Both the position numbers and the translations under genes were made by a program. 64,000 nucleotides of DNA, taken from IMG/VR virus record IMGVR_UViG_2974759174_000001; one strand, 5' to 3'. A model generated the notes under the pieces. That model did not search any database and was not told the origin of the DNA. It saw only the letters and a list, made by a program, of their open reading frames with translations. This stretch comes from Bixzunavirus cane17 (Duplodnaviria; Heunggongvirae; Uroviricota; Caudoviricetes). Shown here piece after piece: positions 1-64,000 of the stretch. Numbering within the stretch: the first letter of the stretch is position 1; each line of letters begins with the position of its first letter.

Positions 1-14
1 GAGGAGCACGAGCT

Positions 15-269
15 GTGACCCACGAGCCGGTCCGCGTCGAGATCCCGAGCGAGCTGCTGCCCCTGATACACCTGGTGGCCGAGCATCATGGCGTCTCGCC
101 TCAGGCCATCGCTGTCGCCTGGATTACCTACGGCGCCGAGAACGCCTGCACCGAGGACGACATCAGGGACATGGCTGCCAAGCAGGGTGAGCGCATCCAT
201 GCCGGATTCCAGCGCTTCCTCAAAGATCACCTCGTCGGCAATCGCAAGAACCGGCTCGGCGGACGATGA
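15..269 (+). CDS. hypothetical protein (84 aa). GTG start. The frame is open to the window edge, so the gene may begin upstream.
   Basis: GAGGAG at 1-6 upstream of GTG 15; ATGA overlap with next gene; balanced composition unlike the overlapping Arg/Pro-rich frame. Confidence 0.5.
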   Translation: MTHEPVRVEIPSELLPLIHLVAEHHGVSPQAIAVAWITYGAENACTEDDIRDMAAKQGERIHAGFQRFLKDHLVGNRKNRLGGR

Positions 270-466
270 CCATGTCCTGTCAGCAGAAGGTCCAGATCGC
301 CTTCGCCATCGCTGTGTTGGCCCTCGTCATCGGCCTGATCGGGTGGGTGCACGAGACGTGCCTACAGGACGAGACAAATCAGAATCCTGGCGTGCAGCAC
401 ACCGACTACAATTGTCCTGTTGCCACACTGTCACACCCCTACACCCACACTGCAGGAGGACTATAG
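266..466 (+). CDS. small membrane protein (66 aa, one TM helix)
   Basis: hydrophobic stretch IAFAIAVLALVIGLIGWV; ATGA coupling to upstream gene. Confidence 0.5.
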   Translation: MTMSCQQKVQIAFAIAVLALVIGLIGWVHETCLQDETNQNPGVQHTDYNCPVATLSHPYTHTAGGL

Positions 467-469
467 GCT

Positions 470-2335
470 ATGAGTGTCAGGCCCACAGAAGAACTACAGC
501 CCCAGGATGTGCTCCACGAGCCGGTCCAGGGCGCCTTCGAAACCTCGCATTCGTCCTCACATCATCAGCAGATCGCCCTGGACGGGTTGATCTATCTGAG
601 CGAGGTGGGCTCGACCCTGCACGGGGTGAGCACCGATGCGACCAGCGACGATATCGACGAGATGGGCATCGCCATCGAGCCGCCCCGCTGCGTGATCGGC
701 TTCGAGCGCTTCGACCTCTACGAGTACCGGACCAAGCCGGTCAGCGTGCGCTCACAAGCAGGCGATATCGACCGGACCATCTACAGCCTGCGCAAGTACG
801 CCAAGCTGCTGGCCGACGGCAATCCGACCGTGCTCATGCCGATGTTCGCCCCGGCAGACAAGCTGCGCTATGTCCATCCGCTGGGCCAGGTCCTGCGTGA
901 GAACGTGGGGCACTTCCTGAGCAAGCAGACCGGTTGGCGCTTCCTGGGCTACCTCAATCGTCAGCGCTCTCGCTACCTGGACCCCGAGCGCGCCGACTCC
1001 ACCCACGGCGCCCGACCCGAGCTGATCGAGGCCTACGGCTGGGATTGCTACTTGGACGACACCGAGTTCCTCACCCGCCGGGGGTGGATGCTGGCTGATC
1101 AGGTGCAGGACGGCGAGGAGATCGCCACCATCAATCAGGTCACCGGGCGCATGGAGTTTCAGCACTTCACCGAGCGGGTGGACAAGCCCTACACCGGCCC
1201 CATGCTGGTGGGCAGCACCCAGTACAGCCAGTGGGTGGTGACGCCCAATCACCGCATGTGGGTGCAGAAGATGTCTCGCGGCGCGAACGGCAGGAATCCA
1301 CGTGCGTACAGCGTTGAGACCGCAGGGCTGCAGCACTTCCGGCGTGCCGACGAGGTGACCACCTTGGACTGGTACCAGCGGGTGGTTGCCGAGCCTGGCC
1401 AGGTCGAGTTTCCGGTCAGTGATGCGTATCTGGCGCTGGTGGGCGCGTACGTTTCCGAGGGGTACGTGTGCAAGCGTCGTCAGGACGGCACCGCCTCGGT
1501 GTTGCGTTTCGATCAGAAAGACGGTGGCAGGCTTCATGGGACCATGGCGCTCGTCGGCACCGAGTACGCCCTGCGTGCGTACCGCTACCCCGATCGCAGG
1601 CCGGTGACGACCTGGACCCTGGCCGACCGTGATGTCGCACAAGACCTCGACAAGTCCTGTGGTGTAGGTAGCGTCAATAAGCGGCTGCCATCGTGGGTGT
1701 TCGACTTGTCTGGCCGTCAGGCCGACGTGCTGCTGCAGCACCTACTCAACGGCGATGGCACGCTCTCTCCGCGTGGTTGGGTGTACTACACCCAGTCTCC
1801 TGGTTTGGCTGGTGACGTGCAGGCCTTGTCGATCCTGGCGGGACGACGGTCGATCATGCGTGGACCCTACGACCCGGCAGCCATGTACCAGATCTCGGTG
1901 CAGGAGCGAGGAGTCACGCACACCTCATTCCGTGGTCGAGATGTCGCCACCGAGCAGGTGGAGAATCGACGCATCGTGTGCTTCACCGTGCCCAACGAGA
2001 CGCTGGTGACGCGCAGGAACGGCAAGGTGGCCATGCACGGCAACACCAAGACCGGCTATCACGCGCTGCGCCTGGCCATCCAGGGCGCCGAGCTGATGAA
2101 GCATCGCACCATCACGCTGCCGATGGAGCCCGAGCGCCGAGAGTTCCTGCTCAACGTGCGCAATGGGCAGTTCACCAAGGACCAGGTGATCACGTGGCTG
2201 GAGAGCACCTTCGTCCCGCTGCTGGAGCACGAGATTGAGCAGTCCACGCTGCCCGAGCAGCCGGAGTGGCGCTACATCAACCATCTGCTGGTGCACCTGC
2301 ATCAGGAGTACTGGACCGACCACGGGTGGGTCTGA
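470..2335 (+). CDS. Pol-beta superfamily nucleotidyltransferase (RlaP/YcgL-like) interrupted by an intein; 621-aa precursor with an extein of about 288 aa
   Basis: N-extein motif LSEVGSTLHGVSTDATSDDID (GS...G.....SD.D NTase signature); intein starts CYLDDTEF, has two LAGLIDADG motifs (LALVGAYVSEGYV, LQHLLNGDGTLS), ends VAMHGN followed by T. Confidence 0.75.
   Translation: MSVRPTEELQPQDVLHEPVQGAFETSHSSSHHQQIALDGLIYLSEVGSTLHGVSTDATSDDIDEMGIAIEPPRCVIGFERFDLYEYRTKPVSVRSQAGDIDRTIYSLRKYAKLLADGNPTVLMPMFAPADKLRYVHPLGQVLRENVGHFLSKQTGWRFLGYLNRQRSRYLDPERADSTHGARPELIEAYGWDCYLDDTEFLTRRGWMLADQVQDGEEIATINQVTGRMEFQHFTERVDKPYTGPMLVGSTQYSQWVVTPNHRMWVQKMSRGANGRNPRAYSVETAGLQHFRRADEVTTLDWYQRVVAEPGQVEFPVSDAYLALVGAYVSEGYVCKRRQDGTASVLRFDQKDGGRLHGTMALVGTEYALRAYRYPDRRPVTTWTLADRDVAQDLDKSCGVGSVNKRLPSWVFDLSGRQADVLLQHLLNGDGTLSPRGWVYYTQSPGLAGDVQALSILAGRRSIMRGPYDPAAMYQISVQERGVTHTSFRGRDVATEQVENRRIVCFTVPNETLVTRRNGKVAMHGNTKTGYHALRLAIQGAELMKHRTITLPMEPERREFLLNVRNGQFTKDQVITWLESTFVPLLEHEIEQSTLPEQPEWRYINHLLVHLHQEYWTDHGWV
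1046..2044 (+). mobile_element. intein (333 aa) with LAGLIDADG homing-endonuclease domain inside the nucleotidyltransferase gene
   Basis: Cys1 at TGC 1046-1048; block B TPNHRMWV; C-terminal HGN then Thr+1; two LAGLIDADG-like motifs. Confidence 0.7.
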
Positions 2336-2344
2336 TGAAAGGAC

Positions 2345-2530
2345 ATGGAAATGGGTCTGTTCTGGATGGCTTCCGGCGTCGGCTTGGCGTTCTTCTTGGT
2401 GCTCTTGGGCCAAGGCGTTCAGTCCTGGCTGCGGTCAAGAGCCGCGCTGGCCAAGGCGCAGGCACTCAGGGAGCTGCGCGAGGCGGGGTATCCGGTGCCC
2501 GACGGAACGCAGTTCAACTTCCCCCTCTGA
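2345..2530 (+). CDS. small membrane protein (61 aa)
   Basis: AAAGGA upstream; TM segment LFWMASGVGLAFFLVLLGQGV. Confidence 0.45.
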   Translation: MEMGLFWMASGVGLAFFLVLLGQGVQSWLRSRAALAKAQALRELREAGYPVPDGTQFNFPL

Positions 2531-2624
2531 CCACCCGTGACGGCTGGACCGGCCCTGGTCCAGTACTGCATGAACCTGCGCCTGGCCGTGGCCCAGTCGC
2601 CTGCGAGGAAGGACTGACGCCAAC

Positions 2625-2834
2625 ATGAACCCGTTCGAGGTCTATGTCGCCATCGGCGCAATCATCGGCATCATCACCTGGACCGCCATACTCGTGCACG
2701 TGGCCCGTGAGGACGGCTTCGTCGAGACCATGCTCTTGGGCGTGATGCTCAACACGGTGGTCTCGGGGATGGTCGCCTTTGCGTGGCCGCTGTTCGCCTT
2801 CGGTGCCCTGATCTACTTGGGGGCGAACCGGTGA
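2625..2834 (+). CDS. small membrane protein (69 aa, 2 TM)
   Basis: two hydrophobic helices; AGGAAGGA upstream. Confidence 0.5.
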   Translation: MNPFEVYVAIGAIIGIITWTAILVHVAREDGFVETMLLGVMLNTVVSGMVAFAWPLFAFGALIYLGANR

Positions 2835-2926
2835 GCCCGTTCGACACCCTGTGCGTGGCGGTGCTGGTCTTCGGCGTGCTGGTGCAGACCATGCACGCGC
2901 TGGGGAGATGGATGATGAAGCGATGA
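2831..2926 (+). CDS. possible 31-aa membrane micropeptide (VSPFDTLCVAVLVFGVLVQTMHALGRWMMKR)
   Basis: GTGA overlap with upstream stop and ATGA overlap with downstream start; too short for the ORF track. Confidence 0.25.
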   Translation: MSPFDTLCVAVLVFGVLVQTMHALGRWMMKR

Positions 2927-3222
2927 CCGACACCCTGCTGGCGCCGAACCTGGCCGACCTCGTCGACATGAAGTCCCAGCCTGCTTGCGAGTGCAAGAGC
3001 AGTCTCGCCGACGAGGACGAGTGGGAAGAGTGCCCGCACGCGGCCACCTGGTGTGCTGTCAGCAGGTGCTGTGCGCTGACCCTGCTGATATGTGACGACC
3101 ATCGACTCTGGTATCTGGACTACGTCGCGAAGATGTCGGTGCACCAGTCGTGGGTATTCATTTGCGGGCGGTGCCGGGCCGCGATGCAGGGCAATCCGTT
3201 CGCTAGCCTGGAGCGCCTGTGA
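2923..3222 (+). CDS. Cys-rich small protein (99 aa), possible zinc binder
   Basis: 9 Cys including CECK, CPH, CC, CGRC; start chosen at ATG 2923 by ATGA coupling, alternative GTG 2851. Confidence 0.5.
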   Translation: MTDTLLAPNLADLVDMKSQPACECKSSLADEDEWEECPHAATWCAVSRCCALTLLICDDHRLWYLDYVAKMSVHQSWVFICGRCRAAMQGNPFASLERL

Positions 3223-3425
3223 CCGCCGCGATCGTTGTCACCTATCTGGTGGGCATTGTGGCCATGGCCGCGATCGTCCTGGCCACCGGGATACTCGACG
3301 AGCCGGTCTATGCCGACATGAGCGAGCTCAGGAAGCTCTATGCCCTGACCTGCATAGTGCTGGGTTGGCCGTTGATCATCATGGCCGCGCTGGCCCTGAC
3401 GCTGCTCTACTTGCTCAAACGCTGA
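3219..3425 (+). CDS. membrane protein (68 aa, 2 TM)
   Basis: GTGA overlap; hydrophobic helices. Confidence 0.5.
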   Translation: MTAAIVVTYLVGIVAMAAIVLATGILDEPVYADMSELRKLYALTCIVLGWPLIIMAALALTLLYLLKR

Positions 3426-3440
3426 AAACATCGAGCGCTC

Positions 3441-3513
3441 GGGAGTGAAATCCCCTGTAGATGCGCTATAGTAAGGTAGTCTGAACACGCACACACTCAC
3501 CAAGGGAGACCAT
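3441..3513 (+). promoter_or_regulatory. conserved intergenic promoter-leader element (variant box GGGAGTGAAATCCCC, -10 TATAGT, CA-rich leader, AAGGGAG RBS)
   Basis: member of the repeated element family; see findings. Confidence 0.5.
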
Positions 3514-4206
3514 ATGCCCAGACTCATCACGGACAAGCGCGGCGCCAAGCTGGCCCGCGAGATCCTCACCCAGATCGAGGCCGAAGTGGAGGCCCGACTG
3601 GTACGCGAGTCGTCTACTTCTACTGAAGGCCCGGTGTGGAACCAGAGCGTGTGGGTCATGGTCGACCTCGACCTGCTTCCTCCGCGTTCATCGGTCGAGC
3701 TGATCGATCCCGCCACGATCACCGCCCGTCGATCGCTTGACTATGTTCCGAACGGGCACGCCGTTCGGTCAGGCTTGGCGGCGGCGATCGACAGCGGGGT
3801 CGGTCCCTCCTGCGGCACGGCCCTGTGCTTTGCCGGGCATGCCTCGATCATGGCAGGCGACCGGTACCTCATCCCGGTGAGACCGGAGGTCGCCCAGAAG
3901 CTCAGGACCGGAAGGGTCCGGCGCAGTCTGCGGCACTTCGTGAACAACTATCGGCACAAGCTGCCTCCCTCCCTCTCCGACATCCTCGGTTCGACAGTGA
4001 TCACGCCGGACAACGAGGTGACGACGGTCGAGATCCGCGCGCGGGAACTGCTGGGCCTCACTGCAGGAGAGGCAGAAACGCTTTTCGCTGGCGGAAACAC
4101 CCTCTCCGACCTGCGCAGGTACGTGGAGATGATGGAGCGGGGCCAGAACCTGAGCACCGGCAAGCCGAAGCGAGGCGTGCGGCGGCGCACCTCGGGGGAG
4201 GACTGA
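3514..4206 (+). CDS. hypothetical protein (230 aa)
   Basis: long ORF with RBS AAGGGAG; high GC3. Confidence 0.7.
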   Translation: MPRLITDKRGAKLAREILTQIEAEVEARLVRESSTSTEGPVWNQSVWVMVDLDLLPPRSSVELIDPATITARRSLDYVPNGHAVRSGLAAAIDSGVGPSCGTALCFAGHASIMAGDRYLIPVRPEVAQKLRTGRVRRSLRHFVNNYRHKLPPSLSDILGSTVITPDNEVTTVEIRARELLGLTAGEAETLFAGGNTLSDLRRYVEMMERGQNLSTGKPKRGVRRRTSGED

Positions 4207-4373
4207 TGAACTGGCCAGCGGTCCTCGGTGTCCTGGCGGGAGCAGCGGGCATTGTCGCCTTCGTCTTGTTCATTATCAATCCGTTCCTGGAGGAACCCAA
4301 GAAGCGGCGGATGATGATCGTCGCGTTCGGCATCGGCGTGGTCTGTGCGGCGCTGGCCGCAGGCCTGTCATGA
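4206..4373 (+). CDS. small membrane protein (55 aa)
   Basis: TGATG overlap; MNWPAVLGVLAGAAGIVAFVLFII TM helix. Confidence 0.45.
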   Translation: MNWPAVLGVLAGAAGIVAFVLFIINPFLEEPKKRRMMIVAFGIGVVCAALAAGLS

Positions 4374-4389
4374 GGGGAGAGAGGGACGC

Positions 4390-4998
4390 ATGACCAACAC
4401 CATCACCCTGCACCAGGTCTCTGACGACGAGGTGGTGCGTCCGGCCACCGTCGACATCCGGCATATCCGCACCACCCGGTGGAACAAGCAGACCAAGCTC
4501 ACCGAGGTCGGGCTGGAGGCCGGGCTGCACAGCACCGCGCCCATCTGCGTGCTCGAACATCCTCGGCGCATCTCTCTGCTGATCAGGCGGGCCCACCAGG
4601 CCCAGGTTGTCAAGGAGAGCCTGAACAGGGTTGCGCGGACGCAGCCACAGTCAGGCGATACGCTGTTGCAGCGCAAGCTCAAGGAGGCCGTGACACAGGC
4701 TCAGGCGCCTCGTGACGACGCCGATCTGGCCAGCTATGAGGCCTACGCCCAGGACGTGGCCAACCAGCGCGCCGAGCGATCCGCGCGCAAGGCTGCCGCC
4801 GAGGAGCAGTGGAAGACCGATGTGAGCCAGCAGATCCGGGGCGTCATCGAGCGACTGGAGACCCTGCAGGCTGCGCGTCAGGTCGACGCCAACAACAACC
4901 GGGTCATCATGAGCACCATGAGCAACCTGCTGGCCGAGGTCAAGCAGACCAACGGCCTGCTCGCCGAGGTTGTCAAGCACCTGGCCAAGGAGGCCTGA
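4390..4998 (+). CDS. hypothetical coiled-coil protein (202 aa)
   Basis: RBS GGGAGAGAGGGACG before ATG 4390; C-terminal heptad-like region. Confidence 0.65.
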   Translation: MTNTITLHQVSDDEVVRPATVDIRHIRTTRWNKQTKLTEVGLEAGLHSTAPICVLEHPRRISLLIRRAHQAQVVKESLNRVARTQPQSGDTLLQRKLKEAVTQAQAPRDDADLASYEAYAQDVANQRAERSARKAAAEEQWKTDVSQQIRGVIERLETLQAARQVDANNNRVIMSTMSNLLAEVKQTNGLLAEVVKHLAKEA

Positions 4999-5318
4999 TG
5001 AACACCGCAGAGCGGTTTGTCACTCTCGACCGCGACGATGACGGCAAGAGTGTCCGCTTCGAGATGATCGAAGACGAGGACGGCGACGTCTTCTGGGCCT
5101 ACGGCCACGTGCCCAGCGAGTCCATGGTGGCCGAGGTCAACCGCTGGCTGACCCACTGCGAGCTGGAAGCCGACGTCCTGGCGCCCTCGTCGGCGACCGT
5201 CGACCACGTGTGGGCCCGGTTCACCGACAACGAGCGCTTCAGCCTGGAAGAGCCGATCGGCAAGGAGACCGACACCGAGCTGTTCCCCGTGACCCGTCTC
5301 TACTGGTTCGTGGCCTAG
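4998..5318 (+). CDS. hypothetical protein (106 aa)
   Basis: TGATG overlap; balanced composition. Confidence 0.6.
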   Translation: MNTAERFVTLDRDDDGKSVRFEMIEDEDGDVFWAYGHVPSESMVAEVNRWLTHCELEADVLAPSSATVDHVWARFTDNERFSLEEPIGKETDTELFPVTRLYWFVA

Positions 5319-5320
5319 CG

Positions 5321-5425
5321 ATGTCGCAGCCGAGCGAGACCCGCATCCCGCAGGTCCTCGGCTACGCCTGGGGCGAGGTGGACTCGGTGCTGCGCGGCTT
5401 CATCGACACCCTCAAGGGCGACTGA
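5321..5425 (+). CDS. possible small protein (34 aa)
   Basis: ATG right after upstream stop; weak RBS. Confidence 0.3.
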   Translation: MSQPSETRIPQVLGYAWGEVDSVLRGFIDTLKGD

Positions 5426-5460
5426 ATCCGACACGCCGATCGAGGAACAAGCCCGGGCGA

Positions 5461-5479
5461 CTGTAGGTTCACTACAGTA
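5461..5479. promoter_or_regulatory. inverted repeat ACTGTAG-gttca-CTACAGT abutting the start codon of the next gene (operator-like)
   Basis: perfect 7-bp arms seen directly. Confidence 0.4.
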
Positions 5480-5763
5480 TGACTATGAGCCTGGACTTGA
5501 ATTTTGTAGATCTGCCGGAGAAGAAGATGGGTGGCGAGCGCAACCGGTCGCGCATCCGTCTGGAGACTCTGGCCGACGCGCTTCGTGCGCAGCGCGGCAA
5601 GTGGGCCGAATGGCCCTGGCCGTCCTCGTCGCCGTATCAGACCGGCAATCACATCAACCAGGGCCGCTATGCCTCGCTGCCCAGCGAGGAGTTCCAGGCC
5701 ACGGTGCGCAACCGGGTGCTCTACGTACGTGCCCGCACCGAGGAAGAAATGAGGCAGCTGTGA
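5479..5763 (+). CDS. hypothetical protein (94 aa)
   Basis: ORF with high GC3 preceded by palindrome. Confidence 0.6.
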   Translation: MTMSLDLNFVDLPEKKMGGERNRSRIRLETLADALRAQRGKWAEWPWPSSSPYQTGNHINQGRYASLPSEEFQATVRNRVLYVRARTEEEMRQL

Positions 5764-5987
5764 TCAGACTCCTGCTCCGAGGCATCACCGTCGGCCTGTT
5801 CGGCATCGCGCTGGCCTTCAGCCTGCTCGCCATCTTTGCCGAGCTGACCGACTACAACCTGCCGCGTCCCGGCGGCTCGTCGTCCGGCATTGGCATCACG
5901 CGTAACGGCATCGGCATCGACATGGGCGGCGGCATCATGCTCGACCCGTCGTCCGGTCGGCTCACACCCGGGATTCCGCTGCCATGA
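5760..5987 (+). CDS. membrane protein (75 aa) with Gly-rich tail
   Basis: GTGA overlap; TM helix ITVGLFGIALAFSLLAIFA. Confidence 0.5.
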   Translation: MIRLLLRGITVGLFGIALAFSLLAIFAELTDYNLPRPGGSSSGIGITRNGIGIDMGGGIMLDPSSGRLTPGIPLP

Positions 5988-6012
5988 CCGCGTTGATCGC
6001 AGGCGGTGAGTG

Positions 6013-6156
6013 ATGGCCATGACCAATCCCCTGGTCGTCCCGATCCAGCGCGACTGCCCGCGCGCGGCCTGCGCGGCCATGGGCATCCAGTGCAAGGACC
6101 GCCGCGAGGGCCGGACGTGCGAGTCCGGCTACCAGCCGCCCGAGGAGGAGCCGTAG
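6013..6156 (+). CDS. possible small Cys-containing protein (47 aa)
   Basis: ATG after GTGAG; the competing 101-aa frame is Arg/Pro-rich and looks like an off-frame artefact. Confidence 0.25.
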   Translation: MAMTNPLVVPIQRDCPRAACAAMGIQCKDRREGRTCESGYQPPEEEP

Positions 6157-6290
6157 CCATGGACGCCGACGACCTCTGTCGCTTCCGCCGCCGCCGGACC
6201 GGGCATCACACCGCCTGGCAGTCCAGGCCGCACCGGGTCGACCCTCACCCGCAGACCGACGACAACACGCCTCAAGGCGAAATAAAACAG

Positions 6291-6378
6291 CCTGTAGTAC
6301 CGTTACAGTAGATGTAGTAAACTCCCAGGTATGGGAACACAAATCGCCCCACACACGCACACAGAAAGGCACACACAC
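6291..6378 (+). promoter_or_regulatory. AT-rich promoter-like region (CCTGTAGTACCGTTACAGTAGATGTAG, -10 TACAGT) with CA-rich leader
   Basis: local AT richness; the ACACACGCACACAGAAAGG leader resembles the element family. Confidence 0.4.
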
Positions 6379-6672
6379 ATGAAGAGCGCATTGGTGGCCG
6401 TCCTGGCCGCACCCGCACTGACCATCACCGGTCTGTTCTTCGTCGCACCGGCCAGCGCGAGCCCCAACTGGCAGAACGACGTCCTCTGTTCGTCCAACAT
6501 CGCCTACCGCAACGCACACAAGGCGCTGTGCACGGACATCTCCATCGGCAGCCACGGCGGCGGTGGTGGCTACCAGGAGCCCGAGGCAGAACCTGCCTCA
6601 GGCGGTGACACTGGCGGCGGTGACACTGGGGGCAGCACGGGCTCCGGAGGTGGAGGTGGGGACAGCGAGTAG
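6379..6672 (+). CDS. secreted Gly-rich protein (97 aa) with N-terminal signal peptide
   Basis: MKSALVAVLAAPALTITGLFFVAPASA then SPNW; start at ATG 6379 with RBS GAAAGG. Confidence 0.55.
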   Translation: MKSALVAVLAAPALTITGLFFVAPASASPNWQNDVLCSSNIAYRNAHKALCTDISIGSHGGGGGYQEPEAEPASGGDTGGGDTGGSTGSGGGGGDSE

Positions 6673-6751
6673 TTTGCTGTCCGCCCAGGGAGGCTGATTC
6701 CCTCCCTGGGTCCACATTCCCACCCACCTGCACAGAAGGAAACACGCCCAC

Positions 6752-7108
6752 ATGAAGAAAACCTTTGCTGCACTGGCCCTGGCCGCAGCCGCTGTCCTAT
6801 CTTCCGCCCCGATCGCCACCGCCGACGAGTACGTCCCGGGCTGCGAGCGCATCCGCTGGGGCTTCTTGGCCTCGGGCTACCGCACCATCTGCGACGGCCC
6901 GCGTCAGCCCGACGGCTCGTGGCTGCGCTGGCGCCGCGAGTGGACCCCGGCGGGCTACGTGCCCGGCTGGTGCTCGCGCTACTCCTGCTCGTCGGGCTAC
7001 TACCGCAGCGAGACCACCCAGCGCCAAGAGACCTACCCGGTCACCGACGCCACCGTGCTGCCCGGCGAACCTGGTTGGATTCCCCCTGGCACCATCCGCA
7101 TTCTCTGA
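6752..7108 (+). CDS. secreted Cys-containing protein (118 aa) with signal peptide
   Basis: MKKTFAALALAAAAVLSSAPIATA then DEY; RBS AGAAGGAAA. Confidence 0.65.
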   Translation: MKKTFAALALAAAAVLSSAPIATADEYVPGCERIRWGFLASGYRTICDGPRQPDGSWLRWRREWTPAGYVPGWCSRYSCSSGYYRSETTQRQETYPVTDATVLPGEPGWIPPGTIRIL

Positions 7109-7118
7109 GAGGCCGCAC

Positions 7119-7226
7119 ATGAACCGCCACGACCCCGAGCAGGACGAGCAGCAGTCCTCCGACGCCACCGCCTTCACCATCCCGCGCTGGGAGACCTTCA
7201 GCGTCGGCGAGGAGGACAGCAACTAG
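7119..7226 (+). CDS. small acidic protein (35 aa)
   Basis: RBS GAGAGG 6 nt upstream. Confidence 0.4.
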   Translation: MNRHDPEQDEQQSSDATAFTIPRWETFSVGEEDSN

Positions 7227-7426
7227 TGAGCTGGCATCTGACCCGCAGGGGCATCAAGCGCGTGCGCACCGGCTGGACCATCGTCGGCGAGGACCCGACT
7301 CCTGACGGTTACCGCGACCACCTGCTCTACAAGGGCATCTCGCGCTGGCAGGCCTTCAAGGCGGTGCGGGCCGCTCTCAAGGAGGACATGATCGTCACCA
7401 TCACCCCCTATCTCGTCACCAAGTAG
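7226..7426 (+). CDS. hypothetical protein (66 aa)
   Basis: GTG overlapping upstream TAG. Confidence 0.55.
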   Translation: MSWHLTRRGIKRVRTGWTIVGEDPTPDGYRDHLLYKGISRWQAFKAVRAALKEDMIVTITPYLVTK

Positions 7427-7458
7427 CTCCACCCCATCTCGACAGGAAAGAGATCCCC

Positions 7459-8403
7459 ATGGCAATGCTTGCCACTGTCGTACTGGCCCTGCTGGCCCTT
7501 GTCGTCATCGGAGCCGTCATCATCCTGCTGCTCACCAACGACAAGGACACCTGGGCCGGTTCGTTTCTCACCGCCGCTGGCGCCCTGGTGCTGTTCCTGA
7601 TCGTCGCCTTCTTCGCCACCTTCACCGTGGTCTCGACCCGCAACATCGGCGTGGTCACCACTTTCGGTCGCCCGGTCGGCACCCTGAGCAATGGCCCGCA
7701 CTTCGTCTGGCCCTGGCAGAGTGTCGAGGAGCTCGACGGCGCCATCCAGATCGACTGGCACAAGGACAACGATCCCAATGGGGACAACCATGACGGCGCG
7801 ATCGTGGTCCGTTTGGCCAACAACTCCAACGCTTGGGCCGACACCTCGGTGAGCTGGGAGATGAAGCAGGACAAGGCCGACGAGCTGTTCCTGCAGTACA
7901 AGACGTTCGACAACATCCGGACCAATCTGGTCACCCGCAACCTGCAGACCGCGATGAACGAGGTCTTCGCGACCTACAACCCGCTGGGTCAGATCAAGAC
8001 CGAGCAGACGCCCGAGGGTCCGAAGACCACCGTCGTGCCGGTGACCGAGTCGCAGCTGCCCACGCTGGCCACCCGGGTCCGCGACATCATGCAGAGCAAG
8101 GTCGGCGACTACGTCTCGATCAAGGAGGTCCAGATCCCCACGATCGCCTTCGACGGCAACACCCAGCAGCGCATCGACGAGCTCAACCAGCAGAAGGCCG
8201 CGACAGCGGTAGCCATCGAGAAGCAGGCCACGGCCAGCGCCGAGTCTCAGGCCAACGCCGAGATCGCCGCGTCGATCAACAAGGACCCCAACGTGCTGGT
8301 CAACAAGTGCCTCGACATCGTGCGCGAGAAGGGCGGCAACGTGCTGGGCTGCTGGCCGGGCACCAACGTCGTGCCGACCGTCCCGGCCAACCCGCAGGGA
8401 TGA
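7459..8403 (+). CDS. SPFH/band-7 (stomatin/prohibitin-like) membrane protein (314 aa)
   Basis: N-terminal TM helices then SPFH core STRNIGVVTTFGRPVGTLSNGPHFVWPWQSVEELD and a C-terminal coiled coil. Confidence 0.8.
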   Translation: MAMLATVVLALLALVVIGAVIILLLTNDKDTWAGSFLTAAGALVLFLIVAFFATFTVVSTRNIGVVTTFGRPVGTLSNGPHFVWPWQSVEELDGAIQIDWHKDNDPNGDNHDGAIVVRLANNSNAWADTSVSWEMKQDKADELFLQYKTFDNIRTNLVTRNLQTAMNEVFATYNPLGQIKTEQTPEGPKTTVVPVTESQLPTLATRVRDIMQSKVGDYVSIKEVQIPTIAFDGNTQQRIDELNQQKAATAVAIEKQATASAESQANAEIAASINKDPNVLVNKCLDIVREKGGNVLGCWPGTNVVPTVPANPQG

Positions 8404-8759
8404 TCATGGGTATCTCCAGGGGTGCGGTCGTCCAGATCGATGGCGCGTTCAGTATCGATCATCTGTCGGCTCTGGTGGACCGGATGAAGATGTCGGGCGT
8501 CGGCACGACGACGCCGATCGAACTCTGGGGTCAGGGCGATCAGTTAGTCCTGGTCCCGGCGTTCGTCGAGATGCATCTGCGTGAGCAGGGGTGGACGCTG
8601 CTGGTCGGCGTGCATGGTCCCGTCGGCGTCAGAGCTGCGGACCAGGCCAAGGCCAGAGCCCAGGACTCGAAGAAGACCACGACCACGCGTCGTGGCCCGA
8701 TCGGCTGGTTCCAGCGACACTGGAGCGGCGAGGCCTTCAAGGAGAAAGAGTCGTCATGA
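8400..8759 (+). CDS. hypothetical protein (119 aa)
   Basis: ATGA overlap with band-7 gene. Confidence 0.65.
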   Translation: MIMGISRGAVVQIDGAFSIDHLSALVDRMKMSGVGTTTPIELWGQGDQLVLVPAFVEMHLREQGWTLLVGVHGPVGVRAADQAKARAQDSKKTTTTRRGPIGWFQRHWSGEAFKEKESS

Positions 8760-8887
8760 ACTGTCCGAACTGCGACACCGAGCTGACCGACACCACTGAG
8801 AACACCATCATCGACGGCAAGGAGGCCCGTATGCGGGTGCTCGCCTGTCCCAACGGCTGTTTCCGCAGCGCCACACCCGCCCAGTAG
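8756..8887 (+). CDS. zinc-ribbon protein (43 aa)
   Basis: CPNC ... CPNGC; ATGA overlap. Confidence 0.5.
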   Translation: MNCPNCDTELTDTTENTIIDGKEARMRVLACPNGCFRSATPAQ

Positions 8888-9042
8888 CAAACAACCACCC
8901 GGACGAGGATGCCCAGGTCGCTGGGCAACTCGCTCCAGCAAACATGATGTGGATGAATAATCCGAGGTCGAATCCATTATGAGTTACCATTTAAAGATGG
9001 CCCGGATCAAACTGCCACCCACTCAGGCCGGGCGCCGACCGG

Positions 9043-9150
9043 ATGGACGAGGCTGCCAGCTGGACCTACAACCGGATCGGCTACGCCCTGACCGACGTCC
9101 GCAAGGACCTCAAGCGCTGGGACCAGACCGGCGAGTGGCTGGAGGACTGA
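9043..9150 (+). CDS. possible small protein (35 aa, MDEAASWTYNRIGYALTDVRKDLKRWDQTGEWLED)
   Basis: balanced composition versus the overlapping Arg/Pro-rich 8979 frame. Confidence 0.35.
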   Translation: MDEAASWTYNRIGYALTDVRKDLKRWDQTGEWLED

Positions 9151-9311
9151 TGCCCCACACCCCCGACTTTCGCGACCTCGTGATCGCCGACCTCTCCCAG
9201 TACCTGCGTGAGCGCTGTGGCATGAGCGAGGAGACGGCACGGAAGAAGGCCGACCAGCTGCTCGACCAGGCCGTGAAAGATTTTGAGAAATCTTTGGAAT
9301 CCGGGGAATGA
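9150..9311 (+). CDS. small protein (53 aa)
   Basis: RBS GGAGGA, TGATG coupling. Confidence 0.45.
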   Translation: MPHTPDFRDLVIADLSQYLRERCGMSEETARKKADQLLDQAVKDFEKSLESGE

Positions 9312-9375
9312 TCTCTCATACCGCTCCGTTATACTAGGTGTAAGACACAGACACACTCACACAAGGAGCCCCCAA
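9304..9375 (+). promoter_or_regulatory. conserved promoter-leader element (GGGGAATGA box, -10 TATACT, GTGTAAGAC, ACACTCAC leader, AGGAGCC RBS)
   Basis: family member; the box includes the stop codon of the upstream gene. Confidence 0.55.
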
Positions 9376-9624
9376 ATGAACGCCAAGACCGCCACCATCG
9401 TCCAGATCGACGAACTCGCCGCCGCCAACGGCTGGGTCCGCACCGACGAGTGGGACTCCCCCGGATTCCGCACCTGGCAGCGTGGCGAGGACAAGCTGTT
9501 CGTCTCGATCGGCGGCGACTACAGCAAGGTCCGCCCCGTGGTCATCTCGGGCATCCGCTTCAACAAGGCGCCGGTGCGCGGCGGCGACCGCCGGGCCAAG
9601 ATCATCGAGATCCTGAGCGCCTGA
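9376..9624 (+). CDS. hypothetical protein (82 aa)
   Basis: strong RBS AAGGAGCC. Confidence 0.7.
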   Translation: MNAKTATIVQIDELAAANGWVRTDEWDSPGFRTWQRGEDKLFVSIGGDYSKVRPVVISGIRFNKAPVRGGDRRAKIIEILSA

Positions 9625-9627
9625 CCC

Positions 9628-9699
9628 GGGAATGAATCCCCATAACGCGCCGTTATACTGAGTACACCACCACCACCACTCACCCACACAGGAGCCGAA
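9628..9699 (+). promoter_or_regulatory. conserved promoter-leader element (GGGAATGAATCCCC, TATACT)
   Basis: family member. Confidence 0.55.
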
Positions 9700-9963
9700 A
9701 TGTCCAAGGTCATCGTCAACAAGGTCGCCATCGCCCGCTTCCTGCGCGAGCGCGGCATCCCCGCCCGCGAGGCCATCTTCGCCTCGGTCATCCTGGGCGA
9801 CGCGGGCATCGACCTGCCCGAGATCGCCGACTCCTTCGACGTCGCGGTCGAGAACCCGCCCCGCTTCCAGGCGGTCTACGACGCCCTGGAGGCCGCGCAC
9901 GTGCAGGCCCAGTCCCCGACCGCGCTGGCCGACGAACTGGCGCTGAACCGAGTGGAGGTCTGA
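9700..9963 (+). CDS. hypothetical protein (87 aa)
   Basis: RBS CAGGAGCC. Confidence 0.7.
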   Translation: MSKVIVNKVAIARFLRERGIPAREAIFASVILGDAGIDLPEIADSFDVAVENPPRFQAVYDALEAAHVQAQSPTALADELALNRVEV

Positions 9964-10253
9964 TGCCTAACCAGATCCTGCGCAATCGCATCACCGTGGC
10001 CGGACCGGGCCAGCTGTTCGGCGCTATCGACGTCTCGACCGCCGACGCCAACAACTGGATGGTCTTCACCCCCGAGACCTGCCTGTTCTGGGGTCACGGC
10101 AACACCCTGGTCGTCGAGCGCTATGAGACCTGGGACGAGGCGATTTCCGGCCACAGCCGCTGGTACAACAACCCGGCGCGCTGCGTCGAACGCATCCTGG
10201 CCTACAACGCCGAGCGCGATCGGGCCTACCGAGAGGAGTACGAGAATGCGTGA
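9963..10253 (+). CDS. hypothetical protein (96 aa)
   Basis: TGATG coupling. Confidence 0.65.
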   Translation: MPNQILRNRITVAGPGQLFGAIDVSTADANNWMVFTPETCLFWGHGNTLVVERYETWDEAISGHSRWYNNPARCVERILAYNAERDRAYREEYENA

Positions 10254-10491
10254 ATGCAGCTGCCCGGTGCCGGTGATGAACTTCGCTATCCGGTGCTCGG
10301 AGACGGAGGGCCCGTACGGCGAGGATGAGAACTGCGAGGCGTCCTGGCACGCCGAGCCGCCGGTGATCCGGCACTCCTCCAGCGAGGAGGCCATGGCCGA
10401 GGACCTGGAGAACGACGGCTGGCTGGTGCTGCGCGAGCGGAATGGCTGGAGTCTGATCTGCCCGAACTGCCGCAAGCGAGAGGGCCTGTGA
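10246..10491 (+). CDS. Cys-rich zinc-ribbon-like protein (81 aa)
   Basis: CSCPVP ... CPNC; RBS GAGGAG 7 nt upstream. Confidence 0.55.
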   Translation: MRECSCPVPVMNFAIRCSETEGPYGEDENCEASWHAEPPVIRHSSSEEAMAEDLENDGWLVLRERNGWSLICPNCRKREGL

Positions 10492-10673
10492 TGGAAGGGA
10501 TGCATATCGGGCGCAGCTGGGTCGACCACCCTGTGGAAGACGCCTGCTCCTGCCCCAAGGCGCCGTGTGGCCTGGTCATCGCCAGCCAGGCTGTCTGCGA
10601 TGAGCACCGACTCGACGGCGGCAAGACCATGCGTCAGGGCCACTCGGCTGATCATTGCCCCGGGGAGTCCTGA
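10488..10673 (+). CDS. Cys/His-rich small protein (61 aa)
   Basis: GTGA overlap. Confidence 0.5.
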   Translation: MMEGMHIGRSWVDHPVEDACSCPKAPCGLVIASQAVCDEHRLDGGKTMRQGHSADHCPGES

Positions 10674-10924
10674 TGCGCTGGCCCTGGCAGAAGCGCCCGC
10701 TGACACCCGAGCAGCTGGAAGAGGATCGCCGGGTTGCAGTGATCCGGGAGCGATGCCCCCACGTCTCGCGCGCGACGGCCCTGCGCTGGTACGAGGAGGA
10801 CGTCGCGTTCGGACGTTTCGCCGCCGCCGTACTCGACGCCGCCAGCCGGGGCGTGGACACCTCGTTCCTGCACTCCTGCCCGGACCTGCACGCCCTGGCC
10901 CTCATGCACGCGAAAGGCCTGTGA
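10673..10924 (+). CDS. hypothetical protein (83 aa)
   Basis: TGATG overlap, RBS GGGGAG. Confidence 0.55.
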   Translation: MRWPWQKRPLTPEQLEEDRRVAVIRERCPHVSRATALRWYEEDVAFGRFAAAVLDAASRGVDTSFLHSCPDLHALALMHAKGL

Positions 10925-10942
10925 CGCAGAACACACCAGGTC

Positions 10943-11012
10943 GGGAATGATCTGCGGGCATATCCCGTTGATATGAGTGTAAGCGAAACACTCACTCACC
11001 CAGGAGCCCGAA
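10943..11012 (+). promoter_or_regulatory. conserved promoter-leader element (GGGAATGATCTGCGGGCATATCCC, TTGATAT, GTGTAAGCGAAACACTCACTCAC)
   Basis: near-identical to the copy at 11461. Confidence 0.55.
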
Positions 11013-11441
11013 ATGTCCAGCACCCGCAAGGTCCAGGCCACCAACCCCCACACCGGCGCCACCACCGTTCGCACCAGTAAGAGCAAGGTCTACACCCACG
11101 CGCTGGTCGTCAAGCAGAGTGCCCAGGAGTCCTTCATCCTCCCTGCCGGGACCTACACCGTGCCTGCCAAGCGTGTTCGGGGTCGTCACATCCGCTCCTA
11201 CCAGACCACTCTCAGCTTCGACGAGGTCGTGGAGGCCCGCGAGGAGAGCTGGGCCGTGTGGAGCTTCCACACCAGCTATGACGCCGCCGCCAAGGCCGGA
11301 CGCAGCGAGGTCTCGCAGTCTGTGACCCGCAACGACGAGGAGAAGGCCATCTACGGCGACCTGGCTGCCAAGCGGACCCCGTTCATCGGCGACTTCGAGG
11401 TCGTCGAGGTCGAGGTCCTCGACGAGGGCTTCAATGCCTGA
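11013..11441 (+). CDS. hypothetical protein (142 aa)
   Basis: RBS CAGGAGCC. Confidence 0.7.
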   Translation: MSSTRKVQATNPHTGATTVRTSKSKVYTHALVVKQSAQESFILPAGTYTVPAKRVRGRHIRSYQTTLSFDEVVEAREESWAVWSFHTSYDAAAKAGRSEVSQSVTRNDEEKAIYGDLAAKRTPFIGDFEVVEVEVLDEGFNA

Positions 11442-11460
11442 GACGCGGATCACATGCCCC

Positions 11461-11532
11461 GGGGAATGATCCTGAGGCATATCCCGTTGATATAAGTGTA
11501 AGCGAAACACTCACTCACTCAAGGAGCTCACG
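11461..11532 (+). promoter_or_regulatory. conserved promoter-leader element
   Basis: family member. Confidence 0.55.
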
Positions 11533-11820
11533 ATGATCACTCTCGCCGCCGCCCCCGCCAGCATCAACCTCGCCGACTACAACGAGGTCCGCCTCGTCGG
11601 CAACGTCCGCACCGGCGACATCCTGAGCCGCGATGGTCACCTGCTGGTGGTCACCAAGGTGGTCCGCACCGCCAAGACCATCGAGATCCGCGCCGAGAAC
11701 GCCAATGGCGAGGCCGAGTACGGCAAGCGCCTGTGGACCAGCAAGCACCGCAGCTCGACCCCGGTCGCCCGGGCCCTCGGCGACACCACTCACATCTTCC
11801 GGAAGGCGGTATGGGCGTGA
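11533..11820 (+). CDS. hypothetical protein (95 aa)
   Basis: RBS AAGGAGC. Confidence 0.7.
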   Translation: MITLAAAPASINLADYNEVRLVGNVRTGDILSRDGHLLVVTKVVRTAKTIEIRAENANGEAEYGKRLWTSKHRSSTPVARALGDTTHIFRKAVWA

Positions 11821-12086
11821 GCACCAAGACCAACACCGAACTGGCTCAGATGATCGACGCGTTCGCCCTGAACGCCGTCACGACCTCCGACGCTCTCGAC
11901 AACGTCCTGGAGTCCCTCGACGACCTGCTCTACCAGGCCGCGTATGCCAGCGACACCGGCCTGCCGATCAACCGCGACCAGGCTGGCGGCGCCGTCATCG
12001 AGGTCCAGGACGGCCTGACCCGGCTGCGCCAGGCGATGGAGCAGCTGCGCGACGAGCTGCGGCCCCACCTCGGGGACCGGTCCTGA
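11811..12086 (+). CDS. hypothetical protein (91 aa)
   Basis: 10-nt overlap with upstream gene. Confidence 0.6.
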   Translation: MGVSTKTNTELAQMIDAFALNAVTTSDALDNVLESLDDLLYQAAYASDTGLPINRDQAGGAVIEVQDGLTRLRQAMEQLRDELRPHLGDRS

Positions 12087-12262
12087 TGGCCCTCAAGAAC
12101 CTCCAGCACTACAGTCCGGAGGAGTTACGCCTGATTCTCGACGTGCTCGTCGACGTCCACGAGTACGGTCAGCAGAACGACCGTGAGGAGATCATGGGAT
12201 ACCTGACCCAGCGCAAGCGCACCGTGCGCAACCGGCTCAAGGCCGTCAAGAATCGGGAATGA
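12086..12262 (+). CDS. hypothetical protein (58 aa)
   Basis: TGATG overlap; its stop lies inside the next GGGAATGA box. Confidence 0.55.
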   Translation: MALKNLQHYSPEELRLILDVLVDVHEYGQQNDREEIMGYLTQRKRTVRNRLKAVKNRE

Positions 12263-12326
12263 ATACCCATACCACTGCGTTATATTCAGTGTAAGACACA
12301 CTCAGTCACCCAGAAAGGCCAGAGCC
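12255..12326 (+). promoter_or_regulatory. conserved promoter-leader element (GGGAATGAATACCC, -10 TATATT)
   Basis: family member. Confidence 0.55.
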
Positions 12327-12692
12327 ATGACCCAGACCTTCGTCCGCATCAACGCCCGTCGCGCCGAGCTCCGCGAGTTCGCCGAGGCCCACGGCTGGAC
12401 CAACGTGAGCATCTACCAGTACCACGACCGGTTCGAGCGGACGATCACTCTCGACGCCGACGAGCCGATGGCCAGGGTTGCCGCGTCCATGGGCTGGGAG
12501 CTCAAGGAGTCGCTCTACGTCGGCTACACCCACGACAACCGCGTTCACGACGTCGCCTACCACTCGCCCGCCGACCAGGCCGCACTCGACGGCAGCTTCG
12601 TCACCAGCCACGTCGCCAAGGGCACCAACAAGCGCGACAAGGCCTTCGCCCACCTGGCCCAGCCCGCCTGGACCCCCGCGCGAGACGCCTAG
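12327..12692 (+). CDS. hypothetical protein (121 aa)
   Basis: ORF after element. Confidence 0.7.
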   Translation: MTQTFVRINARRAELREFAEAHGWTNVSIYQYHDRFERTITLDADEPMARVAASMGWELKESLYVGYTHDNRVHDVAYHSPADQAALDGSFVTSHVAKGTNKRDKAFAHLAQPAWTPARDA

Positions 12693-12728
12693 CCCACACA
12701 TCACTCATTCACGCAGTCAGGAGTCATC

Positions 12729-12989
12729 ATGAAGGTCACCGTCACTGCCGAATGGCAGGAGTTTCATCGCAACGACGTCCACGGTCATAGGATCGAAGTC
12801 GCCGGATACACCGCCGTCGTCGAGCAGGTGTCCAAGGCTGACTGGAAGAACGGTGACTACTCGCCGGTCTGGCAGTTCACCGTACTGCAAGACCATCTGC
12901 GCATCGTCGAGGTCGGACAGCGTGACGCCCTGCAGGACGCCAAGAGCGCCGCCGAGGCCGTCATTCAGGCTGACATCCAGAGGAATTAA
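12729..12989 (+). CDS. hypothetical protein (86 aa)
   Basis: RBS CAGGAG. Confidence 0.65.
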   Translation: MKVTVTAEWQEFHRNDVHGHRIEVAGYTAVVEQVSKADWKNGDYSPVWQFTVLQDHLRIVEVGQRDALQDAKSAAEAVIQADIQRN

Positions 12990-13052
12990 CTGAGATACCC
13001 ACGTGTTATACTCAGTGCACACCACCACACAGACACCCACAGGAGAATGACA
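12982..13052 (+). promoter_or_regulatory. promoter-leader element variant (GGAATTAA box, TATACT)
   Basis: family member. Confidence 0.45.
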
Positions 13053-13292
13053 ATGGCGCTCCCTACCCTCACCTGGCGCACCGAGACCAACGGGCGCAAG
13101 AAGGTCGCCACCACCCACCTGCGCACCAAGTACATCCTGGAGAAGATCGACGGCACCTGGGTCGCCCTGGTAACCGTCCCCCAGACCCGCAACCGCATCG
13201 GCGGAGGCACCGAGACCCTGGTGTCCGGCGTGACCTTCGCCCAGGCCCGCGCTGCCGCTCTGGACGACTACAAGCGCAACGGAGGCAACTGA
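13053..13292 (+). CDS. hypothetical protein (79 aa)
   Basis: second ATG chosen (AGGAGA spacing 6); the first ATG at 13047 abuts the RBS. Confidence 0.65.
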   Translation: MALPTLTWRTETNGRKKVATTHLRTKYILEKIDGTWVALVTVPQTRNRIGGGTETLVSGVTFAQARAAALDDYKRNGGN

Positions 13293-13293
13293 G

Positions 13294-13599
13294 ATGGCCA
13301 AGATCACCGAGAGCCCGCTGGGCATCTACCTCAAGCGTGGCGTGAGCGTCAGCATGGACGTCTTCTACCACGACCTGGGTCTGGTGATTCCGCAGAAGCA
13401 TGTCGGCCAGCCCAAGCACGACTGGGTCGAGGTGTCCCGAGCCCGTGTCTTCCGCCCCCGCATCGTCACGATGCCCCAGGGGGAGGACTGGGTGCCGGTC
13501 GGCGGTGTCGAGCACGCCCGCACCGATGCCACCATCACCACCGACGAGCTGGCCTACCAGCTTCGTCGGGTCGCGCGCGCCCTGATGCCCAAACACTGA
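13294..13599 (+). CDS. hypothetical protein (101 aa)
   Basis: RBS GGAGGC. Confidence 0.65.
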   Translation: MAKITESPLGIYLKRGVSVSMDVFYHDLGLVIPQKHVGQPKHDWVEVSRARVFRPRIVTMPQGEDWVPVGGVEHARTDATITTDELAYQLRRVARALMPKH

Positions 13600-13613
13600 A
13601 AGGACTTACCCAC

Positions 13614-14054
13614 ATGGCTTACTATCGACTGCCCGCCGACGCCGACCCTGAGACTCGAATGGTCCCCGGCCCGGTCTACTACAAGATCAACAAGACCCCG
13701 GCCAGCTATCGGGACGATTACAACCTGTTCTACATGGACCTCGGTCGGCTCGACGGCTACAAGAATCCCAGTGCCTGGCTGGGCTTTGACACCCGCGCCG
13801 AGGCCGTCGAGTACGCCGAGAGCCGGGGCTGGATCAAGGTGGACAGCTGGAAGCAGGCCAGGGAGCTGGCCAAGCCCCACCTCGAAGAGCGGGCCCGGCT
13901 GCGGGAGGAGCGTGCCCGCGAGCGCGACCGTCAGACCTTCACCAATCCTGCTGCCGTCGGCATCGCCGTGAGCGACCTGGTCGCCGGAGGCCCCGGGATC
14001 AGGGTCTGGGTCGGCGCGGACGGCCAGATGCGCATGATCAAGGAGAAGAGCTGA
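13614..14054 (+). CDS. hypothetical protein (146 aa)
   Basis: RBS GAAAGGA. Confidence 0.7.
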   Translation: MAYYRLPADADPETRMVPGPVYYKINKTPASYRDDYNLFYMDLGRLDGYKNPSAWLGFDTRAEAVEYAESRGWIKVDSWKQARELAKPHLEERARLREERARERDRQTFTNPAAVGIAVSDLVAGGPGIRVWVGADGQMRMIKEKS

Positions 14055-14269
14055 TGCCCAAGCTGTCCGAGCTGTCCAACGAATCGGTCTACCATGCCGC
14101 CGAGGTCGCGCTGAAGCAGTACCGGCTGCTGACTGAGGGGGGATCTTCCTCGCCGCGCCTCTGGGAGGCCTACCGCGTCAGCGCCGAGGAGTGGACCGCG
14201 CTGGCCCTGGAGCGGCTGCGTGCGGCCAAGGACGGCGGCACGATCGATCTACCCACCAGGGAGACCTGA
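14054..14269 (+). CDS. hypothetical protein (71 aa)
   Basis: TGATG overlap. Confidence 0.6.
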   Translation: MPKLSELSNESVYHAAEVALKQYRLLTEGGSSSPRLWEAYRVSAEEWTALALERLRAAKDGGTIDLPTRET

Positions 14270-14466
14270 TGCCCGCCACGAGGATGCAGATGGTTCGGGG
14301 CGGCAGGACCGTCCTGAAGTACTCGGTCAGCATCCCGGGACACTGGGACCAGGTCGACGATGAGGTGCGTGCGGCCTGGAACCGGGCCACCCACGCCCTG
14401 GGCGAACTGGCCGCACTGATCGAAGAACGCGCTGCCGACGAAGCTGAGGAGGAGTTCAACTCATAG
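14269..14466 (+). CDS. hypothetical protein (65 aa)
   Basis: TGATG overlap. Confidence 0.55.
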   Translation: MPATRMQMVRGGRTVLKYSVSIPGHWDQVDDEVRAAWNRATHALGELAALIEERAADEAEEEFNS

Positions 14467-14471
14467 CATCC

Positions 14472-14538
14472 GGGAATGGATGCGGCTATAGTCGCGTTAC
14501 GCATCACGTATCGCCCACCACACACGCAGGAGCACCCC
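14472..14538 (+). promoter_or_regulatory. promoter-leader element variant (GGGAATGG, -10 TATAGT)
   Basis: family member. Confidence 0.5.
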
Positions 14539-14769
14539 ATGTTCGTTCTCTCCCTCACCCCGACCGGCACCGTCGACACTCAGCGCACCGAGCACCCCAA
14601 CCTCGTCGAGGCCCGCCGGGCCCTGACCGAGTTCGCCCGGGCGCGCGGGCTGCGCCTCAACACCAACGACACCGGCGCCGGTGTGGGCCGGGGCTCGCTG
14701 AGCTACTCGCCCTCCGGCACCTTCCACCAGGCCACCCATACCTGGGTCATCGACGAGAAGGAGGCCTGA
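14539..14769 (+). CDS. hypothetical protein (76 aa)
   Basis: RBS GCAGGAGC before ATG 14539. Confidence 0.65.
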   Translation: MFVLSLTPTGTVDTQRTEHPNLVEARRALTEFARARGLRLNTNDTGAGVGRGSLSYSPSGTFHQATHTWVIDEKEA

Positions 14770-14868
14770 GCACCGCGAGGTCCTCAACCGGATGGCTCGC
14801 GAGCTGCGCGAGCGGTTCGTTCCCGACGAGACCGCCTGACCCCTCACCCACGAGAGAAGGAGAAACTC

Positions 14869-15171
14869 ATGGCCCGATCCAAGGTGGTGTCCATCCAGGC
14901 CACCCCGCGCCGGTCCTACAAGTCCTCGACGGCCAAGATCCAGGCCGAGACCCTGCGTAAGGCCTCGCGCGCCGGGCTGCCCTGGGAGGACGACGAGGTC
15001 GCCCGCCTGGCCCAGGGCATCGCTGCCGACGAGACCAGCCGCGAGATCGCGCTGTCGCTCGGGCGCACCTATTACGGCGTGATGGGCGCGCGCACCCACG
15101 TGCGCTTCGCGCTGGACCACTGGGACGCGCTGGCGCCGGTGGCCAAGGACGCCCGGAAGAAGGTGCGCTAG
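14869..15171 (+). CDS. hypothetical protein (100 aa)
   Basis: RBS GAGAGAAGGAGAAA. Confidence 0.7.
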   Translation: MARSKVVSIQATPRRSYKSSTAKIQAETLRKASRAGLPWEDDEVARLAQGIAADETSREIALSLGRTYYGVMGARTHVRFALDHWDALAPVAKDARKKVR

Positions 15172-15311
15172 TGGACCCGAACCAAACCCTCGGCGACCTG
15201 CGCGACTGCATCGAAGGCGAGCGCTGGGACGAGGCTGCCGAGTACTTCCAGGCCCTCGACACCTGGCTGACTCAGGGCGGCTTTCTGCCGACAGATTGGG
15301 CGCGTCGATGA
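15171..15311 (+). CDS. small protein (46 aa)
   Basis: GTG overlapping TAG; ATGA coupling downstream. Confidence 0.4.
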   Translation: MDPNQTLGDLRDCIEGERWDEAAEYFQALDTWLTQGGFLPTDWARR

Positions 15312-15559
15312 CCATCACCAATCCCAAGCATCAGTTTCGCCTGGTCTTCAAGACCTGGCTGGGCAACTACAAGGGCGAGCAGCCGTTCACCAGCGCGCCG
15401 CAACGCAACCTCGACGAGGTGATCGACCTGGTCCGCCAGACTCAGGCCAGCGCGCTGCATCCGCACATCCGCAGCTATGTCGTGCAGGAGAACCTCGGCA
15501 CTACCCACGCCCCGCACTGGGTCACCCTGGACCTCTCAGACTGGATGGACCTGCTGTGA
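15308..15559 (+). CDS. hypothetical protein (83 aa)
   Basis: ATGA coupling. Confidence 0.6.
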   Translation: MTITNPKHQFRLVFKTWLGNYKGEQPFTSAPQRNLDEVIDLVRQTQASALHPHIRSYVVQENLGTTHAPHWVTLDLSDWMDLL

Positions 15560-15882
15560 GTAAACCCCCACTTCGCTACATCACCGCCGACGGCGTCCTT
15601 TGGTACCCGGTCAGTGCCGAGCACGGCGGTTCGATGGCTTTCGCCCGGGTGAGTGACGTCGACGCAGGCCTGGGGCCGGGTTACCTGTCGCTCAACGAGG
15701 TCCTTCGACAACATGGCGCCCTGGAGATCTATGACCCGATCGTGCATACAGCGCGAATCCTGATGGCCGCTGCCGAGGAGGTCGGTCGCGAGATGTCGCA
15801 GTCAACTGCCGAGGACCTCGTCGTAGGCCTGAAGAACCTGGGCCGGGAGATCGTCAAAGTGACCGACGACACGCCGGATTAG
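15556..15882 (+). CDS. hypothetical protein (108 aa)
   Basis: GTGA coupling. Confidence 0.6.
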   Translation: MSKPPLRYITADGVLWYPVSAEHGGSMAFARVSDVDAGLGPGYLSLNEVLRQHGALEIYDPIVHTARILMAAAEEVGREMSQSTAEDLVVGLKNLGREIVKVTDDTPD

Positions 15883-15894
15883 GTCATGGCAGCG

Positions 15895-15962
15895 GGGAAT
15901 GAACCCAGGTAAAGTGTGGTTGTAGAAGGTGTAAGGCACTCACACACACAAGGAGCCCCGAA
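15895..15962 (+). promoter_or_regulatory. conserved promoter-leader element (GGGGAATGAACCC, TAAAGT)
   Basis: family member. Confidence 0.5.
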
Positions 15963-16250
15963 ATGAACGCCACCACCACCTCCCCCGCCGTCACCATCAA
16001 CGCGCTGCAGGTTGCCGCAACTGCCTTTGGCTGGCACGCGCAGTCTGCCCGTTTCGACAGCTACTACGAGGAGACCTCCTACGGATTCGTCCGGGGGGCC
16101 GAGAAGGTCGTGGTGATCGTCAACGGTTCCGACGTGGTCACCCACTACAGCTGGACCGACAGCGCCAGCGATAGCTGGACGGTCGCTGGCGAGAACAGCG
16201 ACGTCCCGCCCTCCCATCTGGCGCTGGTTCGACTGAGCCAGGTCGACTGA
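15963..16250 (+). CDS. hypothetical protein (95 aa)
   Basis: RBS AAGGAGCC. Confidence 0.7.
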   Translation: MNATTTSPAVTINALQVAATAFGWHAQSARFDSYYEETSYGFVRGAEKVVVIVNGSDVVTHYSWTDSASDSWTVAGENSDVPPSHLALVRLSQVD

Positions 16251-16256
16251 TCTCCG

Positions 16257-16295
16257 CCTCCCCACCCCGGGTGATACGGCCCCGGGGCGGGGAGG
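16257..16295 (+). terminator. GC-rich hairpin (CCTCCCCACCCCGGG-loop-CCCCGGGGCGGGGAGG), likely an intrinsic terminator without a U-tract
   Basis: 15-bp stem with one mismatch. Confidence 0.5.
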
Positions 16296-16340
16296 TCACC
16301 AACCTACCGAATACCCACTTCACACGAAGGAGCCACCACC

Positions 16341-17036
16341 ATGGGCGCACGAGCCAACTTCCTCCAGACCGTCCGGGTCCACGGCTGGGAGCCCGACCCC
16401 CGCCAGACCGTCACGCGTAACTGGTCGGACCGGGAGCGGGTGCAGGACCCGCATGCGTTCACCAAGCCCGCCGCCCACGGCGGCACCTGGCACATCTACC
16501 TGGACTACCGCAATCGGTCCAGCTACCACCAGAACTACGACGACACGCTGCGCAAGGTCGAGGTCCGTCACCGCGATGCCGAAGGCGAGGTCACCCTGCA
16601 ACGCACGCTGGTGCGGCCTGACAGCTACTACACCTCTGTCCCGTTGTGGACGGCCACCGATGACCCGGCCAAGCCCAATGGCGGGTCGCTGCGCGAGCAT
16701 GCCACCCTGCTGGTGGCCGACGTCGACCTGGTGGCGTGGCTGGCCGAGGAGGTCCAGCACAGGATCGAACTGCAAGACCGGGCCGAGCGGGAGCGCCGCA
16801 AGCAGGATCGCCGTGAGCGCGCACGTCCGCTGCCGCTGACCCCGGAGGGCCAGCAGGACTGGCGGCGACGCAAGAGCGAGTTCAAGGACGCCGCCAGCAA
16901 GATCTGGGATGCCGACGGCAAGAGCGATCTGGCCGAGCTGATCGTGGCCGCGCGCCGGGCCCTGGCCCGCGTCGAGGACGCCGTTGACGCCGACGTGCAG
17001 GCGCGCATCGAGGCCCTGGAGACGGTGAACGTCTAG
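16341..17036 (+). CDS. hypothetical protein (231 aa)
   Basis: RBS GAAGGAGCC. Confidence 0.75.
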   Translation: MGARANFLQTVRVHGWEPDPRQTVTRNWSDRERVQDPHAFTKPAAHGGTWHIYLDYRNRSSYHQNYDDTLRKVEVRHRDAEGEVTLQRTLVRPDSYYTSVPLWTATDDPAKPNGGSLREHATLLVADVDLVAWLAEEVQHRIELQDRAERERRKQDRRERARPLPLTPEGQQDWRRRKSEFKDAASKIWDADGKSDLAELIVAARRALARVEDAVDADVQARIEALETVNV

Positions 17037-17347
17037 TGGGCGCCCAGCTGACCTCCGACGAGCTGGCAGGAGCGGCGATGAGGCCGCGCTACCAGCAGTT
17101 GACGCCGGTGATCGACTACGAGGCCGCGCTGCGCCGGTTTCTCGCCGAGGAACTGCCGCCGGACACCATCTTCGACGCCGAACACCTCAACCTGGGCCTG
17201 CAGCTCGTCATCGAGTTCAATCGCGACATCTGGCAGCACCGCGTCCCGAGCACCTGGGAGATGGTGCTCGCCGACCGGGCCGGACGTCTCGAAGAGCACA
17301 TCGCCGAGATCGAGGCCGAGTACCAACGAAGCAAGGAGAAGAAATGA
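17036..17347 (+). CDS. hypothetical protein (103 aa)
   Basis: GTG overlapping TAG. Confidence 0.6.
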   Translation: MGAQLTSDELAGAAMRPRYQQLTPVIDYEAALRRFLAEELPPDTIFDAEHLNLGLQLVIEFNRDIWQHRVPSTWEMVLADRAGRLEEHIAEIEAEYQRSKEKK

Positions 17348-17550
17348 CAACCAGCGTTGTCCACAATCAGCTGCAGGTCGAGCTGATCCACAAGGTCACC
17401 GAGGGCATGGAGGCCAACGGGTGGTCTCAGGGCGATCTGGAGCGCCATTCGGGCGTGGCCCAGCCCAACATCAGCAACCTGCTGTCCGGCAAGCGTCTGG
17501 GCACCCTGAGCACGTGGAATAAGTTGCTCAGAGCGGTCGAGGCGCCATGA
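17344..17550 (+). CDS. helix-turn-helix (XRE-like) DNA-binding protein (68 aa)
   Basis: GWSQGDLERHSGVAQPNISNLLSGKR is a typical HTH_3 signature. Confidence 0.7.
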   Translation: MTTSVVHNQLQVELIHKVTEGMEANGWSQGDLERHSGVAQPNISNLLSGKRLGTLSTWNKLLRAVEAP

Positions 17551-17855
17551 GCGGGCTGACACCGACCCAGGAGCTCGTCCTGGAGGTGCTCGCCGCCCGC
17601 ACCCGGCTGGGAGAGCAGGCCTGGACCTTCCTGTCCCGCCCGGCGGTCGTGAGCGCGGCCAAGGCTCTGGACGAGCGGGGTCTGGTCTGGTGGAAGTACG
17701 CCTCGACGCCGCACGCCATCCTGGTCGGGCTCACCGACCAGGGCAGGCTGGCCTGCATCGATCCCGGTTACGTTCCGCCCGTCGAGCGCACCGACCGCGA
17801 GGCCATCCGTAAGCGGATGCACGAGATGATCGACAACGTCTTGGACGGTGTCTGA
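17547..17855 (+). CDS. hypothetical protein (102 aa), possible winged-helix
   Basis: ATGA coupling to the HTH gene. Confidence 0.6.
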   Translation: MSGLTPTQELVLEVLAARTRLGEQAWTFLSRPAVVSAAKALDERGLVWWKYASTPHAILVGLTDQGRLACIDPGYVPPVERTDREAIRKRMHEMIDNVLDGV

Positions 17856-18190
17856 TGGTGGAGCTTGTCCTCTTCGACGAGTTGACCCCGCAGCAGCAGG
17901 AGGCCTGGCTGCACGACGAGGCCCTGGATATGGCGCACCGCTGGCTGCGCGGTCGGCGCCAGCGCGAGATGCTGGCCAAGATGTACCGCCACGAGCGCGT
18001 CTACGGCCCGCGCGGCTCGCGCTGGGGCTACAGTGCCGACCCGCGTCGGATACTCATCGCGCTGCTCAGCCGTGGTCTGGTGATCAAGTGCGACAGCGCG
18101 GTCCCGCCGCCGCGTCCGGGCCTGCAGCTCTGGCGTCTGAGCGACATGGGCCGTCGCACTGCCAAGATCATCGTCGAGGAGAAACTGTGA
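17855..18190 (+). CDS. hypothetical protein (111 aa)
   Basis: TGATG coupling. Confidence 0.6.
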   Translation: MVELVLFDELTPQQQEAWLHDEALDMAHRWLRGRRQREMLAKMYRHERVYGPRGSRWGYSADPRRILIALLSRGLVIKCDSAVPPPRPGLQLWRLSDMGRRTAKIIVEEKL

Positions 18191-18216
18191 AGATGTGGCA
18201 CGGGTCACATAACTCC

Positions 18217-18260
18217 GAGGAATGAGTCGCCCTACAGCAAGGTTATAGTGGGTGTAGCAC
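18217..18260 (+). promoter_or_regulatory. orphan copy of the promoter element (GAGGAATGAGTCGCCC, -10 TATAGT) with no CA-rich leader, RBS or ORF behind it
   Basis: family box plus TANNNT; downstream 450 bp is non-coding. Confidence 0.5.
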
Positions 18261-18700
18261 CGAACATCGACAACTCAAGAGAGCATCTGGACCACCGAGG
18301 CACCGTGCAAGTACCCCTGTGAAACATCCCCTGACGGCTAACGACCACGACCTCACCCCAGAGACCGGACCGAAAGGCCCCATCGCGATATACCCCAGCC
18401 ACGTGTGGCGGGGCCGGTGGGAACCAGCCCCAGAGAAGCCGGAGACGGGTGTGAGGCGACCCCTGAACGAAGGGATGTGGAGGGCGAAATCCGCCGCGAG
18501 AGAAGGTGAGGCCAAGAGCCATCGAGCGCGCCGACGGGCGCGGGAAGGATGGACAAGCGCCGCGTCAAACAGACAGGTCTAGTACCGATGGGAACCGGGG
18601 AGTGCGCACGAACCGGGGAGACTAGGGAACGAAACCGGCTGGCCAGATGCCCCCTTGGGTTGTCGATGTCGGCACCCACTACCACCACCCACCGAAAGGA
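18260..18700 (+). ncRNA. candidate non-coding RNA: 440-bp purine-rich non-coding stretch downstream of the orphan promoter
   Basis: the only ORF here (18319-18582) has about 24% A at codon position 3 versus under 10% in flanking genes; GA-rich with repeated GAACCGGGGAG units. Confidence 0.35.
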
Positions 18701-18707
18701 GGGCCGC

Positions 18708-18938
18708 ATGGCCCACAATGATCTGGTCAAGCTGGCCAGCGACCTCAACGAGAAGGCGTTCTCGGTCCGCGAGGACCTCGAACACCGGGTCGGCGACGTT
18801 CCTGCCGATCTGCTCGCCCTGCTGGCCGCTGTCGACGCCCTGACCGGCGCCGTGGTCGAGCTGGCCGCGACTGACGACGTCGCCACCGAACTCGAAGAGC
18901 TCAAGGCCAAGTTCGATCGCGTGCGGACCTGTCGGTGA
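18708..18938 (+). CDS. hypothetical protein (76 aa)
   Basis: RBS GAAAGGAGGG before ATG 18708. Confidence 0.6.
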   Translation: MAHNDLVKLASDLNEKAFSVREDLEHRVGDVPADLLALLAAVDALTGAVVELAATDDVATELEELKAKFDRVRTCR

Positions 18939-19402
18939 GAGTCTTCTTCGGCGCCCGCGAGGTTACCGAGGAGGAGGCCAAGGCCCTCGAAGCCGAGGGC
19001 CGGGCCCACTTCTCCTACGTCGACGACGAGGGCAACTTCATCCTGGAGCGTGGGCCGGGCAACAAGTGGCTGGAGACCCAGCCCACCTGGGAGGAGACCA
19101 ATGCGCCGGGCACGATGCTCTACCACGTCCGGCTCAACAGTGGCCGCGTGGTGACCATCACCGACAGTGCCGACGGACGTGTGGCTGTCCGGGTGGATCA
19201 TCAGCACGTCTACCGGGAGACCAACCGGATGCGCAACGGCCAGCGTGAGCGGGCCGTCACCCAACTGCAGTCACAAGAAGCCTACGAGCGCGAGCTCGCT
19301 CAGGAGGAGCGCAGGGAGGCCCTGCGGGCCAAGCTGGGCACCGACATCATTCACTCACCCACACAGGAGCATCATGACCAAGATCCTCGCCACGATCGCT
19401 AG
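18935..19402 (+). CDS. hypothetical protein (155 aa)
   Basis: GTGA coupling. Confidence 0.55.
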   Translation: MRVFFGAREVTEEEAKALEAEGRAHFSYVDDEGNFILERGPGNKWLETQPTWEETNAPGTMLYHVRLNSGRVVTITDSADGRVAVRVDHQHVYRETNRMRNGQRERAVTQLQSQEAYERELAQEERREALRAKLGTDIIHSPTQEHHDQDPRHDR

Positions 19403-19580
19403 CGTGGCCGTCCTCTCCGCCTGCGCCGTCCAGGCGCCCGCTGCCCCGGAAGTCTCGACCCCGCAGGGCAGGCCGTTCATCGAGAAGCTGATCGAAGACC
19501 TCAAGAACCCGCCGACGACCACCGTGGTCCAGCCGACCACCATCGCCGACATGCTGTTGCCGCCCGACTACAAAGGTTGA
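19374..19580 (+). CDS. lipoprotein (68 aa)
   Basis: MTKILATIASVAVLSAC lipobox; RBS CAGGAG. Confidence 0.6.
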   Translation: MTKILATIASVAVLSACAVQAPAAPEVSTPQGRPFIEKLIEDLKNPPTTTVVQPTTIADMLLPPDYKG

Positions 19581-19598
19581 GTTCAGAAGAAAAACTTG

Positions 19599-19690
19599 CC
19601 TATAGCGGAATTAAAGTCGTAGAGTCTCGGTTGTACGGTTTGTACGACGCTCACCCAGAGCACCACCACCCACCCACACAAGGAGTACCT
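19599..19690 (+). promoter_or_regulatory. promoter-leader element variant (CCTATAGCGGAATTAA, -10 TAGAGT, CACCCACACAAGGAG leader)
   Basis: shares the 10-mer CCTATAGCGG with the copy at 22411. Confidence 0.45.
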
Positions 19691-20926
19691 ATGAGCACCA
19701 TCACCAACCTCCCCGAGGTCCCCGCCCAGGTTCTGCGCAGCGCCGACCTGGCCCAGGCCGTCAAGGTCCTGCGGTCGCGCCGAGCCCAGAAGCTCGACGT
19801 GGTCGTCCCGACCAACCAGCTCTCGCTGCAGAGCGGCAACCTGCTCGTGCAGGGTCTGGACTCGGTCCAGGTTCCCGAGCACACCGTGCTGCGCGAGGAC
19901 GGCGTGGAGACCATCCCGGGCTTCACCTATAACCCCTCGGGCCTGTACCGCCCGACCTCGATCGTCGACCAGCACATCGCCTCGCTGTTCGAGATCCCGG
20001 TCCGCTACATCCGCAAGCTGCGAGACCAGGACGTCGAGCTGCTCGACATCAACGTCAACCGGCACGCCGAGCGGGCGACCGGCTCGAACCTGGTCCGGCT
20101 GATCTGGGGCCAGACCCCCGGTGACGAGGTCACCACCGGCATCGTGCGCGCGGTGCTCTCGGACCGCTACGCGATCATCGACCACCTGGACACGGTGATG
20201 TCGATCCTGGCCGGTCTCGACGAGCTGGGTATCTCCGGCGACAGCCTGATCCGCCTGGATCTCTCCGAGCGCAAGCTCTACATGGAGATCGACGCCCCGC
20301 AGATCGCGGTGCACGGGCGCGAGCTGGTGCAGAACTACCGCTCGCCGTTCACCGGTCAGACCGGCGCCGAGCTGCCGCTGATCAACGCGGGCATCAAGAT
20401 CACCAACTCGGAGATCGGCCACGGCGCCTTCGAGGTCAAGCCTTTCGCCCGGTTCCAGGTCTGCATGAACGGTGCGACCATCGACGCGATCGGTCAGGAC
20501 AAGGTGGGCCTGCGCAAGGTGCACGTCGGCAAGCAGCTGGACTCCGGCGTCATCAACTGGAGCCAGGACACCATGCGCGCAGCCAACGAGCTGGTCCGCA
20601 GCCAGGTCAAGGACGCCGTCGGCCAGTACCTGTCGGTGGACTTCCTGCAGGCCGCTGTCGACGAGTGGCGGGCCCTGGCCGGTGTCGAGGTCAAGCGTCC
20701 CGCCGACACGATCAAGGTCGTCGCCGACGAGCTGTCGTGGACCGAGGCCGAGATGGACAACATCCTCAACAAGTTCACCACCGGTGGGCAGACCCACGCC
20801 TTCGGTGTCGGCCAGGCGGTCACCGCCGCCGTGCAGGACATCACCGACCCCGACCGGGCCCACGAGCTGGGCGAGCAGCACCTCAAGGCTGCAACCATCG
20901 CCGCCCGCGAGGCTGCGAAGGCCTGA
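19691..20926 (+). CDS. hypothetical protein (412 aa)
   Basis: long high-GC3 ORF; start at ATG 19691 with RBS AAGGAG. Confidence 0.8.
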   Translation: MSTITNLPEVPAQVLRSADLAQAVKVLRSRRAQKLDVVVPTNQLSLQSGNLLVQGLDSVQVPEHTVLREDGVETIPGFTYNPSGLYRPTSIVDQHIASLFEIPVRYIRKLRDQDVELLDINVNRHAERATGSNLVRLIWGQTPGDEVTTGIVRAVLSDRYAIIDHLDTVMSILAGLDELGISGDSLIRLDLSERKLYMEIDAPQIAVHGRELVQNYRSPFTGQTGAELPLINAGIKITNSEIGHGAFEVKPFARFQVCMNGATIDAIGQDKVGLRKVHVGKQLDSGVINWSQDTMRAANELVRSQVKDAVGQYLSVDFLQAAVDEWRALAGVEVKRPADTIKVVADELSWTEAEMDNILNKFTTGGQTHAFGVGQAVTAAVQDITDPDRAHELGEQHLKAATIAAREAAKA

Positions 20927-20935
20927 GGCCTGACG

Positions 20936-20963
20936 GGAGGGCCGGAAGATCCCGGCCCTCCCT
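20936..20963 (+). terminator. perfect hairpin GGGAGGGCCGG-aagat-CCGGCCCTCCC
   Basis: 11-bp stem directly after stop. Confidence 0.55.
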
Positions 20964-20997
20964 CCCCTCACCCACTCACACAGGACAGGAATTTCAG

Positions 20998-21243
20998 ATG
21001 GCCACCGAGATCTATATCAACTACCGCATCGAGTGGGACATCCCCGAAGATGACCCCACTGTTCAGCTGGGACGTCCGTCGCACCTGGAGGTCGTCTTCG
21101 ATGGCGCCGAGGGACAGAGTCAAGGCGAAGAGCGCCTGCAGATCCTGCGCGAGGCCGAGAAGCGCGGCATGTGCTCCAACATCAAGGTGGCCCACCGCCG
21201 GGTCACCGTCGAGACCGAAGAGTGGAAGGACGGTCAGCCATGA
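20998..21243 (+). CDS. hypothetical protein (81 aa)
   Basis: ORF after terminator. Confidence 0.6.
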   Translation: MATEIYINYRIEWDIPEDDPTVQLGRPSHLEVVFDGAEGQSQGEERLQILREAEKRGMCSNIKVAHRRVTVETEEWKDGQP

Positions 21244-21923
21244 CCCTCAACACCAACATCGCCGTACGCCTGCCCGCCGAACACAACCTCACCCCGCGTC
21301 AGGTCTTCGACGAACTGGTCAAGGCGCTGATCCACGCCGGTGGCCCCTGGTCCAGAGATCTCTCGGAGAACATCTTCGACCCCGATCCGACCCTGGCCCC
21401 GGCTAGCATCGAAATGCCGAAGACCGAGGAATCCAAGGGCAAGGAGACCGGAAGTATCTACACCGTGCTCGGTCAGGGCTTCCACGGCATCACCGACATC
21501 GAATATCGTGTCGACGGCTCGCCGCTCTACCCCAAGGACGTAACCAACGGGGAGTTGTATCCGGAGGACTACGATCCGAACGACCCCGACGACGTCAGGT
21601 GCGCCCAGAACCTGGCCTATCCGGCCTGCTGGTATCTGCTCTCGGTTGACACCGCTTACGGCTACCGGCCTGATGCGGGCCACATGCCCGGGGTGACCGG
21701 CTGCACCAGCCTGCATGCGGCGGCGATCGGCGTCTTCAACGAGTGGGTGGTCGCCCAGGGTGGCTCGGTGATCTGGGAGAACGAGTACGCCGGGACCTGG
21801 CACACCATGGACGACGAAGAGGGCTGGGTCGACTTCACCGGGAACGGCAGCGAGGCCATGAGCTGGTTCCGTGGCACAGCCCTGCCCGCCATCGCGGCCC
21901 AGATTGCCGCCGACAAAGACTGA
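21240..21923 (+). CDS. hypothetical protein (227 aa)
   Basis: ATGA coupling. Confidence 0.7.
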   Translation: MTLNTNIAVRLPAEHNLTPRQVFDELVKALIHAGGPWSRDLSENIFDPDPTLAPASIEMPKTEESKGKETGSIYTVLGQGFHGITDIEYRVDGSPLYPKDVTNGELYPEDYDPNDPDDVRCAQNLAYPACWYLLSVDTAYGYRPDAGHMPGVTGCTSLHAAAIGVFNEWVVAQGGSVIWENEYAGTWHTMDDEEGWVDFTGNGSEAMSWFRGTALPAIAAQIAADKD

Positions 21924-22053
21924 TCACGTGGTGGTGGTCACAGAGGAGCCCCGGGGCTGCGGCCTCGGGGTCTCCTCGCCTTCACTGGAGACAAGTACGA
22001 CGTGCCGGTCCACGTCATTGTCAGGGTGGAGCGGGCGACTTACAGTTGACGCC

Positions 22054-22428
22054 ATGACCGCCAGCGGCATCGCGTTTCCCGCGACGCACCCGATTCACGA
22101 GAAGGTGCGTGCGTACCGCGAGGAACGCGAGCGTCAAGAACGGGAGCTGGACGAGGCCACCGGAGGGTATGACGCCGACAAGGCCGACTACTTCGCCCGG
22201 GGAGGCCAGCCGCTGATCACGTTCAAGGACTGGCTCAAGAGCACCAAGGCCTCCGACGTCGAGCAGGCCGAGCGCGCCGGACCGGTCACCAACGAGACTT
22301 ACATCCCCGACGTTGACGCCTGGGGGTCCGATGACGACATTCCCGAATGGGCCAAGATGGCGCGTCGTCGTCGTTTCGCCATCCGCATCCGGTCTGCCGA
22401 AACAAATCGCCCTATAGCGGTGTTATAG
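22054..22428 (+). CDS. hypothetical protein (124 aa)
   Basis: ORF with basic C-terminus overlapping the next promoter element. Confidence 0.65.
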   Translation: MTASGIAFPATHPIHEKVRAYREERERQERELDEATGGYDADKADYFARGGQPLITFKDWLKSTKASDVEQAERAGPVTNETYIPDVDAWGSDDDIPEWAKMARRRRFAIRIRSAETNRPIAVL

Positions 22429-22465
22429 TAGAAGTCACTCACTCACTCACTCAAAGGAGCCCGCC
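22411..22465 (+). promoter_or_regulatory. promoter-leader element variant (CCTATAGCGG, -10 TATAGT, CACTCACTCACTCA leader, AAAGGAGCC RBS)
   Basis: family member. Confidence 0.45.
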
Positions 22466-23200
22466 ATGGGACAGTATTACCGCCCGACCGTCGTCGATCA
22501 GCACAACAACATCCTGTTCACCGCCTACAGCCACGAGTTCGACAGCGGACTCAAGCTTATGGAACACAGCTGGATCGGCAATGACTTCGTCCAGGCCTTT
22601 GAGACCCTGCTCGTCGCCGACGGGCCGGTACGCGTGGTGTGGGCCGGTGACTACGCCGACCCCGAGACCGACGCCGAGGGCAACCCACGGAAGGTGACCG
22701 GCACAGATGGCAACGAGTACGACGCCAACCTGCACGACCTGGCCGCACGCGCCGAGGACAAGCACTACCGTCCCGACATACCGGCCTGGAACCGTCGGCG
22801 GAATTACAGCTGGACCTACGCCAACGGCAGGCGCCGCGAGGAGCCCAAGATCACCTACGGTCTGTACGACGAGGACCTCAAGCCCAACGCCTTCCCGGCA
22901 GTGTTGCCCACGATGACCAGCCACCCGTATCTGCTCAACCACGACAAGGGTCTGGCCGTCGACAAGCGCCGGGTCCCCAAGGATGCGAACGGCTGGCGCA
23001 TCCACCCGCTGCCGCTACTCACCGTGGAGGGCAACGGTCGCGGCGGCGGCGACTTTCACGTCGACCCGGACTACTTCCGCACCGGTGGCAATCGGGGCAA
23101 TTTCGACCTGATCGGCTCGTGGTCGCGCGATCGGATCTCGTTGTCCAAGACTCTGCCCAAGGGTTTCGAGCGGACCGACTTCGACTTGGTGGAAGGGTGA
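22466..23200 (+). CDS. hypothetical protein (244 aa)
   Basis: long ORF. Confidence 0.75.
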   Translation: MGQYYRPTVVDQHNNILFTAYSHEFDSGLKLMEHSWIGNDFVQAFETLLVADGPVRVVWAGDYADPETDAEGNPRKVTGTDGNEYDANLHDLAARAEDKHYRPDIPAWNRRRNYSWTYANGRRREEPKITYGLYDEDLKPNAFPAVLPTMTSHPYLLNHDKGLAVDKRRVPKDANGWRIHPLPLLTVEGNGRGGGDFHVDPDYFRTGGNRGNFDLIGSWSRDRISLSKTLPKGFERTDFDLVEG

Positions 23201-23409
23201 TCTTCGCCAGGCCCGTCTGGGCAGACAACAGGAAGTCGCCACTGCCCGATGTCATTCCGCTGCGCGAGGCCCCGTTTGCCGGAGATGGCATTCGGTTGCA
23301 AAACGGGGCCGAGTTGCTCGTAATCCGTCGTACATTCCTGGAGTTGCCTGACGATCCCGCACAGGCGTCCGGCCATGTCGACTTAATTCTGACCGTAAGG
23401 GAGAAGTGA
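23197..23409 (+). CDS. possible small protein (70 aa)
   Basis: GTGA coupling. Confidence 0.4.
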   Translation: MIFARPVWADNRKSPLPDVIPLREAPFAGDGIRLQNGAELLVIRRTFLELPDDPAQASGHVDLILTVREK

Positions 23410-23411
23410 GA

Positions 23412-23606
23412 ATGTCCGACTCTGTCTACAGGTGGGACCAGCGTGTAAAGGAATGGCGTGAGGAGCAGCTGGCGAAAGGACTCTGTCTGACGTCGTACGA
23501 CCATCAGGTGTGCCGTGCCGCCGAGGAGATCATGGACGAGGACGATCCGGCGCCGGACTGGCCCAAGGACATGGACGCCTATCGCAAGCTCACGCAGGAA
23601 GATTGA
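23412..23606 (+). CDS. hypothetical protein (64 aa)
   Basis: RBS AAGGGAG 8 nt upstream. Confidence 0.55.
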   Translation: MSDSVYRWDQRVKEWREEQLAKGLCLTSYDHQVCRAAEEIMDEDDPAPDWPKDMDAYRKLTQED

Positions 23607-23616
23607 CCCTGCACAC

Positions 23617-23657
23617 GGCCCTCCCGGTCCCTCGAATAGGTAGAGGGATGGGAGGGC
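23617..23657 (+). promoter_or_regulatory. stem-loop with conserved loop TCGAATAGGTAGAG (hairpin family B) upstream of GTG 23662
   Basis: GGCCCTCCCGGTCCCTC / GAGGGATGGGAGGGC imperfect stem. Confidence 0.45.
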
Positions 23658-23661
23658 TGTT

Positions 23662-23988
23662 GTGAGCAACGACGACGACAAGGTCAAGGTCTGGGTGCAC
23701 CTGTACGGGGGCGAGCAGGACGGCTGGCGGCGCCAGATCGAGCTCGGCGACACCGACCCGGACAGGGCTCCGCAGATGTTCTACGTGTGCCGGATCAAGG
23801 ATGAGTCCAAGATTGCCGAGGCCGGGTCACAGACCGCCCGGATGGCCCTGCAGAACAAGCTCTCCCAGCTCGCCTACGAGCTCTACGACGACGTCGCGAT
23901 CTCGTGCGCCGGAGGCCGTTCCGAGCGCGAGTTGCGCTATCGCCGCCTGGCGTCCGCCGACAAGGTCGTGCCCAACGCAATGGGATAG
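23662..23988 (+). CDS. hypothetical protein (108 aa)
   Basis: GTG start after hairpin. Confidence 0.6.
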   Translation: MSNDDDKVKVWVHLYGGEQDGWRRQIELGDTDPDRAPQMFYVCRIKDESKIAEAGSQTARMALQNKLSQLAYELYDDVAISCAGGRSERELRYRRLASADKVVPNAMG

Positions 23989-23997
23989 GGTCATTTT

Positions 23998-24020
23998 CCT
24001 CCTCTAACAGGTAGAGGAGG
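23998..24020 (+). promoter_or_regulatory. RBS-sequestering hairpin CCTCCTCTA-acagg-TAGAGGAGG (family B)
   Basis: perfect 9-bp stem; the 3' arm is the Shine-Dalgarno GAGGAGG for ATG 24027. Confidence 0.55.
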
Positions 24021-24026
24021 TCACCC

Positions 24027-24737
24027 ATGTTCCGTTCCGCATCGGTCGTCGAGGCCGAGGCCGCTCAGCGCAAGCTGGACAAGCTGCGCGAGGATTGGCA
24101 ACGCACGGCCAACACCTGGTTTGACGGCTCTGCCGAATCGGTGGAGCGCCGCATCGCCCAGATCGATCGGGTGATCGCGTTCGCATCGCGCACCGCCCAG
24201 CGTTCCGGTGACCCGGCCAAGTTCTGCCTGGCCGCGCTGCCCACGCTCAAGGCCAACCGGGAAGAACTCGTCGAGCTGCACCGCCAGCTGGTCGGCGGGT
24301 CCTGGTACACCGGCCCGGAGGACCACGGGTTCCCCGTGAATCCGCACGACTATCCCAGCATGCGTGAGTGGATGGACGCGTCCAACATGCGCAGCTATAT
24401 CCAGGACGCGCACGAGAAGCACCCGCAAGAGGGCTGGGACCGCGCCAAGGGCGACTATGCCGTCGACGAGAGCTGGATGGACCCGCACGGGCCCATGCTC
24501 AACCACGCCGCGCTCGACTTCATCGCCGAGCAGGACACCACCGACCCCGGAGAGCTCAGAATCCGGGCTCAGCGCCTCGTGGCGGCACGAACTTCCACAT
24601 GGTCACGTGAGGCATCGGCCCGGGCAGTCCAGGCCTTTGTGAAGGCCGTGGAGGACAACAGTCCCCGACCGGTTCGGACAGCATCGGCTCCAGTACGGCA
24701 GCTGCCCGACTTCGAGGACCACCTCATGTTCAGTTGA
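24027..24737 (+). CDS. hypothetical protein (236 aa)
   Basis: ORF after hairpin-RBS. Confidence 0.75.
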   Translation: MFRSASVVEAEAAQRKLDKLREDWQRTANTWFDGSAESVERRIAQIDRVIAFASRTAQRSGDPAKFCLAALPTLKANREELVELHRQLVGGSWYTGPEDHGFPVNPHDYPSMREWMDASNMRSYIQDAHEKHPQEGWDRAKGDYAVDESWMDPHGPMLNHAALDFIAEQDTTDPGELRIRAQRLVAARTSTWSREASARAVQAFVKAVEDNSPRPVRTASAPVRQLPDFEDHLMFS

Positions 24738-24750
24738 GCCAGAGAGGCTG

Positions 24751-24960
24751 GTGGGTCCGATGATGTCACCAGAAGAAAAGTGGGAGATCAAGCAACTGGT
24801 CCACCAGGAGCTTGCCGCCATCGAGTACGAGATTGCGCACAACGCGGGGAGCTATCGGTACCTGTGTGCGCTGGGCGGAGTCACGTTTTTTAGTCACACC
24901 CCCGTCGGGACGGTAGTGCGCAGCATTCCGCCCCGAACGCACTTGCCGGTCAATGTGTGA
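24751..24960 (+). CDS. hypothetical protein (69 aa)
   Basis: GAGAGG upstream of GTG. Confidence 0.5.
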   Translation: MGPMMSPEEKWEIKQLVHQELAAIEYEIAHNAGSYRYLCALGGVTFFSHTPVGTVVRSIPPRTHLPVNV

Positions 24961-24997
24961 CCGAGCTAAGTGAGTGTCGTGATAAGGAGAAACCGTA

Positions 24998-25294
24998 GTG
25001 GCGAGCTGGCGCAATCCGCTCCGAGACATCAGGCCGCTGACCGTCACGATGTTTCTGATCCTTGGCATGTGGGCGACCTTCCAGGCTCTGGACCCCACGC
25101 CTCCGCCCGTGCTGGACCAGATTCTCATCGCCATCTTCGGCGCCTGGATTGCTCGTGAGACGGTTGATCGGAAAAACGAGCGGACAAAGGGCGACGAGCC
25201 GAAAGATGATACCGCTGCTCCCGCGTCAATAAGTAATGATGGGGAGAAGGGCAAAGTCGGGGACAAGCAGACCGAAGAGGATGAGACGGGCTGA
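24998..25294 (+). CDS. membrane protein (98 aa) with charged C-terminus, holin-like
   Basis: RBS TAAGGAGAAA; TM helix PLTVTMFLILGMWATF and IAIFGAWIA. Confidence 0.6.
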   Translation: MASWRNPLRDIRPLTVTMFLILGMWATFQALDPTPPPVLDQILIAIFGAWIARETVDRKNERTKGDEPKDDTAAPASISNDGEKGKVGDKQTEEDETG

Positions 25295-25455
25295 TGATCG
25301 AGCTGGTCGCAGATCTCTTGGGCGGGTTGTGGACATGGCAGACGCCAGTCTCCTTCCTGGCCGGTATTGGGGCGACCAAGATTTACGACGCTTGCCTCGA
25401 CGCCTACCGACGACGCCCTGAGGGGGAGCAAATTCATGTTCAGAAGGAAGAGTGA
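25294..25455 (+). CDS. possible small membrane-associated protein (53 aa)
   Basis: TGATG coupling; not in track. Confidence 0.4.
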   Translation: MIELVADLLGGLWTWQTPVSFLAGIGATKIYDACLDAYRRRPEGEQIHVQKEE

Positions 25456-25924
25456 CGGCACCTACGCGCTGTCGGCGCGGTTCTGGACCTACGCCGTCAT
25501 CGCGACGCTGATCATCGTCTGGATCGGTATCCGGACTCAGCGCACGGCCAACATGCAAGAAGAGCAGGCCAAGAGCACCACGGCCTTCGCCGAGGCCACC
25601 AACAAATGCCTCAACCAGGTGATCGACGTACTGACCACCCGTGTGGGGTACAACGACCAGATCGCCGAGCTCGACCGCCGGTGGTCGGTGCTCGACGCCC
25701 GCCGTCAGGCCATCTGGGACCAGCTGGTGTTCGACCTGGCCCAGGCCAACAACTCCGACGGCCTCAACAAGCAGGCTCTCGACCGCTTTCTGACCTCCAA
25801 CGCCCAGCTCAAGGACGAGATCGGCGCCATCCGCAGCGAGCAGGCCAAGCTCGGCGACCGCCGCGAAGAGGTCCAGTACCCTGACTGCGCAGCGGCGCTG
25901 GCAGCCGACGGCCCCGGGAAGTAA
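25436..25924 (+). CDS. membrane-anchored coiled-coil protein (162 aa)
   Basis: RBS GAGGGGGAG; TM FWTYAVIATLIIVWIGI. Confidence 0.65.
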   Translation: MFRRKSDGTYALSARFWTYAVIATLIIVWIGIRTQRTANMQEEQAKSTTAFAEATNKCLNQVIDVLTTRVGYNDQIAELDRRWSVLDARRQAIWDQLVFDLAQANNSDGLNKQALDRFLTSNAQLKDEIGAIRSEQAKLGDRREEVQYPDCAAALAADGPGK

Positions 25925-25926
25925 CG

Positions 25927-27441
25927 ATGTGCTACGGCTGCCAGCAGGTCCTCGCTGACTTGCAGGACTACTACGAGGGCGCACGGATCACCGCCGCCGA
26001 GTGCCAGGTCCCGCCGGAGTGGCAGCGCTACTACGACCACATGAGCGGTCAGCCGGATCGCTCGCAGGCCGCGCACCTGATGATGCCGACCGAGCTGGTG
26101 CACCACTACCGCGAGTACGACCGTGACCCTGCCGACCCGAACTACCAGGTGCTCAAGAAGGTCATCCGGGAGCACGGCAATCAGATCCGTCAGCCGCTGG
26201 TAATCAACGCCGACGACACCCACGGCGTGCTAACCGAGGGCAATCACCGCGCGGCCATCGCGCGCGAGCTGGGCATCACTCATCTGCCAGTGCGGGTCCA
26301 GTACGGCCCCAAAGCCCAGGCCAACGAGGGCACCCCGGTGCCGCACCATCCTGCATTCAAGCAGTGGCTGGACGCTAACATCGGAGGACTGCAGCGTCAG
26401 GCTGGGGCCAATGGCGATATGCCTGCGGGCATCAGGATTCAGCAATTGCCCCGGATTCAACGCAAGCAACAGATTGAACCGTGGCTCGGGTTGAAAGAGA
26501 ATGGCGTTCACGCCTTGCATCCGGACGGAACTGAGTTGGGTCACTTGACCTGGTGGGAGCCGGATGGCGAAATTGCCGGAGTTGAAGTTCATCCCGATTA
26601 CCGTCGACGCGGCATTGCCGACGCGCTGTTAGACTACGCACGGTCAAACTTCAATCCGGAGGTGCATCATTCAGAGACTCTGACAGCTGATGGCAGAGCT
26701 TGGTCCAAGCAACGCCAGGCCGGTGTCGACCCGGAGATGACGTCGCTGGTGCACTTCACCAAGCCGCACATCCGCGACAAGATCATCCAGGAGCAGCGGT
26801 TCCAGCAGCATCCGCAGGGTGCTCACAACGACCATTCGTTCTTCACCACCTATGACAACCGTCACGACCCCGACTTCCGGGGCAAGTGGGGATACGGCGA
26901 TGTCGGCGTTGTCGTGGACGTCCCGTCGCACCTGGTGAAGCCGGACGGAGACTGGCCGCATCCCAAGTCGTTCATGGTGCATCGGGACGACTTGGCCGGA
27001 CTGCCGATCCGTTCGCTGGACCGACACGCCGCCGAGGACCGGTGGGACCACCCTGCCGAGGGTGAGGGCTTTGACGCCTGGCGCAACCGGCTGTGGGACG
27101 GTCTGGCCGAGGGTAAGACCTTCCACCCGAACGCCCCGGGCAGCCACTACCGGGCGATGAGCGACGAGGAGTTCAAGGCCGGTATTGCCAACGGCGGCTT
27201 TCACACCCTGCCGGGCAACAAGAGCCTGTTCGTCACCGACGACCCCGATCGGCTGGCCGGTGGCGCCTACGGCGGCAAGGGTGGCGGACACATCGTCGAG
27301 TTCGCCCCGCAGGAGACTCACGACGTCTCCAGCTACTACGTCAACGGCCTCAACGAGAAGGGCGTCAGTCACATCCCGCTCGACGCGGTGCGCCGGGTCT
27401 GGAGCTGGAACGGATCGGACCACCATCCGGCCCCCTACTGA
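25927..27441 (+). CDS. ParB-like nuclease (sulfiredoxin-fold) and GNAT acetyltransferase fusion protein with a 230-aa C-terminal domain of unknown function (504 aa)
   Basis: ParBc motif QPLVINADDTHGVLTEGNHRAAIARELGITHLPV; GNAT motif A VEVHPDYRRRGIADALLDYA. Confidence 0.8.
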   Translation: MCYGCQQVLADLQDYYEGARITAAECQVPPEWQRYYDHMSGQPDRSQAAHLMMPTELVHHYREYDRDPADPNYQVLKKVIREHGNQIRQPLVINADDTHGVLTEGNHRAAIARELGITHLPVRVQYGPKAQANEGTPVPHHPAFKQWLDANIGGLQRQAGANGDMPAGIRIQQLPRIQRKQQIEPWLGLKENGVHALHPDGTELGHLTWWEPDGEIAGVEVHPDYRRRGIADALLDYARSNFNPEVHHSETLTADGRAWSKQRQAGVDPEMTSLVHFTKPHIRDKIIQEQRFQQHPQGAHNDHSFFTTYDNRHDPDFRGKWGYGDVGVVVDVPSHLVKPDGDWPHPKSFMVHRDDLAGLPIRSLDRHAAEDRWDHPAEGEGFDAWRNRLWDGLAEGKTFHPNAPGSHYRAMSDEEFKAGIANGGFHTLPGNKSLFVTDDPDRLAGGAYGGKGGGHIVEFAPQETHDVSSYYVNGLNEKGVSHIPLDAVRRVWSWNGSDHHPAPY

Positions 27442-27553
27442 TCGGCCCGATAGGCGCGACTCGCAGATACCCGCAGACAAGCTCGACAAAGCCTGATACA
27501 GTCATCCCTATGTTCGCTTTCCGCCTGAGTTTGTCCTCATCGCTACTTAGCTA

Positions 27554-27574
27554 GCGGAGGGCTCACTCCTCCGC
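27554..27574 (+). other. hairpin GCGGAGG-gctcact-CCTCCGC immediately 5' of tRNA-Ser (acceptor-stem-like remnant or processing signal)
   Basis: perfect 7-bp stem; the CCTCCGC motif recurs four times in the tRNA region. Confidence 0.35.
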
Positions 27575-27580
27575 GTCTAA

Positions 27581-27663
27581 GGAGGGTGAGCATCAGGTGA
27601 TGCAGCGAGATTGCTAATCCCGTACGGTAACCACCCCGTGAGGTTCGAATCCTCCTCCCTCCG
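27581..27663 (+). tRNA. tRNA-Ser (anticodon GCU) with long variable arm
   Basis: acceptor GGAGGGT/TCCCTCC, T-arm GAGG-TTCGAAT-CCTC, anticodon loop TTGCTAA, variable arm ACGG-taaccacc-CCGT. Confidence 0.6.
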
Positions 27664-27689
27664 CGTAGTACATCCATGGAGGATGAAGC

Positions 27690-27735
27690 AGCCGCGTAGT
27701 GCGGCGACCGGATTCGAAACCCGGGTAGCGCGTCA
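27690..27735 (+). other. tRNA-like remnant (T-arm-like CCGGATTCGAAACCCGG) without a foldable acceptor stem
   Basis: T-loop-like sequence seen; no complementary acceptor found on either strand. Confidence 0.25.
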
Positions 27736-27856
27736 TGGCGCTTGGGGAGCGTGCCCTCCTTCCTCCGCTTGGGAGAAGAAACCGTCAAGGCTGACGGGAC
27801 CGCTTGGAAAGCGGCTCGTGGGTAACACCATGAGGATCGTGCCCTCTCTTCTCCGC

Positions 27857-27942
27857 GCCTCGGTGACGTAATGGAAGCCGTGCTGCACTCAGACTGCAGT
27901 GTCCGAAAGGGCGTGAGGGTTCGACTCCCTCCCGAGGTACCA
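27857..27942 (+). tRNA. tRNA-Leu (anticodon CAG) with long variable arm and encoded CCA
   Basis: acceptor GCCTCGG/CCGAGGT (G-U at 1-72), anticodon stem CTGCA/TGCAG perfect, loop CTCAGAC, T-arm GAGGG-TTCGACT-CCCTC, 3' ACCA. Confidence 0.7.
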
Positions 27943-27943
27943 A

Positions 27944-28016
27944 GCCCCTGTATCCCAACGGCAGAGGAAGCGGTCTGAGAGGCCGTTCAGTGAGGGTTCG
28001 AATCCCTCTGGGGGCA
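27944..28016 (+). tRNA. tRNA, type I (short variable arm); the anticodon loop reads CTGAGAG (GAG), so the isotype is ambiguous
   Basis: acceptor GCCCCTG/TGGGGGC, T-arm GAGGG-TTCGAAT-CCCTC; a Leu anticodon without a long arm is anomalous. Confidence 0.5.
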
Positions 28017-28017
28017 C

Positions 28018-28091
28018 GCCGCAGTATGCAAACCGGAAAAGCAGCCGTACTCAAAATGCGGTGCGTGCGGGTTCGATCCCCGCCTGCGGTA
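28018..28091 (+). tRNA. tRNA, type I; the anticodon loop reads CTCAAAA (CAA), so the isotype is ambiguous
   Basis: acceptor GCCGCAG/CTGCGGT, T-arm GCGGG-TTCGATC-CCCGC. Confidence 0.5.
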
Positions 28092-28458
28092 CTTTGGCTC
28101 GTTGACGTTGCTGCGCCTGGGTGTTGGCGGCAGTGCAGGCCTTGCACCGGCACTTGATCTTGGGGTTGCGATACCTCCCCACAGTTCCATGCTGGTGATA
28201 TCCCATGTCGTTCGCCGTCTTCTCCTGATGACAGGGCTCGCAAAGCACCTGACACTTGGTCAGCTCAGCTTCTCGCCGTGCGGCGCTCCAAGACCAGATC
28301 TTGTGGTCGACTTTCTGAGTCGGGTCGATGTGATCAAGTCGGAGATCTTCTGTGGCACCGCACTCCACACAGGACTTCCCTGCGAAGTACTCGGTTCGCC
28401 GTCGCGCCACCCATTCACGTTGATACTGGCGCTGGGCTTCGGGGTCCTTGTAGGGCAC
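28051..28458 (-). CDS. HNH homing endonuclease (135 aa); its 3' end overlaps the last tRNA on the opposite strand
   Basis: CVECG ... LDHIDP ... KCQVLCEPCH HNH motif; GTG start with GGGATAGGA RBS. Confidence 0.8.
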   Translation of the reverse strand: MPYKDPEAQRQYQREWVARRRTEYFAGKSCVECGATEDLRLDHIDPTQKVDHKIWSWSAARREAELTKCQVLCEPCHQEKTANDMGYHQHGTVGRYRNPKIKCRCKACTAANTQAQQRQRAKVPQAGIEPARTAF

Positions 28459-28504
28459 GGGTTCATCCTATCCCTGAGTACACATGGCGCAGTGCCGGTC
28501 TACA

Positions 28505-28514
28505 ACCTGTAGAA
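28505..28514 (+). promoter_or_regulatory. copy 1 of conserved motif tCAACCTGTAG, 68 bp upstream of the giant acidic-protein gene
   Basis: identical 10-mer also at 36596 and 39576. Confidence 0.35.
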
Positions 28515-28572
28515 AACCTACCGACCTGTTCTAACCAGTAGGAGCAACACCTTCTATCTGGCAGGAGCAGGG

Positions 28573-31500
28573 ATGAGTGACTTTGGTCTGTTCGAGGCGG
28601 CAGCTGACGCCGAACAGGAGCCGAGCCGTAAGCACCGGATCGCCGCGCGCAAAATGGCCGCAGCGCTGGTCGACGTGCACGCCAAGTTCGGGTCGTTCAT
28701 GACCAACGCTGACGGCGTCGACAACTTCGAGGACCGGTTCTCGATGAGTCGTCGTGACATCGCCAAGGTCATGGTGGCCCACGGTGTGGGCGCCTATCCG
28801 GCGGTGATGCGTGAGGTCCACGGCAGCCTCAAGAGCGCTTGGTACGAGAAGCACGCTGAGTTCGACGAAGACGCGGGCACCACCGAGGAGTCCAACTTCG
28901 AGGACGGCGATGACTCCGGCTCGGACAAGCCCGGCGGCAAGGAGGCCCGGCGCCGCAAGGTCGCTGAGGACCGCGACGCCCCGGTACAGGCCATCCAGGA
29001 GACCTACGCCCCGTCGGGCGGCAACTTGGTCCCCGAGGGTGACTTCGACGGCTACCTGGACCGAGTTGACCAGGGTGGTCCTGAGAACGTCAGTGGCCAC
29101 GACTTCACCCCCGGCGGCGACTCGGGTGTGGACTCCCACCACCACGAGGCCCGCCAGCTGGTGGCCGACCTCTACACCGACTGGGCCGAGAGCAATGGCC
29201 TCCGTGTCGCGTCGATGAACACCCTCGACGTCTACGCGGCCAACGGCCTGCACGACGACGACTACTACCTGCTGGCCGCGATGATCCGCAAGGCCGAGTG
29301 CGAGTGCGAGGACGACGACAAGGAAGAGTCCGACTCGGACGATTCCGACTCGGACAGCGATAGTGACTCGGACAGCGACTCGGACGACGACGTCGACGAG
29401 GACGGCCCCGAGGGTCCGGACACCGACAGCGACGGCCCGCCTGCGGGTGCTGCCGAGAAGGGCGGCGAGATCTCCGACGAGGGCGGATCCGAGGACGACT
29501 CCAATCCGTTCGACGGCGAGGATGAGGCCCCCGAAGAGGATGGCGAGGACTTCCCGGCAGACCCCAATGGCCTGGAGGACGCCGGTCCTCAGGACGCGCC
29601 CGTCGACGACGGCAGCGCTGGTGGCCAGGAGTTCACCGTCCCCGAGCAGGCCCCTGAGCTGCCACAGGACGAGATGAGCCAGCTGCAGGACTCCGGTCCA
29701 CAGAGCGTGCCGCCGGAGGTTATCGACGACATCCTGGGCCTGCCTCCGGGCACCCTGGAGCAGCTCATCGCCGAGGAACTCGGTCAGGCTGGCGGCGGCA
29801 CTCCGCCGCAAGGGTCGCCTCCGCAGTTGGCCCGCCGACGTCGTCAGGCGGCAGAGGACCCCACCGGGGCCGCTGAGTCTGCCGACCAGGGTGACGCAGC
29901 GGCGGCAGCAGCCCCGGCAGCCGCAGGCGCGGGCAGTGCTGGAGCCATCCCGCCGCCTGGATCGGCCTCGGTCGCTCCTCCGCCCGCACCGGCGCCGCTG
30001 GAGAACCAGCCCGCCGAGGACGCACTGCTGGACACCGCCGTCCAGTCGGTCACCCAGATGATCGACCGCGAGACCCAGGAGTACCAGCAGATCATCGACC
30101 CGCTGACGCAGGCCCTGCAGGCGATCGAGTTCGCCCAGCAGGTCGAGCAGGCCGAGAATCCGCTCGACGTCACCCCGCCCGAGGGCACCGTCGATGCCAG
30201 CCCGGCAGCAGCCCCTGGTGGCGCCAACAGCCTGCAGCAGCAGGCCAGCCACGCGCGGCGCATGATGGCGCGCACGGCAGGCATCGCCAAGCAGTTCGGC
30301 CTGACCAAGCGGGCCGAGGCCATGATGATCCACGCGATGAGCCGCAAGCACTACGAGCACGTGGCCGAGGCCATCCGTATGGTGCCGCCGGAGATGCGCG
30401 GTCCGGTCGCCGAGCACATTGGCGCGATGTTCCGTGAGGACAACCCCCGGTTCAACCACGACCTGTGGATGCAGCACGTCGCCGGAAACAGGCGCGCCAA
30501 GAGCACCGACGACTTCCACACCTACAACGACCGTGGCGGCGAGCCGGGTGATTACGAGCGCAACAACCGGGGCTACAGCGAGATCGGCAACGGCATGGTG
30601 CAGGACTGGGAGACCGGCGAGGTCTACCCGCACCCCGGACGCACTGCGGGCCGCTGGAACACCCCGCCGGGCGGGACGCCGTGGCTGGATGCCACCCCAG
30701 CGAGCCGCCGCCCTTTCGTCGTTAGCCGTACCGCCGGGGAGACCTGGAAGAACACGCCCACCATGGACGCGTTCGAGTTCCCCGGCCACGGCGAGACGCC
30801 GGAGATCTCCGACAACATGAAGATCAACGACCTGCCGAAGACGACCAAGAACGCCGCCCTCGACGTCGAGGCCAAGGGCGTGCTCGACATGTTCGACGAC
30901 TTCACCAAGAAGCGCACCGACAAGGGCCTGAACCTGGGCCCTGCGGCCAACGTCGAGACGTTCAAGCAGGAGAAGGGCGACAAGGTCGGTCCCAAGGCTC
31001 TCGACAAACTGGAGAAGACCATCGAGGCCAACCGCAAGGCGGCGTCGTTCTTCACCCGCAAGGTGCCGGGTTGGACCTGGAACGACCACCTGGCCGGGTA
31101 TGTCACCGACGCCCGTCGGCAGTTCATCTGCTCGTGCGGCGCCGGTATTGAGACGCCGAGCTATACCATGTGCCACTGCGGCAAGATCTGGAACAGCTAC
31201 GCGATCGGCGACACCCAGCACCTGGCCAGCGACTCCGCCGAGCAGTTCATCACCCGCGAGATCCCGGTCCGCAAGGACGTGATCCTGGCCAACCGTCAGA
31301 TGGCCGATGGGCCGCTTACCGGCGACGAGAGGCTGCCTCAGGACGACCCTGAGAGTCTGGCCTATCAGGACCGCCAGGGGATCTCGAACGCCCCTGGGTG
31401 GGGCACCTGGCCGCAGCATCAGATGAAGATGATCGTCGACAGCCCGGAGTTCCGTGTCCCGGAGCACTACTTGCCGGGTCGTGACCGAATGAGCCACAAG

Positions 31501-31995
31501 CAGGCCTGGACCTCTGACAGTGGCTGGACCCCGCCGGACCAGCGCGACGTCGACTGGGTCGAGGACGAGGACCGCGAGGACGCCGATGGCCCGCAGGCCC
31601 CGGGCAAGACTGCCGGTGCCTTCGACACCTACATGAACGGCCTGTCGCAGCTGCCGGAGTTCGACGAGTGGGCCATGGGCAGTGATCATGTCCCGGCGCC
31701 GGAGTCCACACCTGCTCCTCCAGCACCAGCACCGGCTCCCTCGCTCAAGGACCGGGTCCGCCAGCATCTGATCGACCGGATGAACCGCACCGGTCCTCCC
31801 GGAGGCTTCGCCGGTGGCCGCTCGGCCAAGCTCAAGGACGAGGACTACATCGTCAAGTACACCGACGATGAAGATCCGGCGCGTCGGTCCGGCCCAAAGA
31901 AGCCTCCGTCCACCACGATCAAGGGTGGAGATCAGAAGTGGCACTCTCGCGGTGATGGAGGGAAGTTCACGTCCACTTCTCCATTCGGTGAGTGA
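28573..31995 (+). CDS. giant acidic low-complexity protein (1140 aa) with an (SD)n repeat, Pro/Ala-rich linkers and a C-terminal SWIM-type zinc finger
   Basis: DSDDSDSDSDSDSDSDSDDD at about 29330-29390; CSCGAGIETPSYTMCHCG fits CxCxnCxH; high GC3; the opposite-strand 1190-aa ORF is a shadow. Confidence 0.8.
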   Translation: MSDFGLFEAAADAEQEPSRKHRIAARKMAAALVDVHAKFGSFMTNADGVDNFEDRFSMSRRDIAKVMVAHGVGAYPAVMREVHGSLKSAWYEKHAEFDEDAGTTEESNFEDGDDSGSDKPGGKEARRRKVAEDRDAPVQAIQETYAPSGGNLVPEGDFDGYLDRVDQGGPENVSGHDFTPGGDSGVDSHHHEARQLVADLYTDWAESNGLRVASMNTLDVYAANGLHDDDYYLLAAMIRKAECECEDDDKEESDSDDSDSDSDSDSDSDSDDDVDEDGPEGPDTDSDGPPAGAAEKGGEISDEGGSEDDSNPFDGEDEAPEEDGEDFPADPNGLEDAGPQDAPVDDGSAGGQEFTVPEQAPELPQDEMSQLQDSGPQSVPPEVIDDILGLPPGTLEQLIAEELGQAGGGTPPQGSPPQLARRRRQAAEDPTGAAESADQGDAAAAAAPAAAGAGSAGAIPPPGSASVAPPPAPAPLENQPAEDALLDTAVQSVTQMIDRETQEYQQIIDPLTQALQAIEFAQQVEQAENPLDVTPPEGTVDASPAAAPGGANSLQQQASHARRMMARTAGIAKQFGLTKRAEAMMIHAMSRKHYEHVAEAIRMVPPEMRGPVAEHIGAMFREDNPRFNHDLWMQHVAGNRRAKSTDDFHTYNDRGGEPGDYERNNRGYSEIGNGMVQDWETGEVYPHPGRTAGRWNTPPGGTPWLDATPASRRPFVVSRTAGETWKNTPTMDAFEFPGHGETPEISDNMKINDLPKTTKNAALDVEAKGVLDMFDDFTKKRTDKGLNLGPAANVETFKQEKGDKVGPKALDKLEKTIEANRKAASFFTRKVPGWTWNDHLAGYVTDARRQFICSCGAGIETPSYTMCHCGKIWNSYAIGDTQHLASDSAEQFITREIPVRKDVILANRQMADGPLTGDERLPQDDPESLAYQDRQGISNAPGWGTWPQHQMKMIVDSPEFRVPEHYLPGRDRMSHKQAWTSDSGWTPPDQRDVDWVEDEDREDADGPQAPGKTAGAFDTYMNGLSQLPEFDEWAMGSDHVPAPESTPAPPAPAPAPSLKDRVRQHLIDRMNRTGPPGGFAGGRSAKLKDEDYIVKYTDDEDPARRSGPKKPPSTTIKGGDQKWHSRGDGGKFTSTSPFGE

Positions 31996-32002
31996 GGGAC
32001 GA

Positions 32003-32473
32003 ATGACAGCTGTCGAGGATCGCTTTTGGTCCAAGATCGATGCATCTGATGGATGTTGGCTCTGGACGGGGTCTCTCACGCACAACGGATACGGTCGATT
32101 CAAGGTTGACGGGAAGATGGTCCGAGCACATAGGTTCGCCTATCAGATGATGATCGGCGACATCCCTGAAGGCATGGAGCTGGACCATCGGCACACCTGT
32201 CCCAAGAGGTGCGTCAATCCAGAACACCTGCGACTTGTAACGCACAAACGCAATCAGGAGAACCGGTCAGGAGCCATGAGAAACAGCTCCACCGGCATTC
32301 AAGGGGTGTATTGGGACAAGAGGAACTCCTGCTGGCATGCGCGGGTGGGACATCACGGCAAGCGCGTCCACGTGGGGCGTTTCTTGACCTCGGAAGAGGC
32401 TGAGGCTGCCGTTGTTGCCAAGAGGCTGGAACTCTTCACTCATAACGACGCAGACCGGTTGGTGACCGTATGA
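32003..32473 (+). CDS. HNH endonuclease with C-terminal AP2 DNA-binding domain (156 aa)
   Basis: DGCWLWTGSLTHNGYGRF ... ELDHRHTCPKRCVNPEHLRLVTHKRNQ (HNH_3); GIQGVYWDKRNSCWHARVGHHGKRVHVGRF (AP2). Confidence 0.8.
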   Translation: MTAVEDRFWSKIDASDGCWLWTGSLTHNGYGRFKVDGKMVRAHRFAYQMMIGDIPEGMELDHRHTCPKRCVNPEHLRLVTHKRNQENRSGAMRNSSTGIQGVYWDKRNSCWHARVGHHGKRVHVGRFLTSEEAEAAVVAKRLELFTHNDADRLVTV

Positions 32474-32838
32474 GGGACTTGTGCTTCGGGTGTAAGGGCT
32501 TCAAGGAGATCGTCCACACCGAGGGTGGGACGGGCCATCCTTACTGCCAGGACTGCGCCCTGATGCAGCCGCCGACGTCTGACGAGTGGGCGCTGGTCTT
32601 GCTCAACGCCCCTTGGTCGCCGTACTCGGCCCCGTTCAAGCCGGGCGACAAGGTGGAGGCCCGCACTGCGGGTCAGATCTTCGACGGGGTCGGCGAAGTC
32701 GTCGACATGTCCGTCTCGCTGGAACACGGGGGAACTCCCGTGTATCCGACGTTCAAAGTGGTCCTGGCAGAGAAGGCACACGACTTGGCCCCGGATGAGG
32801 CTTGGTACACCGAATGCTGCCTTACACGAGTGGAGTGA
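32470..32838 (+). CDS. hypothetical zinc-ribbon protein (122 aa)
   Basis: CFGCKG ... CQDC; ATGA coupling. Confidence 0.65.
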   Translation: MRDLCFGCKGFKEIVHTEGGTGHPYCQDCALMQPPTSDEWALVLLNAPWSPYSAPFKPGDKVEARTAGQIFDGVGEVVDMSVSLEHGGTPVYPTFKVVLAEKAHDLAPDEAWYTECCLTRVE

Positions 32839-32841
32839 TAC

Positions 32842-35800
32842 GTGAGTAGCCCCATCTACAAGGCCGGGTCCAACTGGTCGGCAGAGGTCAATCGCCTGCG
32901 CAAGGCGGGCGTGAACATGCCGAACAGCCCCACCATGGCCCGCGCCCAGGCTGCTGCGCTCCAGAACACCGTGGACAACAAGCCGCTGATCGACTACTTC
33001 CAGGGGCGCCGCCGCGCCGCCGAGGCCAACCGCCAGCGCCTGGCCAGCTACCGCAAGCAGGGCAACTTCGGCTCCAACATGCAGATCGCCATGCCCAAGA
33101 TCCGCCAGCCGCTGGGCACGCTGGCCGACAAGGGCATTCCGTTCAATGTCGAGGACGAAGAAGAGCTTCGGGTCATCAGACACTGGTGCAGACTCTTCTA
33201 TGCCACCCACGACCTGGTCCCGCTGCTCATCGACATCTACTCGAAGTTTCCGGTCGTCGGCATGGAGTTCGACTCCAAGGACCCGCTGATCAAGACGTTC
33301 TACGAGGACCTGTTCTTCGGCGAAGACCTCAACTACCTGGAGTTCCTGCCCGACCAGTTCGCGCGCGAGTACTTCACCGTCGGTGAGGTCACCTCGCTGG
33401 CGCACTTCAACGAGTCACTTGGCGTCTGGAGCTCCGAGGAGATCCTTAACCCCGACATGCTGCGTGTCAGCCGGTCGATGTTCGTCCAGCGCGAGCGTGT
33501 GCAGCTCATGGTCAAGGACCTCGTCGACCACCTGCGTCAGGGGCCGACCACGGCGGGCGGCAACATGTCGACCGTCGAGGAGACGCCGTCGGAGCGTGAG
33601 CAGCGGATGCGCGAGTTCCAGGACCTGCAGCGCCGCTACCCCGAGATCATCCAGGCCGCGATGCAGAACGACGGCCTCGACATCTCCGAGGCCCTGATCA
33701 GCCGCGTGGTCAACCGGCCCACCGCCTGGGCCACCCGGGGCGCCCCGCACCTGCTGCGCAGCTTCCGGACCCTGATGGCCGAAGAGTCGCTCAACGCCGC
33801 CCAGGACGCGGTGGCCGATCGCCTCTACAGCCCGCTGGTGCTGGCCACCCTGGGCATCGAGGACATGGGCGACGGCGAGCCGTGGATTCCCGACCAGGGC
33901 GAGCTCGACGAGGTCCGCGACGACATGCAGTCGCTGCTGGCCGCTGACTTCCGCCTGATGGTGCACAACTTCGGCCTCAAGGTCGAGAACGTGTTCGGGC
34001 GCGAGAGCGTGCCCAACCTCGACGCCGACTACGACCGCATCGAGCGCAAGCTGCTGCAGGCCTGGGGCATCGGTGAGGCGCTGATCTCCGGCGGCACCGG
34101 TGGCGCCTACGCCTCCAGCGCGCTCAACCGTGAGTTCGTCACCCAGATCATGACAGGCTTCCAGAACGCTCTCAAGCGCCACATCCGGCGCCGGTGCGAG
34201 GTGGTCGCCGAGGCGCAGGGTCACTATGACTACGACCTCAAGGGCGGGGTCCGCGTCCCGATCTACCGCGAGATCGTCGAGTACGACGAGGAGACCGGCC
34301 AGGAGTACATCCGCAAGGTCCCCAAGCTGCTCATCCCGGAGATCAAGTTCTCCTGCGTGGTTCCTGGCACCCAGGTTCTCACCCCGACCGGCCAGCGCAG
34401 CGTCGAGGACATCCAGCCTGGCGACGAGGTCATCGCCTGGGACGGCACCGGCTACGTCATCGACACCGCCCTACACACCGGCATCGAGCATCGCGACCGT
34501 CTGGTCGAGGTGACCACTGCGACCGGACGCACGGTGCGCTGCACCGCCGATCACCCGTTCTGGACTGACCGGGGATGGGTGCTGGCTGAGAACCTCACTA
34601 CCGACAGTCTGATTCGCACGTCTGCCGGTCAGTTGGCGGCGCACATCGAGTCTGATGACGACCTGGACATGCTGCGGTTTCTGGGTCTGCTGGTTGGTGA
34701 CGGCAACTACTCGACCACCCATGTGTCGCTTTCGGTCAGCGACCCCGAGGTGGATGCGTTCGTCTGCGAGCAGGCCGAGCGGATGGGCCTGACCGCCCGA
34801 CGGAAGGCCGATGCTCGCACCGACAAGGTGTGGTACCGGACGTTCGTCCGGCCCGCGCCGTGGAAGGGCAACGCGCTCCGCAACCCGCTGCACACGCTGC
34901 TGCGCGAGCAGGGCATGTGGGGCAAGAATGCCCACACCAAGCGGGTGCCGCCGATGGTGTGGGCGGCGGGGGCCAAGGGGCGCGCGGCGTTCCTGTCCGG
35001 CTACTTCGACGCGGACGGCTACGCCTGCCGCACCTCCGGCCTCAAGATCACGTCGGTCAACCGCCTCCTGCTGGACGACTGCCAGGTGCTGTTTGAGTCG
35101 CTGGGCATCCGCGCCCAGGTGCGCTCTTACGCCTACCGCTACGACGGCCAGAAGAACCCCGGCGTGCAGTCGGTCAACCACTTGACGGTCAGCAACAACC
35201 ACTACTTCCAGATGCTGCGGGACACCCTGTCGCCGGTAATCGGCAGCAAAACCGCCGCACTAGACGACATGGCCCGCCCGTCCACGCGGGGCCGGAAGGC
35301 TCCGCGCCCGGTGGAGTGGGATCAGGTCACGTCGGTGACCCACCTGGCTGAGGGCGGCGACATCGTCACCCTGGGCATCACCAGCACCCATACTCATGTC
35401 ACGGCGGGCCTGGTGTCGCACAACACGCTCAACCTGCGTGACGAGGCCCAAGAGCGTGCCTTCATCGCCCAGCTCAAGGGCATGGGCGTGCCGGTCAGCG
35501 ACAAGACGCTGGCGGTCAACATCGACATGAAGTTCGACCAGGAGCTGGAACGTCAGGCCGACGAGACCGTGCAGAAGCTCATGGCCACCGCACAGGCCAT
35601 GAAGAAGGTCCAGGACCTGTGCGACGCGCAGAACCTGCCCTACCCGCCGGAGCTGGCCCAGCACCTGCAGTCCACTCTGGCGCTGCGCCAGGGCAAGACC
35701 CAGACCGAGCTGGGCGAGGCCCAGGCGGTCGCGGGCGGGGCTCAGGCCGAACTGCAGACCAAGCAGATCGAGATGCAGGAAATGATGATGGACCAGCAGA

Positions 35801-36537
35801 TGGCCGGTGGGGTGATGCCCGGCCAACCGATGCTGCCCCCGGGCGCTGCCGGTCCGCCTCCGGGTGCTCCCGGCGATCCTGCTGCCGGTGGCCCGCCCCC
35901 GCCCGCCGGTGGTCCGATGGGCGGTCCTCCGGTGGCCCCGGCGCCTGGCGTCGCCGGGCCGGGCAACGCCCCGGCGAGCTTCTACGCGGCCAGCCTGCGC
36001 ACGGCGGACGCCATCAACGGCCCGACCGGCACCGGCCCGTCGGCAGACGGCCCGCTGGGTCCGACCGGCCCCGAGTTGCCGCCCGGTGTGCCCGAGCCGA
36101 CTGAGGTCCCGCGTAACCGTCAGCGTCCGGCGGAGTCCGACGACAACCATCCGGGTGGCAACCTCAAGCCCGCCAGCCGGAACCGCAAGCGCACCCGCAA
36201 AGGCCAGGAGGAGCCCCGTCGGCTCACCCGCTGGGAGAAGGGTCCCTCCAGCTACGGCAAGAGCAAGATGGCTTCCGAGGAGCATGTGGTTGCTCAGATC
36301 CGTCGGCGCGAGGTCGTTGCCAACTGGGACTGGTCACAGTTTGGTAACGCTCCCCGCGTTGCTGACTTGGTAGCTGACCCGCACTTTTACCAGGCCACCA
36401 ACATGCAGGCGTATCAGGGACAGTTGCAGGCTGACTGGCCCGAGATCCAGGCCGGTGGCGCCGAGGAGAGCCGCCGGATTCTGGACGATATGCTCAGCCA
36501 GTTTCAAGAGATCTTTGGTGTCGAACCGCAGTGGTAA
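32842..36537 (+). CDS. putative portal (head-tail connector) protein interrupted by an intein; 1231-aa precursor, 874-aa extein; no Walker A motif, so not a terminase
   Basis: intein starts CVVPGTQVLT after EIKFS and ends VSHN followed by T; Pro/Gly-rich C-terminus; the portal call is an inference from size and position. Confidence 0.6.
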   Translation: MSSPIYKAGSNWSAEVNRLRKAGVNMPNSPTMARAQAAALQNTVDNKPLIDYFQGRRRAAEANRQRLASYRKQGNFGSNMQIAMPKIRQPLGTLADKGIPFNVEDEEELRVIRHWCRLFYATHDLVPLLIDIYSKFPVVGMEFDSKDPLIKTFYEDLFFGEDLNYLEFLPDQFAREYFTVGEVTSLAHFNESLGVWSSEEILNPDMLRVSRSMFVQRERVQLMVKDLVDHLRQGPTTAGGNMSTVEETPSEREQRMREFQDLQRRYPEIIQAAMQNDGLDISEALISRVVNRPTAWATRGAPHLLRSFRTLMAEESLNAAQDAVADRLYSPLVLATLGIEDMGDGEPWIPDQGELDEVRDDMQSLLAADFRLMVHNFGLKVENVFGRESVPNLDADYDRIERKLLQAWGIGEALISGGTGGAYASSALNREFVTQIMTGFQNALKRHIRRRCEVVAEAQGHYDYDLKGGVRVPIYREIVEYDEETGQEYIRKVPKLLIPEIKFSCVVPGTQVLTPTGQRSVEDIQPGDEVIAWDGTGYVIDTALHTGIEHRDRLVEVTTATGRTVRCTADHPFWTDRGWVLAENLTTDSLIRTSAGQLAAHIESDDDLDMLRFLGLLVGDGNYSTTHVSLSVSDPEVDAFVCEQAERMGLTARRKADARTDKVWYRTFVRPAPWKGNALRNPLHTLLREQGMWGKNAHTKRVPPMVWAAGAKGRAAFLSGYFDADGYACRTSGLKITSVNRLLLDDCQVLFESLGIRAQVRSYAYRYDGQKNPGVQSVNHLTVSNNHYFQMLRDTLSPVIGSKTAALDDMARPSTRGRKAPRPVEWDQVTSVTHLAEGGDIVTLGITSTHTHVTAGLVSHNTLNLRDEAQERAFIAQLKGMGVPVSDKTLAVNIDMKFDQELERQADETVQKLMATAQAMKKVQDLCDAQNLPYPPELAQHLQSTLALRQGKTQTELGEAQAVAGGAQAELQTKQIEMQEMMMDQQMAGGVMPGQPMLPPGAAGPPPGAPGDPAAGGPPPPAGGPMGGPPVAPAPGVAGPGNAPASFYAASLRTADAINGPTGTGPSADGPLGPTGPELPPGVPEPTEVPRNRQRPAESDDNHPGGNLKPASRNRKRTRKGQEEPRRLTRWEKGPSSYGKSKMASEEHVVAQIRRREVVANWDWSQFGNAPRVADLVADPHFYQATNMQAYQGQLQADWPEIQAGGAEESRRILDDMLSQFQEIFGVEPQW
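34354..35424 (+). mobile_element. intein (357 aa) with LAGLIDADG homing endonuclease domain inside the putative portal gene
   Basis: Cys1 TGC 34354; block B TADHPFWT; LAGLIDADG motifs LRFLGLLVGDGNYS and AAFLSGYFDADGYA; terminal HN 35419-35424, +1 Thr. Confidence 0.75.
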
Positions 36538-36595
36538 TTGTCTTCCTCGTCAATGAAACTTTAGGGTGACCTGGCCAGGGGTGGAGTGCTATTCT

Positions 36596-36605
36596 CAACC
36601 TGTAG
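36596..36605 (+). promoter_or_regulatory. copy 2 of motif tCAACCTGTAG in the low-GC intergenic island
   Basis: identical 10-mer. Confidence 0.35.
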
Positions 36606-36643
36606 TCGAATCAAAGTGATCGACGGTTCGAGGGGTCAGTTCA

Positions 36644-37003
36644 TTGCACGCAGACGTAGACGTCGTGGCCGAATTTGAGATCGGTCTCGAATTGCCAGAC
36701 GGCACACAGATATTTCCACCCGAAACCTTCCGAGGCAGGTCGCTAGCCACTCCTGAAGACCGAAAGGTCATTCATGACTCTTTGCTGGTGGCCATGGATA
36801 ACATGGGTTATCCCCGGTCTCGAGCCCTGGAGGACTACCACTGGGTCCGGCGCGAGACCGAGGTTGTAACCATCAGGCGCTCTATAGCGATCAACCGGTT
36901 GGCGATCGACGACGGGTTCGTCATCTCCAGTCCCGAGAGCGCCGATGCGATCGTTGAAAACGAGACTTCTGGACCGCCGGGTCCGGACGGAGATAGTGGC
37001 TGA
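36644..37003 (+). CDS. hypothetical protein (119 aa) with atypical codon usage (low GC3); possible recently acquired moron
   Basis: TTG start with GAGGGG RBS; many A/T-ending codons, unlike neighbours. Confidence 0.45.
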   Translation: MHADVDVVAEFEIGLELPDGTQIFPPETFRGRSLATPEDRKVIHDSLLVAMDNMGYPRSRALEDYHWVRRETEVVTIRRSIAINRLAIDDGFVISSPESADAIVENETSGPPGPDGDSG

Positions 37004-37073
37004 GACCCTCCTAACCACTCGCTGAGCGGCTCGAATAGATGTCCACTTCTCCATCTATTTGAGAGGACGACCT

Positions 37074-37229
37074 CATGCTCGTTCTTGGCATCATCCTGCT
37101 GCTCCTGGGCTACCTGCTCGGAGTTCACGTCCTGTTCATCATCGGCGCCATCCTTGCGGCTGTCGGCGCCCTGCTGCTGGTTCTCGGCGGTCTGGGACGC
37201 CCGGTCGGCGGTCGCCGGTACTGGTACTA
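37074..37229 (+). CDS. small membrane protein (51 aa, two TM helices)
   Basis: RBS GAGAGGA; MLVLGIILLLLGYLLGVHVLFIIGAILAAVGALLLVLGGL; the track's alternative frame is Cys/Ser-rich off-frame. Confidence 0.45.
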
Positions 37230-37294
37230 ACCACCGGCCCGGGAATAGTTCCTGGGCCCCTTCCACCCACACCAAGTGAAGAAACGGGAGCAAA

Positions 37295-38761
37295 GTGCTC
37301 GATATTCAGTTCACCGATGAGATTGTCGTCGAGGTGCTCGACAGCAACTTCTCCGACAGCCGGGTCTGCGTGGCAGCCCGGACGTCGACAGCAGGTGCTG
37401 GCGCCGATGACAGCGAGCGCTACGGGCTGATCAACGCCCTGATGCGTGACCGTCACGGCACGCCGTTCGAGCACATGAACGCGACCTTCCGGGTGACCGC
37501 GCCGATCTTCGTCTGGCGCGAGCACCACCGGCACAGGTCGGGCTTCTGCGTTGCAGGGTCCACCCGCGTGCCTGTTGGTTCCGGCAAGGACGGCAGGACC
37601 AAGACCATCGAGGACATCTACCGTGACTGGCACCTGGGGGTCCCCGATTCGTTGGGGAGGAACAGGAAGCTGCCAAGCTGTCGCAACCTTGCTACCCGAA
37701 CGGTCAACCTCGACACCGGATTGGTGGAAGCCGCCCGCATGGTCGACGTCTTCCAGTCAGGCGTCAAGCCGATGATCTGGCTGCGGTGGGAGAACGGCAA
37801 GGGGCTCCGGTGTACTCGGGAGCATCGAGTGTGGACTCCCGAGGGTTGGGTCAAAGCGGGCGACCTGCAGGTCGGTGACTTGGTCGGTCGCATCGGTCTG
37901 GTCGCCTACGGCGAGGCTCCCCGCTTCTACTCCAAGAAGCTGCGCGAGGGTATCGGCATCTGGACTTCGCAGCAGCGCGATCTGATCCAGGAGGTGGACA
38001 CCTGTCATCGCTGCGAGGGGGTGTTCTCCAAGAGTGATCTGGAACTCGATCATGTCATTCCGGTCTGTGAAGACCTCAAGCTGGCGCTGGACAGGGATAA
38101 TCTCGCTCCGATCTGTGCTCCCTGCCATGACGTCAAGTCTCGTGAGGAGACGTCACGCAATTACGAGAACCGCCGCCAGCGTGCCAATGGTGTGCGATTC
38201 GAGAAGGTGACGTCCATCGAGGACGGCGGCGAGGAGATGACTTACGACCTGGAGATGCCGGGTCCGTATCACAACTTCATTGCCAATGGTCTGGTTGTTC
38301 ACAACAGCTACAACGAGGAGTCCGGGCGCTACAAGCAGCTCGATCCGGTCTTCTACGTCCCCGGAGAGACCCGACCGATCGCCAAGGTCGAGGGCACCCG
38401 AAACATGGACTACGTCCTGGAGAAGGGCACTGCCGACCAGCACGCCCTGATCGCCAACGCGATGTGGGCCACCTGTTCTGGTGCCTATCGCCAGTACGAG
38501 GCCATGCTCGACGCGGGCATCGTGCGCGAGGTCGCACGCATGGTCCTCCCGGTGAACATCATGAGCACCTGCATCGTGACCTGCAACGCGCGGTCGCTGA
38601 TGCACTTCCTGTCGTTGCGGCAGCGCCACGACGACGCCAAGTTCCCCAGCAAGCCCCAGTACGAGATCAACTTGGTCGCCAATGGGTACGAGCGGCTGCT
38701 GGCCGAAGAAGCACCGTTGGTGCACCGCAGTTATGTCGAAAACGGGCGAGTCGCCCCGTAG
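37295..38761 (+). CDS. thyX: flavin-dependent thymidylate synthase ThyX interrupted by an HNH-type intein (488-aa precursor, 235-aa extein)
   Basis: ThyX signature REHHRHRSGF then intein then SYNEESGRY (RHR-x7-S motif split by the intein). Confidence 0.85.
   Translation: MLDIQFTDEIVVEVLDSNFSDSRVCVAARTSTAGAGADDSERYGLINALMRDRHGTPFEHMNATFRVTAPIFVWREHHRHRSGFCVAGSTRVPVGSGKDGRTKTIEDIYRDWHLGVPDSLGRNRKLPSCRNLATRTVNLDTGLVEAARMVDVFQSGVKPMIWLRWENGKGLRCTREHRVWTPEGWVKAGDLQVGDLVGRIGLVAYGEAPRFYSKKLREGIGIWTSQQRDLIQEVDTCHRCEGVFSKSDLELDHVIPVCEDLKLALDRDNLAPICAPCHDVKSREETSRNYENRRQRANGVRFEKVTSIEDGGEEMTYDLEMPGPYHNFIANGLVVHNSYNEESGRYKQLDPVFYVPGETRPIAKVEGTRNMDYVLEKGTADQHALIANAMWATCSGAYRQYEAMLDAGIVREVARMVLPVNIMSTCIVTCNARSLMHFLSLRQRHDDAKFPSKPQYEINLVANGYERLLAEEAPLVHRSYVENGRVAP
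37547..38305 (+). mobile_element. mini-intein with HNH endonuclease domain (253 aa) inserted in the ThyX active-site motif
   Basis: Cys1 TGC 37547; HNH CHRCEGVFSKSDLELDHVIPV ... CAPCH; ends LVVHN then Ser+1. Confidence 0.8.
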
Positions 38762-38781
38762 CCGCTTTGGAGGACACAGTC

Positions 38782-39030
38782 ATGCCTATCATCCGCAACA
38801 TCAGCTACCACACCATCCAGACTCACCATGCCGACGAAGCCGAGTCCCTGGCGTTCTATCTCAACGAGCACGGAGTTTGTGCTCAAGCCAAGGGTGACGC
38901 CATCGACGTCCCGGTGCCGGACCGAGAGACCTTCGACAAAGTCGAGAAGCTCAAGGAGACCTGGGAGATGTTCTGGGAGACCTCGGACTCGGGTTTGTTC
39001 GGCCTGCCTCTTTATGTAAAGGAGGGCTAG
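38782..39030 (+). CDS. hypothetical protein (82 aa)
   Basis: RBS GGAGGA. Confidence 0.6.
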   Translation: MPIIRNISYHTIQTHHADEAESLAFYLNEHGVCAQAKGDAIDVPVPDRETFDKVEKLKETWEMFWETSDSGLFGLPLYVKEG

Positions 39031-39585
39031 GTGGAGTTCGTTGCCGACGACCGAATCCCGCCGGGCTATCACATCCCATCATCGTGGATGTTGCGTTCTG
39101 CCGACGCCGAACAGGCCAAGCAGACCGGCGGCATGGTCGCGCTCTATCCCTCGACGGAGTCGGCGCAGAAGATCGTGGTGCCCGGCGGGGAACCGATCGA
39201 CGACCTGCACCTGACGGTCACCTACTTCGGGCAGGACGTCACCGGGCAGGACCCGACCGAGCTGGTCGACTTCCTGTACTACCTGGCCCCGCAGTTCCCG
39301 CCGATCGAGGCGAACATCTTCGGCACGGCGGTGTTCAACTCGACCGGCGAGGACCCCTGCATCGTCTACCTGGTCGGCAACTCTCCGCACCTGACGCCGC
39401 TCTTCCAGCAACTCAAGCGGTTCGCGCTGGAACACTACCCCGGCGCTGCCGAGCAGCACGATCCGTGGATTCCGCACATCACTGCGGCCTACGGCTCAGG
39501 GGCGATGATCGACTACGAGGGCCCGGTGGTCTTCGACCGCATCGGCATCCGCTGGCCTGGCGCTGATCAGGACTTCAACCTGTAG
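39031..39585 (+). CDS. 2H-phosphoesterase superfamily protein (LigT-like 2'-5' RNA ligase / cyclic phosphodiesterase), 184 aa
   Basis: two H-x-T/S-x motifs HLTVTY and HITAAY at the expected spacing; RBS AAAGGAGGG. Confidence 0.7.
   Translation: MEFVADDRIPPGYHIPSSWMLRSADAEQAKQTGGMVALYPSTESAQKIVVPGGEPIDDLHLTVTYFGQDVTGQDPTELVDFLYYLAPQFPPIEANIFGTAVFNSTGEDPCIVYLVGNSPHLTPLFQQLKRFALEHYPGAAEQHDPWIPHITAAYGSGAMIDYEGPVVFDRIGIRWPGADQDFNL
39576..39585 (+). promoter_or_regulatory. copy 3 of motif tCAACCTGTAG (overlaps the LigT stop codon)
   Basis: identical 10-mer. Confidence 0.35.
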
Positions 39586-39595
39586 TAGGCCCAAG

Positions 39596-39631
39596 TTCCT
39601 CCTCGAATGGATAGGAGCCTTCGAGGAGGAA
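39596..39631 (+). promoter_or_regulatory. RBS-sequestering hairpin TTCCTCCTCGAA-tggataggagcc-TTCGAGGAGGAA (family B) upstream of ATG 39634
   Basis: 12-bp perfect stem; the 3' arm is the SD. Confidence 0.5.
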
Positions 39632-39633
39632 CA

Positions 39634-42600
39634 ATGGCGACGGTTTACACCGATTACGGTCCGGGCGAGATCATCGCATCGGAGACCGTGCGGGGCCGCA
39701 CTCAGTACCAGGTTCGAGTGGCCGGGTACGGGGAGTTCTGGCTGGACGCGACCAAGGTGGGCAGCGTCCACGAAGCGTGGGCCCCGCTGGACACCGACAA
39801 CTCGGTCAACCTTCCGTACGACCCCTCTCCGCAGTACCCCGCGCTGCCGGGCGACACCGAGAGCACCATTCAGCCGATCCACGAGATCGACGCCGACGAG
39901 CGGCTGTCCCCGGCGGACTCGATCACCTTCGAGGACCGCAGTGACGACGAGTCGATCATCGACGGCCACAGCGACAACTTCGCCAAGAGCGCTGCCTACG
40001 GCGACCCCACCACAAGCGAGCCCGGCTACAGCCACGGCCTGGAATGGGACGCCCCGGAGCGCAGCGAGTACGCGCACCCCGACTTCAAGCACTTTCACGA
40101 CGACCAGTACGAGGAAGAGGACCCGCTTCAGCAGGCCATGGCCGAAGAAGACGGCGCCCCCGACTGGCACCCCAGCGACCAGTACGGCGACCTGAACAAG
40201 CCGTACCCGGCGGACACCTGGCGCGGGTCGCATCCGGACCTGCCCGGCCACATGGCCAGCTCACACGAGGCCGCTGCCTTCCTCATCCCGCTCATGGGCG
40301 CCGGAGCCGGTGCTGCCGCTGGTGGAGCCGGGGCCGGTCTGGGCGGCGCGGTCGCCGGAGGCGTGGCCCGTGGCGTCGGCATGGGCGTGGCTCAGGACAT
40401 GCTCGGTGGTGGCGGCGACGGTCAGCAGGAGCCCGGCATGGTCGACCAGGCGATCGACACCATTCAGCCCGGACCCGGCTGGGGAGAGCTGCAGAAGGGC
40501 GCCGCTCTGGATCGGTGGCTGTCCGGACAGGACCAGGGGACCGGCACTGCTGCTGGACTCGGCGATCGCTACATCGACGTCACCGCTGCCGTCGACCCCA
40601 GCGACCCGATCTCGATGTTCCGGCACGACCCGGTCGCCTACATCAGCCGCACCGGCCACGTCCACGACGAGCCGGTCAGCGAAGAGATGCAGCACTACGG
40701 CCAGCTGGTCGAGGCCAACCCGCAGATCCGCGAGGCCGCGTGGAAGGACGTCCGGGCCAAGGCGATGCGTCTGCGCCGCGAGGGCCGGGTGCATGTCAAG
40801 GACGTCGCGCCGGACCGGATCTACGCCAGTGTCGACGGCGACCACGGCACCTATGAGGTGATGATCGCCAAGGGCGGTGCCTTCGGTGGCCTCGGTGGCG
40901 GTCACGCGATCAGCAACTGGCGTTGCGCGTGCGAGTGGGGCAAGTGGGCCTTCCAGCGCCGGATGACCTACGTCGGTCGTCTGTGCAGCCACGGCTACGC
41001 CGCTTACCTCACCATGCAGTCCGAGCACATGAAGGGCAAGCCGAGCCAGCGTCGTCGCTCGCCGTACCGCAAGCGTGCCGACGCGCTGCAGAACGGCCCG
41101 CAGCGCTTGGTGCCCGAGCTGGCCGTCAACGACCTCGACGACGCGCACACCTTCCTCGACGTCACCGAGGACGAGCGCAAGGAGACCGGGCCGGACGACA
41201 TCGTCAGCGAGAAGGACATCGTCCACTTCTCCCGGCTGATGGCCAAGTGCGACGCCGAACGTCTGCCCTACCCCCGGACCCTGGTGGCCTTCCTGGAGCG
41301 TTACGCCGACGACCAGTCCAAGGAGGACTGGAAGATCGAGGACACCGGCAAGGCGGGACCGGCGCTCGAAGAGCTGCGCGACTGGGCCGACACCTCGCAG
41401 GAGGACTACCTCGGCAACATGGAGGAGCGCGTCGAGGACATCCGCGACGCCGTCGACACCGCGCGCGAGCACGGCGTGGACGCCTCGCAGCTGACCGCCG
41501 GAGTGCACTTCCGCACCGCCGCCCCGAAGCCCGAGGTGACCTCGGATGGTTCGGGCGGCAAGATTCAGCAGACCCGGCAGTTCTCCCGTGACCCGGGAAC
41601 CTCGATCAGCGACTGGCTGGGTGTCGGCGGGACCCCCGGTGCCGCTGGCACCCGGTCCAACGGCGCAGGCCAGTCGATGAACCAGAGCCGTGACTCCGGA
41701 GGAGTTCAGGACACCGATTCCACCCAGGCCAAGTCGAGCGGCGGTGGCTTCGACCCGAACATGAACGACCGCAGCAACCGTCCGGTCTCCGAGGGCGGCG
41801 GTGCCACCAACGGCACTCCGGCAGGATGGTCGGCGGCTGACGCGGCCAGCCCGGGCAGCAACAACGGCCCGCATGGTGCGGCAGGCAGCGCGACCAACCC
41901 GACACCGGGCCAGCCGGGCAACAACACCCCGGCTGTGCCGGGTGCGGCCCCGAAGAACAACCTGGCCGGACCGGCAGGGACCAACACCCCCAGCGCTACC
42001 CCTCCCGGCGGCGGACAGATCGGCCAGGGTGAGTACCAGATCCAGTCCGGCGACACCCTGAGCGACATCGCGCAGCGTGCCGGATACGGCGGCGATTACA
42101 ACTCGCTGGCTCAGCAGAACAACATCGCCGACCCCGACAAGATCTTTGCGGGCGACACGATCAACATCGGCACCCCGGGCGGCGGAGCGACGACACCGGA
42201 CGTCGACCTCTCGGCAGCGACGCCGGGCGGCGGAGCGGATGCCAACAACACCGCCTCGGACTTCGCGGGCACGAGCACCAGCGGCGCGACCGACTCCATG
42301 GGGACGAACAACACCCCGACCGACAACGCGGCGGCGCAGACCACCACCGAGACCAACAAGACAGGCCGTCGTCGGCGCCAGGCGGCGCCGTCGGGCAGCT
42401 CGGCCACTCCGGCTCCGTCCACCACGCCGGATGACGAGGGTCTGGTCGACTCGATGGACAACCCGGCAGCGCCGACCGGAGGCACCCCGGCCAGCAACAC
42501 CGCGCTCAGCTCGCCGAACAACGATCTGGGTGACCCGAGCAGTGCGATCGACACCGGAGCGACCACCGGCGGTACGCCGGACGCCACCGGTGCGGGCACA

Positions 42601-43437
42601 GACGCCTCCACTCCGGGCGGGTTCGACCTGAGCCAGTTCAACGACACCATCAGCGGTGTCGGGGACGCGGTGAACACCGGCGTCGGTATCGCCAGCGACA
42701 TCGCCGGTGGTGTGGGTGACGTGGTCAGCGGCATCGGCTCGATCTTCAGCTCGCGTCAGGACTACGACGACTGGCACCGCTACGCCTACCCCGAGGCGGG
42801 CGACCACAAGCCGTTCGCCGGTTCGGGCCCGCAGGAGCCGCTGAAGTTCACCCCGTCGACCGAGTACGCCGACAAGGCCCGCCGGAAGATGGACGACGTC
42901 ACCGACCTGGACTACGACCACAGCAAGCCGGTCAATCCCCGACAGTCGTCGGCGGGCGGCGGCATCCAGCGCGCCGGACGTGGCGCGCGCCGGACGGTCG
43001 AGCCGGTGGTGGTCCGCGAGCAGCGTCCGGGTGGGCGTGTAGCCGCGCAGCAGCCCCACGTGCCGGACGACTTCGACCCACTGGCCCCGCGCACGGCGGC
43101 GAGCTTCGACGACCCGTACGACGCTCCTGATGTCGATCAGGCCGCAATGCGCATCGCGGCCAACACCGAGGGCGACATCGTCGCGGCCTTCCAGCGCAGC
43201 GCCGGAGCCGAAGCCATCATGTCCAGCTCGGGTGGCGGCGCAGCGAGCCAGTACGACGACTTCTCCTCGTCGCCTGCGGTGATCGCGGCCATGCAGCGCA
43301 CCGCCGGACGGCACTACTCGCCATCGGAGCAGGCCGAGCTGATCCGCGAGGGCGACCGTGGCGGGGCCGGAAACCTCGACGCGCTGGACCTGCGCGGAAC
43401 TCACTACGAGGCAGAGCACAGCGTCGGCCTGTGGTGA
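39634..43437 (+). CDS. giant virion-associated-like protein (1267 aa) with Gly/Ala-rich hydrophobic segment, SWIM zinc finger and LysM peptidoglycan-binding domain; candidate internal/ejection protein
   Basis: SWIM CACEWGKW ... RLCSHGYAA; LysM YQIQSGDTLSDIAQRAGYGGDYNSLAQQNNIADPDKIFAGDTINIG; GAGAGAAAGGAGAGLGGAVAGG. Confidence 0.8.
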   Translation: MATVYTDYGPGEIIASETVRGRTQYQVRVAGYGEFWLDATKVGSVHEAWAPLDTDNSVNLPYDPSPQYPALPGDTESTIQPIHEIDADERLSPADSITFEDRSDDESIIDGHSDNFAKSAAYGDPTTSEPGYSHGLEWDAPERSEYAHPDFKHFHDDQYEEEDPLQQAMAEEDGAPDWHPSDQYGDLNKPYPADTWRGSHPDLPGHMASSHEAAAFLIPLMGAGAGAAAGGAGAGLGGAVAGGVARGVGMGVAQDMLGGGGDGQQEPGMVDQAIDTIQPGPGWGELQKGAALDRWLSGQDQGTGTAAGLGDRYIDVTAAVDPSDPISMFRHDPVAYISRTGHVHDEPVSEEMQHYGQLVEANPQIREAAWKDVRAKAMRLRREGRVHVKDVAPDRIYASVDGDHGTYEVMIAKGGAFGGLGGGHAISNWRCACEWGKWAFQRRMTYVGRLCSHGYAAYLTMQSEHMKGKPSQRRRSPYRKRADALQNGPQRLVPELAVNDLDDAHTFLDVTEDERKETGPDDIVSEKDIVHFSRLMAKCDAERLPYPRTLVAFLERYADDQSKEDWKIEDTGKAGPALEELRDWADTSQEDYLGNMEERVEDIRDAVDTAREHGVDASQLTAGVHFRTAAPKPEVTSDGSGGKIQQTRQFSRDPGTSISDWLGVGGTPGAAGTRSNGAGQSMNQSRDSGGVQDTDSTQAKSSGGGFDPNMNDRSNRPVSEGGGATNGTPAGWSAADAASPGSNNGPHGAAGSATNPTPGQPGNNTPAVPGAAPKNNLAGPAGTNTPSATPPGGGQIGQGEYQIQSGDTLSDIAQRAGYGGDYNSLAQQNNIADPDKIFAGDTINIGTPGGGATTPDVDLSAATPGGGADANNTASDFAGTSTSGATDSMGTNNTPTDNAAAQTTTETNKTGRRRRQAAPSGSSATPAPSTTPDDEGLVDSMDNPAAPTGGTPASNTALSSPNNDLGDPSSAIDTGATTGGTPDATGAGTDASTPGGFDLSQFNDTISGVGDAVNTGVGIASDIAGGVGDVVSGIGSIFSSRQDYDDWHRYAYPEAGDHKPFAGSGPQEPLKFTPSTEYADKARRKMDDVTDLDYDHSKPVNPRQSSAGGGIQRAGRGARRTVEPVVVREQRPGGRVAAQQPHVPDDFDPLAPRTAASFDDPYDAPDVDQAAMRIAANTEGDIVAAFQRSAGAEAIMSSSGGGAASQYDDFSSSPAVIAAMQRTAGRHYSPSEQAELIREGDRGGAGNLDALDLRGTHYEAEHSVGLW

Positions 43438-43472
43438 CCACGACGACCGCCTAGAAGAAGAGAGGAGGTGTC

Positions 43473-46400
43473 GTGGCTACCAAGCACGTACTGCACGCCG
43501 AACGCCGGGATGTGACGACCCGGCCTACGGACAAGGCGATCCGGCGCAAGCTGAAGCACGCCGAGACTCTCGGCGACTTCAAGATGCGCCCGGGTTACCT
43601 CTACACCGTGGTCAGGGCCATCTCGGCGCGAGTTAACCAGAACTACGATGGTTGGCCATCAGACGAGCTAAAGAAGGCCGCGCACACCTTCATCGGAAAG
43701 CCGGTCTTCGTCAACCACGAGAACTACGACCCCAAGAAGGCCCGGGGAGTTGTTGTCGCGGCTCGTTACGTCGAGAACGGCAATGACAAGTTCATCGAGG
43801 TCATTCAGGAAATCGATGCCAAGCGTTTCCCAAAGCTGGCCCACGAGATCCGCACCGGCGGACTTGACTCTGTGTCGATGGGCGCCGAGGCCGGATTCAC
43901 GATCTGCTCGTACTGCGGCAACAAGGCGACCGATGTCCCCGAGATGTGCGACCACGTCCTGTACCACAAGGGCGAGCGTTTGCCACGGCACAACCGCAAG
44001 ACGGGCAAGGTCGAGGACGTTCTCGTCTACGAGTCCTGCCACAAGATCAGCTTCTTCGAGTTGAGCTACGTCTTCGACCCCGCCGACGAGACCGCTGTGG
44101 CTTCGCGCGTGCTGGTGGCCAACAACAAGACCGCCGGTGACTGCCCGCCCGGCCAGGACTGCACGGTCGGCGGCAATCCCGAGGACCAGATCACTCCGGA
44201 CTCGGCCAACAATCCGGTCAACGGCGGCAGCAACGACAGCAGCAGCACCGGCGGCGGTGCTGGAGCGAGCGCGGCCACCACGGTTTCTGGCGGCGAATTG
44301 GGCGAGCCTGGCGAGTCGGTGTCCGCCGGAGGAGGAGCCGGGGCCGACGGCATCATGGACGCCTCGCGCCCGCTCTATGACCAGCTCAAGACGATCGACC
44401 CGAACGCCGATATCGGCGGCTACCGCCCTGGCGGCGACGGCTACGACGAGCACAACAACGGCGCGCTCGACTACATGACCACCGATCCGGCAGTGGCCGA
44501 GCAGGTCAAGCAGAAGGCGTTCGAGAACGGCGCTCCGTACGTCATCTGGCAGCAGCAGCTGCACTACCCCGACGGCTCCACCAAAGCGATGGAGGACCGA
44601 GGTAGTCCGACGCAGAACCACATGGACCACGTGCACACGGGCCCGCTGACCGGACCGAAGGCTGCCCGGATCGAGCACACGGTTCTGGTTACCGCCGGGT
44701 TCGTCGATCCGGCTGTCGACTGCACCGTGTGCCGTCAGGCCCGGGTGGCCACCAAGTGCCACTACTGCGCCGGAGACGCCGAGGAGGGCTTCTCCTCGTG
44801 TGCCGCGCATCGGCCCATGGAAGAGAAGAAGTTCAGGGCCGCACAGCGAGAGGAGGCCGCGATGACATTCGAGGCTAGCGTGATTCGTGAGTTCCTCGGT
44901 GGCCCGCCACCCCCGGCCCGTCCGATGACCGGCATCGAGCACCAGCCTGGTCTCAATCCCGAGGACTATGTCGTGCCGTACAAGGGGCGCGGCTACCAGC
45001 CCGGCATGCCGGTAGACGTCTACCGCAACTTGCACTCGGAGAAGACCGGCACCGGTCTGTGGTCAGTCCGGCACAAGGGTCAGGTGGTCGGTCACGCCGA
45101 CTTCATCCACATGCCGCAGGGCAAGTTCTTCGTGGGCGAGGGCGGCAACGCCAAGGTTCAGGAGACCGGCCAGAAGAACGTGCACGCCGGTGCGCGTGGC
45201 GTGCTGGGCCCGGTCCCGCACGACCACGACCCGTCGCAGTACGTCGGCATCACCTACAACCCCAAGGCCGGAGACACCAGCTTCTACCAGCGCGAGACCA
45301 AGGAGCCGGTCTGGGAGGCCGATCATGTGCACCTGGGTCCCGACGGCAAGGCCTACACCCTCGGTCCGCGCAGCGGCATGGCCAGCGCCGACCAGAAGGT
45401 GTTCGAGGCCATGGTCCTGCAGGCCTACGGCGAGACCGAGGCGCCCACCCGTGTGGACACCCTGCGTGAAGAGGGCTCGGCGCCCGAGGACGACAACAAC
45501 GACTTCTACCACTACGTCGAGCCGCCCAAGGAGCTGCAGACCCCGGATCTGTCCGAGGCCGCACAGATCGACCGTCAGCAGGCCGAGAACCAGGGCGACA
45601 CGATGGACGTCGACGGCGACCCCGGACCGCACAGCGTGATGAACCAGGAGCCCGTCCCGGGCGCCGGTGGGGCCCCGCAGCAGCAGTTCATGACGCTGCA
45701 GATCCCGATCCCGCCACAGGGCCAGGCGCCCGGCGTGCCGATGCAGTCGTTCGCGCCGCCCGCGCCCGCCCCGGCGCCACCCATGCCTCCCCAGCAGATC
45801 GCCGCGTCGACGCTGGACTTCTTCGACCGGTACTACGGGCGCCGCGTGGCCAACTGGCTCGACGCCATTGAGGCCGGACGCGAGTTCACCGCCGAGGAGG
45901 CCTCGGACTACAGGCGGGAAGCAATGAAGCTGTCGACCCTGCAAAAAGCACCCTCAGCTTCAACAACAAGTAGGAACCCCATGAAAGGAACCGCCAACAT
46001 GGCACGCAGCAATCTCGCCTCGCGCGGCAAGGTGGTGACGGCTGGTCGTCGGCAGCACTTCGCCGAGGGTCCGTTGGTGGACTCGGGCGACCAGAGCCGT
46101 AACGACCAGGGCGAGCAGGAAGAGGCCTTCATCTCGACCACGCCGCCCGAGGAGTCCGTGGTGGCTCCCACCGACGACACCCCCAACATCTCGAACACCG
46201 AGCAGAACCTCGTCGCCCGCGTGAAGCGAGGCCGTGCCCAGCTCATGGCCGACGCGCAGAAGCTGGCTCAGCTCCAGGCTCAGCGCCAGCGCCGCATGGC
46301 CAACGAGGCCGGTGGCCCGGTGGCTACCGAGGTCAACCCGACGGTGAACTCGGGCCCCGGCGCCGAGGAGCTCACCGGCGATGACTTCGAGTCGGCCAAC

Positions 46401-47195
46401 CCCAACGACGGTGTCGTCGAGACTCAGCCCAAGGATGCGAGCCTGCATGCGTTCCGCACCTTCGACTCGTGGCTGAAGCGCAAGACGGGCAAGTCGGCGC
46501 GGTACCACACCAGCGCGACCATTCGCCGTGCGGCGGACGACTTCAGCCGTCAGTCGAACGTCTCGGTCCAGGCCCTGTTCCCGGCCCTGGGAATCGTGCT
46601 GCGAGAAGCACGAAAGAACGAAAAGGCAGCAGCCAACACCAAGGGAGCCAACATGCGCAAGCGTGCCGACGAGAAGCTGGAAGTCGCAGCTCCGGATGGA
46701 CGTGTTGACGTCGAGGCTCCGACCCGAGGAACGACTGACGCCGAGGCGCAGGCCTCGCAGTTCGACCTCAACGACTTCGGCAACAACGCCGGAGACGACA
46801 TCGCCGATCCGGATCTGAGCACCGATCAGAACTGGGCCCCCGGTGAGGCCAAGAAGTCCAGCAAGGTCAAGACGGCAGGTGGCGTTCTCGCCTTCCGTCT
46901 GGCGGAAGCCATGATCGCTGCTGGCATCGAGCCGAACACCGTCGAGCGGAAGTATGCGCTGGCGGCAGAGTTCGAAAACATGAATCGCGGTGCGGTCCAG
47001 GACCGTATCGCACTGTGCGAGCGCTTCGTGCCGGTTCTGGCCGCAGCTCGCCGACAGGTCGCCAGCGGTAGTACTCGCGGGGCCGCACTGAAGTCCCCCA
47101 TCCCTTCGGGCCTGGTGCAGGGCGCACAGCGCACCGCCGGACGCGCAGTGGTGGCGGCAAACGACCCCCGTAACGACGCTTCGCTCTTCATCTAA
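43473..47195 (+). CDS. giant fusion protein (1240 aa): N-terminal prohead-protease-like domain (S78/U35-like), M15-family zinc peptidase domain, zinc ribbons, Pro-rich and coiled-coil C-terminus
   Basis: VNHENYDPKKARGVVV ... GGLDSVSMGAEAGF (His/Ser protease-like); GGYRPGGDGYDEHNNGALDYMTTD ... DHVHTG (M15 SxHxxGxAxD ... DHxH); GTG with GAGGAGG RBS. Confidence 0.8.
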   Translation: MATKHVLHAERRDVTTRPTDKAIRRKLKHAETLGDFKMRPGYLYTVVRAISARVNQNYDGWPSDELKKAAHTFIGKPVFVNHENYDPKKARGVVVAARYVENGNDKFIEVIQEIDAKRFPKLAHEIRTGGLDSVSMGAEAGFTICSYCGNKATDVPEMCDHVLYHKGERLPRHNRKTGKVEDVLVYESCHKISFFELSYVFDPADETAVASRVLVANNKTAGDCPPGQDCTVGGNPEDQITPDSANNPVNGGSNDSSSTGGGAGASAATTVSGGELGEPGESVSAGGGAGADGIMDASRPLYDQLKTIDPNADIGGYRPGGDGYDEHNNGALDYMTTDPAVAEQVKQKAFENGAPYVIWQQQLHYPDGSTKAMEDRGSPTQNHMDHVHTGPLTGPKAARIEHTVLVTAGFVDPAVDCTVCRQARVATKCHYCAGDAEEGFSSCAAHRPMEEKKFRAAQREEAAMTFEASVIREFLGGPPPPARPMTGIEHQPGLNPEDYVVPYKGRGYQPGMPVDVYRNLHSEKTGTGLWSVRHKGQVVGHADFIHMPQGKFFVGEGGNAKVQETGQKNVHAGARGVLGPVPHDHDPSQYVGITYNPKAGDTSFYQRETKEPVWEADHVHLGPDGKAYTLGPRSGMASADQKVFEAMVLQAYGETEAPTRVDTLREEGSAPEDDNNDFYHYVEPPKELQTPDLSEAAQIDRQQAENQGDTMDVDGDPGPHSVMNQEPVPGAGGAPQQQFMTLQIPIPPQGQAPGVPMQSFAPPAPAPAPPMPPQQIAASTLDFFDRYYGRRVANWLDAIEAGREFTAEEASDYRREAMKLSTLQKAPSASTTSRNPMKGTANMARSNLASRGKVVTAGRRQHFAEGPLVDSGDQSRNDQGEQEEAFISTTPPEESVVAPTDDTPNISNTEQNLVARVKRGRAQLMADAQKLAQLQAQRQRRMANEAGGPVATEVNPTVNSGPGAEELTGDDFESANPNDGVVETQPKDASLHAFRTFDSWLKRKTGKSARYHTSATIRRAADDFSRQSNVSVQALFPALGIVLREARKNEKAAANTKGANMRKRADEKLEVAAPDGRVDVEAPTRGTTDAEAQASQFDLNDFGNNAGDDIADPDLSTDQNWAPGEAKKSSKVKTAGGVLAFRLAEAMIAAGIEPNTVERKYALAAEFENMNRGAVQDRIALCERFVPVLAAARRQVASGSTRGAALKSPIPSGLVQGAQRTAGRAVVAANDPRNDASLFI

Positions 47196-47225
47196 GCGAA
47201 GCAAGGACCCAGGAGGACAACGGAA

Positions 47226-47768
47226 ATGACTTTCCGTCCACCAGCGTCCAATCCCGGCCAGAAGCGGACGCTCGTTCCGCGCTACGCCAACACTCAGGCC
47301 ACGCCCTGGGCAGGCTTTCTGGACCCGGATCTGGACGTTGACTTCGACATCCTGCCCGGCACCGTGATGCAGCGGCTGTACGGCGACGTGTTCGCTCCGT
47401 ACACCGGTGAAGCGGGCACCGTGCCCTTCGGCCTGTCGGCCCTGTTCCACGCTCCTCGTCTGGGCGTGACCGAGGTCTCCAGCGCGGGCACCGGCCTGTT
47501 CACCGTGTGGGTGGGCGACAGCCAGGCCGTCTTCGACGTGCTGGCACCAGCATTCGACGTGGAAGCCGACTGGCCCGCCGCAGGCGAGACCGGCCCGGCC
47601 CGCGTCATGTTGACGGCGAACAGCAAGGGACGACTGACTCCCGAGGGCGTGACCCCGGAGAACGTCATCGCCGAGCTGATCGACATCCCGTCGACGGACA
47701 AGATCACCATCCGCCTCAACCGCCTCGACCTGGCGGCGACCGGCGGTGGTCTGGCGGGAGGCAGCTAA
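47226..47768 (+). CDS. hypothetical structural protein (180 aa), possible scaffold or decoration protein
   Basis: RBS CAGGAGGA; position just upstream of the capsid gene. Confidence 0.65.
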   Translation: MTFRPPASNPGQKRTLVPRYANTQATPWAGFLDPDLDVDFDILPGTVMQRLYGDVFAPYTGEAGTVPFGLSALFHAPRLGVTEVSSAGTGLFTVWVGDSQAVFDVLAPAFDVEADWPAAGETGPARVMLTANSKGRLTPEGVTPENVIAELIDIPSTDKITIRLNRLDLAATGGGLAGGS

Positions 47769-47771
47769 GCC

Positions 47772-48773
47772 ATGACTCTTCCAGTTGCAGTCGGTAGCGG
47801 CCTCGGTCGCTTCGCCAAGGCATCCGACGACTACGTGGCCGACATTGTCGAGGCCAAGCAGCGCATGGGCGGACGCAAGCTCAGCGCTCGCGAGAAGCAG
47901 GCCAAGCTCGCTCACATCCTGAGCGACAAGGTCGGCGGCATCCAGCGCCTGGGCCAGTCGATGATCGGCCCGATCCAGCTCCAGCTGCGTTACCAGGGCA
48001 TCCTGCGTAACGTCCTGCTGGAGGACACGCTGACCCCCGGCGTGCCGATCCAGTACGACGTGCTGGACGACCTGGGCCAGGCCTACATGCTGCACGGCAA
48101 CGAGGGCGAGATCCGCATCACCCCCTTCGAGGGCAAGCGCATCGAGGTCCAGCTGTTCCGCATCGCGAGCTTCCCGCAGATCAAGAAGGAAGACCTGTAC
48201 TACCTCCGCAGCAACATCGTGGAGTACACGCAGGACATGACCAAGCAGGCCATCATGCGCCAGGAGGACTCGCGCCTCGTGACGCTGCTGGAAGCTGCAG
48301 CGGTCTCCTACCGCGTCGTGGACAGCTCGGCTCAGCCGGGCGTCGGCGCACTGCCCAACGAGATCACCATCGCAGGCTCGCACCTGATGCCCGATGATCT
48401 CTACACGGCGGTGACCTACACCGACCAGCGTCAGCTGGACAGCTCGCGCCTGCTGGCGAACCCGCAGGAGTACCGCGACCTGTACCGGTGGGACATCAAC
48501 ACGACCGGTTGGGCCTTCAAGGACTCGGTGGTCGCTGGCGAGCGCATCGTCCAGTTCGGCGAGTTCCAGATCGGCAAGTCGATCATCATCCCGCGTGGCA
48601 CCGTCTACCTGACCCCGGAGCCCGAGTTCCTCGGCGTCTTCCCGGTCATGTACTCCCTCGATGTCGAGGAGGACAACAAGGTGGAGCGGTTCAACAAGGG
48701 CTGGGTCATGGACGAGCTGGTCGGCATGGCCGTGCTCAATCCAAGAGGCATAGTCATCCTTAGGAAAGCCTGA
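47772..48773 (+). CDS. putative major capsid protein (333 aa, HK97-fold-like)
   Basis: size, position after protease/scaffold, followed by the strongest terminator in the window; fold assignment is an inference. Confidence 0.6.
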   Translation: MTLPVAVGSGLGRFAKASDDYVADIVEAKQRMGGRKLSAREKQAKLAHILSDKVGGIQRLGQSMIGPIQLQLRYQGILRNVLLEDTLTPGVPIQYDVLDDLGQAYMLHGNEGEIRITPFEGKRIEVQLFRIASFPQIKKEDLYYLRSNIVEYTQDMTKQAIMRQEDSRLVTLLEAAAVSYRVVDSSAQPGVGALPNEITIAGSHLMPDDLYTAVTYTDQRQLDSSRLLANPQEYRDLYRWDINTTGWAFKDSVVAGERIVQFGEFQIGKSIIIPRGTVYLTPEPEFLGVFPVMYSLDVEEDNKVERFNKGWVMDELVGMAVLNPRGIVILRKA

Positions 48774-48820
48774 CCTAACCGGTCATAGGTGAATCCTACA
48801 GGAACACCTGGTCAAAGACT

Positions 48821-48850
48821 AGACCCCCTCCTTCGGGAGGGGGTCTTTTC
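48821..48850 (+). terminator. rho-independent terminator AGACCCCCTCC-ttcg-GGAGGGGGTCT plus TTTTC
   Basis: perfect 11-bp stem with U-tract. Confidence 0.8.
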
Positions 48851-48993
48851 TTATGCAGTAGGTACGCTTTACTTAACAAACCCAAACCCAGATTAGGAAT
48901 GACCATAACGACCAGTTCATTCTTGTTTGCCCCAAAAAGAATCTCCCTGCATACTGAGGATTGTTCAGGTCCATCAGCAGCAGGGAGATCTTC

Positions 48994-49932
48994 GTGAGTG
49001 TATGCGCCAACCCCGAGTGCGGCAAAGAGTTCGAGCAGCCCAACAAGTACCGCACCACCAAGACATGCTCCAAGGAGTGCCGATACGCGGTCTCGGCCAG
49101 CACCACCAAGGCCTCCAGTGGCCGGTGGGAGACCAAGGTCTGCCCATGTGGAGTCGAGTTCCAGAGCGCCGTCAATAAGCCCAAGACGTATCACGACTGG
49201 GACTGCATGATGAAGCATCGGCAGGAAGACGCTCGGGCGTCTCGGACGTGCGAGAATCCTGAATGCGGCAAGGAGTTCACTTACTTCAAGCGCCAGAATC
49301 AGCGGACCTGCTCGCCGGAGTGCCGCAACAAAGTCACCGCCATGAAGCGTGAGAACAACTATCCCGAGTGCCAGACGTGCGGTGTCTCCACCGGCTCCTA
49401 CAACCGGATCTACTGCGACGAGCACCGCCCTAATCGTCCGGGCCGCAAGCCCGCACCTCGGATCACTGCGACCTGCCTGTGCTGTGGTGAGGAGTTCACT
49501 CGCCCGGAGAACTACCCCGGCAAGATGAAGTACTGCTCGAACGCCTGCAGTCATCGTCAGGTGAAGAAAGTCCGGGACAAGTTCATCGCCGACCTCCCCG
49601 AGGGTGCGATCGTCTTCCACAGCATGTGGGAGGTGCGCTTCGTCGCTGCCTGTGAGCGGTTCGACATCCCCTGGCGCTCCTACGACGGTCCCGACATCGA
49701 GACCTCTCAAGGCGTCTACCGTCCTGACTTCATCATCGGCAAGCCGGGCGAGGAGCGCGTGGTCGACGTCAAGGGATGGCTGCGGCCTGAGTCCGAGGTC
49801 AAGTGCCGCGAGGCCGGGGTGCATCTGGTGACCAAGCAGGAGCTGCTGCGGCTGGAGTCCGGTGACAGCTTGGACGCGCATCGCGCATTGCTATGGAACT
49901 CGGGAATGAATGCCCATACCGGTCTGTTATGA
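48994..49932 (+). CDS. zinc-ribbon-repeat protein with C-terminal PD-(D/E)XK nuclease-like domain (313 aa)
   Basis: four repeats of C.NPECGKEF ... RTCS.ECR; C-terminal PDFIIGKPGEERVVDVKGW (D ... E.K); GTG 48994 with AGGGAG RBS. Confidence 0.7.
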   Translation: MSVCANPECGKEFEQPNKYRTTKTCSKECRYAVSASTTKASSGRWETKVCPCGVEFQSAVNKPKTYHDWDCMMKHRQEDARASRTCENPECGKEFTYFKRQNQRTCSPECRNKVTAMKRENNYPECQTCGVSTGSYNRIYCDEHRPNRPGRKPAPRITATCLCCGEEFTRPENYPGKMKYCSNACSHRQVKKVRDKFIADLPEGAIVFHSMWEVRFVAACERFDIPWRSYDGPDIETSQGVYRPDFIIGKPGEERVVDVKGWLRPESEVKCREAGVHLVTKQELLRLESGDSLDAHRALLWNSGMNAHTGLL

Positions 49933-49971
49933 TGAGTACACGACACGCACTCACACACGAAAGGCAGACCG
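49902..49971 (+). promoter_or_regulatory. conserved promoter-leader element (GGGAATGAATGCCC, -10 TATGAT, CACTCACACACGAAAGG leader), partly inside the upstream coding sequence
   Basis: family member. Confidence 0.5.
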
Positions 49972-50604
49972 ATGAACACCTACCCCGCCTCCGACGCCCA
50001 GATCCGCTTCATCAACACCCTGCTCGCCGAGCGCGACGTCCCGCAGGCCTCCCGCGACTACGTCGCTCACCTGCTGGACACCGGCATCAGCAGTAAGCGT
50101 GCCAGCGACGCCATCGCCCACCTGAAGGGCTTCGTCAAGATCCAGGCCCAGCAGGAGCTGGCCGTCGCGGCCATCGCTCGTCCCCGTCCCACCGAGCCCG
50201 GCTTCTACCTGGTCGACGGCGAGGTCTTCAAGGTCGTCGAGACCCGTGACGGCGAGCGGCTCTACGCCAAAAAGACCACCGCCCACGGCCTGGAGTACGT
50301 CCCCGGCGCCATGGCCCGGATCTTCGCCGACCAGAAGCTCTCGCCCGAGCAGATCGCCGAGCAGGGTCTGACCCAGGGCTTCTGCATCGTGTGCTCCTCG
50401 GAGTTCGAGGACCCGACCTCCAAGCACATCGGCATCGGCCCGGTCTGCGGCAAGAAGATCCTGGGCGCCGAGGCCTACAAGGACCTGCGCCTGAGCGTGG
50501 CCGATCGTCCCGACGTCATCGCCTTCGAGGCGGCGAAGAAGGCAGCGGCCAAGGCCCGCCGCGAGGCCAAGAAGGCCGAGAGCGAGCAGCTCTCCCTGGT
50601 GTGA
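49972..50604 (+). CDS. hypothetical protein (210 aa), possible tail component
   Basis: ORF after element; followed by terminator. Confidence 0.75.
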   Translation: MNTYPASDAQIRFINTLLAERDVPQASRDYVAHLLDTGISSKRASDAIAHLKGFVKIQAQQELAVAAIARPRPTEPGFYLVDGEVFKVVETRDGERLYAKKTTAHGLEYVPGAMARIFADQKLSPEQIAEQGLTQGFCIVCSSEFEDPTSKHIGIGPVCGKKILGAEAYKDLRLSVADRPDVIAFEAAKKAAAKARREAKKAESEQLSLV

Positions 50605-50615
50605 CCCACCAGCCC

Positions 50616-50645
50616 AGAGGCCCCTTCTCCGGAGGGGGTCTCTTC
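50616..50645 (+). terminator. hairpin AGAGGCCCC-ttctccgga-GGGGGTCTCT then TTCG
   Basis: 9-bp stem. Confidence 0.55.
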
Positions 50646-50686
50646 GCATGTCCGAGGTCCATGAATAGGTGAGGAGGACTTTCCCC

Positions 50687-52300
50687 ATGACTTTGCCTGG
50701 ACCGCCGCTGACCCCGCCGGGCGCGGACTCCCCCGCATGGCCTCCGGTCATTCGCGGCAACCCGGACCACGTCCCGCCGGAGAGCATCCCCACCCACAAG
50801 GAGATTCCGATCTCGGCTGTCGACGGCCTCCAGGAGGCCCTGGAGAGCCTGCAGGGCGGCACGGACAGCGGCGTGCAGCCGCGAGTTCTGTACGGACCGC
50901 GCGTTGTTCTCGATGGCGATTCGATTACTCTTGGCTCGACTACTACAGGAACCTGGAATCAAGGTCGCGGCGGCTGGGGGATGGAGCTGGCCCGACTGTC
51001 CGGCGGACGCATCGACATCGTCTACAACGCAGCCATCGGCGGCACGGGCATCGACACGCGGCTGGAGAACTTCGACAGCAAAGTCGCACCACATAACCCG
51101 CAGACGGTCATCTTGTCCAACGGGACAAACGATGTGGCCAGCATGCCTCTGACCGAATATCTGACCAAGCTGACGACCTACTATCAGAAGGCGCGGGCCA
51201 TCGGTGCCCACCTGGTGTTAGGCGGCATCTATCCGAAGAACACGAATGCCTCGACCATCGCTCGGTGGAATGTCGCCCTGCAGGAGTGGGCTGCATCGCG
51301 GGGCGTGGTCGTGATTCCGTTCTGGAGTCTGGCAGACCCGGCCACCGGAGCCTGGCCATCCGGATGGAGTTCGGACGGCACGCACCCTCTGCGAGAGACG
51401 CCCGCGTACGCCGCTCTCGGGCGGCTGGCCTGGGACACTCTGGCCTCCTCGTTCACCGAGCCGGTGGCGCCGACGGCCTTCTATGCGGGCGAGGGCCTCT
51501 ACACGAACTTCTTCACCGACCTCGCGGCGACGATCACCGGCACGGCCACGATCTCGGTGATCGCGACGACGACAGGGTCCCTGGCGCCCGGAGAGTATTC
51601 GTACCGGGTGGTTCCGAGGAACTACTGGGGCAAGAACAACAACTTCGACGACGACACCATCACGCTTTCAGAAACAGGCGGGGTGTCGCTCACGGTGACC
51701 GGATCGGGCACGTACACACGCCGCGCGGTGTACCGCAAGGGGCCTGGCGACACGACGTTCCGATACATCGGTCAGATCACCGCCACTGGCACGCAGACGT
51801 TCACCGACGGCGGTCTGACGGCAGGGTACGACTGGGAGGACGGAGACAGCTCCCGCATTCCCAACGGACTGGCCAACGGCGCCACTCAGGACCTCCGCAC
51901 CCTGGCGTACGGTCCGCCGGTCCGACCCGGCAACGGCGAGGTCCGGGGAAACATTCTGCGACTCACACGGCACGAGGGATCAGGCGTCTCGCACATCGAC
52001 CGATTCACCGTCACCGGCCTGACGGCAGGGCAGAAGATCACTGTCTCCTGCAAGTGTCGAGGAGCGAACACCACAAACGCGACAGAGCGCATTCAGGTGT
52101 ACTTCCGCGACCCCGCCGATGCCACCAACGTCGAACTGGTCCCCCTGATCTTTCATCGACTCTCGGCGGACTGGGGCCTGGTGTTCAAGACCATGGTCGT
52201 TCCCGCCGGATCGGACCGTCTTCGAGTTTCGTTCGAGGGGGACGCGACGTCGCCGTACATCGACGTCGCCGAGCTGTATGTAGCCCAGACCGCTGTCTAA
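50687..52300 (+). CDS. tail-fibre-like protein with SGNH/GDSL hydrolase (esterase) domain (537 aa)
   Basis: GDSL blocks VVLDGDSITLG, ILSNGTNDVAS, DGTHP; N-terminal MTLPGPPLTPPGADSPAWPPV module shared with the next gene; RBS GAGGAGGA. Confidence 0.8.
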   Translation: MTLPGPPLTPPGADSPAWPPVIRGNPDHVPPESIPTHKEIPISAVDGLQEALESLQGGTDSGVQPRVLYGPRVVLDGDSITLGSTTTGTWNQGRGGWGMELARLSGGRIDIVYNAAIGGTGIDTRLENFDSKVAPHNPQTVILSNGTNDVASMPLTEYLTKLTTYYQKARAIGAHLVLGGIYPKNTNASTIARWNVALQEWAASRGVVVIPFWSLADPATGAWPSGWSSDGTHPLRETPAYAALGRLAWDTLASSFTEPVAPTAFYAGEGLYTNFFTDLAATITGTATISVIATTTGSLAPGEYSYRVVPRNYWGKNNNFDDDTITLSETGGVSLTVTGSGTYTRRAVYRKGPGDTTFRYIGQITATGTQTFTDGGLTAGYDWEDGDSSRIPNGLANGATQDLRTLAYGPPVRPGNGEVRGNILRLTRHEGSGVSHIDRFTVTGLTAGQKITVSCKCRGANTTNATERIQVYFRDPADATNVELVPLIFHRLSADWGLVFKTMVVPAGSDRLRVSFEGDATSPYIDVAELYVAQTAV

Positions 52301-52317
52301 GCGAAGGAAACGTCTCC

Positions 52318-52857
52318 ATGACCATGCCTGGACCCCCGCACACCCCGCCCGGCGCCGATTCTCCGGCCTGGCCTCCGGTCGTCTCTGCCAACGGTTACGT
52401 GCCGCCCGAGAGCATTCCGACCCGCACCACGGTGACCTCGGTCGAGGGTCGGTCCGGTGATGTCGACGTCACCATGGACGACATCGAGGGTCTGCAGGAA
52501 GCGCTGGACGAAGCGAGCGCCCCGGCGACGTGGGACACCCTGTCCGGCAAGCCTGCCGTGATCGCTGCTGGGGCCACCCAGGCCGCTGCTCGGTCGGCCA
52601 TCGGCGCGGGTACTTCCAGCCTGGCCCTGGGCACCACGGCCTCCACCGCACTGGCGGGCAACACCGCGCTGGTGCCGCCCACGCGCACCGTCAACGGCAA
52701 GGCCCTCAGTGCCAACGTGACGCTCGGTGGTGGTGATGTGGCACTGACTGGCTACGCCGCCGGGACCGCCGAACCGGTGTCCGCCACCGACACGGTCAAC
52801 GCGGCCATCGCCAAGCTGGAGGCGAGGATCGCCGCCCTGGAGGCCGGACAGCCGTAA
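52318..52857 (+). CDS. tail-fibre-like protein (179 aa) sharing the N-terminal anchor module, Ala/Gly-rich with C-terminal coiled coil
   Basis: MTMPGPPHTPPGADSPAWPPV ... VPPESIPT paralogous to the 50687 gene N-terminus. Confidence 0.7.
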   Translation: MTMPGPPHTPPGADSPAWPPVVSANGYVPPESIPTRTTVTSVEGRSGDVDVTMDDIEGLQEALDEASAPATWDTLSGKPAVIAAGATQAAARSAIGAGTSSLALGTTASTALAGNTALVPPTRTVNGKALSANVTLGGGDVALTGYAAGTAEPVSATDTVNAAIAKLEARIAALEAGQP

Positions 52858-52859
52858 GT

Positions 52860-52926
52860 GGGAATGAATCCCCATATCCCTGTGTTATACTAGGTGCACA
52901 TTCACCCACACACAGAGGAGTCCGGC
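52860..52926 (+). promoter_or_regulatory. conserved promoter-leader element (GGGAATGAATCCCC, TATACT, CACCCACACACAGAGGAG)
   Basis: near-consensus copy. Confidence 0.55.
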
Positions 52927-53145
52927 ATGATCATCGACGATCTCAACGGAGAACTGGTCGACATCGAGGACGGCGGCGTCTCGAACGAGAAGCTCGTCGA
53001 AATGGAGCGCGAGTACTTCTCGCACCTGATCGATCCGCACACCGCGCGCTACTGGGGCAAGGACTACCTGCGCCACTTGGGCCAGGACTACGACTCGATC
53101 GTCGAGGAGATCGGCTACCGTCGACGCGACCGGGAATGGGTGTGA
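52927..53145 (+). CDS. hypothetical protein (72 aa)
   Basis: RBS AGAGGAG. Confidence 0.6.
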   Translation: MIIDDLNGELVDIEDGGVSNEKLVEMEREYFSHLIDPHTARYWGKDYLRHLGQDYDSIVEEIGYRRRDREWV

Positions 53146-53160
53146 GGAGGTGACCATGAG

Positions 53161-53325
53161 ATGGAGCGCTACCTGTTCGCCGGAAGCGAGTTGACCCGCG
53201 ACGAACTGGAGAAGGCTTTGGCTCCAGAGCTGGACGAACTTAACGCCGCCCAGGGCACCAAGATCGGCTTCGACGAATACCTGGCCGCAGCTCTGAACAC
53301 CGGCACCATCACCGAGATCCTGTAA
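53161..53325 (+). CDS. possible small protein (54 aa)
   Basis: GAGGAGG upstream; not in track. Confidence 0.4.
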   Translation: MERYLFAGSELTRDELEKALAPELDELNAAQGTKIGFDEYLAAALNTGTITEIL

Positions 53326-53337
53326 GGCGGGGCGGGA

Positions 53338-53359
53338 CCTCCTCTAATAGGTGAGGAGG
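53338..53359 (+). promoter_or_regulatory. RBS-sequestering hairpin CCTCCTCTA-atagg-TGAGGAGG (family B) upstream of ATG 53369
   Basis: stem plus conserved loop. Confidence 0.55.
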
Positions 53360-53368
53360 CCTGTCCTG

Positions 53369-55252
53369 ATGCGAATCACCACTGCTCGCGAGCAGTTCGA
53401 AATGCTCTTGCCCTGGCGAGAGGCCGACGTCGCTATTCGCCCAGACGCCGTTCCGCCAGGAGTTCCTGGTGCTGGCAATCAGCCTCAGATCCCGGCCCGA
53501 GGGAAGAACATCGGCGAAAACACGCCATGGTCGCAGGTCGACTGGCGTACCGCCGACGATTACGGGGCGCATCGGTCCACCAGTCGACCACCGATGTCTT
53601 CCGACATCCCGCACCCGACCGAGCTGCTCGATCCCCGCAAGGCCGGTCATCGTGCACGCTTGGAGCGTGCGACGGCCAGCGAAGACCCGGTGAACGATCC
53701 ATGGAACGTCCTCGGCGGCACACCCTGGACATTCGAAGACCTGGTCCAGAACCACATGAGCCACCACCAGAACATGAATCCCGAGCAGGAGTTTCAGGGG
53801 CGTGTCTGGTACCCAGCGGCCCATGACTCCACCAAGGACGTGGCCCAGCGGACCATCGGTGACCACGAGCGCACGGTGGCCGTCGATTCGGCGCTGTCGC
53901 CGGTCAAGGACTGGGACCTCAACAACGAGCAGATGATCCACTACCTGACCAACTACGAGGGCCAGGAGGGATACAAGTCTCCGACGAAGAACTGGAAGGG
54001 ATTCAGCCGCGACGCGCCCGAGCGCGACCCTGAGAACCGGTTCCGGATCAAGGCGCCCGACGATCAGAACGAGAAGGCTCATCGGCTGATGGACGCCCCG
54101 GCAGGATCGCTGGGGCGAGAGGACTACCTCAACATCCTGTCCGGCCCCAAGACCAGCTCCTTCTTCAACAACATCCTCGACGAGACCCCGCTGCGCGAAC
54201 CGCGCTCAGGCGTGCCGGACGACGAGGGGTTCTACGAGCACCAGATCAATCCGAACACCGGCAAGCCGGACTGGCGCTACGGCGATCAGGACGTCACCGT
54301 GGACACCCATCACGCCCGGGTTCAGACGATCCCGCACGGCGCCGATCTCAGCCAGGTGGGGTACGTGGTGCCCGACCACTTCGGCGAGAAGCTCACGGTC
54401 AACAAGAAGGCCTACCACCCCGGTTACGACCTGCACGCTCGTGCGTCGGCGGAAGCAACCCGTCGGCTCAACGCCATGCAGGAGGACGACCTGCGGACTT
54501 TGAAGCCCAAGCAGGCTCAGGCCGGTCCGTGGGTCAAGTTCAAGAAGGACGTCGTCGACGCCGGTGTGTCGCCGAACATGCCCGAGCCCGGCCAGATGCC
54601 CAAGTCTTTCAATCCCGACAAGCCGACCCAGCTGAGGGGCCCGTATCCGAACACTCCGGACCAGCCTCGTTATCAGCGTGACGTTGGCGACTTCTGGGTA
54701 CATCCAGACCGTCCGGACCCGGACCTGCGCCGGGCTCCGAACTGGAACAACCGCACGCCCAGCTGGCGTAGTGAGAAGAATCGTCGACAATCGTCGGTGC
54801 GAGTGGGCTTCGTCGAGGAATGGATCGCTCAGCACTTCCCGCATCGGGCTCATAGTCCCGAAGACGGCAGCGTCCAGCAGGTGGTTCAGGCCAGCTTCAG
54901 CGACGACTTCGAACCGATCGCGATTCATCCCGAGCCGCACAAGATCCACCCGGACTGGGGCGGCGGAGAGCCAGACATCGAACATCGTGGCTACTGGCAG
55001 CACGGCCCGTCCGAGATGTCGGTGATGAGCGACTGGGGTGACGAGAACGGGAACATCAACTACTCGCTCATCCACCAGGGCGACACGATCGACGTCGCGC
55101 AGGACCCGCACGAGTTCCTCTCGCGGTCTCCGCAGGAGCTGGCTGACATGTTCGGCCTGAATCCGGAGACGCACGACGATCGCGGTCACTACGGGTCTCG
55201 GCTGACTGCTGAGACTCTCTCCTTCGCCGATGAGGTGCTCAAGAATGTGTAA
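53369..55252 (+). CDS. hypothetical large protein (627 aa) with conserved N-terminal RITTAREQFEMLLPW module
   Basis: long ORF; N-terminus paralogous to the next gene. Confidence 0.8.
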   Translation: MRITTAREQFEMLLPWREADVAIRPDAVPPGVPGAGNQPQIPARGKNIGENTPWSQVDWRTADDYGAHRSTSRPPMSSDIPHPTELLDPRKAGHRARLERATASEDPVNDPWNVLGGTPWTFEDLVQNHMSHHQNMNPEQEFQGRVWYPAAHDSTKDVAQRTIGDHERTVAVDSALSPVKDWDLNNEQMIHYLTNYEGQEGYKSPTKNWKGFSRDAPERDPENRFRIKAPDDQNEKAHRLMDAPAGSLGREDYLNILSGPKTSSFFNNILDETPLREPRSGVPDDEGFYEHQINPNTGKPDWRYGDQDVTVDTHHARVQTIPHGADLSQVGYVVPDHFGEKLTVNKKAYHPGYDLHARASAEATRRLNAMQEDDLRTLKPKQAQAGPWVKFKKDVVDAGVSPNMPEPGQMPKSFNPDKPTQLRGPYPNTPDQPRYQRDVGDFWVHPDRPDPDLRRAPNWNNRTPSWRSEKNRRQSSVRVGFVEEWIAQHFPHRAHSPEDGSVQQVVQASFSDDFEPIAIHPEPHKIHPDWGGGEPDIEHRGYWQHGPSEMSVMSDWGDENGNINYSLIHQGDTIDVAQDPHEFLSRSPQELADMFGLNPETHDDRGHYGSRLTAETLSFADEVLKNV

Positions 55253-56546
55253 CCGCCGTCGCATCATCACCGCCCGCGAGCAGTTCGAGATGCTGCAACC
55301 CTGGCACCGCGAAGCTGCTGCGCACCCGGAGGCTCACCCGGATCTGCACCACAGCTTCGCCACGCACGGCTCGGTGCACACCACCGGTGGCCGCGTGCTG
55401 CCGCAGCGCACCGCCAACTCGCCGACCTTCCAGGATCCGGCGGGATGGACCTTCCATAAGTCCTTCGAGCCCAGCCAGCACGCATTGCAGGGCGCACGGG
55501 CCTACGCCTCGCTGGTCGGCCTGCCGGACCCGCACTCCGGTCATGTGGACTACCTCAACGCCCGCCGGACGCCCGACAGCGTGGCCAAAGTGGCCAAGGC
55601 CTACGACAGCCTGCCGGACATGGACCGCAGTGCCGTCCCGCACTTCCAGGCGATGGCCGACGAGGTGGCCAAGCAGCACGACTTCATGACCAATCGTCTG
55701 GGCATCAAGACCCAGTCGGTGGACTACGACCCGTACACCGACGTGCACGAGATGCTGCACGACATCAACCACAACAAGACCCTCAAGGTGATGGGCACCC
55801 ATGTCACCGGCGGGCATCCCTTGTTCAGCAACAAGCAGAACGACATGTTCCGCGCTGTGCACGACTTCTTCGGTCATGCCGCGACCGGGCGCAGCTTTGA
55901 CCGACATGGCGAGCAGGCTGCATACCTGGCGCACGCGCAGATGTTCTCTCCGCACGCGCTGCCCGCGCTGGCCAGCGAGACCAAGGGTCAGAACAGCTCG
56001 CTGATCTACAACGGCCAGTTCGGTCCGCAGAAGGTCGGCATCATGTCGCCGGAGCACTACACCGACGGCCTGGCGCTGCATCGACCGCGTGTGTCATCCT
56101 ATAGAACAGCTGTAGGAGATCCACAGTGGCAGAACGAGGTAGAGAAGGCCGTGCGCGAGACGGGCGGGTACACCTTCCGCGATCGTCCTGGTGACGGCCC
56201 GCAGAGCGGATTCATGGTGGCCCTGCCGGGCGCCGAGAAGATCGTTCCGCGTGACGAGTTCTCCGGGGAGGATGCCGCCCGCTACCGCCAGGAGTGGGAC
56301 GACAGGATCCGGGAGGATCCCGATCGCTATCAGGGTGGCTGGGACGACGTCGAGTCGGGCAACTTCTACCACGACGTGGCCAAGCACTACGACGACCTCT
56401 GGGAGTCGGGTGTGGCCGGACGCGCCGAGAACGACGAAGATGCCCAGCACGGTATCTACCATCTCGACTCCGACACCACGTTCAGCCCTCTGGAGGTCAA
56501 CTACGGCGGCACGCCGGGATACATGATGGCCAGGAGGGAAGACTGA
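55245..56546 (+). CDS. hypothetical protein (433 aa) with paralogous N-terminal RIITAREQFEMLQPW module, His-rich
   Basis: 8-nt overlap with the upstream gene. Confidence 0.75.
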   Translation: MCNRRRIITAREQFEMLQPWHREAAAHPEAHPDLHHSFATHGSVHTTGGRVLPQRTANSPTFQDPAGWTFHKSFEPSQHALQGARAYASLVGLPDPHSGHVDYLNARRTPDSVAKVAKAYDSLPDMDRSAVPHFQAMADEVAKQHDFMTNRLGIKTQSVDYDPYTDVHEMLHDINHNKTLKVMGTHVTGGHPLFSNKQNDMFRAVHDFFGHAATGRSFDRHGEQAAYLAHAQMFSPHALPALASETKGQNSSLIYNGQFGPQKVGIMSPEHYTDGLALHRPRVSSYRTAVGDPQWQNEVEKAVRETGGYTFRDRPGDGPQSGFMVALPGAEKIVPRDEFSGEDAARYRQEWDDRIREDPDRYQGGWDDVESGNFYHDVAKHYDDLWESGVAGRAENDEDAQHGIYHLDSDTTFSPLEVNYGGTPGYMMARRED

Positions 56547-56758
56547 TGGCGCTGGACATGGAGAAGCTGCGCGCGTTCGCCAGCGAGGTGGGTTACTGGC
56601 CTGCCACCGACGATGACGATGAGCTGGAGGCCCGGCGCCAGGCGCACGCTGCCGACACCGGCTCGCTGGAGCGCACTCACGCCAAGTACGGCCATCTGCG
56701 TGAACACAAGCGTCAGGTCGAGGCTGAGGCTGCCGCGCGGCGCGATCTCAAGGACTGA
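56546..56758 (+). CDS. hypothetical protein (70 aa)
   Basis: RBS CAGGAGGGAAG; TGATG coupling. Confidence 0.6.
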   Translation: MALDMEKLRAFASEVGYWPATDDDDELEARRQAHAADTGSLERTHAKYGHLREHKRQVEAEAAARRDLKD

Positions 56759-56760
56759 CC

Positions 56761-57132
56761 ATGACGATGCCCACCGAGGAAAGCGGCAAGCCGGGTCTGT
56801 TCGACCGGTTTGCCGACCTCATCAACCAGTTCACCTCGCGCGCGTGGTTCTTCCTCGCTTGCGTTTTGCTCGTGCTGATATGGGCACCCAGCTTTCTGGT
56901 GGTGGGCAACATCGACACCTGGCAGCTGCTGATCAACACCCCGACGACGGTGATCACGTTTCTGCTGGTGGCCCTGCAGGCCAACACCTCCAAGCGCTCC
57001 GACGCGTCGGAGCAGGCCAAGCTCAACGCGATCGCCGACGGACTGGCCGACCTCATGGAGCACTTCGAGGTCACTGAGCACGCCCACGAACTACGAGAGG
57101 CCGTGGGACTGGAAGAGAAGGAGTCCACCTGA
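56761..57132 (+). CDS. membrane protein (123 aa, two TM helices), holin-like candidate
   Basis: WFFLACVLLVLIWAPSFLVVG and TTVITFLLVALQ. Confidence 0.65.
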   Translation: MTMPTEESGKPGLFDRFADLINQFTSRAWFFLACVLLVLIWAPSFLVVGNIDTWQLLINTPTTVITFLLVALQANTSKRSDASEQAKLNAIADGLADLMEHFEVTEHAHELREAVGLEEKEST

Positions 57133-57362
57133 TGCCGAACGAGACTGATACCGTCCGGGGAATCCAGGGCCACCCGGAGCTTCCGGGTCCGCCCAACACC
57201 CCGCCGACGACCCAGGTCCCGCCGGAGTACTGGCGCAAGAACCCCGAGGGCGACCCTGACCACGGCCAGTACCAGACCGTGGAGCGTGGCCGCGACGACG
57301 TCGTCAAGGTGCCGGTCGAGCCGGGCTGGGACAACAACGTGGTCATCGGCGGATTCGAGTAG
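57132..57362 (+). CDS. small protein (76 aa) with VRGIQGHPELPGPP motif
   Basis: paralogue of next gene. Confidence 0.6.
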   Translation: MPNETDTVRGIQGHPELPGPPNTPPTTQVPPEYWRKNPEGDPDHGQYQTVERGRDDVVKVPVEPGWDNNVVIGGFE

Positions 57363-57364
57363 CC

Positions 57365-57586
57365 ATGCCCGAGATCGATCACGTGCGGGGCATCGAGGGA
57401 CATCCGGAGCTCCCCGGCCCGCCGTACGACCCGCCGACCCACACCTGGGCGGTGCCGGTCAACGACCTGGTGCGGACCCCGAAGGGTGACCCCGACGGTA
57501 AGCGCAAGCAGTACATCGAGATCCGTGGACCGCAGCTGGAGTTCATCGAGGCGCGCGACGACGCGCCCGAGGACGACGGAAACTGA
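57365..57586 (+). CDS. small protein (73 aa) with VRGIEGHPELPGPP motif
   Basis: tandem paralogue. Confidence 0.6.
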   Translation: MPEIDHVRGIEGHPELPGPPYDPPTHTWAVPVNDLVRTPKGDPDGKRKQYIEIRGPQLEFIEARDDAPEDDGN

Positions 57587-57848
57587 CGATCCTCCCCGAC
57601 GGGGCTACACTGTTTTTGCAGCACTCCTTTGCGAGTGCAAAGTCTTCTCATGTGGGTGAGAAGTGGTGGAGGGCAAAGGGACTCAATTCCCCGTCAGCCC
57701 CCAGAGGATCTGTGCTGGCTAGGGCGTGGCTGGCACAGGTCCTCTTACTTTTTGTACCGTTCGACACCAGCGGTTTCCGCTTCCTTGCCAATCTCCTGCA
57801 AACAAACAACAATGAGTTATAGACGACCTACAGGAGACTGACCTCACG

Positions 57849-58115
57849 ATGGGAGGACCACGGGTGAACACCTATCTTGTCCGCCTGGCCGACCGCCACA
57901 CCGGCGAGGGCCAGCGGATTCTTGTCCAGGACCGTAACCCGAGCACCGACCCCGCGACGGCGCTCGATGACATGCAGCGCTGGGTGGACGCTCACAAGGA
58001 GAGCTTCGACCCGCCGCTGCAGATCGCCGATCCCATGGTGATCGACATCCATCTGCTCAAGATGAAGCGTCCGGCGCGGACGGTCCTGCCGACCGCGACC
58101 CGTGTTCCTCTGTGA
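57849..58115 (+). CDS. hypothetical protein (88 aa)
   Basis: RBS CAGGAGA. Confidence 0.6.
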   Translation: MGGPRVNTYLVRLADRHTGEGQRILVQDRNPSTDPATALDDMQRWVDAHKESFDPPLQIADPMVIDIHLLKMKRPARTVLPTATRVPL

Positions 58116-58134
58116 GCGCGATCACATAACGGAG

Positions 58135-58203
58135 CGGAATGATCCTCCACCGGGTGCGGTTGTAAGGAGTGTTCGACACTCACACAATCACCCAGGAGGA
58201 ATC
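58135..58203 (+). promoter_or_regulatory. promoter-leader element variant (CGGAATGATCC, GTTGTAAGGAG, ACACTCACACAATCACCCAGGAGG)
   Basis: family member. Confidence 0.45.
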
Positions 58204-58323
58204 ATGAACCCCAAGGCCCAGATGATGAGCGCCACCGGCTACGTGAAGCGACCCAACAAGGCCACCCGCGCCAAGGAGGCTCGCGCCTGGAAGCGTGATC
58301 AGGAGGTCGCCCGCTACCGCTGA
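58204..58323 (+). CDS. small basic protein (39 aa)
   Basis: strong RBS CAGGAGGAA; follows the element. Confidence 0.5.
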   Translation: MNPKAQMMSATGYVKRPNKATRAKEARAWKRDQEVARYR

Positions 58324-58331
58324 ACACCCTG

Positions 58332-58380
58332 CCGAAGGCCCCTTCAGCCACTCGAATTAATGAGTGGAAGGAGGGGCCTT
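58332..58380 (+). terminator. nested hairpins GAAGGCCCCTTC ... CCACTC-gaattaat-GAGTGG ... GAAGGAGGGGCCTTC whose 3' arm carries the next RBS
   Basis: inverted repeats. Confidence 0.4.
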
Positions 58381-58384
58381 CGTC

Positions 58385-58879
58385 GTGTCTGACCAGCAGC
58401 AGATCATCGAGGTCGAACTCGACCCGATCGGGTACGTGCCGCGACCCGATCTTTTCGTGCGCAACCTCTCCCCGCAAACGATCACCTTCAACATGGGCAA
58501 GATCCGGTGGACCCTACCACCGTTCCCCAACCCGGACTACGAACAGCCGCTGCCCTGGACTGTCGCACGCTCGTCTGGCTTTGGTCGACTCTGGGCCCGA
58601 GGGCAAGTCCTGGTTGCTGGCGATGAAGAGTTCACCCTCATCGTCAACGACCTGCCTGAGGGCGGATCGCTCTTCCGTCCCTTCGTGCACCGCCAGGAGG
58701 TCGCACAGTCTGTCGTCGACATTGACCACGACTTGAACCGCCGGGGTCCGGTCATGGTCTCGGTCTTCAGCCTTGACGGACAGACCGAGTACTTCAACTT
58801 CCACACCGAGATGCTCACCGAGAACCGGTGCCGCGTCTCGTTCGACGACCCGATCTCGTTCGTGGCCACCATTTTCTAA
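58385..58879 (+). CDS. hypothetical protein (164 aa)
   Basis: GTG 58385 chosen over GTG 58364, which lies inside the RBS. Confidence 0.65.
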   Translation: MSDQQQIIEVELDPIGYVPRPDLFVRNLSPQTITFNMGKIRWTLPPFPNPDYEQPLPWTVARSSGFGRLWARGQVLVAGDEEFTLIVNDLPEGGSLFRPFVHRQEVAQSVVDIDHDLNRRGPVMVSVFSLDGQTEYFNFHTEMLTENRCRVSFDDPISFVATIF

Positions 58880-58896
58880 GAGGGAGATAGCCCAGC

Positions 58897-59802
58897 ATGA
58901 CTGCACGCAGGTCCGCTTCGCAGCTGGACATGAACAGCAAGAAGATCATCGAAGTCGGTGCTCCTTCGAACCCCAACGACGCAGCCCGCAAGGCCGACGT
59001 CGACACCTCCTACAACAACGCGATCTCGCGTGCCAACCACACCGGCACGCAGACCGCGTCGACCATCAGCAACTTCGACACCCAGGTCCGGGCCAACCGG
59101 CTCGACCAGATGAGCGCGCCGACGGCGCCGGTGTCGATGAACAGTCAGCGGGTGACCTCGGTGGCCGCGCCTACCGTCGACGGCGACGCGGCCAACAAGA
59201 AGTACGTCGACGACGCGCTGGCCGGTCTGGTCTCCGGCATGGAGCGCAAGGGCGGCGTCAAGGTGGCCGTCGGGGAGAACGTCAACATTGCCAACCCGGG
59301 CACCTCGACCCTCGACGGCGTCAGCGTGAGCAGTGGCGACATCGTCCTGCTCTACGGCCAGACCGACGGCACTCAGAACGGCCCGTACGTCTTCAACGGC
59401 TCCGGTGTGGGCATGACCCGCGCGGCCAACTGGGACACCGCCGGTGAGGCCGTCATCGGCTCGTTCTGGATCGTGGCGCAAGGGTCCAAGGCCGACCACT
59501 TCGCCCTGATGACCAATGACAGCTTCGTGCTGGGCAGCGATGAGATGGACGTCCAGTTCGTCGGCGTGGCCCCGACGGCCAGCGCGCCGTTCGAGGCCGA
59601 CCTCGGCGACGGCTCGGCGACGGTCTTCAACTGCGATCACAACTTCAACACCCGCGCGGTGCACGTGACCGTCTACCGCAATGCCAGCCCGTACGACGAG
59701 CCGCTGGTCTACATCGCCCACCCGACAGTCAACCGGGTGACCATCGAGCCTGACGACGTCTGGTCCAGCGGCCAGTATCACGTGGTGATTTCTCGCGCGT
59801 GA
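58897..59802 (+). CDS. tail fibre protein (301 aa)
   Basis: repeated fibre motifs KKIIEVGAPSNPNDAARKADVD and QRVTSVAAPTVDGDAANKKYVDDA. Confidence 0.8.
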   Translation: MTARRSASQLDMNSKKIIEVGAPSNPNDAARKADVDTSYNNAISRANHTGTQTASTISNFDTQVRANRLDQMSAPTAPVSMNSQRVTSVAAPTVDGDAANKKYVDDALAGLVSGMERKGGVKVAVGENVNIANPGTSTLDGVSVSSGDIVLLYGQTDGTQNGPYVFNGSGVGMTRAANWDTAGEAVIGSFWIVAQGSKADHFALMTNDSFVLGSDEMDVQFVGVAPTASAPFEADLGDGSATVFNCDHNFNTRAVHVTVYRNASPYDEPLVYIAHPTVNRVTIEPDDVWSSGQYHVVISRA

Positions 59803-59833
59803 CCTGGGCAAATAGAGCGAAAGCAGGCTCTTC

Positions 59834-60652
59834 ATGACAACTCGCGCCAGTGCGTCGCGGCTCTCGGTCACCCACGCCCCCACCGCCAATGAGCACGTCG
59901 CCAACAAGCAGTACGTCGACCAGGCAATCGCGGCGGTGCTGGCCAACGACGGCATCACCATGGGTGCCATCGACGGCCTCGAGGAGGCCCTCAACACCAA
60001 GATGGACAAGTCGCTGGTCGACGCCAAGGGTGACCTCGTCATCGGCACGGCGAACAACTCCCCGGGCATCTTGTCCGTCGGCGCCGACCGGACGTTCCTG
60101 ACGCCCAAGGCGGCGAATCCGACCGGCCTGGAGTGGACAACCATTCAGGCCTCCGACATCTCCGGCCTGAGCGACCTGTTGGCCCTGCGTGCCCCGATCA
60201 ACAACCCGACGTTCACCGGCACCGTCTCGGGCATCACCAAGGCCATGGTGGGTCTGGGCAACGTCGACAACACCTCCGACGCCACCAAGAACTCCGCCAC
60301 GGCCACCCTGACCAATAAGCGGATCACCAAGCGGGTCCACGATCAGAACGCGCCGGGCGCCACGCCCACGTTGGCCTGGAACTCCTACGACATGATCGTG
60401 CTGCGTGGCATCAACGCGGCCATCACGTCGTTGTCCTCGGGCATCACCGGCACGCCGACCCAGGGCCAGCCCTGGCTGCTGCGGTTCAAGGACGACGGCA
60501 CCGCTCGGGCGCTTACTTGGGGCGCCTCCTATCGGGCGATCGGAGTCGCTCTGCCTACCACAACCACGGTCGGCAAGACGCTCTACGTGGGCGGCTTCTA
60601 CAACGCCACGGACTCGCTTTACGACGTGCTCGCCGTCGGTCAGGAGGCCTGA
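59834..60652 (+). CDS. tail fibre protein (272 aa)
   Basis: ANEHVANKQYVDQA; PTFTGTVSGITKAMVGLGNVDNTSD classic fibre motif. Confidence 0.8.
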   Translation: MTTRASASRLSVTHAPTANEHVANKQYVDQAIAAVLANDGITMGAIDGLEEALNTKMDKSLVDAKGDLVIGTANNSPGILSVGADRTFLTPKAANPTGLEWTTIQASDISGLSDLLALRAPINNPTFTGTVSGITKAMVGLGNVDNTSDATKNSATATLTNKRITKRVHDQNAPGATPTLAWNSYDMIVLRGINAAITSLSSGITGTPTQGQPWLLRFKDDGTARALTWGASYRAIGVALPTTTTVGKTLYVGGFYNATDSLYDVLAVGQEA

Positions 60653-61260
60653 TGCCGGTCACCTTCTCCCGGTCCAACGGCAACTGGGGCGCCAGCAACC
60701 CCGGTCACGCCATCACGGTCGAGCCCGGAGAGTCCATCGTGGTCTGGCAGTCCTGCCAGAACCCGAACGCCAACCCGCACACCTGCACGATTGCCGGAGT
60801 GTCCGTCCCCTTGATCGGCCAGGATCTCAACGGCTCGCTGTCCAACACCTACTGCTTTGCTCTGCTCAATCCCCCGGTGGGCACCAATCTGACGGTCGCC
60901 TTCCCGGTCATCGGCTCCTACGACGCTGCCTGCACGATCGTGCTCAAGGGCGTGGGCAGCTTCGGCACATCGGTGCAGCACACCACCGGCAACAGTATTA
61001 CGGCGTCAACCGAGGCCGGATGGTACCTCACCTCCGGCTGGTGCAACCGTGGTTCGTTCACCGCCACCAACGGCGTGCAGCGGTTCCGACGTGACACGGC
61101 GGGCTTCGTCAACCTGGCACTGTATGTCGCCGACTTGACCTCAACGACCAGTCCGACGTCGACCATTGAAATTACGGCGTCGGACACCACTATCACCGGC
61201 CTTGCGCTTCCGGTTTTGCCCAAAGCCGAGCAGAACTTCTTCCCGCTCATCGCAGCGTGA
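60652..61260 (+). CDS. tail fibre-associated protein (202 aa)
   Basis: TGATG coupling to the fibre gene. Confidence 0.7.
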   Translation: MPVTFSRSNGNWGASNPGHAITVEPGESIVVWQSCQNPNANPHTCTIAGVSVPLIGQDLNGSLSNTYCFALLNPPVGTNLTVAFPVIGSYDAACTIVLKGVGSFGTSVQHTTGNSITASTEAGWYLTSGWCNRGSFTATNGVQRFRRDTAGFVNLALYVADLTSTTSPTSTIEITASDTTITGLALPVLPKAEQNFFPLIAA

Positions 61261-61331
61261 ACCCTGTGGGAAGCGGTCGCAGGATTCTGAACCAGTGAGG
61301 GCAGTAAACCCCCACTAGTGAAGGAGTCAAG

Positions 61332-61958
61332 GTGACTACACCTACTGCGCAGCGGAAGTCCCTGCGCGAACTGCGTGAATCGACCGGCACCCTGTTCGCC
61401 AAGAACAACACCAGGAACAAGATCACGTGCAACACCGACAAGATCCGCTTTGAGCTGGAGCCCGCCGGTACGGACGACTCGATCCGCATCGTGCCCAAGG
61501 AGTGCCTCAACGAGCCCGGCTTCCAGCGCCTGTGGATGCGCGGACGCATCTCAATCTCCGACGACGAGGCCATGGAGAATGAGGTCATCCTGCTCATGAG
61601 CGGGCAGGTCGAGACCAAGCCCAAGATCTACTCGACCGACAAGGACGGCAATCAGATCGAGGTTGCCCCGCAGCTCACCGAGTCGGCGGAGAGCCGCGAC
61701 ATCGTCTTCCGCGAGCAGGGCGATCCCACCCAGCGCGGCTACACCATCCAGAGCGGCAACACCTGCATCTGGACCGGCTGTGGGGCGCCTGTGCTCATCG
61801 CACAGAAGTTCCTGGACCAGGGCGAGCCGCCGCTGTGCCAGGATCATTCAGACCGTAAGGGCCAGGTGGCATCGACGCCGCAGCCCGACGGCACCTGGAC
61901 CCACCAGGTGATCAGCATGCAGCCGGTACAGAAGAGCGATCTTCCCGCCGGGGGCTAA
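61332..61958 (+). CDS. hypothetical protein (208 aa)
   Basis: GTG with GAAGGAG RBS. Confidence 0.7.
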   Translation: MTTPTAQRKSLRELRESTGTLFAKNNTRNKITCNTDKIRFELEPAGTDDSIRIVPKECLNEPGFQRLWMRGRISISDDEAMENEVILLMSGQVETKPKIYSTDKDGNQIEVAPQLTESAESRDIVFREQGDPTQRGYTIQSGNTCIWTGCGAPVLIAQKFLDQGEPPLCQDHSDRKGQVASTPQPDGTWTHQVISMQPVQKSDLPAGG

Positions 61959-61976
61959 CGAGGAGAAGAGAACACC

Positions 61977-62267
61977 ATGGCAAACGACCTGCCACTCGGA
62001 CCGTTCAGTGACTCGGTGTACGCCCGACCGGGCATGACGCACCAGGTCCGTCAGTTCGACCGCAATCCCGGCAAGGGGGAGACCATCCTCACCGCCGTGG
62101 CCAATCCGTCGGAGATGGCACTGCAGGCCGAGCAGGACTCGCTGGACCGCGCGCGGGAGACCGGCGTCGACGAGCCGCGCAACCCGCGTCCCGAGGTGTA
62201 CGCGCATCGGGATTACTACAAGGAGCAGATGGAGTCGACCTCCATCGACCGCAGCTACGACGGCTGA
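61977..62267 (+). CDS. hypothetical protein (96 aa)
   Basis: RBS GAGGAGAAGAG. Confidence 0.6.
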   Translation: MANDLPLGPFSDSVYARPGMTHQVRQFDRNPGKGETILTAVANPSEMALQAEQDSLDRARETGVDEPRNPRPEVYAHRDYYKEQMESTSIDRSYDG

Positions 62268-62353
62268 GTTCACCTGCTCTCGTTATTCCCCCGACCCCGT
62301 CCGCCCTCGCTCTGAGGGCGGCGGGGAGCGTCGCTGCAATCTAGGAGGGCGGC

Positions 62354-63964
62354 ATGCCAACCGGTTACCCCGAGGACTTCGACACCTTCATCGAGCCCAC
62401 CCTGCCCGAGGAGACCACCCTGTCGTCGTCGGGCACCGGCGACCGCAACCACGTCGAGCACCACCGCGACATGGGCGACGCGATCGAGGCACTGCAGCGC
62501 GGCGCGGCCTACCGTGACCACGACCACGGCGGCGATCCCGACGACATCCGGCACGGTCGCAAGCTCGATCAGGCCAACACCCACGAGAACGCCGACACCG
62601 ACACCGTCGAGGGCATCCACCACACCCTCGGTGAGGGCGCAGGCCAGGCCGCGCCGGGCAACCACACCCACGACTACGCCGGGCCCTCGATCATCAACAA
62701 GGCCCTGGAGATCTGCACCTCCAGCTCGCGTCCGCCGAATCCGAACCCGGGCAAGCTGATCTGGGAGGTCGACACCAACCGGATGCGCGTCTGGGCCCAG
62801 TTCCCCGGCGAGCGCCAGGCGGTGCAGGGCCTGTACTCGATCGACAAGCTGGAGCGGACCAGCAGTGTCGACCTCGGCCCCACCCTGTGGGACCAGTGGT
62901 ACCAGTTCCCCACCGGCAAGGGTGTGATGGCCACCCCCAGCGGACATTCGGCCAGCTGGATCAAGGCCAGCGCTGACGCCAACCGCTGCATCGCGCGGCG
63001 CATCTTCCCGGCGGACCGCTACACCCAGAGCTACGACCAGGTCATCACCTTCACCACCAACGACCACGTCGCCGACTGGACCAACCCGAGTGCGGACAAC
63101 CCGGCCACCAACGACGCCTACTTCCGGATGTCCGACGACGGCCAGTCCTATGTCCGGGCGGCGCTGACCTGGTGGAAAGGCTCGACCGGCGCCATCATGC
63201 TGACCTACACCACCACCGGCCCGACCGGTGAGGTGCTCATCGGCCAGCTTCCGGCGCAGACCAACGCGGCCAACATCATGTGGCAGCTGCGCCTGGTCGG
63301 CAACAAGTTCGAGGTCTACCGAGGTGTTGAGTACATCGGCAGCATCCTCGATAACGAGGGTGTGACCACGCTGCCGTACAAGGGCTGGGGCTTTGGCATG
63401 CAGGCCGGTGACGGCGGCTCGCAGCAGTCGCTGCCCAACGAGATCTCTGAGGTCGGCATCGCCGATGCGACCTACTACACCAGCAACGCGGCCTGGCAGC
63501 TGCTCACGGCGGGCGACATCCCGCGCGTGGGCCTCGGCGCGGCGCGGGCCCAGCCGATCAACCCCACCGGCACCATGATCGAGTGGACTGAGATCGGCGA
63601 AGACAACTTCGACATGTTCAAGCTGGAGAACCCGACTCACGTGGTGATTAAGGAGGCGGGCATCTACCACGTGCACGCCTCGGTCGCCTGGGCCACCCAG
63701 CTGCGCGGCGACCGTGCGGCCACCATCATCACGGTCAACGATCAGCCGACCCCGCACATGCACTGGGAGTTCGTGCGCGGCCAGAACTACGTGCCCGGCT
63801 TCTCCCAGACTGTCGACGTCACGGCCTTCCTGCGCCTCAAGGAAGGTGACCGGGTCGGCGTCGCAGCAGCGCACAACGGTCCGGTCCCTCAGCATACCGG
63901 GGCCAAGAAGAACGCCGAGATCACCCAGGTGAGCCGGTTCTTCCTGTGCTTCCAGAGCCCGTAA
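62354..63964 (+). CDS. tail fibre / receptor-binding protein (536 aa) with C-terminal jelly-roll-like (C1q/TNF-like) domain
   Basis: His-rich N-terminus; the C-terminal 140 aa, AGIYHVHASVAWAT ... RVGVAAAHN, resembles C1q-like domains; RBS AGGAGGG. Confidence 0.75.
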   Translation: MPTGYPEDFDTFIEPTLPEETTLSSSGTGDRNHVEHHRDMGDAIEALQRGAAYRDHDHGGDPDDIRHGRKLDQANTHENADTDTVEGIHHTLGEGAGQAAPGNHTHDYAGPSIINKALEICTSSSRPPNPNPGKLIWEVDTNRMRVWAQFPGERQAVQGLYSIDKLERTSSVDLGPTLWDQWYQFPTGKGVMATPSGHSASWIKASADANRCIARRIFPADRYTQSYDQVITFTTNDHVADWTNPSADNPATNDAYFRMSDDGQSYVRAALTWWKGSTGAIMLTYTTTGPTGEVLIGQLPAQTNAANIMWQLRLVGNKFEVYRGVEYIGSILDNEGVTTLPYKGWGFGMQAGDGGSQQSLPNEISEVGIADATYYTSNAAWQLLTAGDIPRVGLGAARAQPINPTGTMIEWTEIGEDNFDMFKLENPTHVVIKEAGIYHVHASVAWATQLRGDRAATIITVNDQPTPHMHWEFVRGQNYVPGFSQTVDVTAFLRLKEGDRVGVAAAHNGPVPQHTGAKKNAEITQVSRFFLCFQSP

Positions 63965-63975
63965 GGAGCACGACG

Positions 63976-64000
63976 TGACCACCATGGAGATGCCTGGCAG
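63976..64000 (+). CDS. start of next gene, truncated by the window edge
   Basis: GTG after AAGGAGCACGAC. Confidence 0.3.

What the first reader, a model, noticed from the sequence alone, without database searches (positions are those of the whole stretch)
28505..39585. Triplicated 11-mer tCAACCTGTAG 48-68 bp upstream of three late-module genes
The exact 10-mer CAACCTGTAG occurs three times, at 28505, 36596 and 39576, always on the + strand and preceded by T. Each copy lies 48-68 bp before a gene start: the giant acidic protein, the low-GC moron and the 1267-aa protein. This is far above the chance expectation for a 10-mer in 64 kb. It is a candidate late promoter or regulatory site. The third copy is encoded within the stop region of the LigT gene.
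Basis: seen in the sequence. Interest (0 to 1): 0.55.

Follow-up and report, generated by a model that had tools for sequence, protein, structure and literature searches.

The report
Upstream box of phage late promoters
The repeated 10-mer is real and contains the conserved upstream box (CCTGTAG) of an apparently undescribed family of promoter-like signals that sit in front of the virion and lysis genes of Bxz1-like mycobacteriophages, a useful but not surprising kind of element.

Summary
The window is bases 1-64000 of Mycobacterium phage Cane17 (cluster C1, Bixzunavirus). CAACCTGTAG occurs exactly three times, all on the + strand. The starts are 28503 (not 28505), 36596 and 39576. Only two copies are preceded by T. 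A fourth copy lies outside the window at 153229.

The conserved core is CCTGTAG, not the 10-mer. At copies 1 and 3 it is the upstream half of a bipartite motif: CCTG(T/C)N, exactly 18 nt, then TCGAAT-nn-GTAGG. At least 12 such sites exist in Cane17, all on the gene strand and just upstream of genes. Those genes include sheath, minor tail, lysin A and the protease-capsid operon. The motif recurs at orthologous genes in diverged relatives: 36 hits on the gene strand and 0 on the other in 23 metagenomic loci, and 13 versus 0 in Myrna.

Copy 2 belongs to a second architecture: CCTRTAG, exactly 6 nt, then a SigA-like -10 hexamer (7 sites versus 0).

Most bipartite sites lie inside a hairpin whose 3' arm holds the Shine-Dalgarno sequence. 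This resembles T4 genes e, soc and I-TevI, where only promoter-initiated transcripts are translatable.

No transcript data exist, so promoter function is inferred (confidence about 0.6). No description was found in the held literature.

The parts
28503..28512 (+). Copy 1 of CAACCTGTAG (preceded by A).
28506..28543 (+). Bipartite late-type motif before gp76: CCTGTA (28506-28511), 18-nt spacer, TCTAAC (28530-35), ca, GTAGGA (28538-43). gp76 starts at 28573.
   Evidence: PWM 28.1 bits. Same layout upstream of gp76 orthologs in L016, L018-L020, L023, L027 and L030.
28525..28571 (+). Predicted hairpin that pairs CCTGTTCT with the Shine-Dalgarno region (AGGAGCAGG) of gp76.
   Evidence: dG -24.7, z -4.2; z -5.2, SD-paired probability 0.81
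36596..36605 (+). Copy 2 of CAACCTGTAG (preceded by T).
36599..36617 (+). Second architecture before gp80: CCTGTAG, 6 nt (TCGAAT), then the -10-like hexamer CAAAGT. gp80 starts at 36644 (TTG).
   Evidence: this architecture occurs 7 times at spacing 6 on +, 0 on -, and 0-1 at any other spacing. The box is conserved after the portal gene in L013, L019, L020 and Myrna.
39576..39585 (+). Copy 3 of CAACCTGTAG. Its TAG is the stop codon of gp84 (2H/LigT-like).
39579..39616 (+). Bipartite late-type motif before gp85: CCTGTA, 18 nt, TCGAAT (39603-08), gg, ATAGGA (39611-16).
   Evidence: 29.9 bits. Conserved upstream of gp85 orthologs in 12 or more relatives and in Myrna gp96.
39595..39632 (+). 13-bp hairpin GTTCCTCCTCGAA / TTCGAGGAGGAAC. 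The 5' arm covers the spacer and the start of TCGAAT. The 3' arm holds the Shine-Dalgarno sequence of gp85 (ATG at 39634).
   Evidence: dG -25, z -5.0; all 12 orthologous leaders fold with the SD paired
23608..23645 (+). Bipartite motif before gp65 (CCTGCA-N18-TCGAAT-agGTAGAG), inside a strong hairpin.
   Evidence: 27.6 bits, z -5.6
43428..43465 (+). Bipartite motif before gp86 (protease-like, first gene of the capsid operon).
   Evidence: conserved in L011, L012, L019, L026 and Myrna gp97
45938..45975 (+). Bipartite motif inside gp86. It is followed by a Shine-Dalgarno sequence and an in-frame ATG at 45999.
   Evidence: 20.8 bits; conserved in L011, L012, L014, L019, L030 and Myrna
53319..53356 (+). 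Bipartite motif before gp95 (CCTGTA-N18-TCTAAT-agGTGAGG), inside a hairpin that sequesters the SD.
   Evidence: z -6.0, SD paired 1.0; Myrna gp102
58328..58365 (+). Bipartite motif before gp104, inside a double hairpin.
   Evidence: 30.9 bits, z -6.5; Myrna gp110
61263..61300 (+). Bipartite motif before gp108.
   Evidence: 24.9 bits; Myrna gp115
3454..3472 (+). Second-architecture site before gp9 (CCTGTAG-N6-TATAGT). Further sites of this class are at 6291, 19599 and 22411.

Best explanation
CAACCTGTAG carries the upstream recognition box, A-N-CCTGT(A/G)G, of phage-specific promoters of Bxz1-like (Ceeclamvirinae) actinophages.

At copies 1 and 3 the box sits exactly 18 nt upstream of a -10-like block, TCGAAT-nn-GTAGG. 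Together they form a bipartite promoter that drives virion, assembly and lysis genes late in infection. It is probably read by host RNA polymerase carrying or helped by a phage-specified factor, because it does not resemble the SigA consensus.

The -10-like block lies in the loop and 5' arm of a hairpin whose 3' arm is the gene's Shine-Dalgarno sequence. Transcripts reading through from upstream would therefore be translationally silent. Transcripts started at the promoter would lack the 5' arm and be translated. This is the logic shown for T4 genes e, soc and I-TevI.

At copy 2 the same box is combined with a SigA-like -10 hexamer 6 nt downstream. That defines a second promoter class, possibly a middle or factor-modulated class.

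Shown here: the motif, its fixed spacings, strand bias, position, conservation and folding potential. Inferred: transcription initiation, timing, the factor, and translational gating.
For: 1. Fixed spacing. With a loose three-block pattern, spacer 18 gives 8 hits on + and 0 on - in Cane17. It gives 9 on + and 0 on - in distant relatives. Every other spacer from 10 to 27 gives 0-2.

2. PWM hits in Cane17: 20 on + versus 1 on -. The strong ones lie 6-40 nt before gp65, 76, 85, 86, 95, 104, 108, 119 (sheath), 163 (minor tail), 235 and 239 (lysin A).

3. Independent genomes. There are 36 hits on the gene strand and 0 on the other in 23 IMG/VR loci with 58-99% portal identity, at orthologous genes. 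Myrna (another genus) has 13 versus 0 in its first 100 kb. Ten or eleven of those lie upstream of orthologous late genes, although Myrna has no copy of the 10-mer.

4. Hairpins. The 5' regions of the 15 motif genes have mean z -2.76, dG -19.2 kcal/mol and SD-paired probability 0.65. The 63 other genes have -0.11, -9.4 and 0.44 (Mann-Whitney p = 1e-4, 1e-5, 1e-3). The eight most structured leaders in the genome are all motif genes. All 12 gp85-ortholog leaders pair their SD.

5. The T4 precedent is documented in PMC3014915.

6. No SigA-type consensus promoter and no Rfam family lies at the three sites.

7. Second architecture: CCTRTAG-N6-(T/C)A(T/A/C)A(G/C)T occurs 7 times versus 0 at spacing 6 only, plus 3 versus 0 in Myrna.

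8. A clade-conserved protein, gp208, has a sigma-70 region-4-like helix-turn-helix and is a weak candidate reader of the box.
Against: - No transcript 5' ends or expression timing are available for any cluster C phage in the held literature.
- Neither block matches a known mycobacterial sigma consensus.
- No complete sigma factor or RNA polymerase was found in the 26 proteins scanned.
- gp208 is below Pfam's threshold, its fold matches have Foldseek E > 0.1, and it lacks a sigma region 2.
- The column-wise covariation test of the hairpin is inconclusive: 67% of cells paired, and 64 of 500 shuffles reach the observed score. The anti-SD arm sits in different registers in different relatives.
- Some sites (gp91, gp131, gp81, gp66) keep the downstream block but have a poor box.
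- Copy 4 (gp248) has the box but neither partner at the expected spacing.
- The reverse complement CTACAGG is also enriched in intergenic DNA (5 versus 0.70 expected), and a few sites are palindromic. This fits a protein-binding operator as well as a promoter element.
Confidence: 0.6

Rival explanations
1. RNA-level element. The box and the hairpin loop are read in the mRNA, not the DNA. A 5'-UTR operator or processing site would be bound or cut by a phage or host protein that controls translation or stability of late messages. This is comparable in spirit to the cluster K start-associated sequences.
For: Strong, SD-containing hairpins accompany most sites. The loop sequence is conserved while the stems vary. 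The gp85 site contains GGATAGGAGCC, matching 11 of 13 bases of the cluster K SAS GGGATAGGAGCCC, which was proposed to act in translation initiation (PMC3203893). Strand specificity is equally expected for an RNA element.
Against: The 18-nt distance between the two blocks is invariant although stem length and register vary. That suits recognition on B-form DNA better than on a folded RNA. The conserved site inside gp86 has no hairpin (z -0.7). If the whole hairpin were always in the message, the most abundant virion proteins would have sequestered ribosome sites of -20 to -35 kcal/mol. No Rfam family matches.
Confidence: 0.2
2. Operator for a phage DNA-binding regulator. CTGTAG would be a half-site bound by a phage helix-turn-helix protein that represses or blocks transcription, like cluster A stoperators, rather than being part of a promoter.
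For: Several intergenic sites carry CTGTAG and CTACAG as inverted repeats, for example 5460-5478 (ACTGTAG-gttca-CTACAGT, just before gp14) and 93078-93094. The reverse complement is enriched in intergenic DNA. In 7 sites the box lies in the spacer of SigA-like promoters, where a bound protein would interfere with polymerase. The phage has several small HTH proteins.
Against: At the late-type sites the box is single, strictly oriented, and locked to a second, non-palindromic block 18 nt away. A symmetric operator would show neither property. Cluster C phages have no annotated repressor or integrase in the records read.
Confidence: 0.12
3. Recombination scar or chance. The repeats would be junctions left by insertion of mobile cassettes, with the 12-bp identical TCAACCTGTAGT flanking the variable gp80-gp84 block, and would have no regulatory role.
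For: Copies 2 and 3 flank a 3-kb block. Relatives L008, L014-L016, L021 and L030 lack its genes gp80-82 and gp84. Copy 1 abuts a variable segment: Cane17 has an HNH endonuclease ORF there, whereas L011 and L012 have a tRNA end.
Against: The core box is conserved in relatives that lack these junctions. It also occurs at 10 or more other genes with fixed partners and strict orientation. Shuffles expect 0.05 copies. Recombination at shared promoters would explain the mosaic junctions without removing the regulatory role.
Confidence: 0.03

Closest known systems
T4 late promoters embedded in RBS-sequestering hairpins (genes e, soc, 49, I-TevI)
   Same: A promoter element lies in the DNA that encodes the 5' strand or loop of a hairpin. 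The 3' strand of that hairpin holds the Shine-Dalgarno sequence or start codon. Only promoter-initiated transcripts are then translatable (PMC3014915). Cane17 lysin A (gp239) has this layout, as T4 lysozyme does.
   Different: The sequence is unrelated: T4 uses TATAAATA alone, read by gp55. The Cane17 motif is bipartite with an upstream box. The layout is found at most late-type sites rather than at a few genes. Nothing here is shown experimentally.
Sigma-70-family bipartite promoters (-35/-10), including phage-specified sigma systems such as SPO1 gp28 and gp33/34 (recalled from memory)
   Same: Two conserved blocks sit at a fixed 18-nt spacing. They are co-oriented with the downstream genes and lie just upstream of them.
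   Different: Neither block matches SigA (TTGACA / TANNNT) or any mycobacterial sigma consensus I could test. A third conserved block (GTAGG) follows the -10-like hexamer. No phage sigma factor was identified.
T4 middle promoters (MotA box plus sigma-70 -10 element; recalled from memory)
   Same: Copy 2 and six other sites combine a phage-specific upstream box with a host-type -10 hexamer at fixed spacing.
   Different: The box sits about -25 to -19 (6 nt from the hexamer), not at -30. No MotA or AsiA homologs are known here. Not tested.
Cluster K mycobacteriophage start-associated sequences (SAS/ESAS)
   Same: These are short, oriented repeats upstream of many genes of a mycobacteriophage. 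They contain AGGAG and are sometimes joined to inverted repeats. Their function is unknown (PMC3203893). The gp85 site shares 11 of 13 bases with the SAS.
   Different: SAS lie 3-7 bp from the start codon and only at non-structural genes. Their inverted repeats do not support RNA pairing. The Cane17 motif lies 15-45 nt from starts, at structural and lysis genes, and has an upstream partner at fixed spacing.

Membership tests
Sigma-70-family bipartite promoter | Two conserved sequence blocks separated by a fixed spacer of about 16-19 bp. | tested here: met
   Spacer is exactly 18: 8 versus 0 hits in Cane17 and 9 versus 0 in distant relatives; other spacers give 0-2.
Sigma-70-family bipartite promoter | Oriented with, and located shortly upstream of, the transcribed genes. 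| tested here: met
   Hits on gene strand versus opposite strand: 20 versus 1, 36 versus 0, 13 versus 0. Sites lie 6-40 nt before starts.
Sigma-70-family bipartite promoter | Transcription starts 5-9 nt downstream of the -10 element and depends on a sigma factor. | not testable with these tools
   No 5'-end or expression data were found.
Host SigA (housekeeping) promoter | Match to TTGACA-N16-18-TATAAT / TANNNT. | tested here: not met
   There is no + strand consensus site in 27400-40000. TCGAAT and TCTAAC lack the A2/T6 pattern in register. Only copy 2 has a -10-like CAAAGT, and it has no -35.
T4-type late promoter inside an RBS-sequestering hairpin | A stable hairpin pairs the Shine-Dalgarno sequence or start codon of the gene. 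| tested here: met
   z -2 to -6.5 at 10 of 16 sites; SD-paired probability 0.65 versus 0.44 in other genes, p = 1e-3.
T4-type late promoter inside an RBS-sequestering hairpin | The promoter lies within the 5' strand or loop, so that its transcripts lack the 5' strand. | tested here: inconclusive
   The geometry fits: TCGAAT is in the loop or 5' arm. The start site itself is inferred, not mapped.
T4-type late promoter inside an RBS-sequestering hairpin | T4 late consensus TATAAATA read by gp55/gp33. | tested here: not met
   The sequence is different. A search for gp55 or gp33 homologs was not made.
Cluster K SAS/ESAS | 13-bp GGGATAGGAGCCC located 3-7 bp upstream of start codons of non-structural genes. 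| tested here: not met
   Only the gp85 site resembles it (11 of 13 bases), and it lies 18 nt from the ATG. The family consensus is TCGAAT-nn-GTAGG, at structural and lysis genes.
Structured RNA family (Rfam) | Match to a curated covariance model. | tested here: not met
   Only tRNAs and chance-level hits were found in 27000-48000 at E <= 1.
Conserved RNA hairpin (covariation-supported) | Compensatory changes at aligned base pairs. | tested here: inconclusive
   67% of cells paired, 2 pairs with double changes, 64 of 500 shuffles reach the observed score. Stems sit in different registers, so the support is thermodynamic only.
Sigma factor (candidate reader gp208) | Sigma region 2 plus region 4 domains. 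| tested here: not met
   Only a region-4-like helix-turn-helix was found. Pfam Sigma70_r4_2 scores E = 7e-5, 22.8 bits against a cutoff of 25.7. Best local fold matches are ECF sigma region 4 (TM 0.6-0.75 over about 60 residues), with Foldseek E > 0.1. No region 2 was detected.

The most novel reading that the evidence does not exclude
A whole clade of large actinophage myoviruses (Bixzunavirus, Myrnavirus, related Gordonia phages and many uncultured relatives) runs its post-early programme through one phage-specified DNA-reading factor. The factor could be the conserved sigma-region-4-like protein gp208. It would recognise A-N-CCTGTAG and be combined with two alternative core elements to give two temporal promoter classes. 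Nearly the entire late regulon would also be translationally gated by promoter-embedded hairpins. That would be a regulon-wide version of a trick known only for a few T4 genes.
Probability: 0.2. Interest if true: 0.65.

Novelty: new member of a known kind. Interest (0 to 1): 0.45.

Why it matters
Late promoters of mycobacteriophages are acknowledged to be almost uncharacterised, yet they are highly active and wanted as expression tools (PMC9262239). Nothing was found on transcription signals of the roughly 200 sequenced cluster C phages.

A defined consensus with fixed spacing, conserved across genera, gives precise predictions for start sites, mutational tests and a candidate factor.

It also explains several local features:
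- Late genes have unusually structured leaders.
- Mosaic junctions and cassette insertions cluster at these boxes.
- gp86 carries an internal expression signal.

It is an incremental finding about a known kind of element, not a new principle.

Tried and rejected
- **Exact-pattern scan of IMG/VR.** CCTGT-N19-TCGAATAGGT gave 31 stretches. Almost all are low-GC, unrelated contigs with a single hit, so this is the chance level and uninformative.
- **Column-wise covariation of the gp85-leader hairpin.** Inconclusive, because the anti-SD arm is in different registers.
- **Single-protein search for sheath loci.** It found only two close relatives. Myrna was used for the independent test instead.
- **Literature searches.** Searches for cluster C, Bxz1, I3 and Bixzunavirus transcription or promoters found nothing relevant.
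- **Pfam, PHROG and NCBIfam scans of 26 candidate proteins for a sigma factor or polymerase.** Only the weak gp208 hit appeared. The PDB sequence search for gp208 found nothing significant.
- **CCTGTAG as a -10 element with the start upstream of the hairpin.** Rejected as the main reading, because every late message would then have its ribosome site locked in a stem of -20 to -35 kcal/mol.
- **Downstream block as a second copy of the box.** AACCTGTAG and AACCAGTAG lie 29 nt apart at copy 1. Noted, but the resemblance is limited to GTAG at most sites.
- **N4-type hairpin promoters.** Considered and not supported. Loops are 6-12 nt and no virion polymerase was identified. This was not tested in depth.
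Full report
**Identity of the window.** The window is identical to bases 1-64000 of Mycobacterium phage Cane17 (MH697579 / NC_054716). This is a 160,330-bp cluster C1 myovirus of the genus Bixzunavirus. About 200 close relatives are in GenBank. Coordinates coincide with the record. Almost all genes are on the + strand.

**The observation.** CAACCTGTAG occurs at 28503, 36596 and 39576, all on the + strand. Dinucleotide shuffles expect 0.05 copies.
- The 11-mer with a leading T is present only at copies 2 and 3.
- The downstream genes are gp76 (1140 aa, no family), gp80 (119 aa, DUF7316) and gp85 (1267 aa, with a LysM domain).
- Copy 3 ends with the stop codon of gp84, a LigT-like 2H protein at sub-threshold score.
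- The rest of the genome holds one more copy, at 153229. It overlaps the stop of gp247, 31 nt before polynucleotide kinase. None lies on the - strand.

**A control tempers the statistics.** 1256 distinct 10-mers occur at least 3 times on the + strand of this window, so multiplicity alone is not unusual. Only 17 of them have all copies within 80 nt upstream of gene starts. Fifteen of the other 16 belong to the early promoter and leader family. In an unbiased intergenic 7-mer ranking, CCTGTAG is among the top dozen: 9 observed versus 1.09 expected.

**What the motif really is.** I fetched 23 related loci from IMG/VR with the portal protein (58-99% identity). I mapped the orthologs and read the regions upstream of the gp76 and gp85 orthologs and downstream of the portal.

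The flanks are diverged, but a bipartite pattern stands out. It reads CCTGTA(G/A), about 18-19 nt, then tcGAAnnGGTAG, followed by the Shine-Dalgarno sequence. The 'CAA' prefix is found only in the two close C1 genomes. Elsewhere the box is preceded by A at -2, as in gACCCTGTAG or aATCCTGTAG.

Within Cane17 the same pattern, with a spacer of exactly 18 nt between the hexamers CCTG(T/C)N and (T)(C)(G)AA(T), lies before these genes:
- gp65, gp76 (copy 1) and gp85 (copy 3)
- gp86, gp95, gp104 and gp108
- gp119 (tail sheath) and gp163 (minor tail)
- gp235 and gp239 (lysin A)
- one site inside gp86

Weaker versions lie before gp66, gp81, gp91, gp123 and gp131.

**Specificity of the bipartite motif.**
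- A spacing histogram is sharp. Spacer 18 gives 8 hits on + and 0 on - in Cane17, and 9 versus 0 in the distant relatives. All other spacers give 0-2.
- A PWM from the Cane17 sites finds 36 hits on the gene strand and none on the other strand of the 23 related loci, at orthologous places.
- In Myrna (subcluster C2, a different genus, first 100 kb) the PWM finds 13 hits versus 0. Ten or eleven lie before orthologous late genes: the gp85, gp86, gp95, gp104 and gp108 orthologs, sheath, the gp131 ortholog and the internal gp86 site.
- Myrna has no copy of the 10-mer itself.

**Copy 2 is different.** Here CCTGTAG is followed directly by TCGAAT and then CAAAGT. It belongs to a second architecture: CCT(G/A)TAG, exactly 6 nt, then (T/C)A(T/A/C)A(G/C)T. 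That hexamer keeps the A2 and T6 of a SigA-type -10.
- This pattern occurs 7 times at spacing 6 on the + strand of Cane17: 3454, 6291, 19599, 22411, 36599, 132012 and 152273.
- It never occurs on the - strand and essentially never at other spacings.
- It occurs 3 times in Myrna.
- The box after the portal gene is conserved in L013, L019, L020 and Myrna.

Copy 4 (gp248) has the box but neither partner at the expected spacing.

**Hairpins.** Ten of 16 bipartite sites fold into strong hairpins (z from -2 to -6.5). The 5' arm lies in the spacer and the start of TCGAAT. The conserved GAATAGGT-like sequence lies in the loop. The Shine-Dalgarno sequence lies in the 3' arm.
- The 5' regions of the 15 motif genes have mean z -2.76, dG -19.2 kcal/mol and SD-paired probability 0.65.
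- The 63 other genes with intergenic spacers have -0.11, -9.4 and 0.44.
- The differences are significant (p = 1e-4, 1e-5, 1e-3).
- The eight most structured leaders of the genome are all motif genes.
- All 12 orthologous gp85 leaders pair their SD, with different stems.
- A column-wise covariation count is inconclusive, because the anti-SD arm occupies different registers.

**Mechanism proposed.** A fixed 18-nt spacing that does not follow hairpin geometry argues for recognition of double-stranded DNA by a sigma-like protein. So do the strict orientation and the position before genes. Together these point to a promoter.

Placing the -10-like block inside the hairpin reproduces the arrangement documented for T4 genes e, soc, 49 and I-TevI. 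There, read-through transcripts have a sequestered ribosome site, and transcripts from the embedded late promoter lack the 5' strand and are translated (PMC3014915). Lysin A of Cane17 has this layout, as T4 lysozyme does.

The motif does not match the SigA consensus or any Rfam family, so a phage-specified factor is likely. Scanning 26 candidate proteins gave one lead, gp208 (record 124781-125650).
- It is conserved across the clade.
- It has a sigma-70 region-4-like helix-turn-helix: Pfam E = 7e-5, below the family cutoff, plus weak ECF sigma hits in NCBIfam.
- Its AlphaFold model has pLDDT 84.
- Its best local fold matches are ECF sigma region 4 domains bound to -35 DNA, but with Foldseek E > 0.1.
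- It has no region 2.

This is a hint, not a finding.

**Rivals.**
- An RNA-level operator or processing site fits the hairpins and the partial resemblance to cluster K start-associated sequences. It fits the invariant spacing and the hairpin-less internal site poorly.
- An operator for a phage repressor-like protein fits the few palindromic CTGTAG/CTACAG sites and the enrichment of the reverse complement. It does not fit the oriented bipartite sites.
- A recombination scar fits the 12-bp identity flanking the variable gp80-84 block and the mosaic junction at copy 1. It cannot explain conservation elsewhere.

**Novelty.** The held literature contains no description of cluster C transcription signals. 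A 2022 review states that few mycobacteriophage late promoters have been characterised. The element is therefore probably an undescribed member of a familiar class, phage-specific promoters with T4-like translational gating. It is not a new kind of system. All functional statements await 5'-end mapping and reporter tests.

Noticed in passing
window 9302-9375, 9625-9699, 10925-11012, 11442-11532, 12253-12326, 15883-15962, 49900-49971, 52858-52926, 58116-58203 and others: An early-promoter-like family: GGGAATGA(A/T)(T)CCC ... GTTATACT/GTTATAGT, followed by a CA-rich leader (CACTCACACA ... AAGGAG) before many small genes. A few of these genes (gp90, gp93, gp103) lie inside the structural region. 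Its words dominate the list of enriched intergenic 7-mers and 10-mers.
   Followed up: partly
window 28054-28458, - strand: An unannotated 135-aa ORF is an HNH endonuclease (phrog_4234, E = 1.3e-51). It fills the 480-bp 'gap' between tRNA-Leu and gp76. In relatives L011 and L012 a tRNA 3' end abuts the box instead, so copy 1 sits at a mosaic junction.
   Followed up: partly
window 43473-47195 (gp86), internal site 45938-46001: The gp86 N-terminus matches a head maturation protease (phrog_18299, E = 5e-19). A conserved promoter-like motif, Shine-Dalgarno sequence and in-frame ATG at 45999 would give a nested 398-aa C-terminal product. This resembles a lambda C/Nu3-type protease-scaffold pair. 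The signal is conserved in L012, L014, L019, L030 and Myrna.
   Followed up: partly
window 32842-36537 (portal gp79) and 37295-38761 (ThyX gp82): Relatives, including the 99%-identical L011, match portal residues 1-506 and 858-1231 only, and ThyX residues 1-150 and 338-488 only. Cane17 therefore carries inserts of about 350 aa and about 190 aa in these genes (inteins suspected).
   Followed up: no
outside the window: record 124781-125650 (gp208; L007 12781-13650): A clade-conserved protein with a sigma-70 region-4-like helix-turn-helix (LPPRQREAFELICLKGY...). Many relatives have a 180-200-aa form. It is a possible reader of the CCTGTAG box.
   Followed up: partly
window 5460-5478; record 93078-93094, 115264-115310, 131569-131590: CTGTAG and CTACAG occur as inverted repeats with short spacers, for example ACTGTAG-gttca-CTACAGT immediately before the gp14 start. 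These are possible operators or hairpins using the same hexamer.
   Followed up: no
window 36595-36606 and 39575-39586: Twelve identical bases (TCAACCTGTAGT) flank the gp80-gp84 block. Its genes gp80-82 and gp84 are missing in relatives L008, L014-L016, L021 and L030. Promoter boxes may serve as recombination points for cassette exchange.
   Followed up: partly
window 39607-39609: An in-frame ATG inside the TCGAAT block gives a 1276-aa ORF. The annotated gp85 start at 39634 has the strong Shine-Dalgarno sequence GAGGAGG and is conserved in relatives, so the annotated start looks right.
   Followed up: yes
window 48774-48830 and 50610-50650: GC-rich hairpins followed by T-runs (ccccctccttcgggagggggtcttttctt after the major capsid gene; ggccccttctccggagggggtctcttc before gp91) look like intrinsic terminators. 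The gp91 one is followed at once by the downstream promoter block.
   Followed up: no

What the first reader, a model, noticed from the sequence alone, without database searches (positions are those of the whole stretch)
28573..31995. Giant 1140-aa acidic low-complexity protein with (SD)n tract and SWIM zinc finger at the head of the late region
The protein is very acidic, with stretches of D, E, S, P and A and a perfect coding microsatellite, DSDSDSDSDSDSDSD. It carries a C-terminal CxCxnCxH SWIM-type zinc finger and an incidental GxxxxGKT match in a low-complexity stretch. It sits where a terminase would be expected, between two HNH endonucleases and upstream of the portal. It is a candidate DNA mimic or anti-restriction protein, or an ejected internal virion protein. 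The SD repeat is a likely slipped-strand contingency locus.
Basis: partly seen in the sequence, partly recalled or inferred. Interest (0 to 1): 0.7.

Follow-up and report, generated by a model that had tools for sequence, protein, structure and literature searches.

The report
Acidic head-module protein with protease-site motifs
This is gene 76 of mycobacteriophage Cane17, a real, conserved, half-disordered acidic protein always encoded just upstream of the portal gene; it is most likely a head-interior protein cut by the phage's head protease, not a SWIM-finger protein, ATPase or repeat-switching locus.

Summary
The window is Mycobacterium phage Cane17 (Bixzunavirus, cluster C1). The ORF 28573-31995 (+) is gp76, 1140 aa, pI 4.5, annotated hypothetical.

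- The (SD)n tract exists in the protein but uses four different Ser codons. It has the same length in 59 of 60 sampled relatives.
- The Cys motif is CxCx11CxC. It is nearly invariant, does not match Pfam SWIM, and belongs to a narrow family of 245 cluster representatives.
- The terminase lies about 120 kb away.

The 'GxxxxGKT' is one of four [KR]-T-A-G motifs in gp76 (0.16 expected). Across 147 predicted Cane17 proteins, 12 of 14 [KR]TA[GAS] motifs fall in five head genes (P = 6e-10): gp76, DUF7245, portal, a LysM protein, and gp86. In gp86 the motif sits where stand-alone relatives of its protease-like domain end. Three sites in gp76 are conserved across 78 homologs, and one lineage has the gene split at one of them.

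The order large protein, DUF7245, portal is kept in distant actinophages.

Best reading (about 0.5): a procapsid-internal protein processed by the prohead protease, carrying a conserved polyanionic spacer. No proteomic evidence exists. Interest is moderate.

The parts
28573..31995 (+). gp76 CDS, 1140 aa, pI 4.49. It founds an uncharacterised family (PHROG 2922, no Pfam) with 77 relatives of 880-1720 aa.
28588..28872 (+). N-terminal conserved helical domain, aa 6-100, pLDDT above 90. It contains the conserved [RK]-[TILV]-A-[ASG] site at aa 22-25, which is RIAA in Cane17 (nt 28636-28647).
28993..29307 (+). Second conserved block, aa 141-245, with helices 187-242 at pLDDT about 90. In Cane17 and its closest relatives Colt, Blubba and Bigswole, a 96-aa in-frame stretch present in LinStu/Bxz1-type genomes is missing after about aa 190 (nt ~29140).
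29299..29628 (+). Polyanionic disordered spacer, aa 243-352, pLDDT below 50. It is present in all 78 family members: 41-149 aa, net charge -23 to -62. It includes the DS tract at aa 257-271 (nt 29341-29385).
30013..30207 (+). The most conserved segment of the family, aa 481-545. It is predicted as a single long helix, 483-528, with column identity 0.80-0.88.
30223..30492 (+). Helical domain, aa 551-640, pLDDT about 80-89. It contains RTAG at aa 567-570 (nt 30271-30282), a site found only in the cluster C1 relatives.
30640..30651 (+). RTAG motif at aa 690-693, in a disordered linker. It is semi-conserved as R-x-A-S-R.
30727..30738 (+). RTAG motif at aa 719-722, in a disordered linker. It is family-wide: R in 76/78, A in 71/78, G in 69/78, E in 65/78. 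One metagenomic lineage has the gene split into two genes at this position.
31036..31047 (+). KAAS at aa 822-825, the variant form of a family-wide [KR]-x-A-S-F site. It falls in the only pLDDT<50 stretch of the domain model, between the 3-helix subdomain and the Cys4 beta subdomain.
31051..31290 (+). Cys4 (CxCx11CxC) beta-rich domain, aa 827-906. C853, C855, C867 and C869 (nt 31129-31179) are nearly invariant. It is an orphan domain also found in Finch gp13, Phrappuccino gp44 and Skog gp150.
31606..31617 (+). KTAG at aa 1012-1015, in a disordered and poorly conserved region. A motif recurs near here in 14 homologs.
31825..31992 (+). Conserved C-terminal tail, aa 1085-1140, with W/Y/D/T/W/R/G positions nearly invariant. 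Function unknown; it is a candidate targeting segment.
32470..32838 (+). gp78, DUF7245, 122 aa. It is always found between the gp76 family and the portal, and it carries RTAG at aa 65.
32842..36537 (+). gp79 portal, interrupted by a LAGLIDADG intein.
39634..43437 (+). gp85, 1267 aa, a LysM/transglycosylase-like head-module protein with three [KR]TA[GA] motifs. One lies about 45 aa from the C-terminus, a position shared by the Finch, Phrappuccino and Skog counterparts.
43473..47195 (+). gp86, 1240 aa. Its N-terminal 223 aa form a prohead-protease-like domain (phrog_18299; invariant H82 and S135). KTAG follows at aa 219-222, exactly where stand-alone relatives end. Two further motifs lie at aa 1133 and 1220.

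Best explanation
gp76 is a late-expressed head-morphogenesis protein of the Bixzunavirus-type head module. The proposed mechanism has three steps.

1. It is built into the procapsid interior together with the portal, the small DUF7245 protein, the LysM/transglycosylase protein gp85 and the protease fusion gp86.
2. The prohead protease, which is the N-terminal domain of gp86, cuts it at [KR]-x(T)-A-[G/A/S] sites. The family-wide sites are at aa 22, 719 and 822. Further sites at 567, 690 and 1012 are present in Cane17.
3. This would remove a roughly 22-residue N-terminal leader and separate three parts: the N-terminal half with its conserved polyanionic spacer, a roughly 100-aa helical piece, and the Cys4 domain with the C-terminal tail.

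The fragments then either leave the head, as scaffold or core proteins do, or stay with the DNA and are ejected.

Shown here: the gene, its conservation, its fixed place next to the portal, the motif's statistical concentration in head genes, its positional conservation, and its position at the end of the protease-like domain.

Inferred: expression timing, incorporation into the head, cleavage itself, the scissile bond, and the fate of the fragments.
For: 1. Conserved gene order. The order large protein, DUF7245, portal is kept in LinStu, in metagenomic relatives, and in distant actinophages from three other genera. These are Finch (gp12+gp13, gp14, portal), Phrappuccino (gp44, gp45, portal) and Skog (gp150, gp151, portal).

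2. Motif concentration. [KR]TA[GAS] occurs 14 times in 147 predicted Cane17 proteins (41,924 aa). Twelve of these fall in five adjacent head genes totalling 5,009 aa (binomial P = 6e-10). gp76 has 4 against 0.16 expected, and 0 of 2000 shuffles reach that count.

3. Family-wide enrichment. Across 78 family members there are 157 motifs against 12.3 expected, at recurrent aligned positions 22, 719, 822 and ~1012. Column counts are R76/A71/G69 of 78 at site 719, and [RK]73/A76 at site 22.

4. Accessibility. Sites 690, 719, 822 and 1012 lie in stretches with pLDDT below 50.

5. The protease-like domain of gp86. All 19 of its relatives match phrog_18299 'head maturation protease' (best E = 6e-28), and His82 and Ser135 are invariant. 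The stand-alone 221-aa versions end where gp86 reads NNKTAGD. Fused relatives read KRTAS or NNRTAA at the same place.

6. A natural split. In one lineage, seen on 35 contigs, the gp76 homolog is split into two genes by an HNH ORF within a few residues of site 719. The two halves can therefore work as separate chains.

7. The same motif occurs in the head-module proteins of Finch, Phrappuccino and Skog. This includes a shared position about 40 aa from the C-terminus of the LysM protein and positions near the portal N-termini.

8. Some homologs carry inserted LysM or phage zinc-finger domains. Those domains suit a protein that meets the cell wall or DNA.

9. Precedent. In SPN3US a prohead protease cleaves nine head proteins at a shared motif. 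These include short 20-24-residue N-terminal propeptides, multiply cut long propeptides, the portal and the protease itself (PMC10052503).
Against: - No virion or prohead proteomics for any cluster C phage was found, so neither incorporation nor cleavage has been observed.
- The protease assignment rests on a PHROG match. Pfam Peptidase_S78_2 reaches only E = 0.095, and nothing matches in PDB or NCBIfam.
- Sites 22 and 567 lie inside confidently predicted helices.
- The major capsid protein and the cement protein carry no motif.
- The portal motif at aa 803 is inside the intein and is probably chance.
- A strongly acidic protein is an unusual companion for packaged DNA.
- A shared motif could serve some other common recognition step.
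Confidence: 0.5

Rival explanations
1. gp76 is an assembly factor for the portal vertex or procapsid, acting as a chaperone or nucleator, and is never part of the particle. Under this reading the shared motif is a docking motif for a common partner rather than a cleavage site.
For: The gene is strictly next to DUF7245 and the portal. Half of the protein is disordered, with short conserved helical blocks. No scaffold protein is annotated in the module, and gp87 is a cement protein.
Against: The motif sits exactly at the end of the protease-like domain of gp86, where stand-alone relatives terminate. The natural gene split at site 719 is more simply explained by cleavage.
Confidence: 0.2
2. gp76 is a polyanionic DNA mimic or anti-restriction protein. 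The acidic tract would bind host DNA-binding defence proteins, either after ejection from the capsid or after synthesis in the cell.
For: An acidic spacer of 41-149 aa with net charge -23 to -62 is kept in all 78 relatives, even though its sequence is not conserved.
Against: There is no similarity to any known mimic or defence-related family. The tract is predicted disordered, not a folded DNA-shaped surface. The gene heads the structural block rather than sitting among the early genes. More than 1000 other residues, including conserved folded domains, are left unexplained.
Confidence: 0.1
3. gp76 is the missing small terminase or packaging-initiation protein of these phages. The Cys4 domain or the N-terminal helical domain would bind DNA.
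For: No small terminase is annotated, and the large terminase gp243 stands alone. The gene is next to the portal. Some homologs carry a 'putative DNA-binding phage zinc finger' insertion.
Against: The size (1140 aa), acidity and disorder are unlike any known small terminase. No terminase family matches. The gene is about 120 kb from the large terminase gene. In Finch the terminase is gene 1 and the homologs are genes 12-13.
Confidence: 0.05
4. gp76 is a methyltransferase, as annotated for the homolog in several records (Quasimodo, StephanieG, Mikro, ChaylaJr, Skog gp150).
Against: No methyltransferase family matches in Pfam, NCBIfam or PHROGs for gp76 or for 30 long homologs. No Rossmann-type domain appears in the model.
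Confidence: 0.02

Closest known systems
Internal head / ejection proteins of giant myoviruses (SPN3US, phiKZ, 201phi2-1), processed by the prohead protease (PMC10052503, PMC5694885, PMC7411985)
   Same: Several head-module proteins share one short motif. These include the portal, large proteins of unknown function and the protease itself. Both short N-terminal leaders (20-24 aa) and multiply cut long regions occur. The genes are grouped with the portal and capsid genes.
   Different: The motif here is [KR]-T/x-A-[G/A/S]. The giant-phage motif ends in Glu (own knowledge: A/S/G-x-E). The protease-like domain here is fused to about 1000 further residues. There is no sequence or fold similarity to any of those proteins. 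Cleavage has not been shown here.
T4 prohead core: internal proteins IPI-III and Alt with capsid-targeting leaders, and the acidic core proteins gp22, gp67 and gp68, all cut by gp21 (own knowledge; review PMC9026906)
   Same: The core components are acidic, helical or disordered. A short N-terminal leader is followed by a protease site. Fragments are either expelled or kept and injected.
   Different: T4 sites are L/I-x-E. The T4 proteins are small (8-76 kDa) and the genes lie downstream of the portal. gp76 is 123 kDa, carries a Cys4 domain, and lies upstream of the portal.
Herpesvirus UL26-type and phage protease-scaffold fusions, with a release site after the protease domain and a maturation site near the C-terminus (cleavage at Ala-Ser; own knowledge)
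   Same: This applies to the neighbour gp86. It has an N-terminal protease-like domain followed by KTAG, and RTAG 20 aa from its C-terminus. The motif has Ala followed by a small residue, as in the herpesvirus sites.
   Different: This is an analogy only. No homology was tested, and gp76 itself has no protease domain.
SWIM zinc finger (Pfam PF04434)
   Same: There is a CxC pair followed, after a spacer, by a second metal-ligand pair, in a small beta-rich unit.

Membership tests
SWIM zinc finger (PF04434) | CxCxnCxH signature | tested here: not met
   The sequence is C853-S-C855-x11-C867-H-C869. The last ligand position is Cys. His868 is the 'x' residue, and the family consensus there is CxC.
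SWIM zinc finger (PF04434) | Match to the Pfam SWIM profile | tested here: not met
   gp76 has no Pfam family at E <= 0.1. None is found in 30 long homologs at E <= 0.01.
SWIM zinc finger (PF04434) | Fold similarity to solved SWIM-containing structures | tested here: inconclusive
P-loop NTPase (Walker A) | GxxxxGK[ST] conserved in the family | tested here: not met
   It is present in Cane17 at aa 1006-1013, but the columns are mostly gaps or variable (occupancy 0.69, identity 0.28; K in 10 of 78).
P-loop NTPase (Walker A) | Motif embedded in a strand-loop-helix of an alpha/beta ATPase fold | tested here: not met
   Residues 907-1055 all have pLDDT below 50 with no secondary structure. No ATPase family matches.
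Simple-sequence contingency locus | Perfect tandem DNA repeat able to slip | tested here: not met
   The 15 codons use GAT/GAC and TCC/TCG/AGC/AGT. TRF finds only 78-82% matching arrays with scores 30-41.
Simple-sequence contingency locus | Frequent length variation among close isolates, switching expression | tested here: not met
   59 of 60 sampled records (of 201 hits) have the same 160-bp length. Bigswole has one 15-bp in-frame deletion between 12-bp direct repeats. Jessibeth14 differs by substitutions only.
Prohead-protease-processed internal head protein | Encoded within the head-morphogenesis gene block | tested here: met
   It lies immediately upstream of DUF7245 and the portal in Cane17, LinStu, metagenomic relatives, Finch, Phrappuccino and Skog.
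Prohead-protease-processed internal head protein | Carries the short motif shared by the phage's other protease substrates, including the protease's own processing site | tested here: met
   12 of 14 genome motifs fall in five head genes (P = 6e-10). gp76 has 4 against 0.16 expected. The motif is conserved at aa 22, 719 and 822 across 78 homologs. KTAG sits at the end of the gp86 protease-like domain. That these are cleavage sites is inferred.
Prohead-protease-processed internal head protein | Protein or its fragments detected in proheads or virions, with termini at the motif | not testable with these tools
   No proteomic data for cluster C phages were found in the searchable literature.
Terminase (large or small subunit) | Terminase ATPase/nuclease domain or small-terminase family match | tested here: not met
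   There is no Pfam, PHROG or NCBIfam match. The annotated terminase is gp243 at 149239-152262.
DNA-mimic anti-restriction proteins (Ocr, ArdA type) | Sequence or fold relationship to a known mimic, with a folded acidic surface | tested here: not met
   The only PDB profile match is an acidic low-complexity stretch of cytochrome bc1 subunit 6 (E = 0.18). Foldseek against PDB finds nothing. The acidic tract has pLDDT below 50. PADLOC gives nothing.
DNA-mimic anti-restriction proteins (Ocr, ArdA type) | Inhibits restriction or other DNA-binding defence proteins | not testable with these tools
   This needs a biochemical or plating assay.
Methyltransferase (annotation in some records) | SAM-dependent methyltransferase domain | tested here: not met
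   No such family is found in gp76 or its homologs. The model has no Rossmann-like domain.

The most novel reading that the evidence does not exclude
The conserved polyanionic spacer (-23 to -62 net charge in every one of 78 relatives) is the functional core. After the head protease frees it inside the capsid, the acidic fragment would be packaged with the genome. It would then either be ejected ahead of the DNA as a disordered DNA decoy that soaks up host DNA-binding defences, or act as an internal electrostatic spacer that tunes DNA packing and ejection pressure. This would make it a packaged, protease-released, intrinsically disordered DNA mimic, which has not been described for actinophages.
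Probability: 0.1. Interest if true: 0.75.

Novelty: new member of a known kind. Interest (0 to 1): 0.4.

Why it matters
Cluster C (Bxz1-like) mycobacteriophages are widely used transducing and teaching phages. Yet their head module consists largely of giant 'hypothetical' proteins, and no scaffold protein is annotated.

If [KR]-T-A-[G/A/S] is the head-protease site, it gives a sequence rule for predicting the mature head proteome. The rule would cover gp76, DUF7245, the portal, the LysM/transglycosylase protein and the protease fusion in more than 200 sequenced phages and in a broad metagenomic clade. It would also explain the 'Walker A' look-alike, and it corrects 'methyltransferase' annotations.

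The prediction can be checked with one mass-spectrometry experiment. If the protein or its acidic fragment is ejected, it becomes a candidate early effector in mycobacterial infection.

Tried and rejected
- Pfam, PHROGs, NCBIfam and PADLOC scans of gp76 returned only PHROG 2922, of unknown function.
- A Pfam scan of 30 long homologs found only sporadic inserted Phage_zn_bind_8 (3 homologs) and LysM (1 homolog) domains.
- A PDB profile search found only an acidic low-complexity match.
- The full-length AlphaFold model has mean pLDDT 56. Foldseek against PDB gave a best E of 4.3. Foldseek against BFVD returned only the protein's own family and Finch gp12.
- The afdb50 library was unavailable.
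- I suspected a repeated small acidic helical unit inside gp76, prompted by the repeats visible in Finch gp12. hhalign of nine conserved blocks against each other gave probabilities below 1%, so I dropped the idea.
- Confirming the gp86 protease fold by PDB sequence or profile search and by NCBIfam found nothing. Pfam Peptidase_S78_2 reached only E = 0.095.
- I tested for a group I intron at the split gene in L007. Rfam found nothing, and the gap holds an HNH ORF.
- The promoter and terminator scan around the gene showed nothing above chance.
- Literature searches for Bxz1, I3 or cluster C virion proteomics or cryo-EM found nothing relevant. One search was wasted on loose terms.


Full report
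**Identity of the window and the gene**

The 3,423-bp stretch is 100% identical to Mycobacterium phage Cane17 (NC_054716.1; Bixzunavirus, cluster C1 myovirus). Window coordinates equal record coordinates. The ORF is gene 76, annotated 'hypothetical protein'.

It is 1140 aa, 123 kDa, with pI 4.49; D, E, A, G and P together make up 48% of residues. Its GC3 of 0.85 is that of a coding frame. The 1190-aa ORF on the opposite strand has GC3 0.68 and is its mirror image. The N-terminus MSDFGLFE is conserved in the family, so the start codon is correct.

*The SD tract.* The protein has DSDSDSDSDSDSDSD at aa 257-271. The DNA reads GAT TCC GAC TCG GAC AGC GAT AGT GAC TCG GAC AGC GAC TCG GAC, using four Ser codons from both codon families. 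TRF finds only weak, imperfect arrays.
- A 160-bp query spanning the tract hits 201 phage records. In an even sample of 60, 59 have exactly the same length.
- The exception is Bigswole, which lacks 15 bp (SDSDD) between two copies of a 12-bp direct repeat, in frame.
- Jessibeth14 has the same length with two substitutions.
- Only 7 of 78 family members have four or more SD units.

This is an ordinary coding stretch, not a contingency locus.

*The 'SWIM finger'.* The motif is C853-x-C855-x11-C867-x-C869, and all four Cys are nearly invariant. It is CxC...CxC, not CxC...CxH.
- Pfam SWIM does not match.
- An AlphaFold model of aa 766-906 (mean pLDDT 80) shows three helices followed by a small beta unit.
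- An exhaustive phmmer search with aa 827-906 against 1.84 billion cluster representatives finds only 245 at E <= 0.001. The domain therefore forms a narrow family.

*The terminase position.* The terminase is gp243 at 149-152 kb.

*The flanking HNH genes.* Both are real. Both are absent from LinStu, where 69 bp separate the last tRNA from the homolog, and the DUF7245 gene follows directly. They are mobile insertions, and the upstream one is unannotated.

**The family and its architecture**

A search of 5.8 billion proteins returned 77 relatives of 880-1720 aa. Most are metagenomic, and many come from contigs of about 150 kb. Conservation is blocky, with these conserved blocks:
- aa 1-95
- aa 141-245
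- aa 355-420
- aa 481-545, the strongest block
- aa 580-640
- aa 721-900
- aa 1085-1140

Between the blocks lie variable linkers.

The full-length AlphaFold model has 609 of 1140 residues below pLDDT 50. It is confident for aa 10-100, 190-244, 483-528 (one long helix), 555-640 and 768-905.

The linker at aa 243-352 is acidic in every member: 41-149 aa, net charge -23 to -62, median -43.

Cane17 and its three closest relatives lack a 96-aa stretch after about aa 190 that LinStu has. Some homologs carry inserted Phage_zn_bind_8 or LysM domains.

No Pfam, NCBIfam, PADLOC, PDB or BFVD relationship to any characterised protein was found.

**Genomic context**

The order large protein, DUF7245 (~120 aa), portal recurs in several places:
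- LinStu
- three metagenomic lineages
- distant actinophages that share only the N-terminal and/or Cys4 domains: Rhodococcus phage Finch (gp12+gp13, gp14, portal gp15), Mycobacterium phage Phrappuccino (gp44, gp45, portal gp46) and Gordonia phage Skog (gp150, gp151, portal gp152)

Downstream in Cane17 lie:
- gp85, 1267 aa, LysM/transglycosylase-like
- gp86, 1240 aa
- gp87, a Phage_cement_3 family protein
- the major capsid protein gp88

No scaffold protein is annotated.

**The motif**

In Finch gp12 and gp13, the sequence K-K/R-T-A recurs about eleven times.

*Statistics in Cane17.*
- Shuffling gives 0.16 expected for [KR]TA[GAS], and none of 2000 shuffles reaches 4.
- I examined 147 predicted plus-strand proteins covering 1-92 kb and 112-160 kb of the genome. 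The motif occurs 14 times.
- Twelve of the 14 are in gp76 (4), gp78/DUF7245 (1), the portal (1, inside the intein and probably chance), gp85 (3) and gp86 (3). Binomial P = 6e-10.
- There are none in the tail genes.

*Statistics across the family.* The 78 members carry 157 motifs against 12.3 expected. Three sites are positionally conserved:

| Site (aa) | Consensus, with counts out of 78 | Cane17 sequence |
|---|---|---|
| 22 | [RK] 73 – [T/I/L/V] – A 76 – [A/S/G] | RIAA |
| 719 | R 76 – [T/L/Q] – A 71 – G 69 – E 65 | RTAG |
| 822 | [KR] 69 – x – A 68 – S 63 – F 69 | KAAS |

Sites 690, 719, 822 and 1012 fall in low-confidence, presumably flexible stretches.

**Link to a protease**

The first 223 residues of gp86 match phrog_18299 'head maturation protease' (E = 1e-18 to 4e-20), and so do all 19 of its relatives (best E = 6e-28). 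There is a sub-threshold Pfam hint to Peptidase_S78_2. His82 and Ser135 are invariant.

Stand-alone 221-aa versions of this domain end about ten residues after the conserved FDPADE block. At that position gp86 reads VLVANNKTAGD, and fused relatives read KRTAS or NNRTAA. gp86 also has RTAG 20 aa from its C-terminus. gp85 has RTAG about 45 aa from its C-terminus, a position shared by the Finch, Phrappuccino and Skog counterparts.

This layout resembles the release and maturation sites of protease-scaffold fusions. That resemblance is drawn from my own knowledge and is an analogy only.

**A natural experiment**

In one metagenomic lineage, seen on 35 contigs, the gp76 homolog is two genes separated by an HNH endonuclease ORF. 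The upstream gene ends ...SRGRLPFL. The downstream frame resumes (VALAGET)LKNTPTMD. The break is therefore within a few residues of site 719. Rfam finds no intron there. In Finch the N-terminal and Cys4 parts are likewise separate genes.

**Interpretation**

The simplest reading is that gp76 is a procapsid-internal protein cut at [KR]-x-A-[G/A/S] sites by the head protease. Documented parallels exist in SPN3US, phiKZ and T4. In SPN3US nine head proteins share one protease motif. They include the portal, the protease itself, proteins with 20-24-residue leaders, and proteins with multiply cut long propeptides (PMC10052503).

I cannot tell whether the gp76 fragments are expelled like scaffold or kept and ejected. 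I put the overall reading at about 0.5, because no proteomic data exist for this phage group.

The rivals are:
- a non-incorporated assembly factor (0.2)
- a polyanionic DNA mimic (0.1)
- a packaging-initiation protein (0.05)
- the 'methyltransferase' annotation carried by some records (0.02 or less)

**Verdict**

The feature is real and conserved, and its family is uncharacterised. The useful outcome is a testable candidate protease-site rule for the Bixzunavirus-type head module, with a place for gp76 within it.

I score interest at 0.4 and novelty as a new member of a known kind.

Noticed in passing
window 28051-28458 (- strand): There is an unannotated HNH endonuclease gene of 135 aa (phrog_4234 E = 1e-51; Pfam HNH). 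It lies between the tRNA cluster and gp76, and its 3' end overlaps tRNA-Leu(caa) at 28018-28092 by 42 nt. It is absent from LinStu, where only 69 bp separate the tRNA from the gp76 homolog. It looks like a mobile insertion.
   Followed up: partly
window 32003-32473 (+): HNH/AP2 endonuclease gp77 is inserted between gp76 and the DUF7245 gene. It is absent at this position in LinStu and in all other relatives examined.
   Followed up: partly
window 32842-36537, intein about 34354-35424: The portal gp79 is 1231 aa, against 874 aa in LinStu. It carries a Hint/LAGLIDADG intein (Pfam LAGLIDADG_3 E = 1e-12). Portals with inteins also occur in metagenomic relatives (L007, L009).
   Followed up: partly
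window 37295-38761: gp82 is annotated 'HNH endonuclease' and is 488 aa. The syntenic LinStu gene is ThyX at 235 aa. By eye, the Cane17 sequence looks like ThyX interrupted by an HNH-containing intein (CVAGSTRV...VHNS). This was not tested with profiles.
   Followed up: no
window 43473-47195 (gp86) and 39634-43437 (gp85): gp86 is a 1240-aa fusion. It has an N-terminal prohead-protease-like domain (aa 1-223) plus about 1000 further residues, including a Phage_L5_gp82 domain. gp85 is a 1267-aa LysM/transglycosylase-like protein. Both are annotated hypothetical, and both carry [KR]TA[GA] motifs near their C-termini. gp87 belongs to the Phage_cement_3 family, so no separate scaffold gene is evident.
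   Followed up: partly
window ~29140 (after aa 190 of gp76): Cane17, Colt, Blubba and Bigswole lack a 288-bp (96-aa) in-frame segment that is present in LinStu/Bxz1-type homologs. That linker is therefore dispensable.
   Followed up: partly
L007 10001-14700: A metagenomic lineage has the gp76 homolog split into genes of 880 aa and about 504 aa by an HNH endonuclease ORF (12653-13168). The break is at the conserved R-x-A-G-E-T site. Rfam finds no intron.
   Followed up: yes
L010 5333-9312 (Rhodococcus phage Finch gp12, gp13): The Finch counterparts are two genes. By eye they contain about eleven K-(K/R)-T-A motifs, each preceding a short acidic helical unit, which looks like a polyprotein. Internal repeats were not tested for Finch. 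No such repeats were found in gp76.
   Followed up: partly
window 53369-55252 and 55245-56546: gp95 and gp96 share an N-terminal sequence (ITAREQFEML.PW...). Both have R-T-A-[D/N] at aa 55-60. They may be paralogous head proteins with similar leaders.
   Followed up: no
phage records Quasimodo gp88, StephanieG gp87, Mikro gp86, ChaylaJr gp83, Skog gp150: The homologs of gp76 in these records are annotated 'methyltransferase', although no profile supports this.
   Followed up: yes
window 28531-32103 (- strand): A 1190-aa antisense ORF mirrors gp76. Its GC1 is 0.84 and its GC3 is 0.68, so it is an artefact of the high-GC coding frame on the plus strand.
   Followed up: yes
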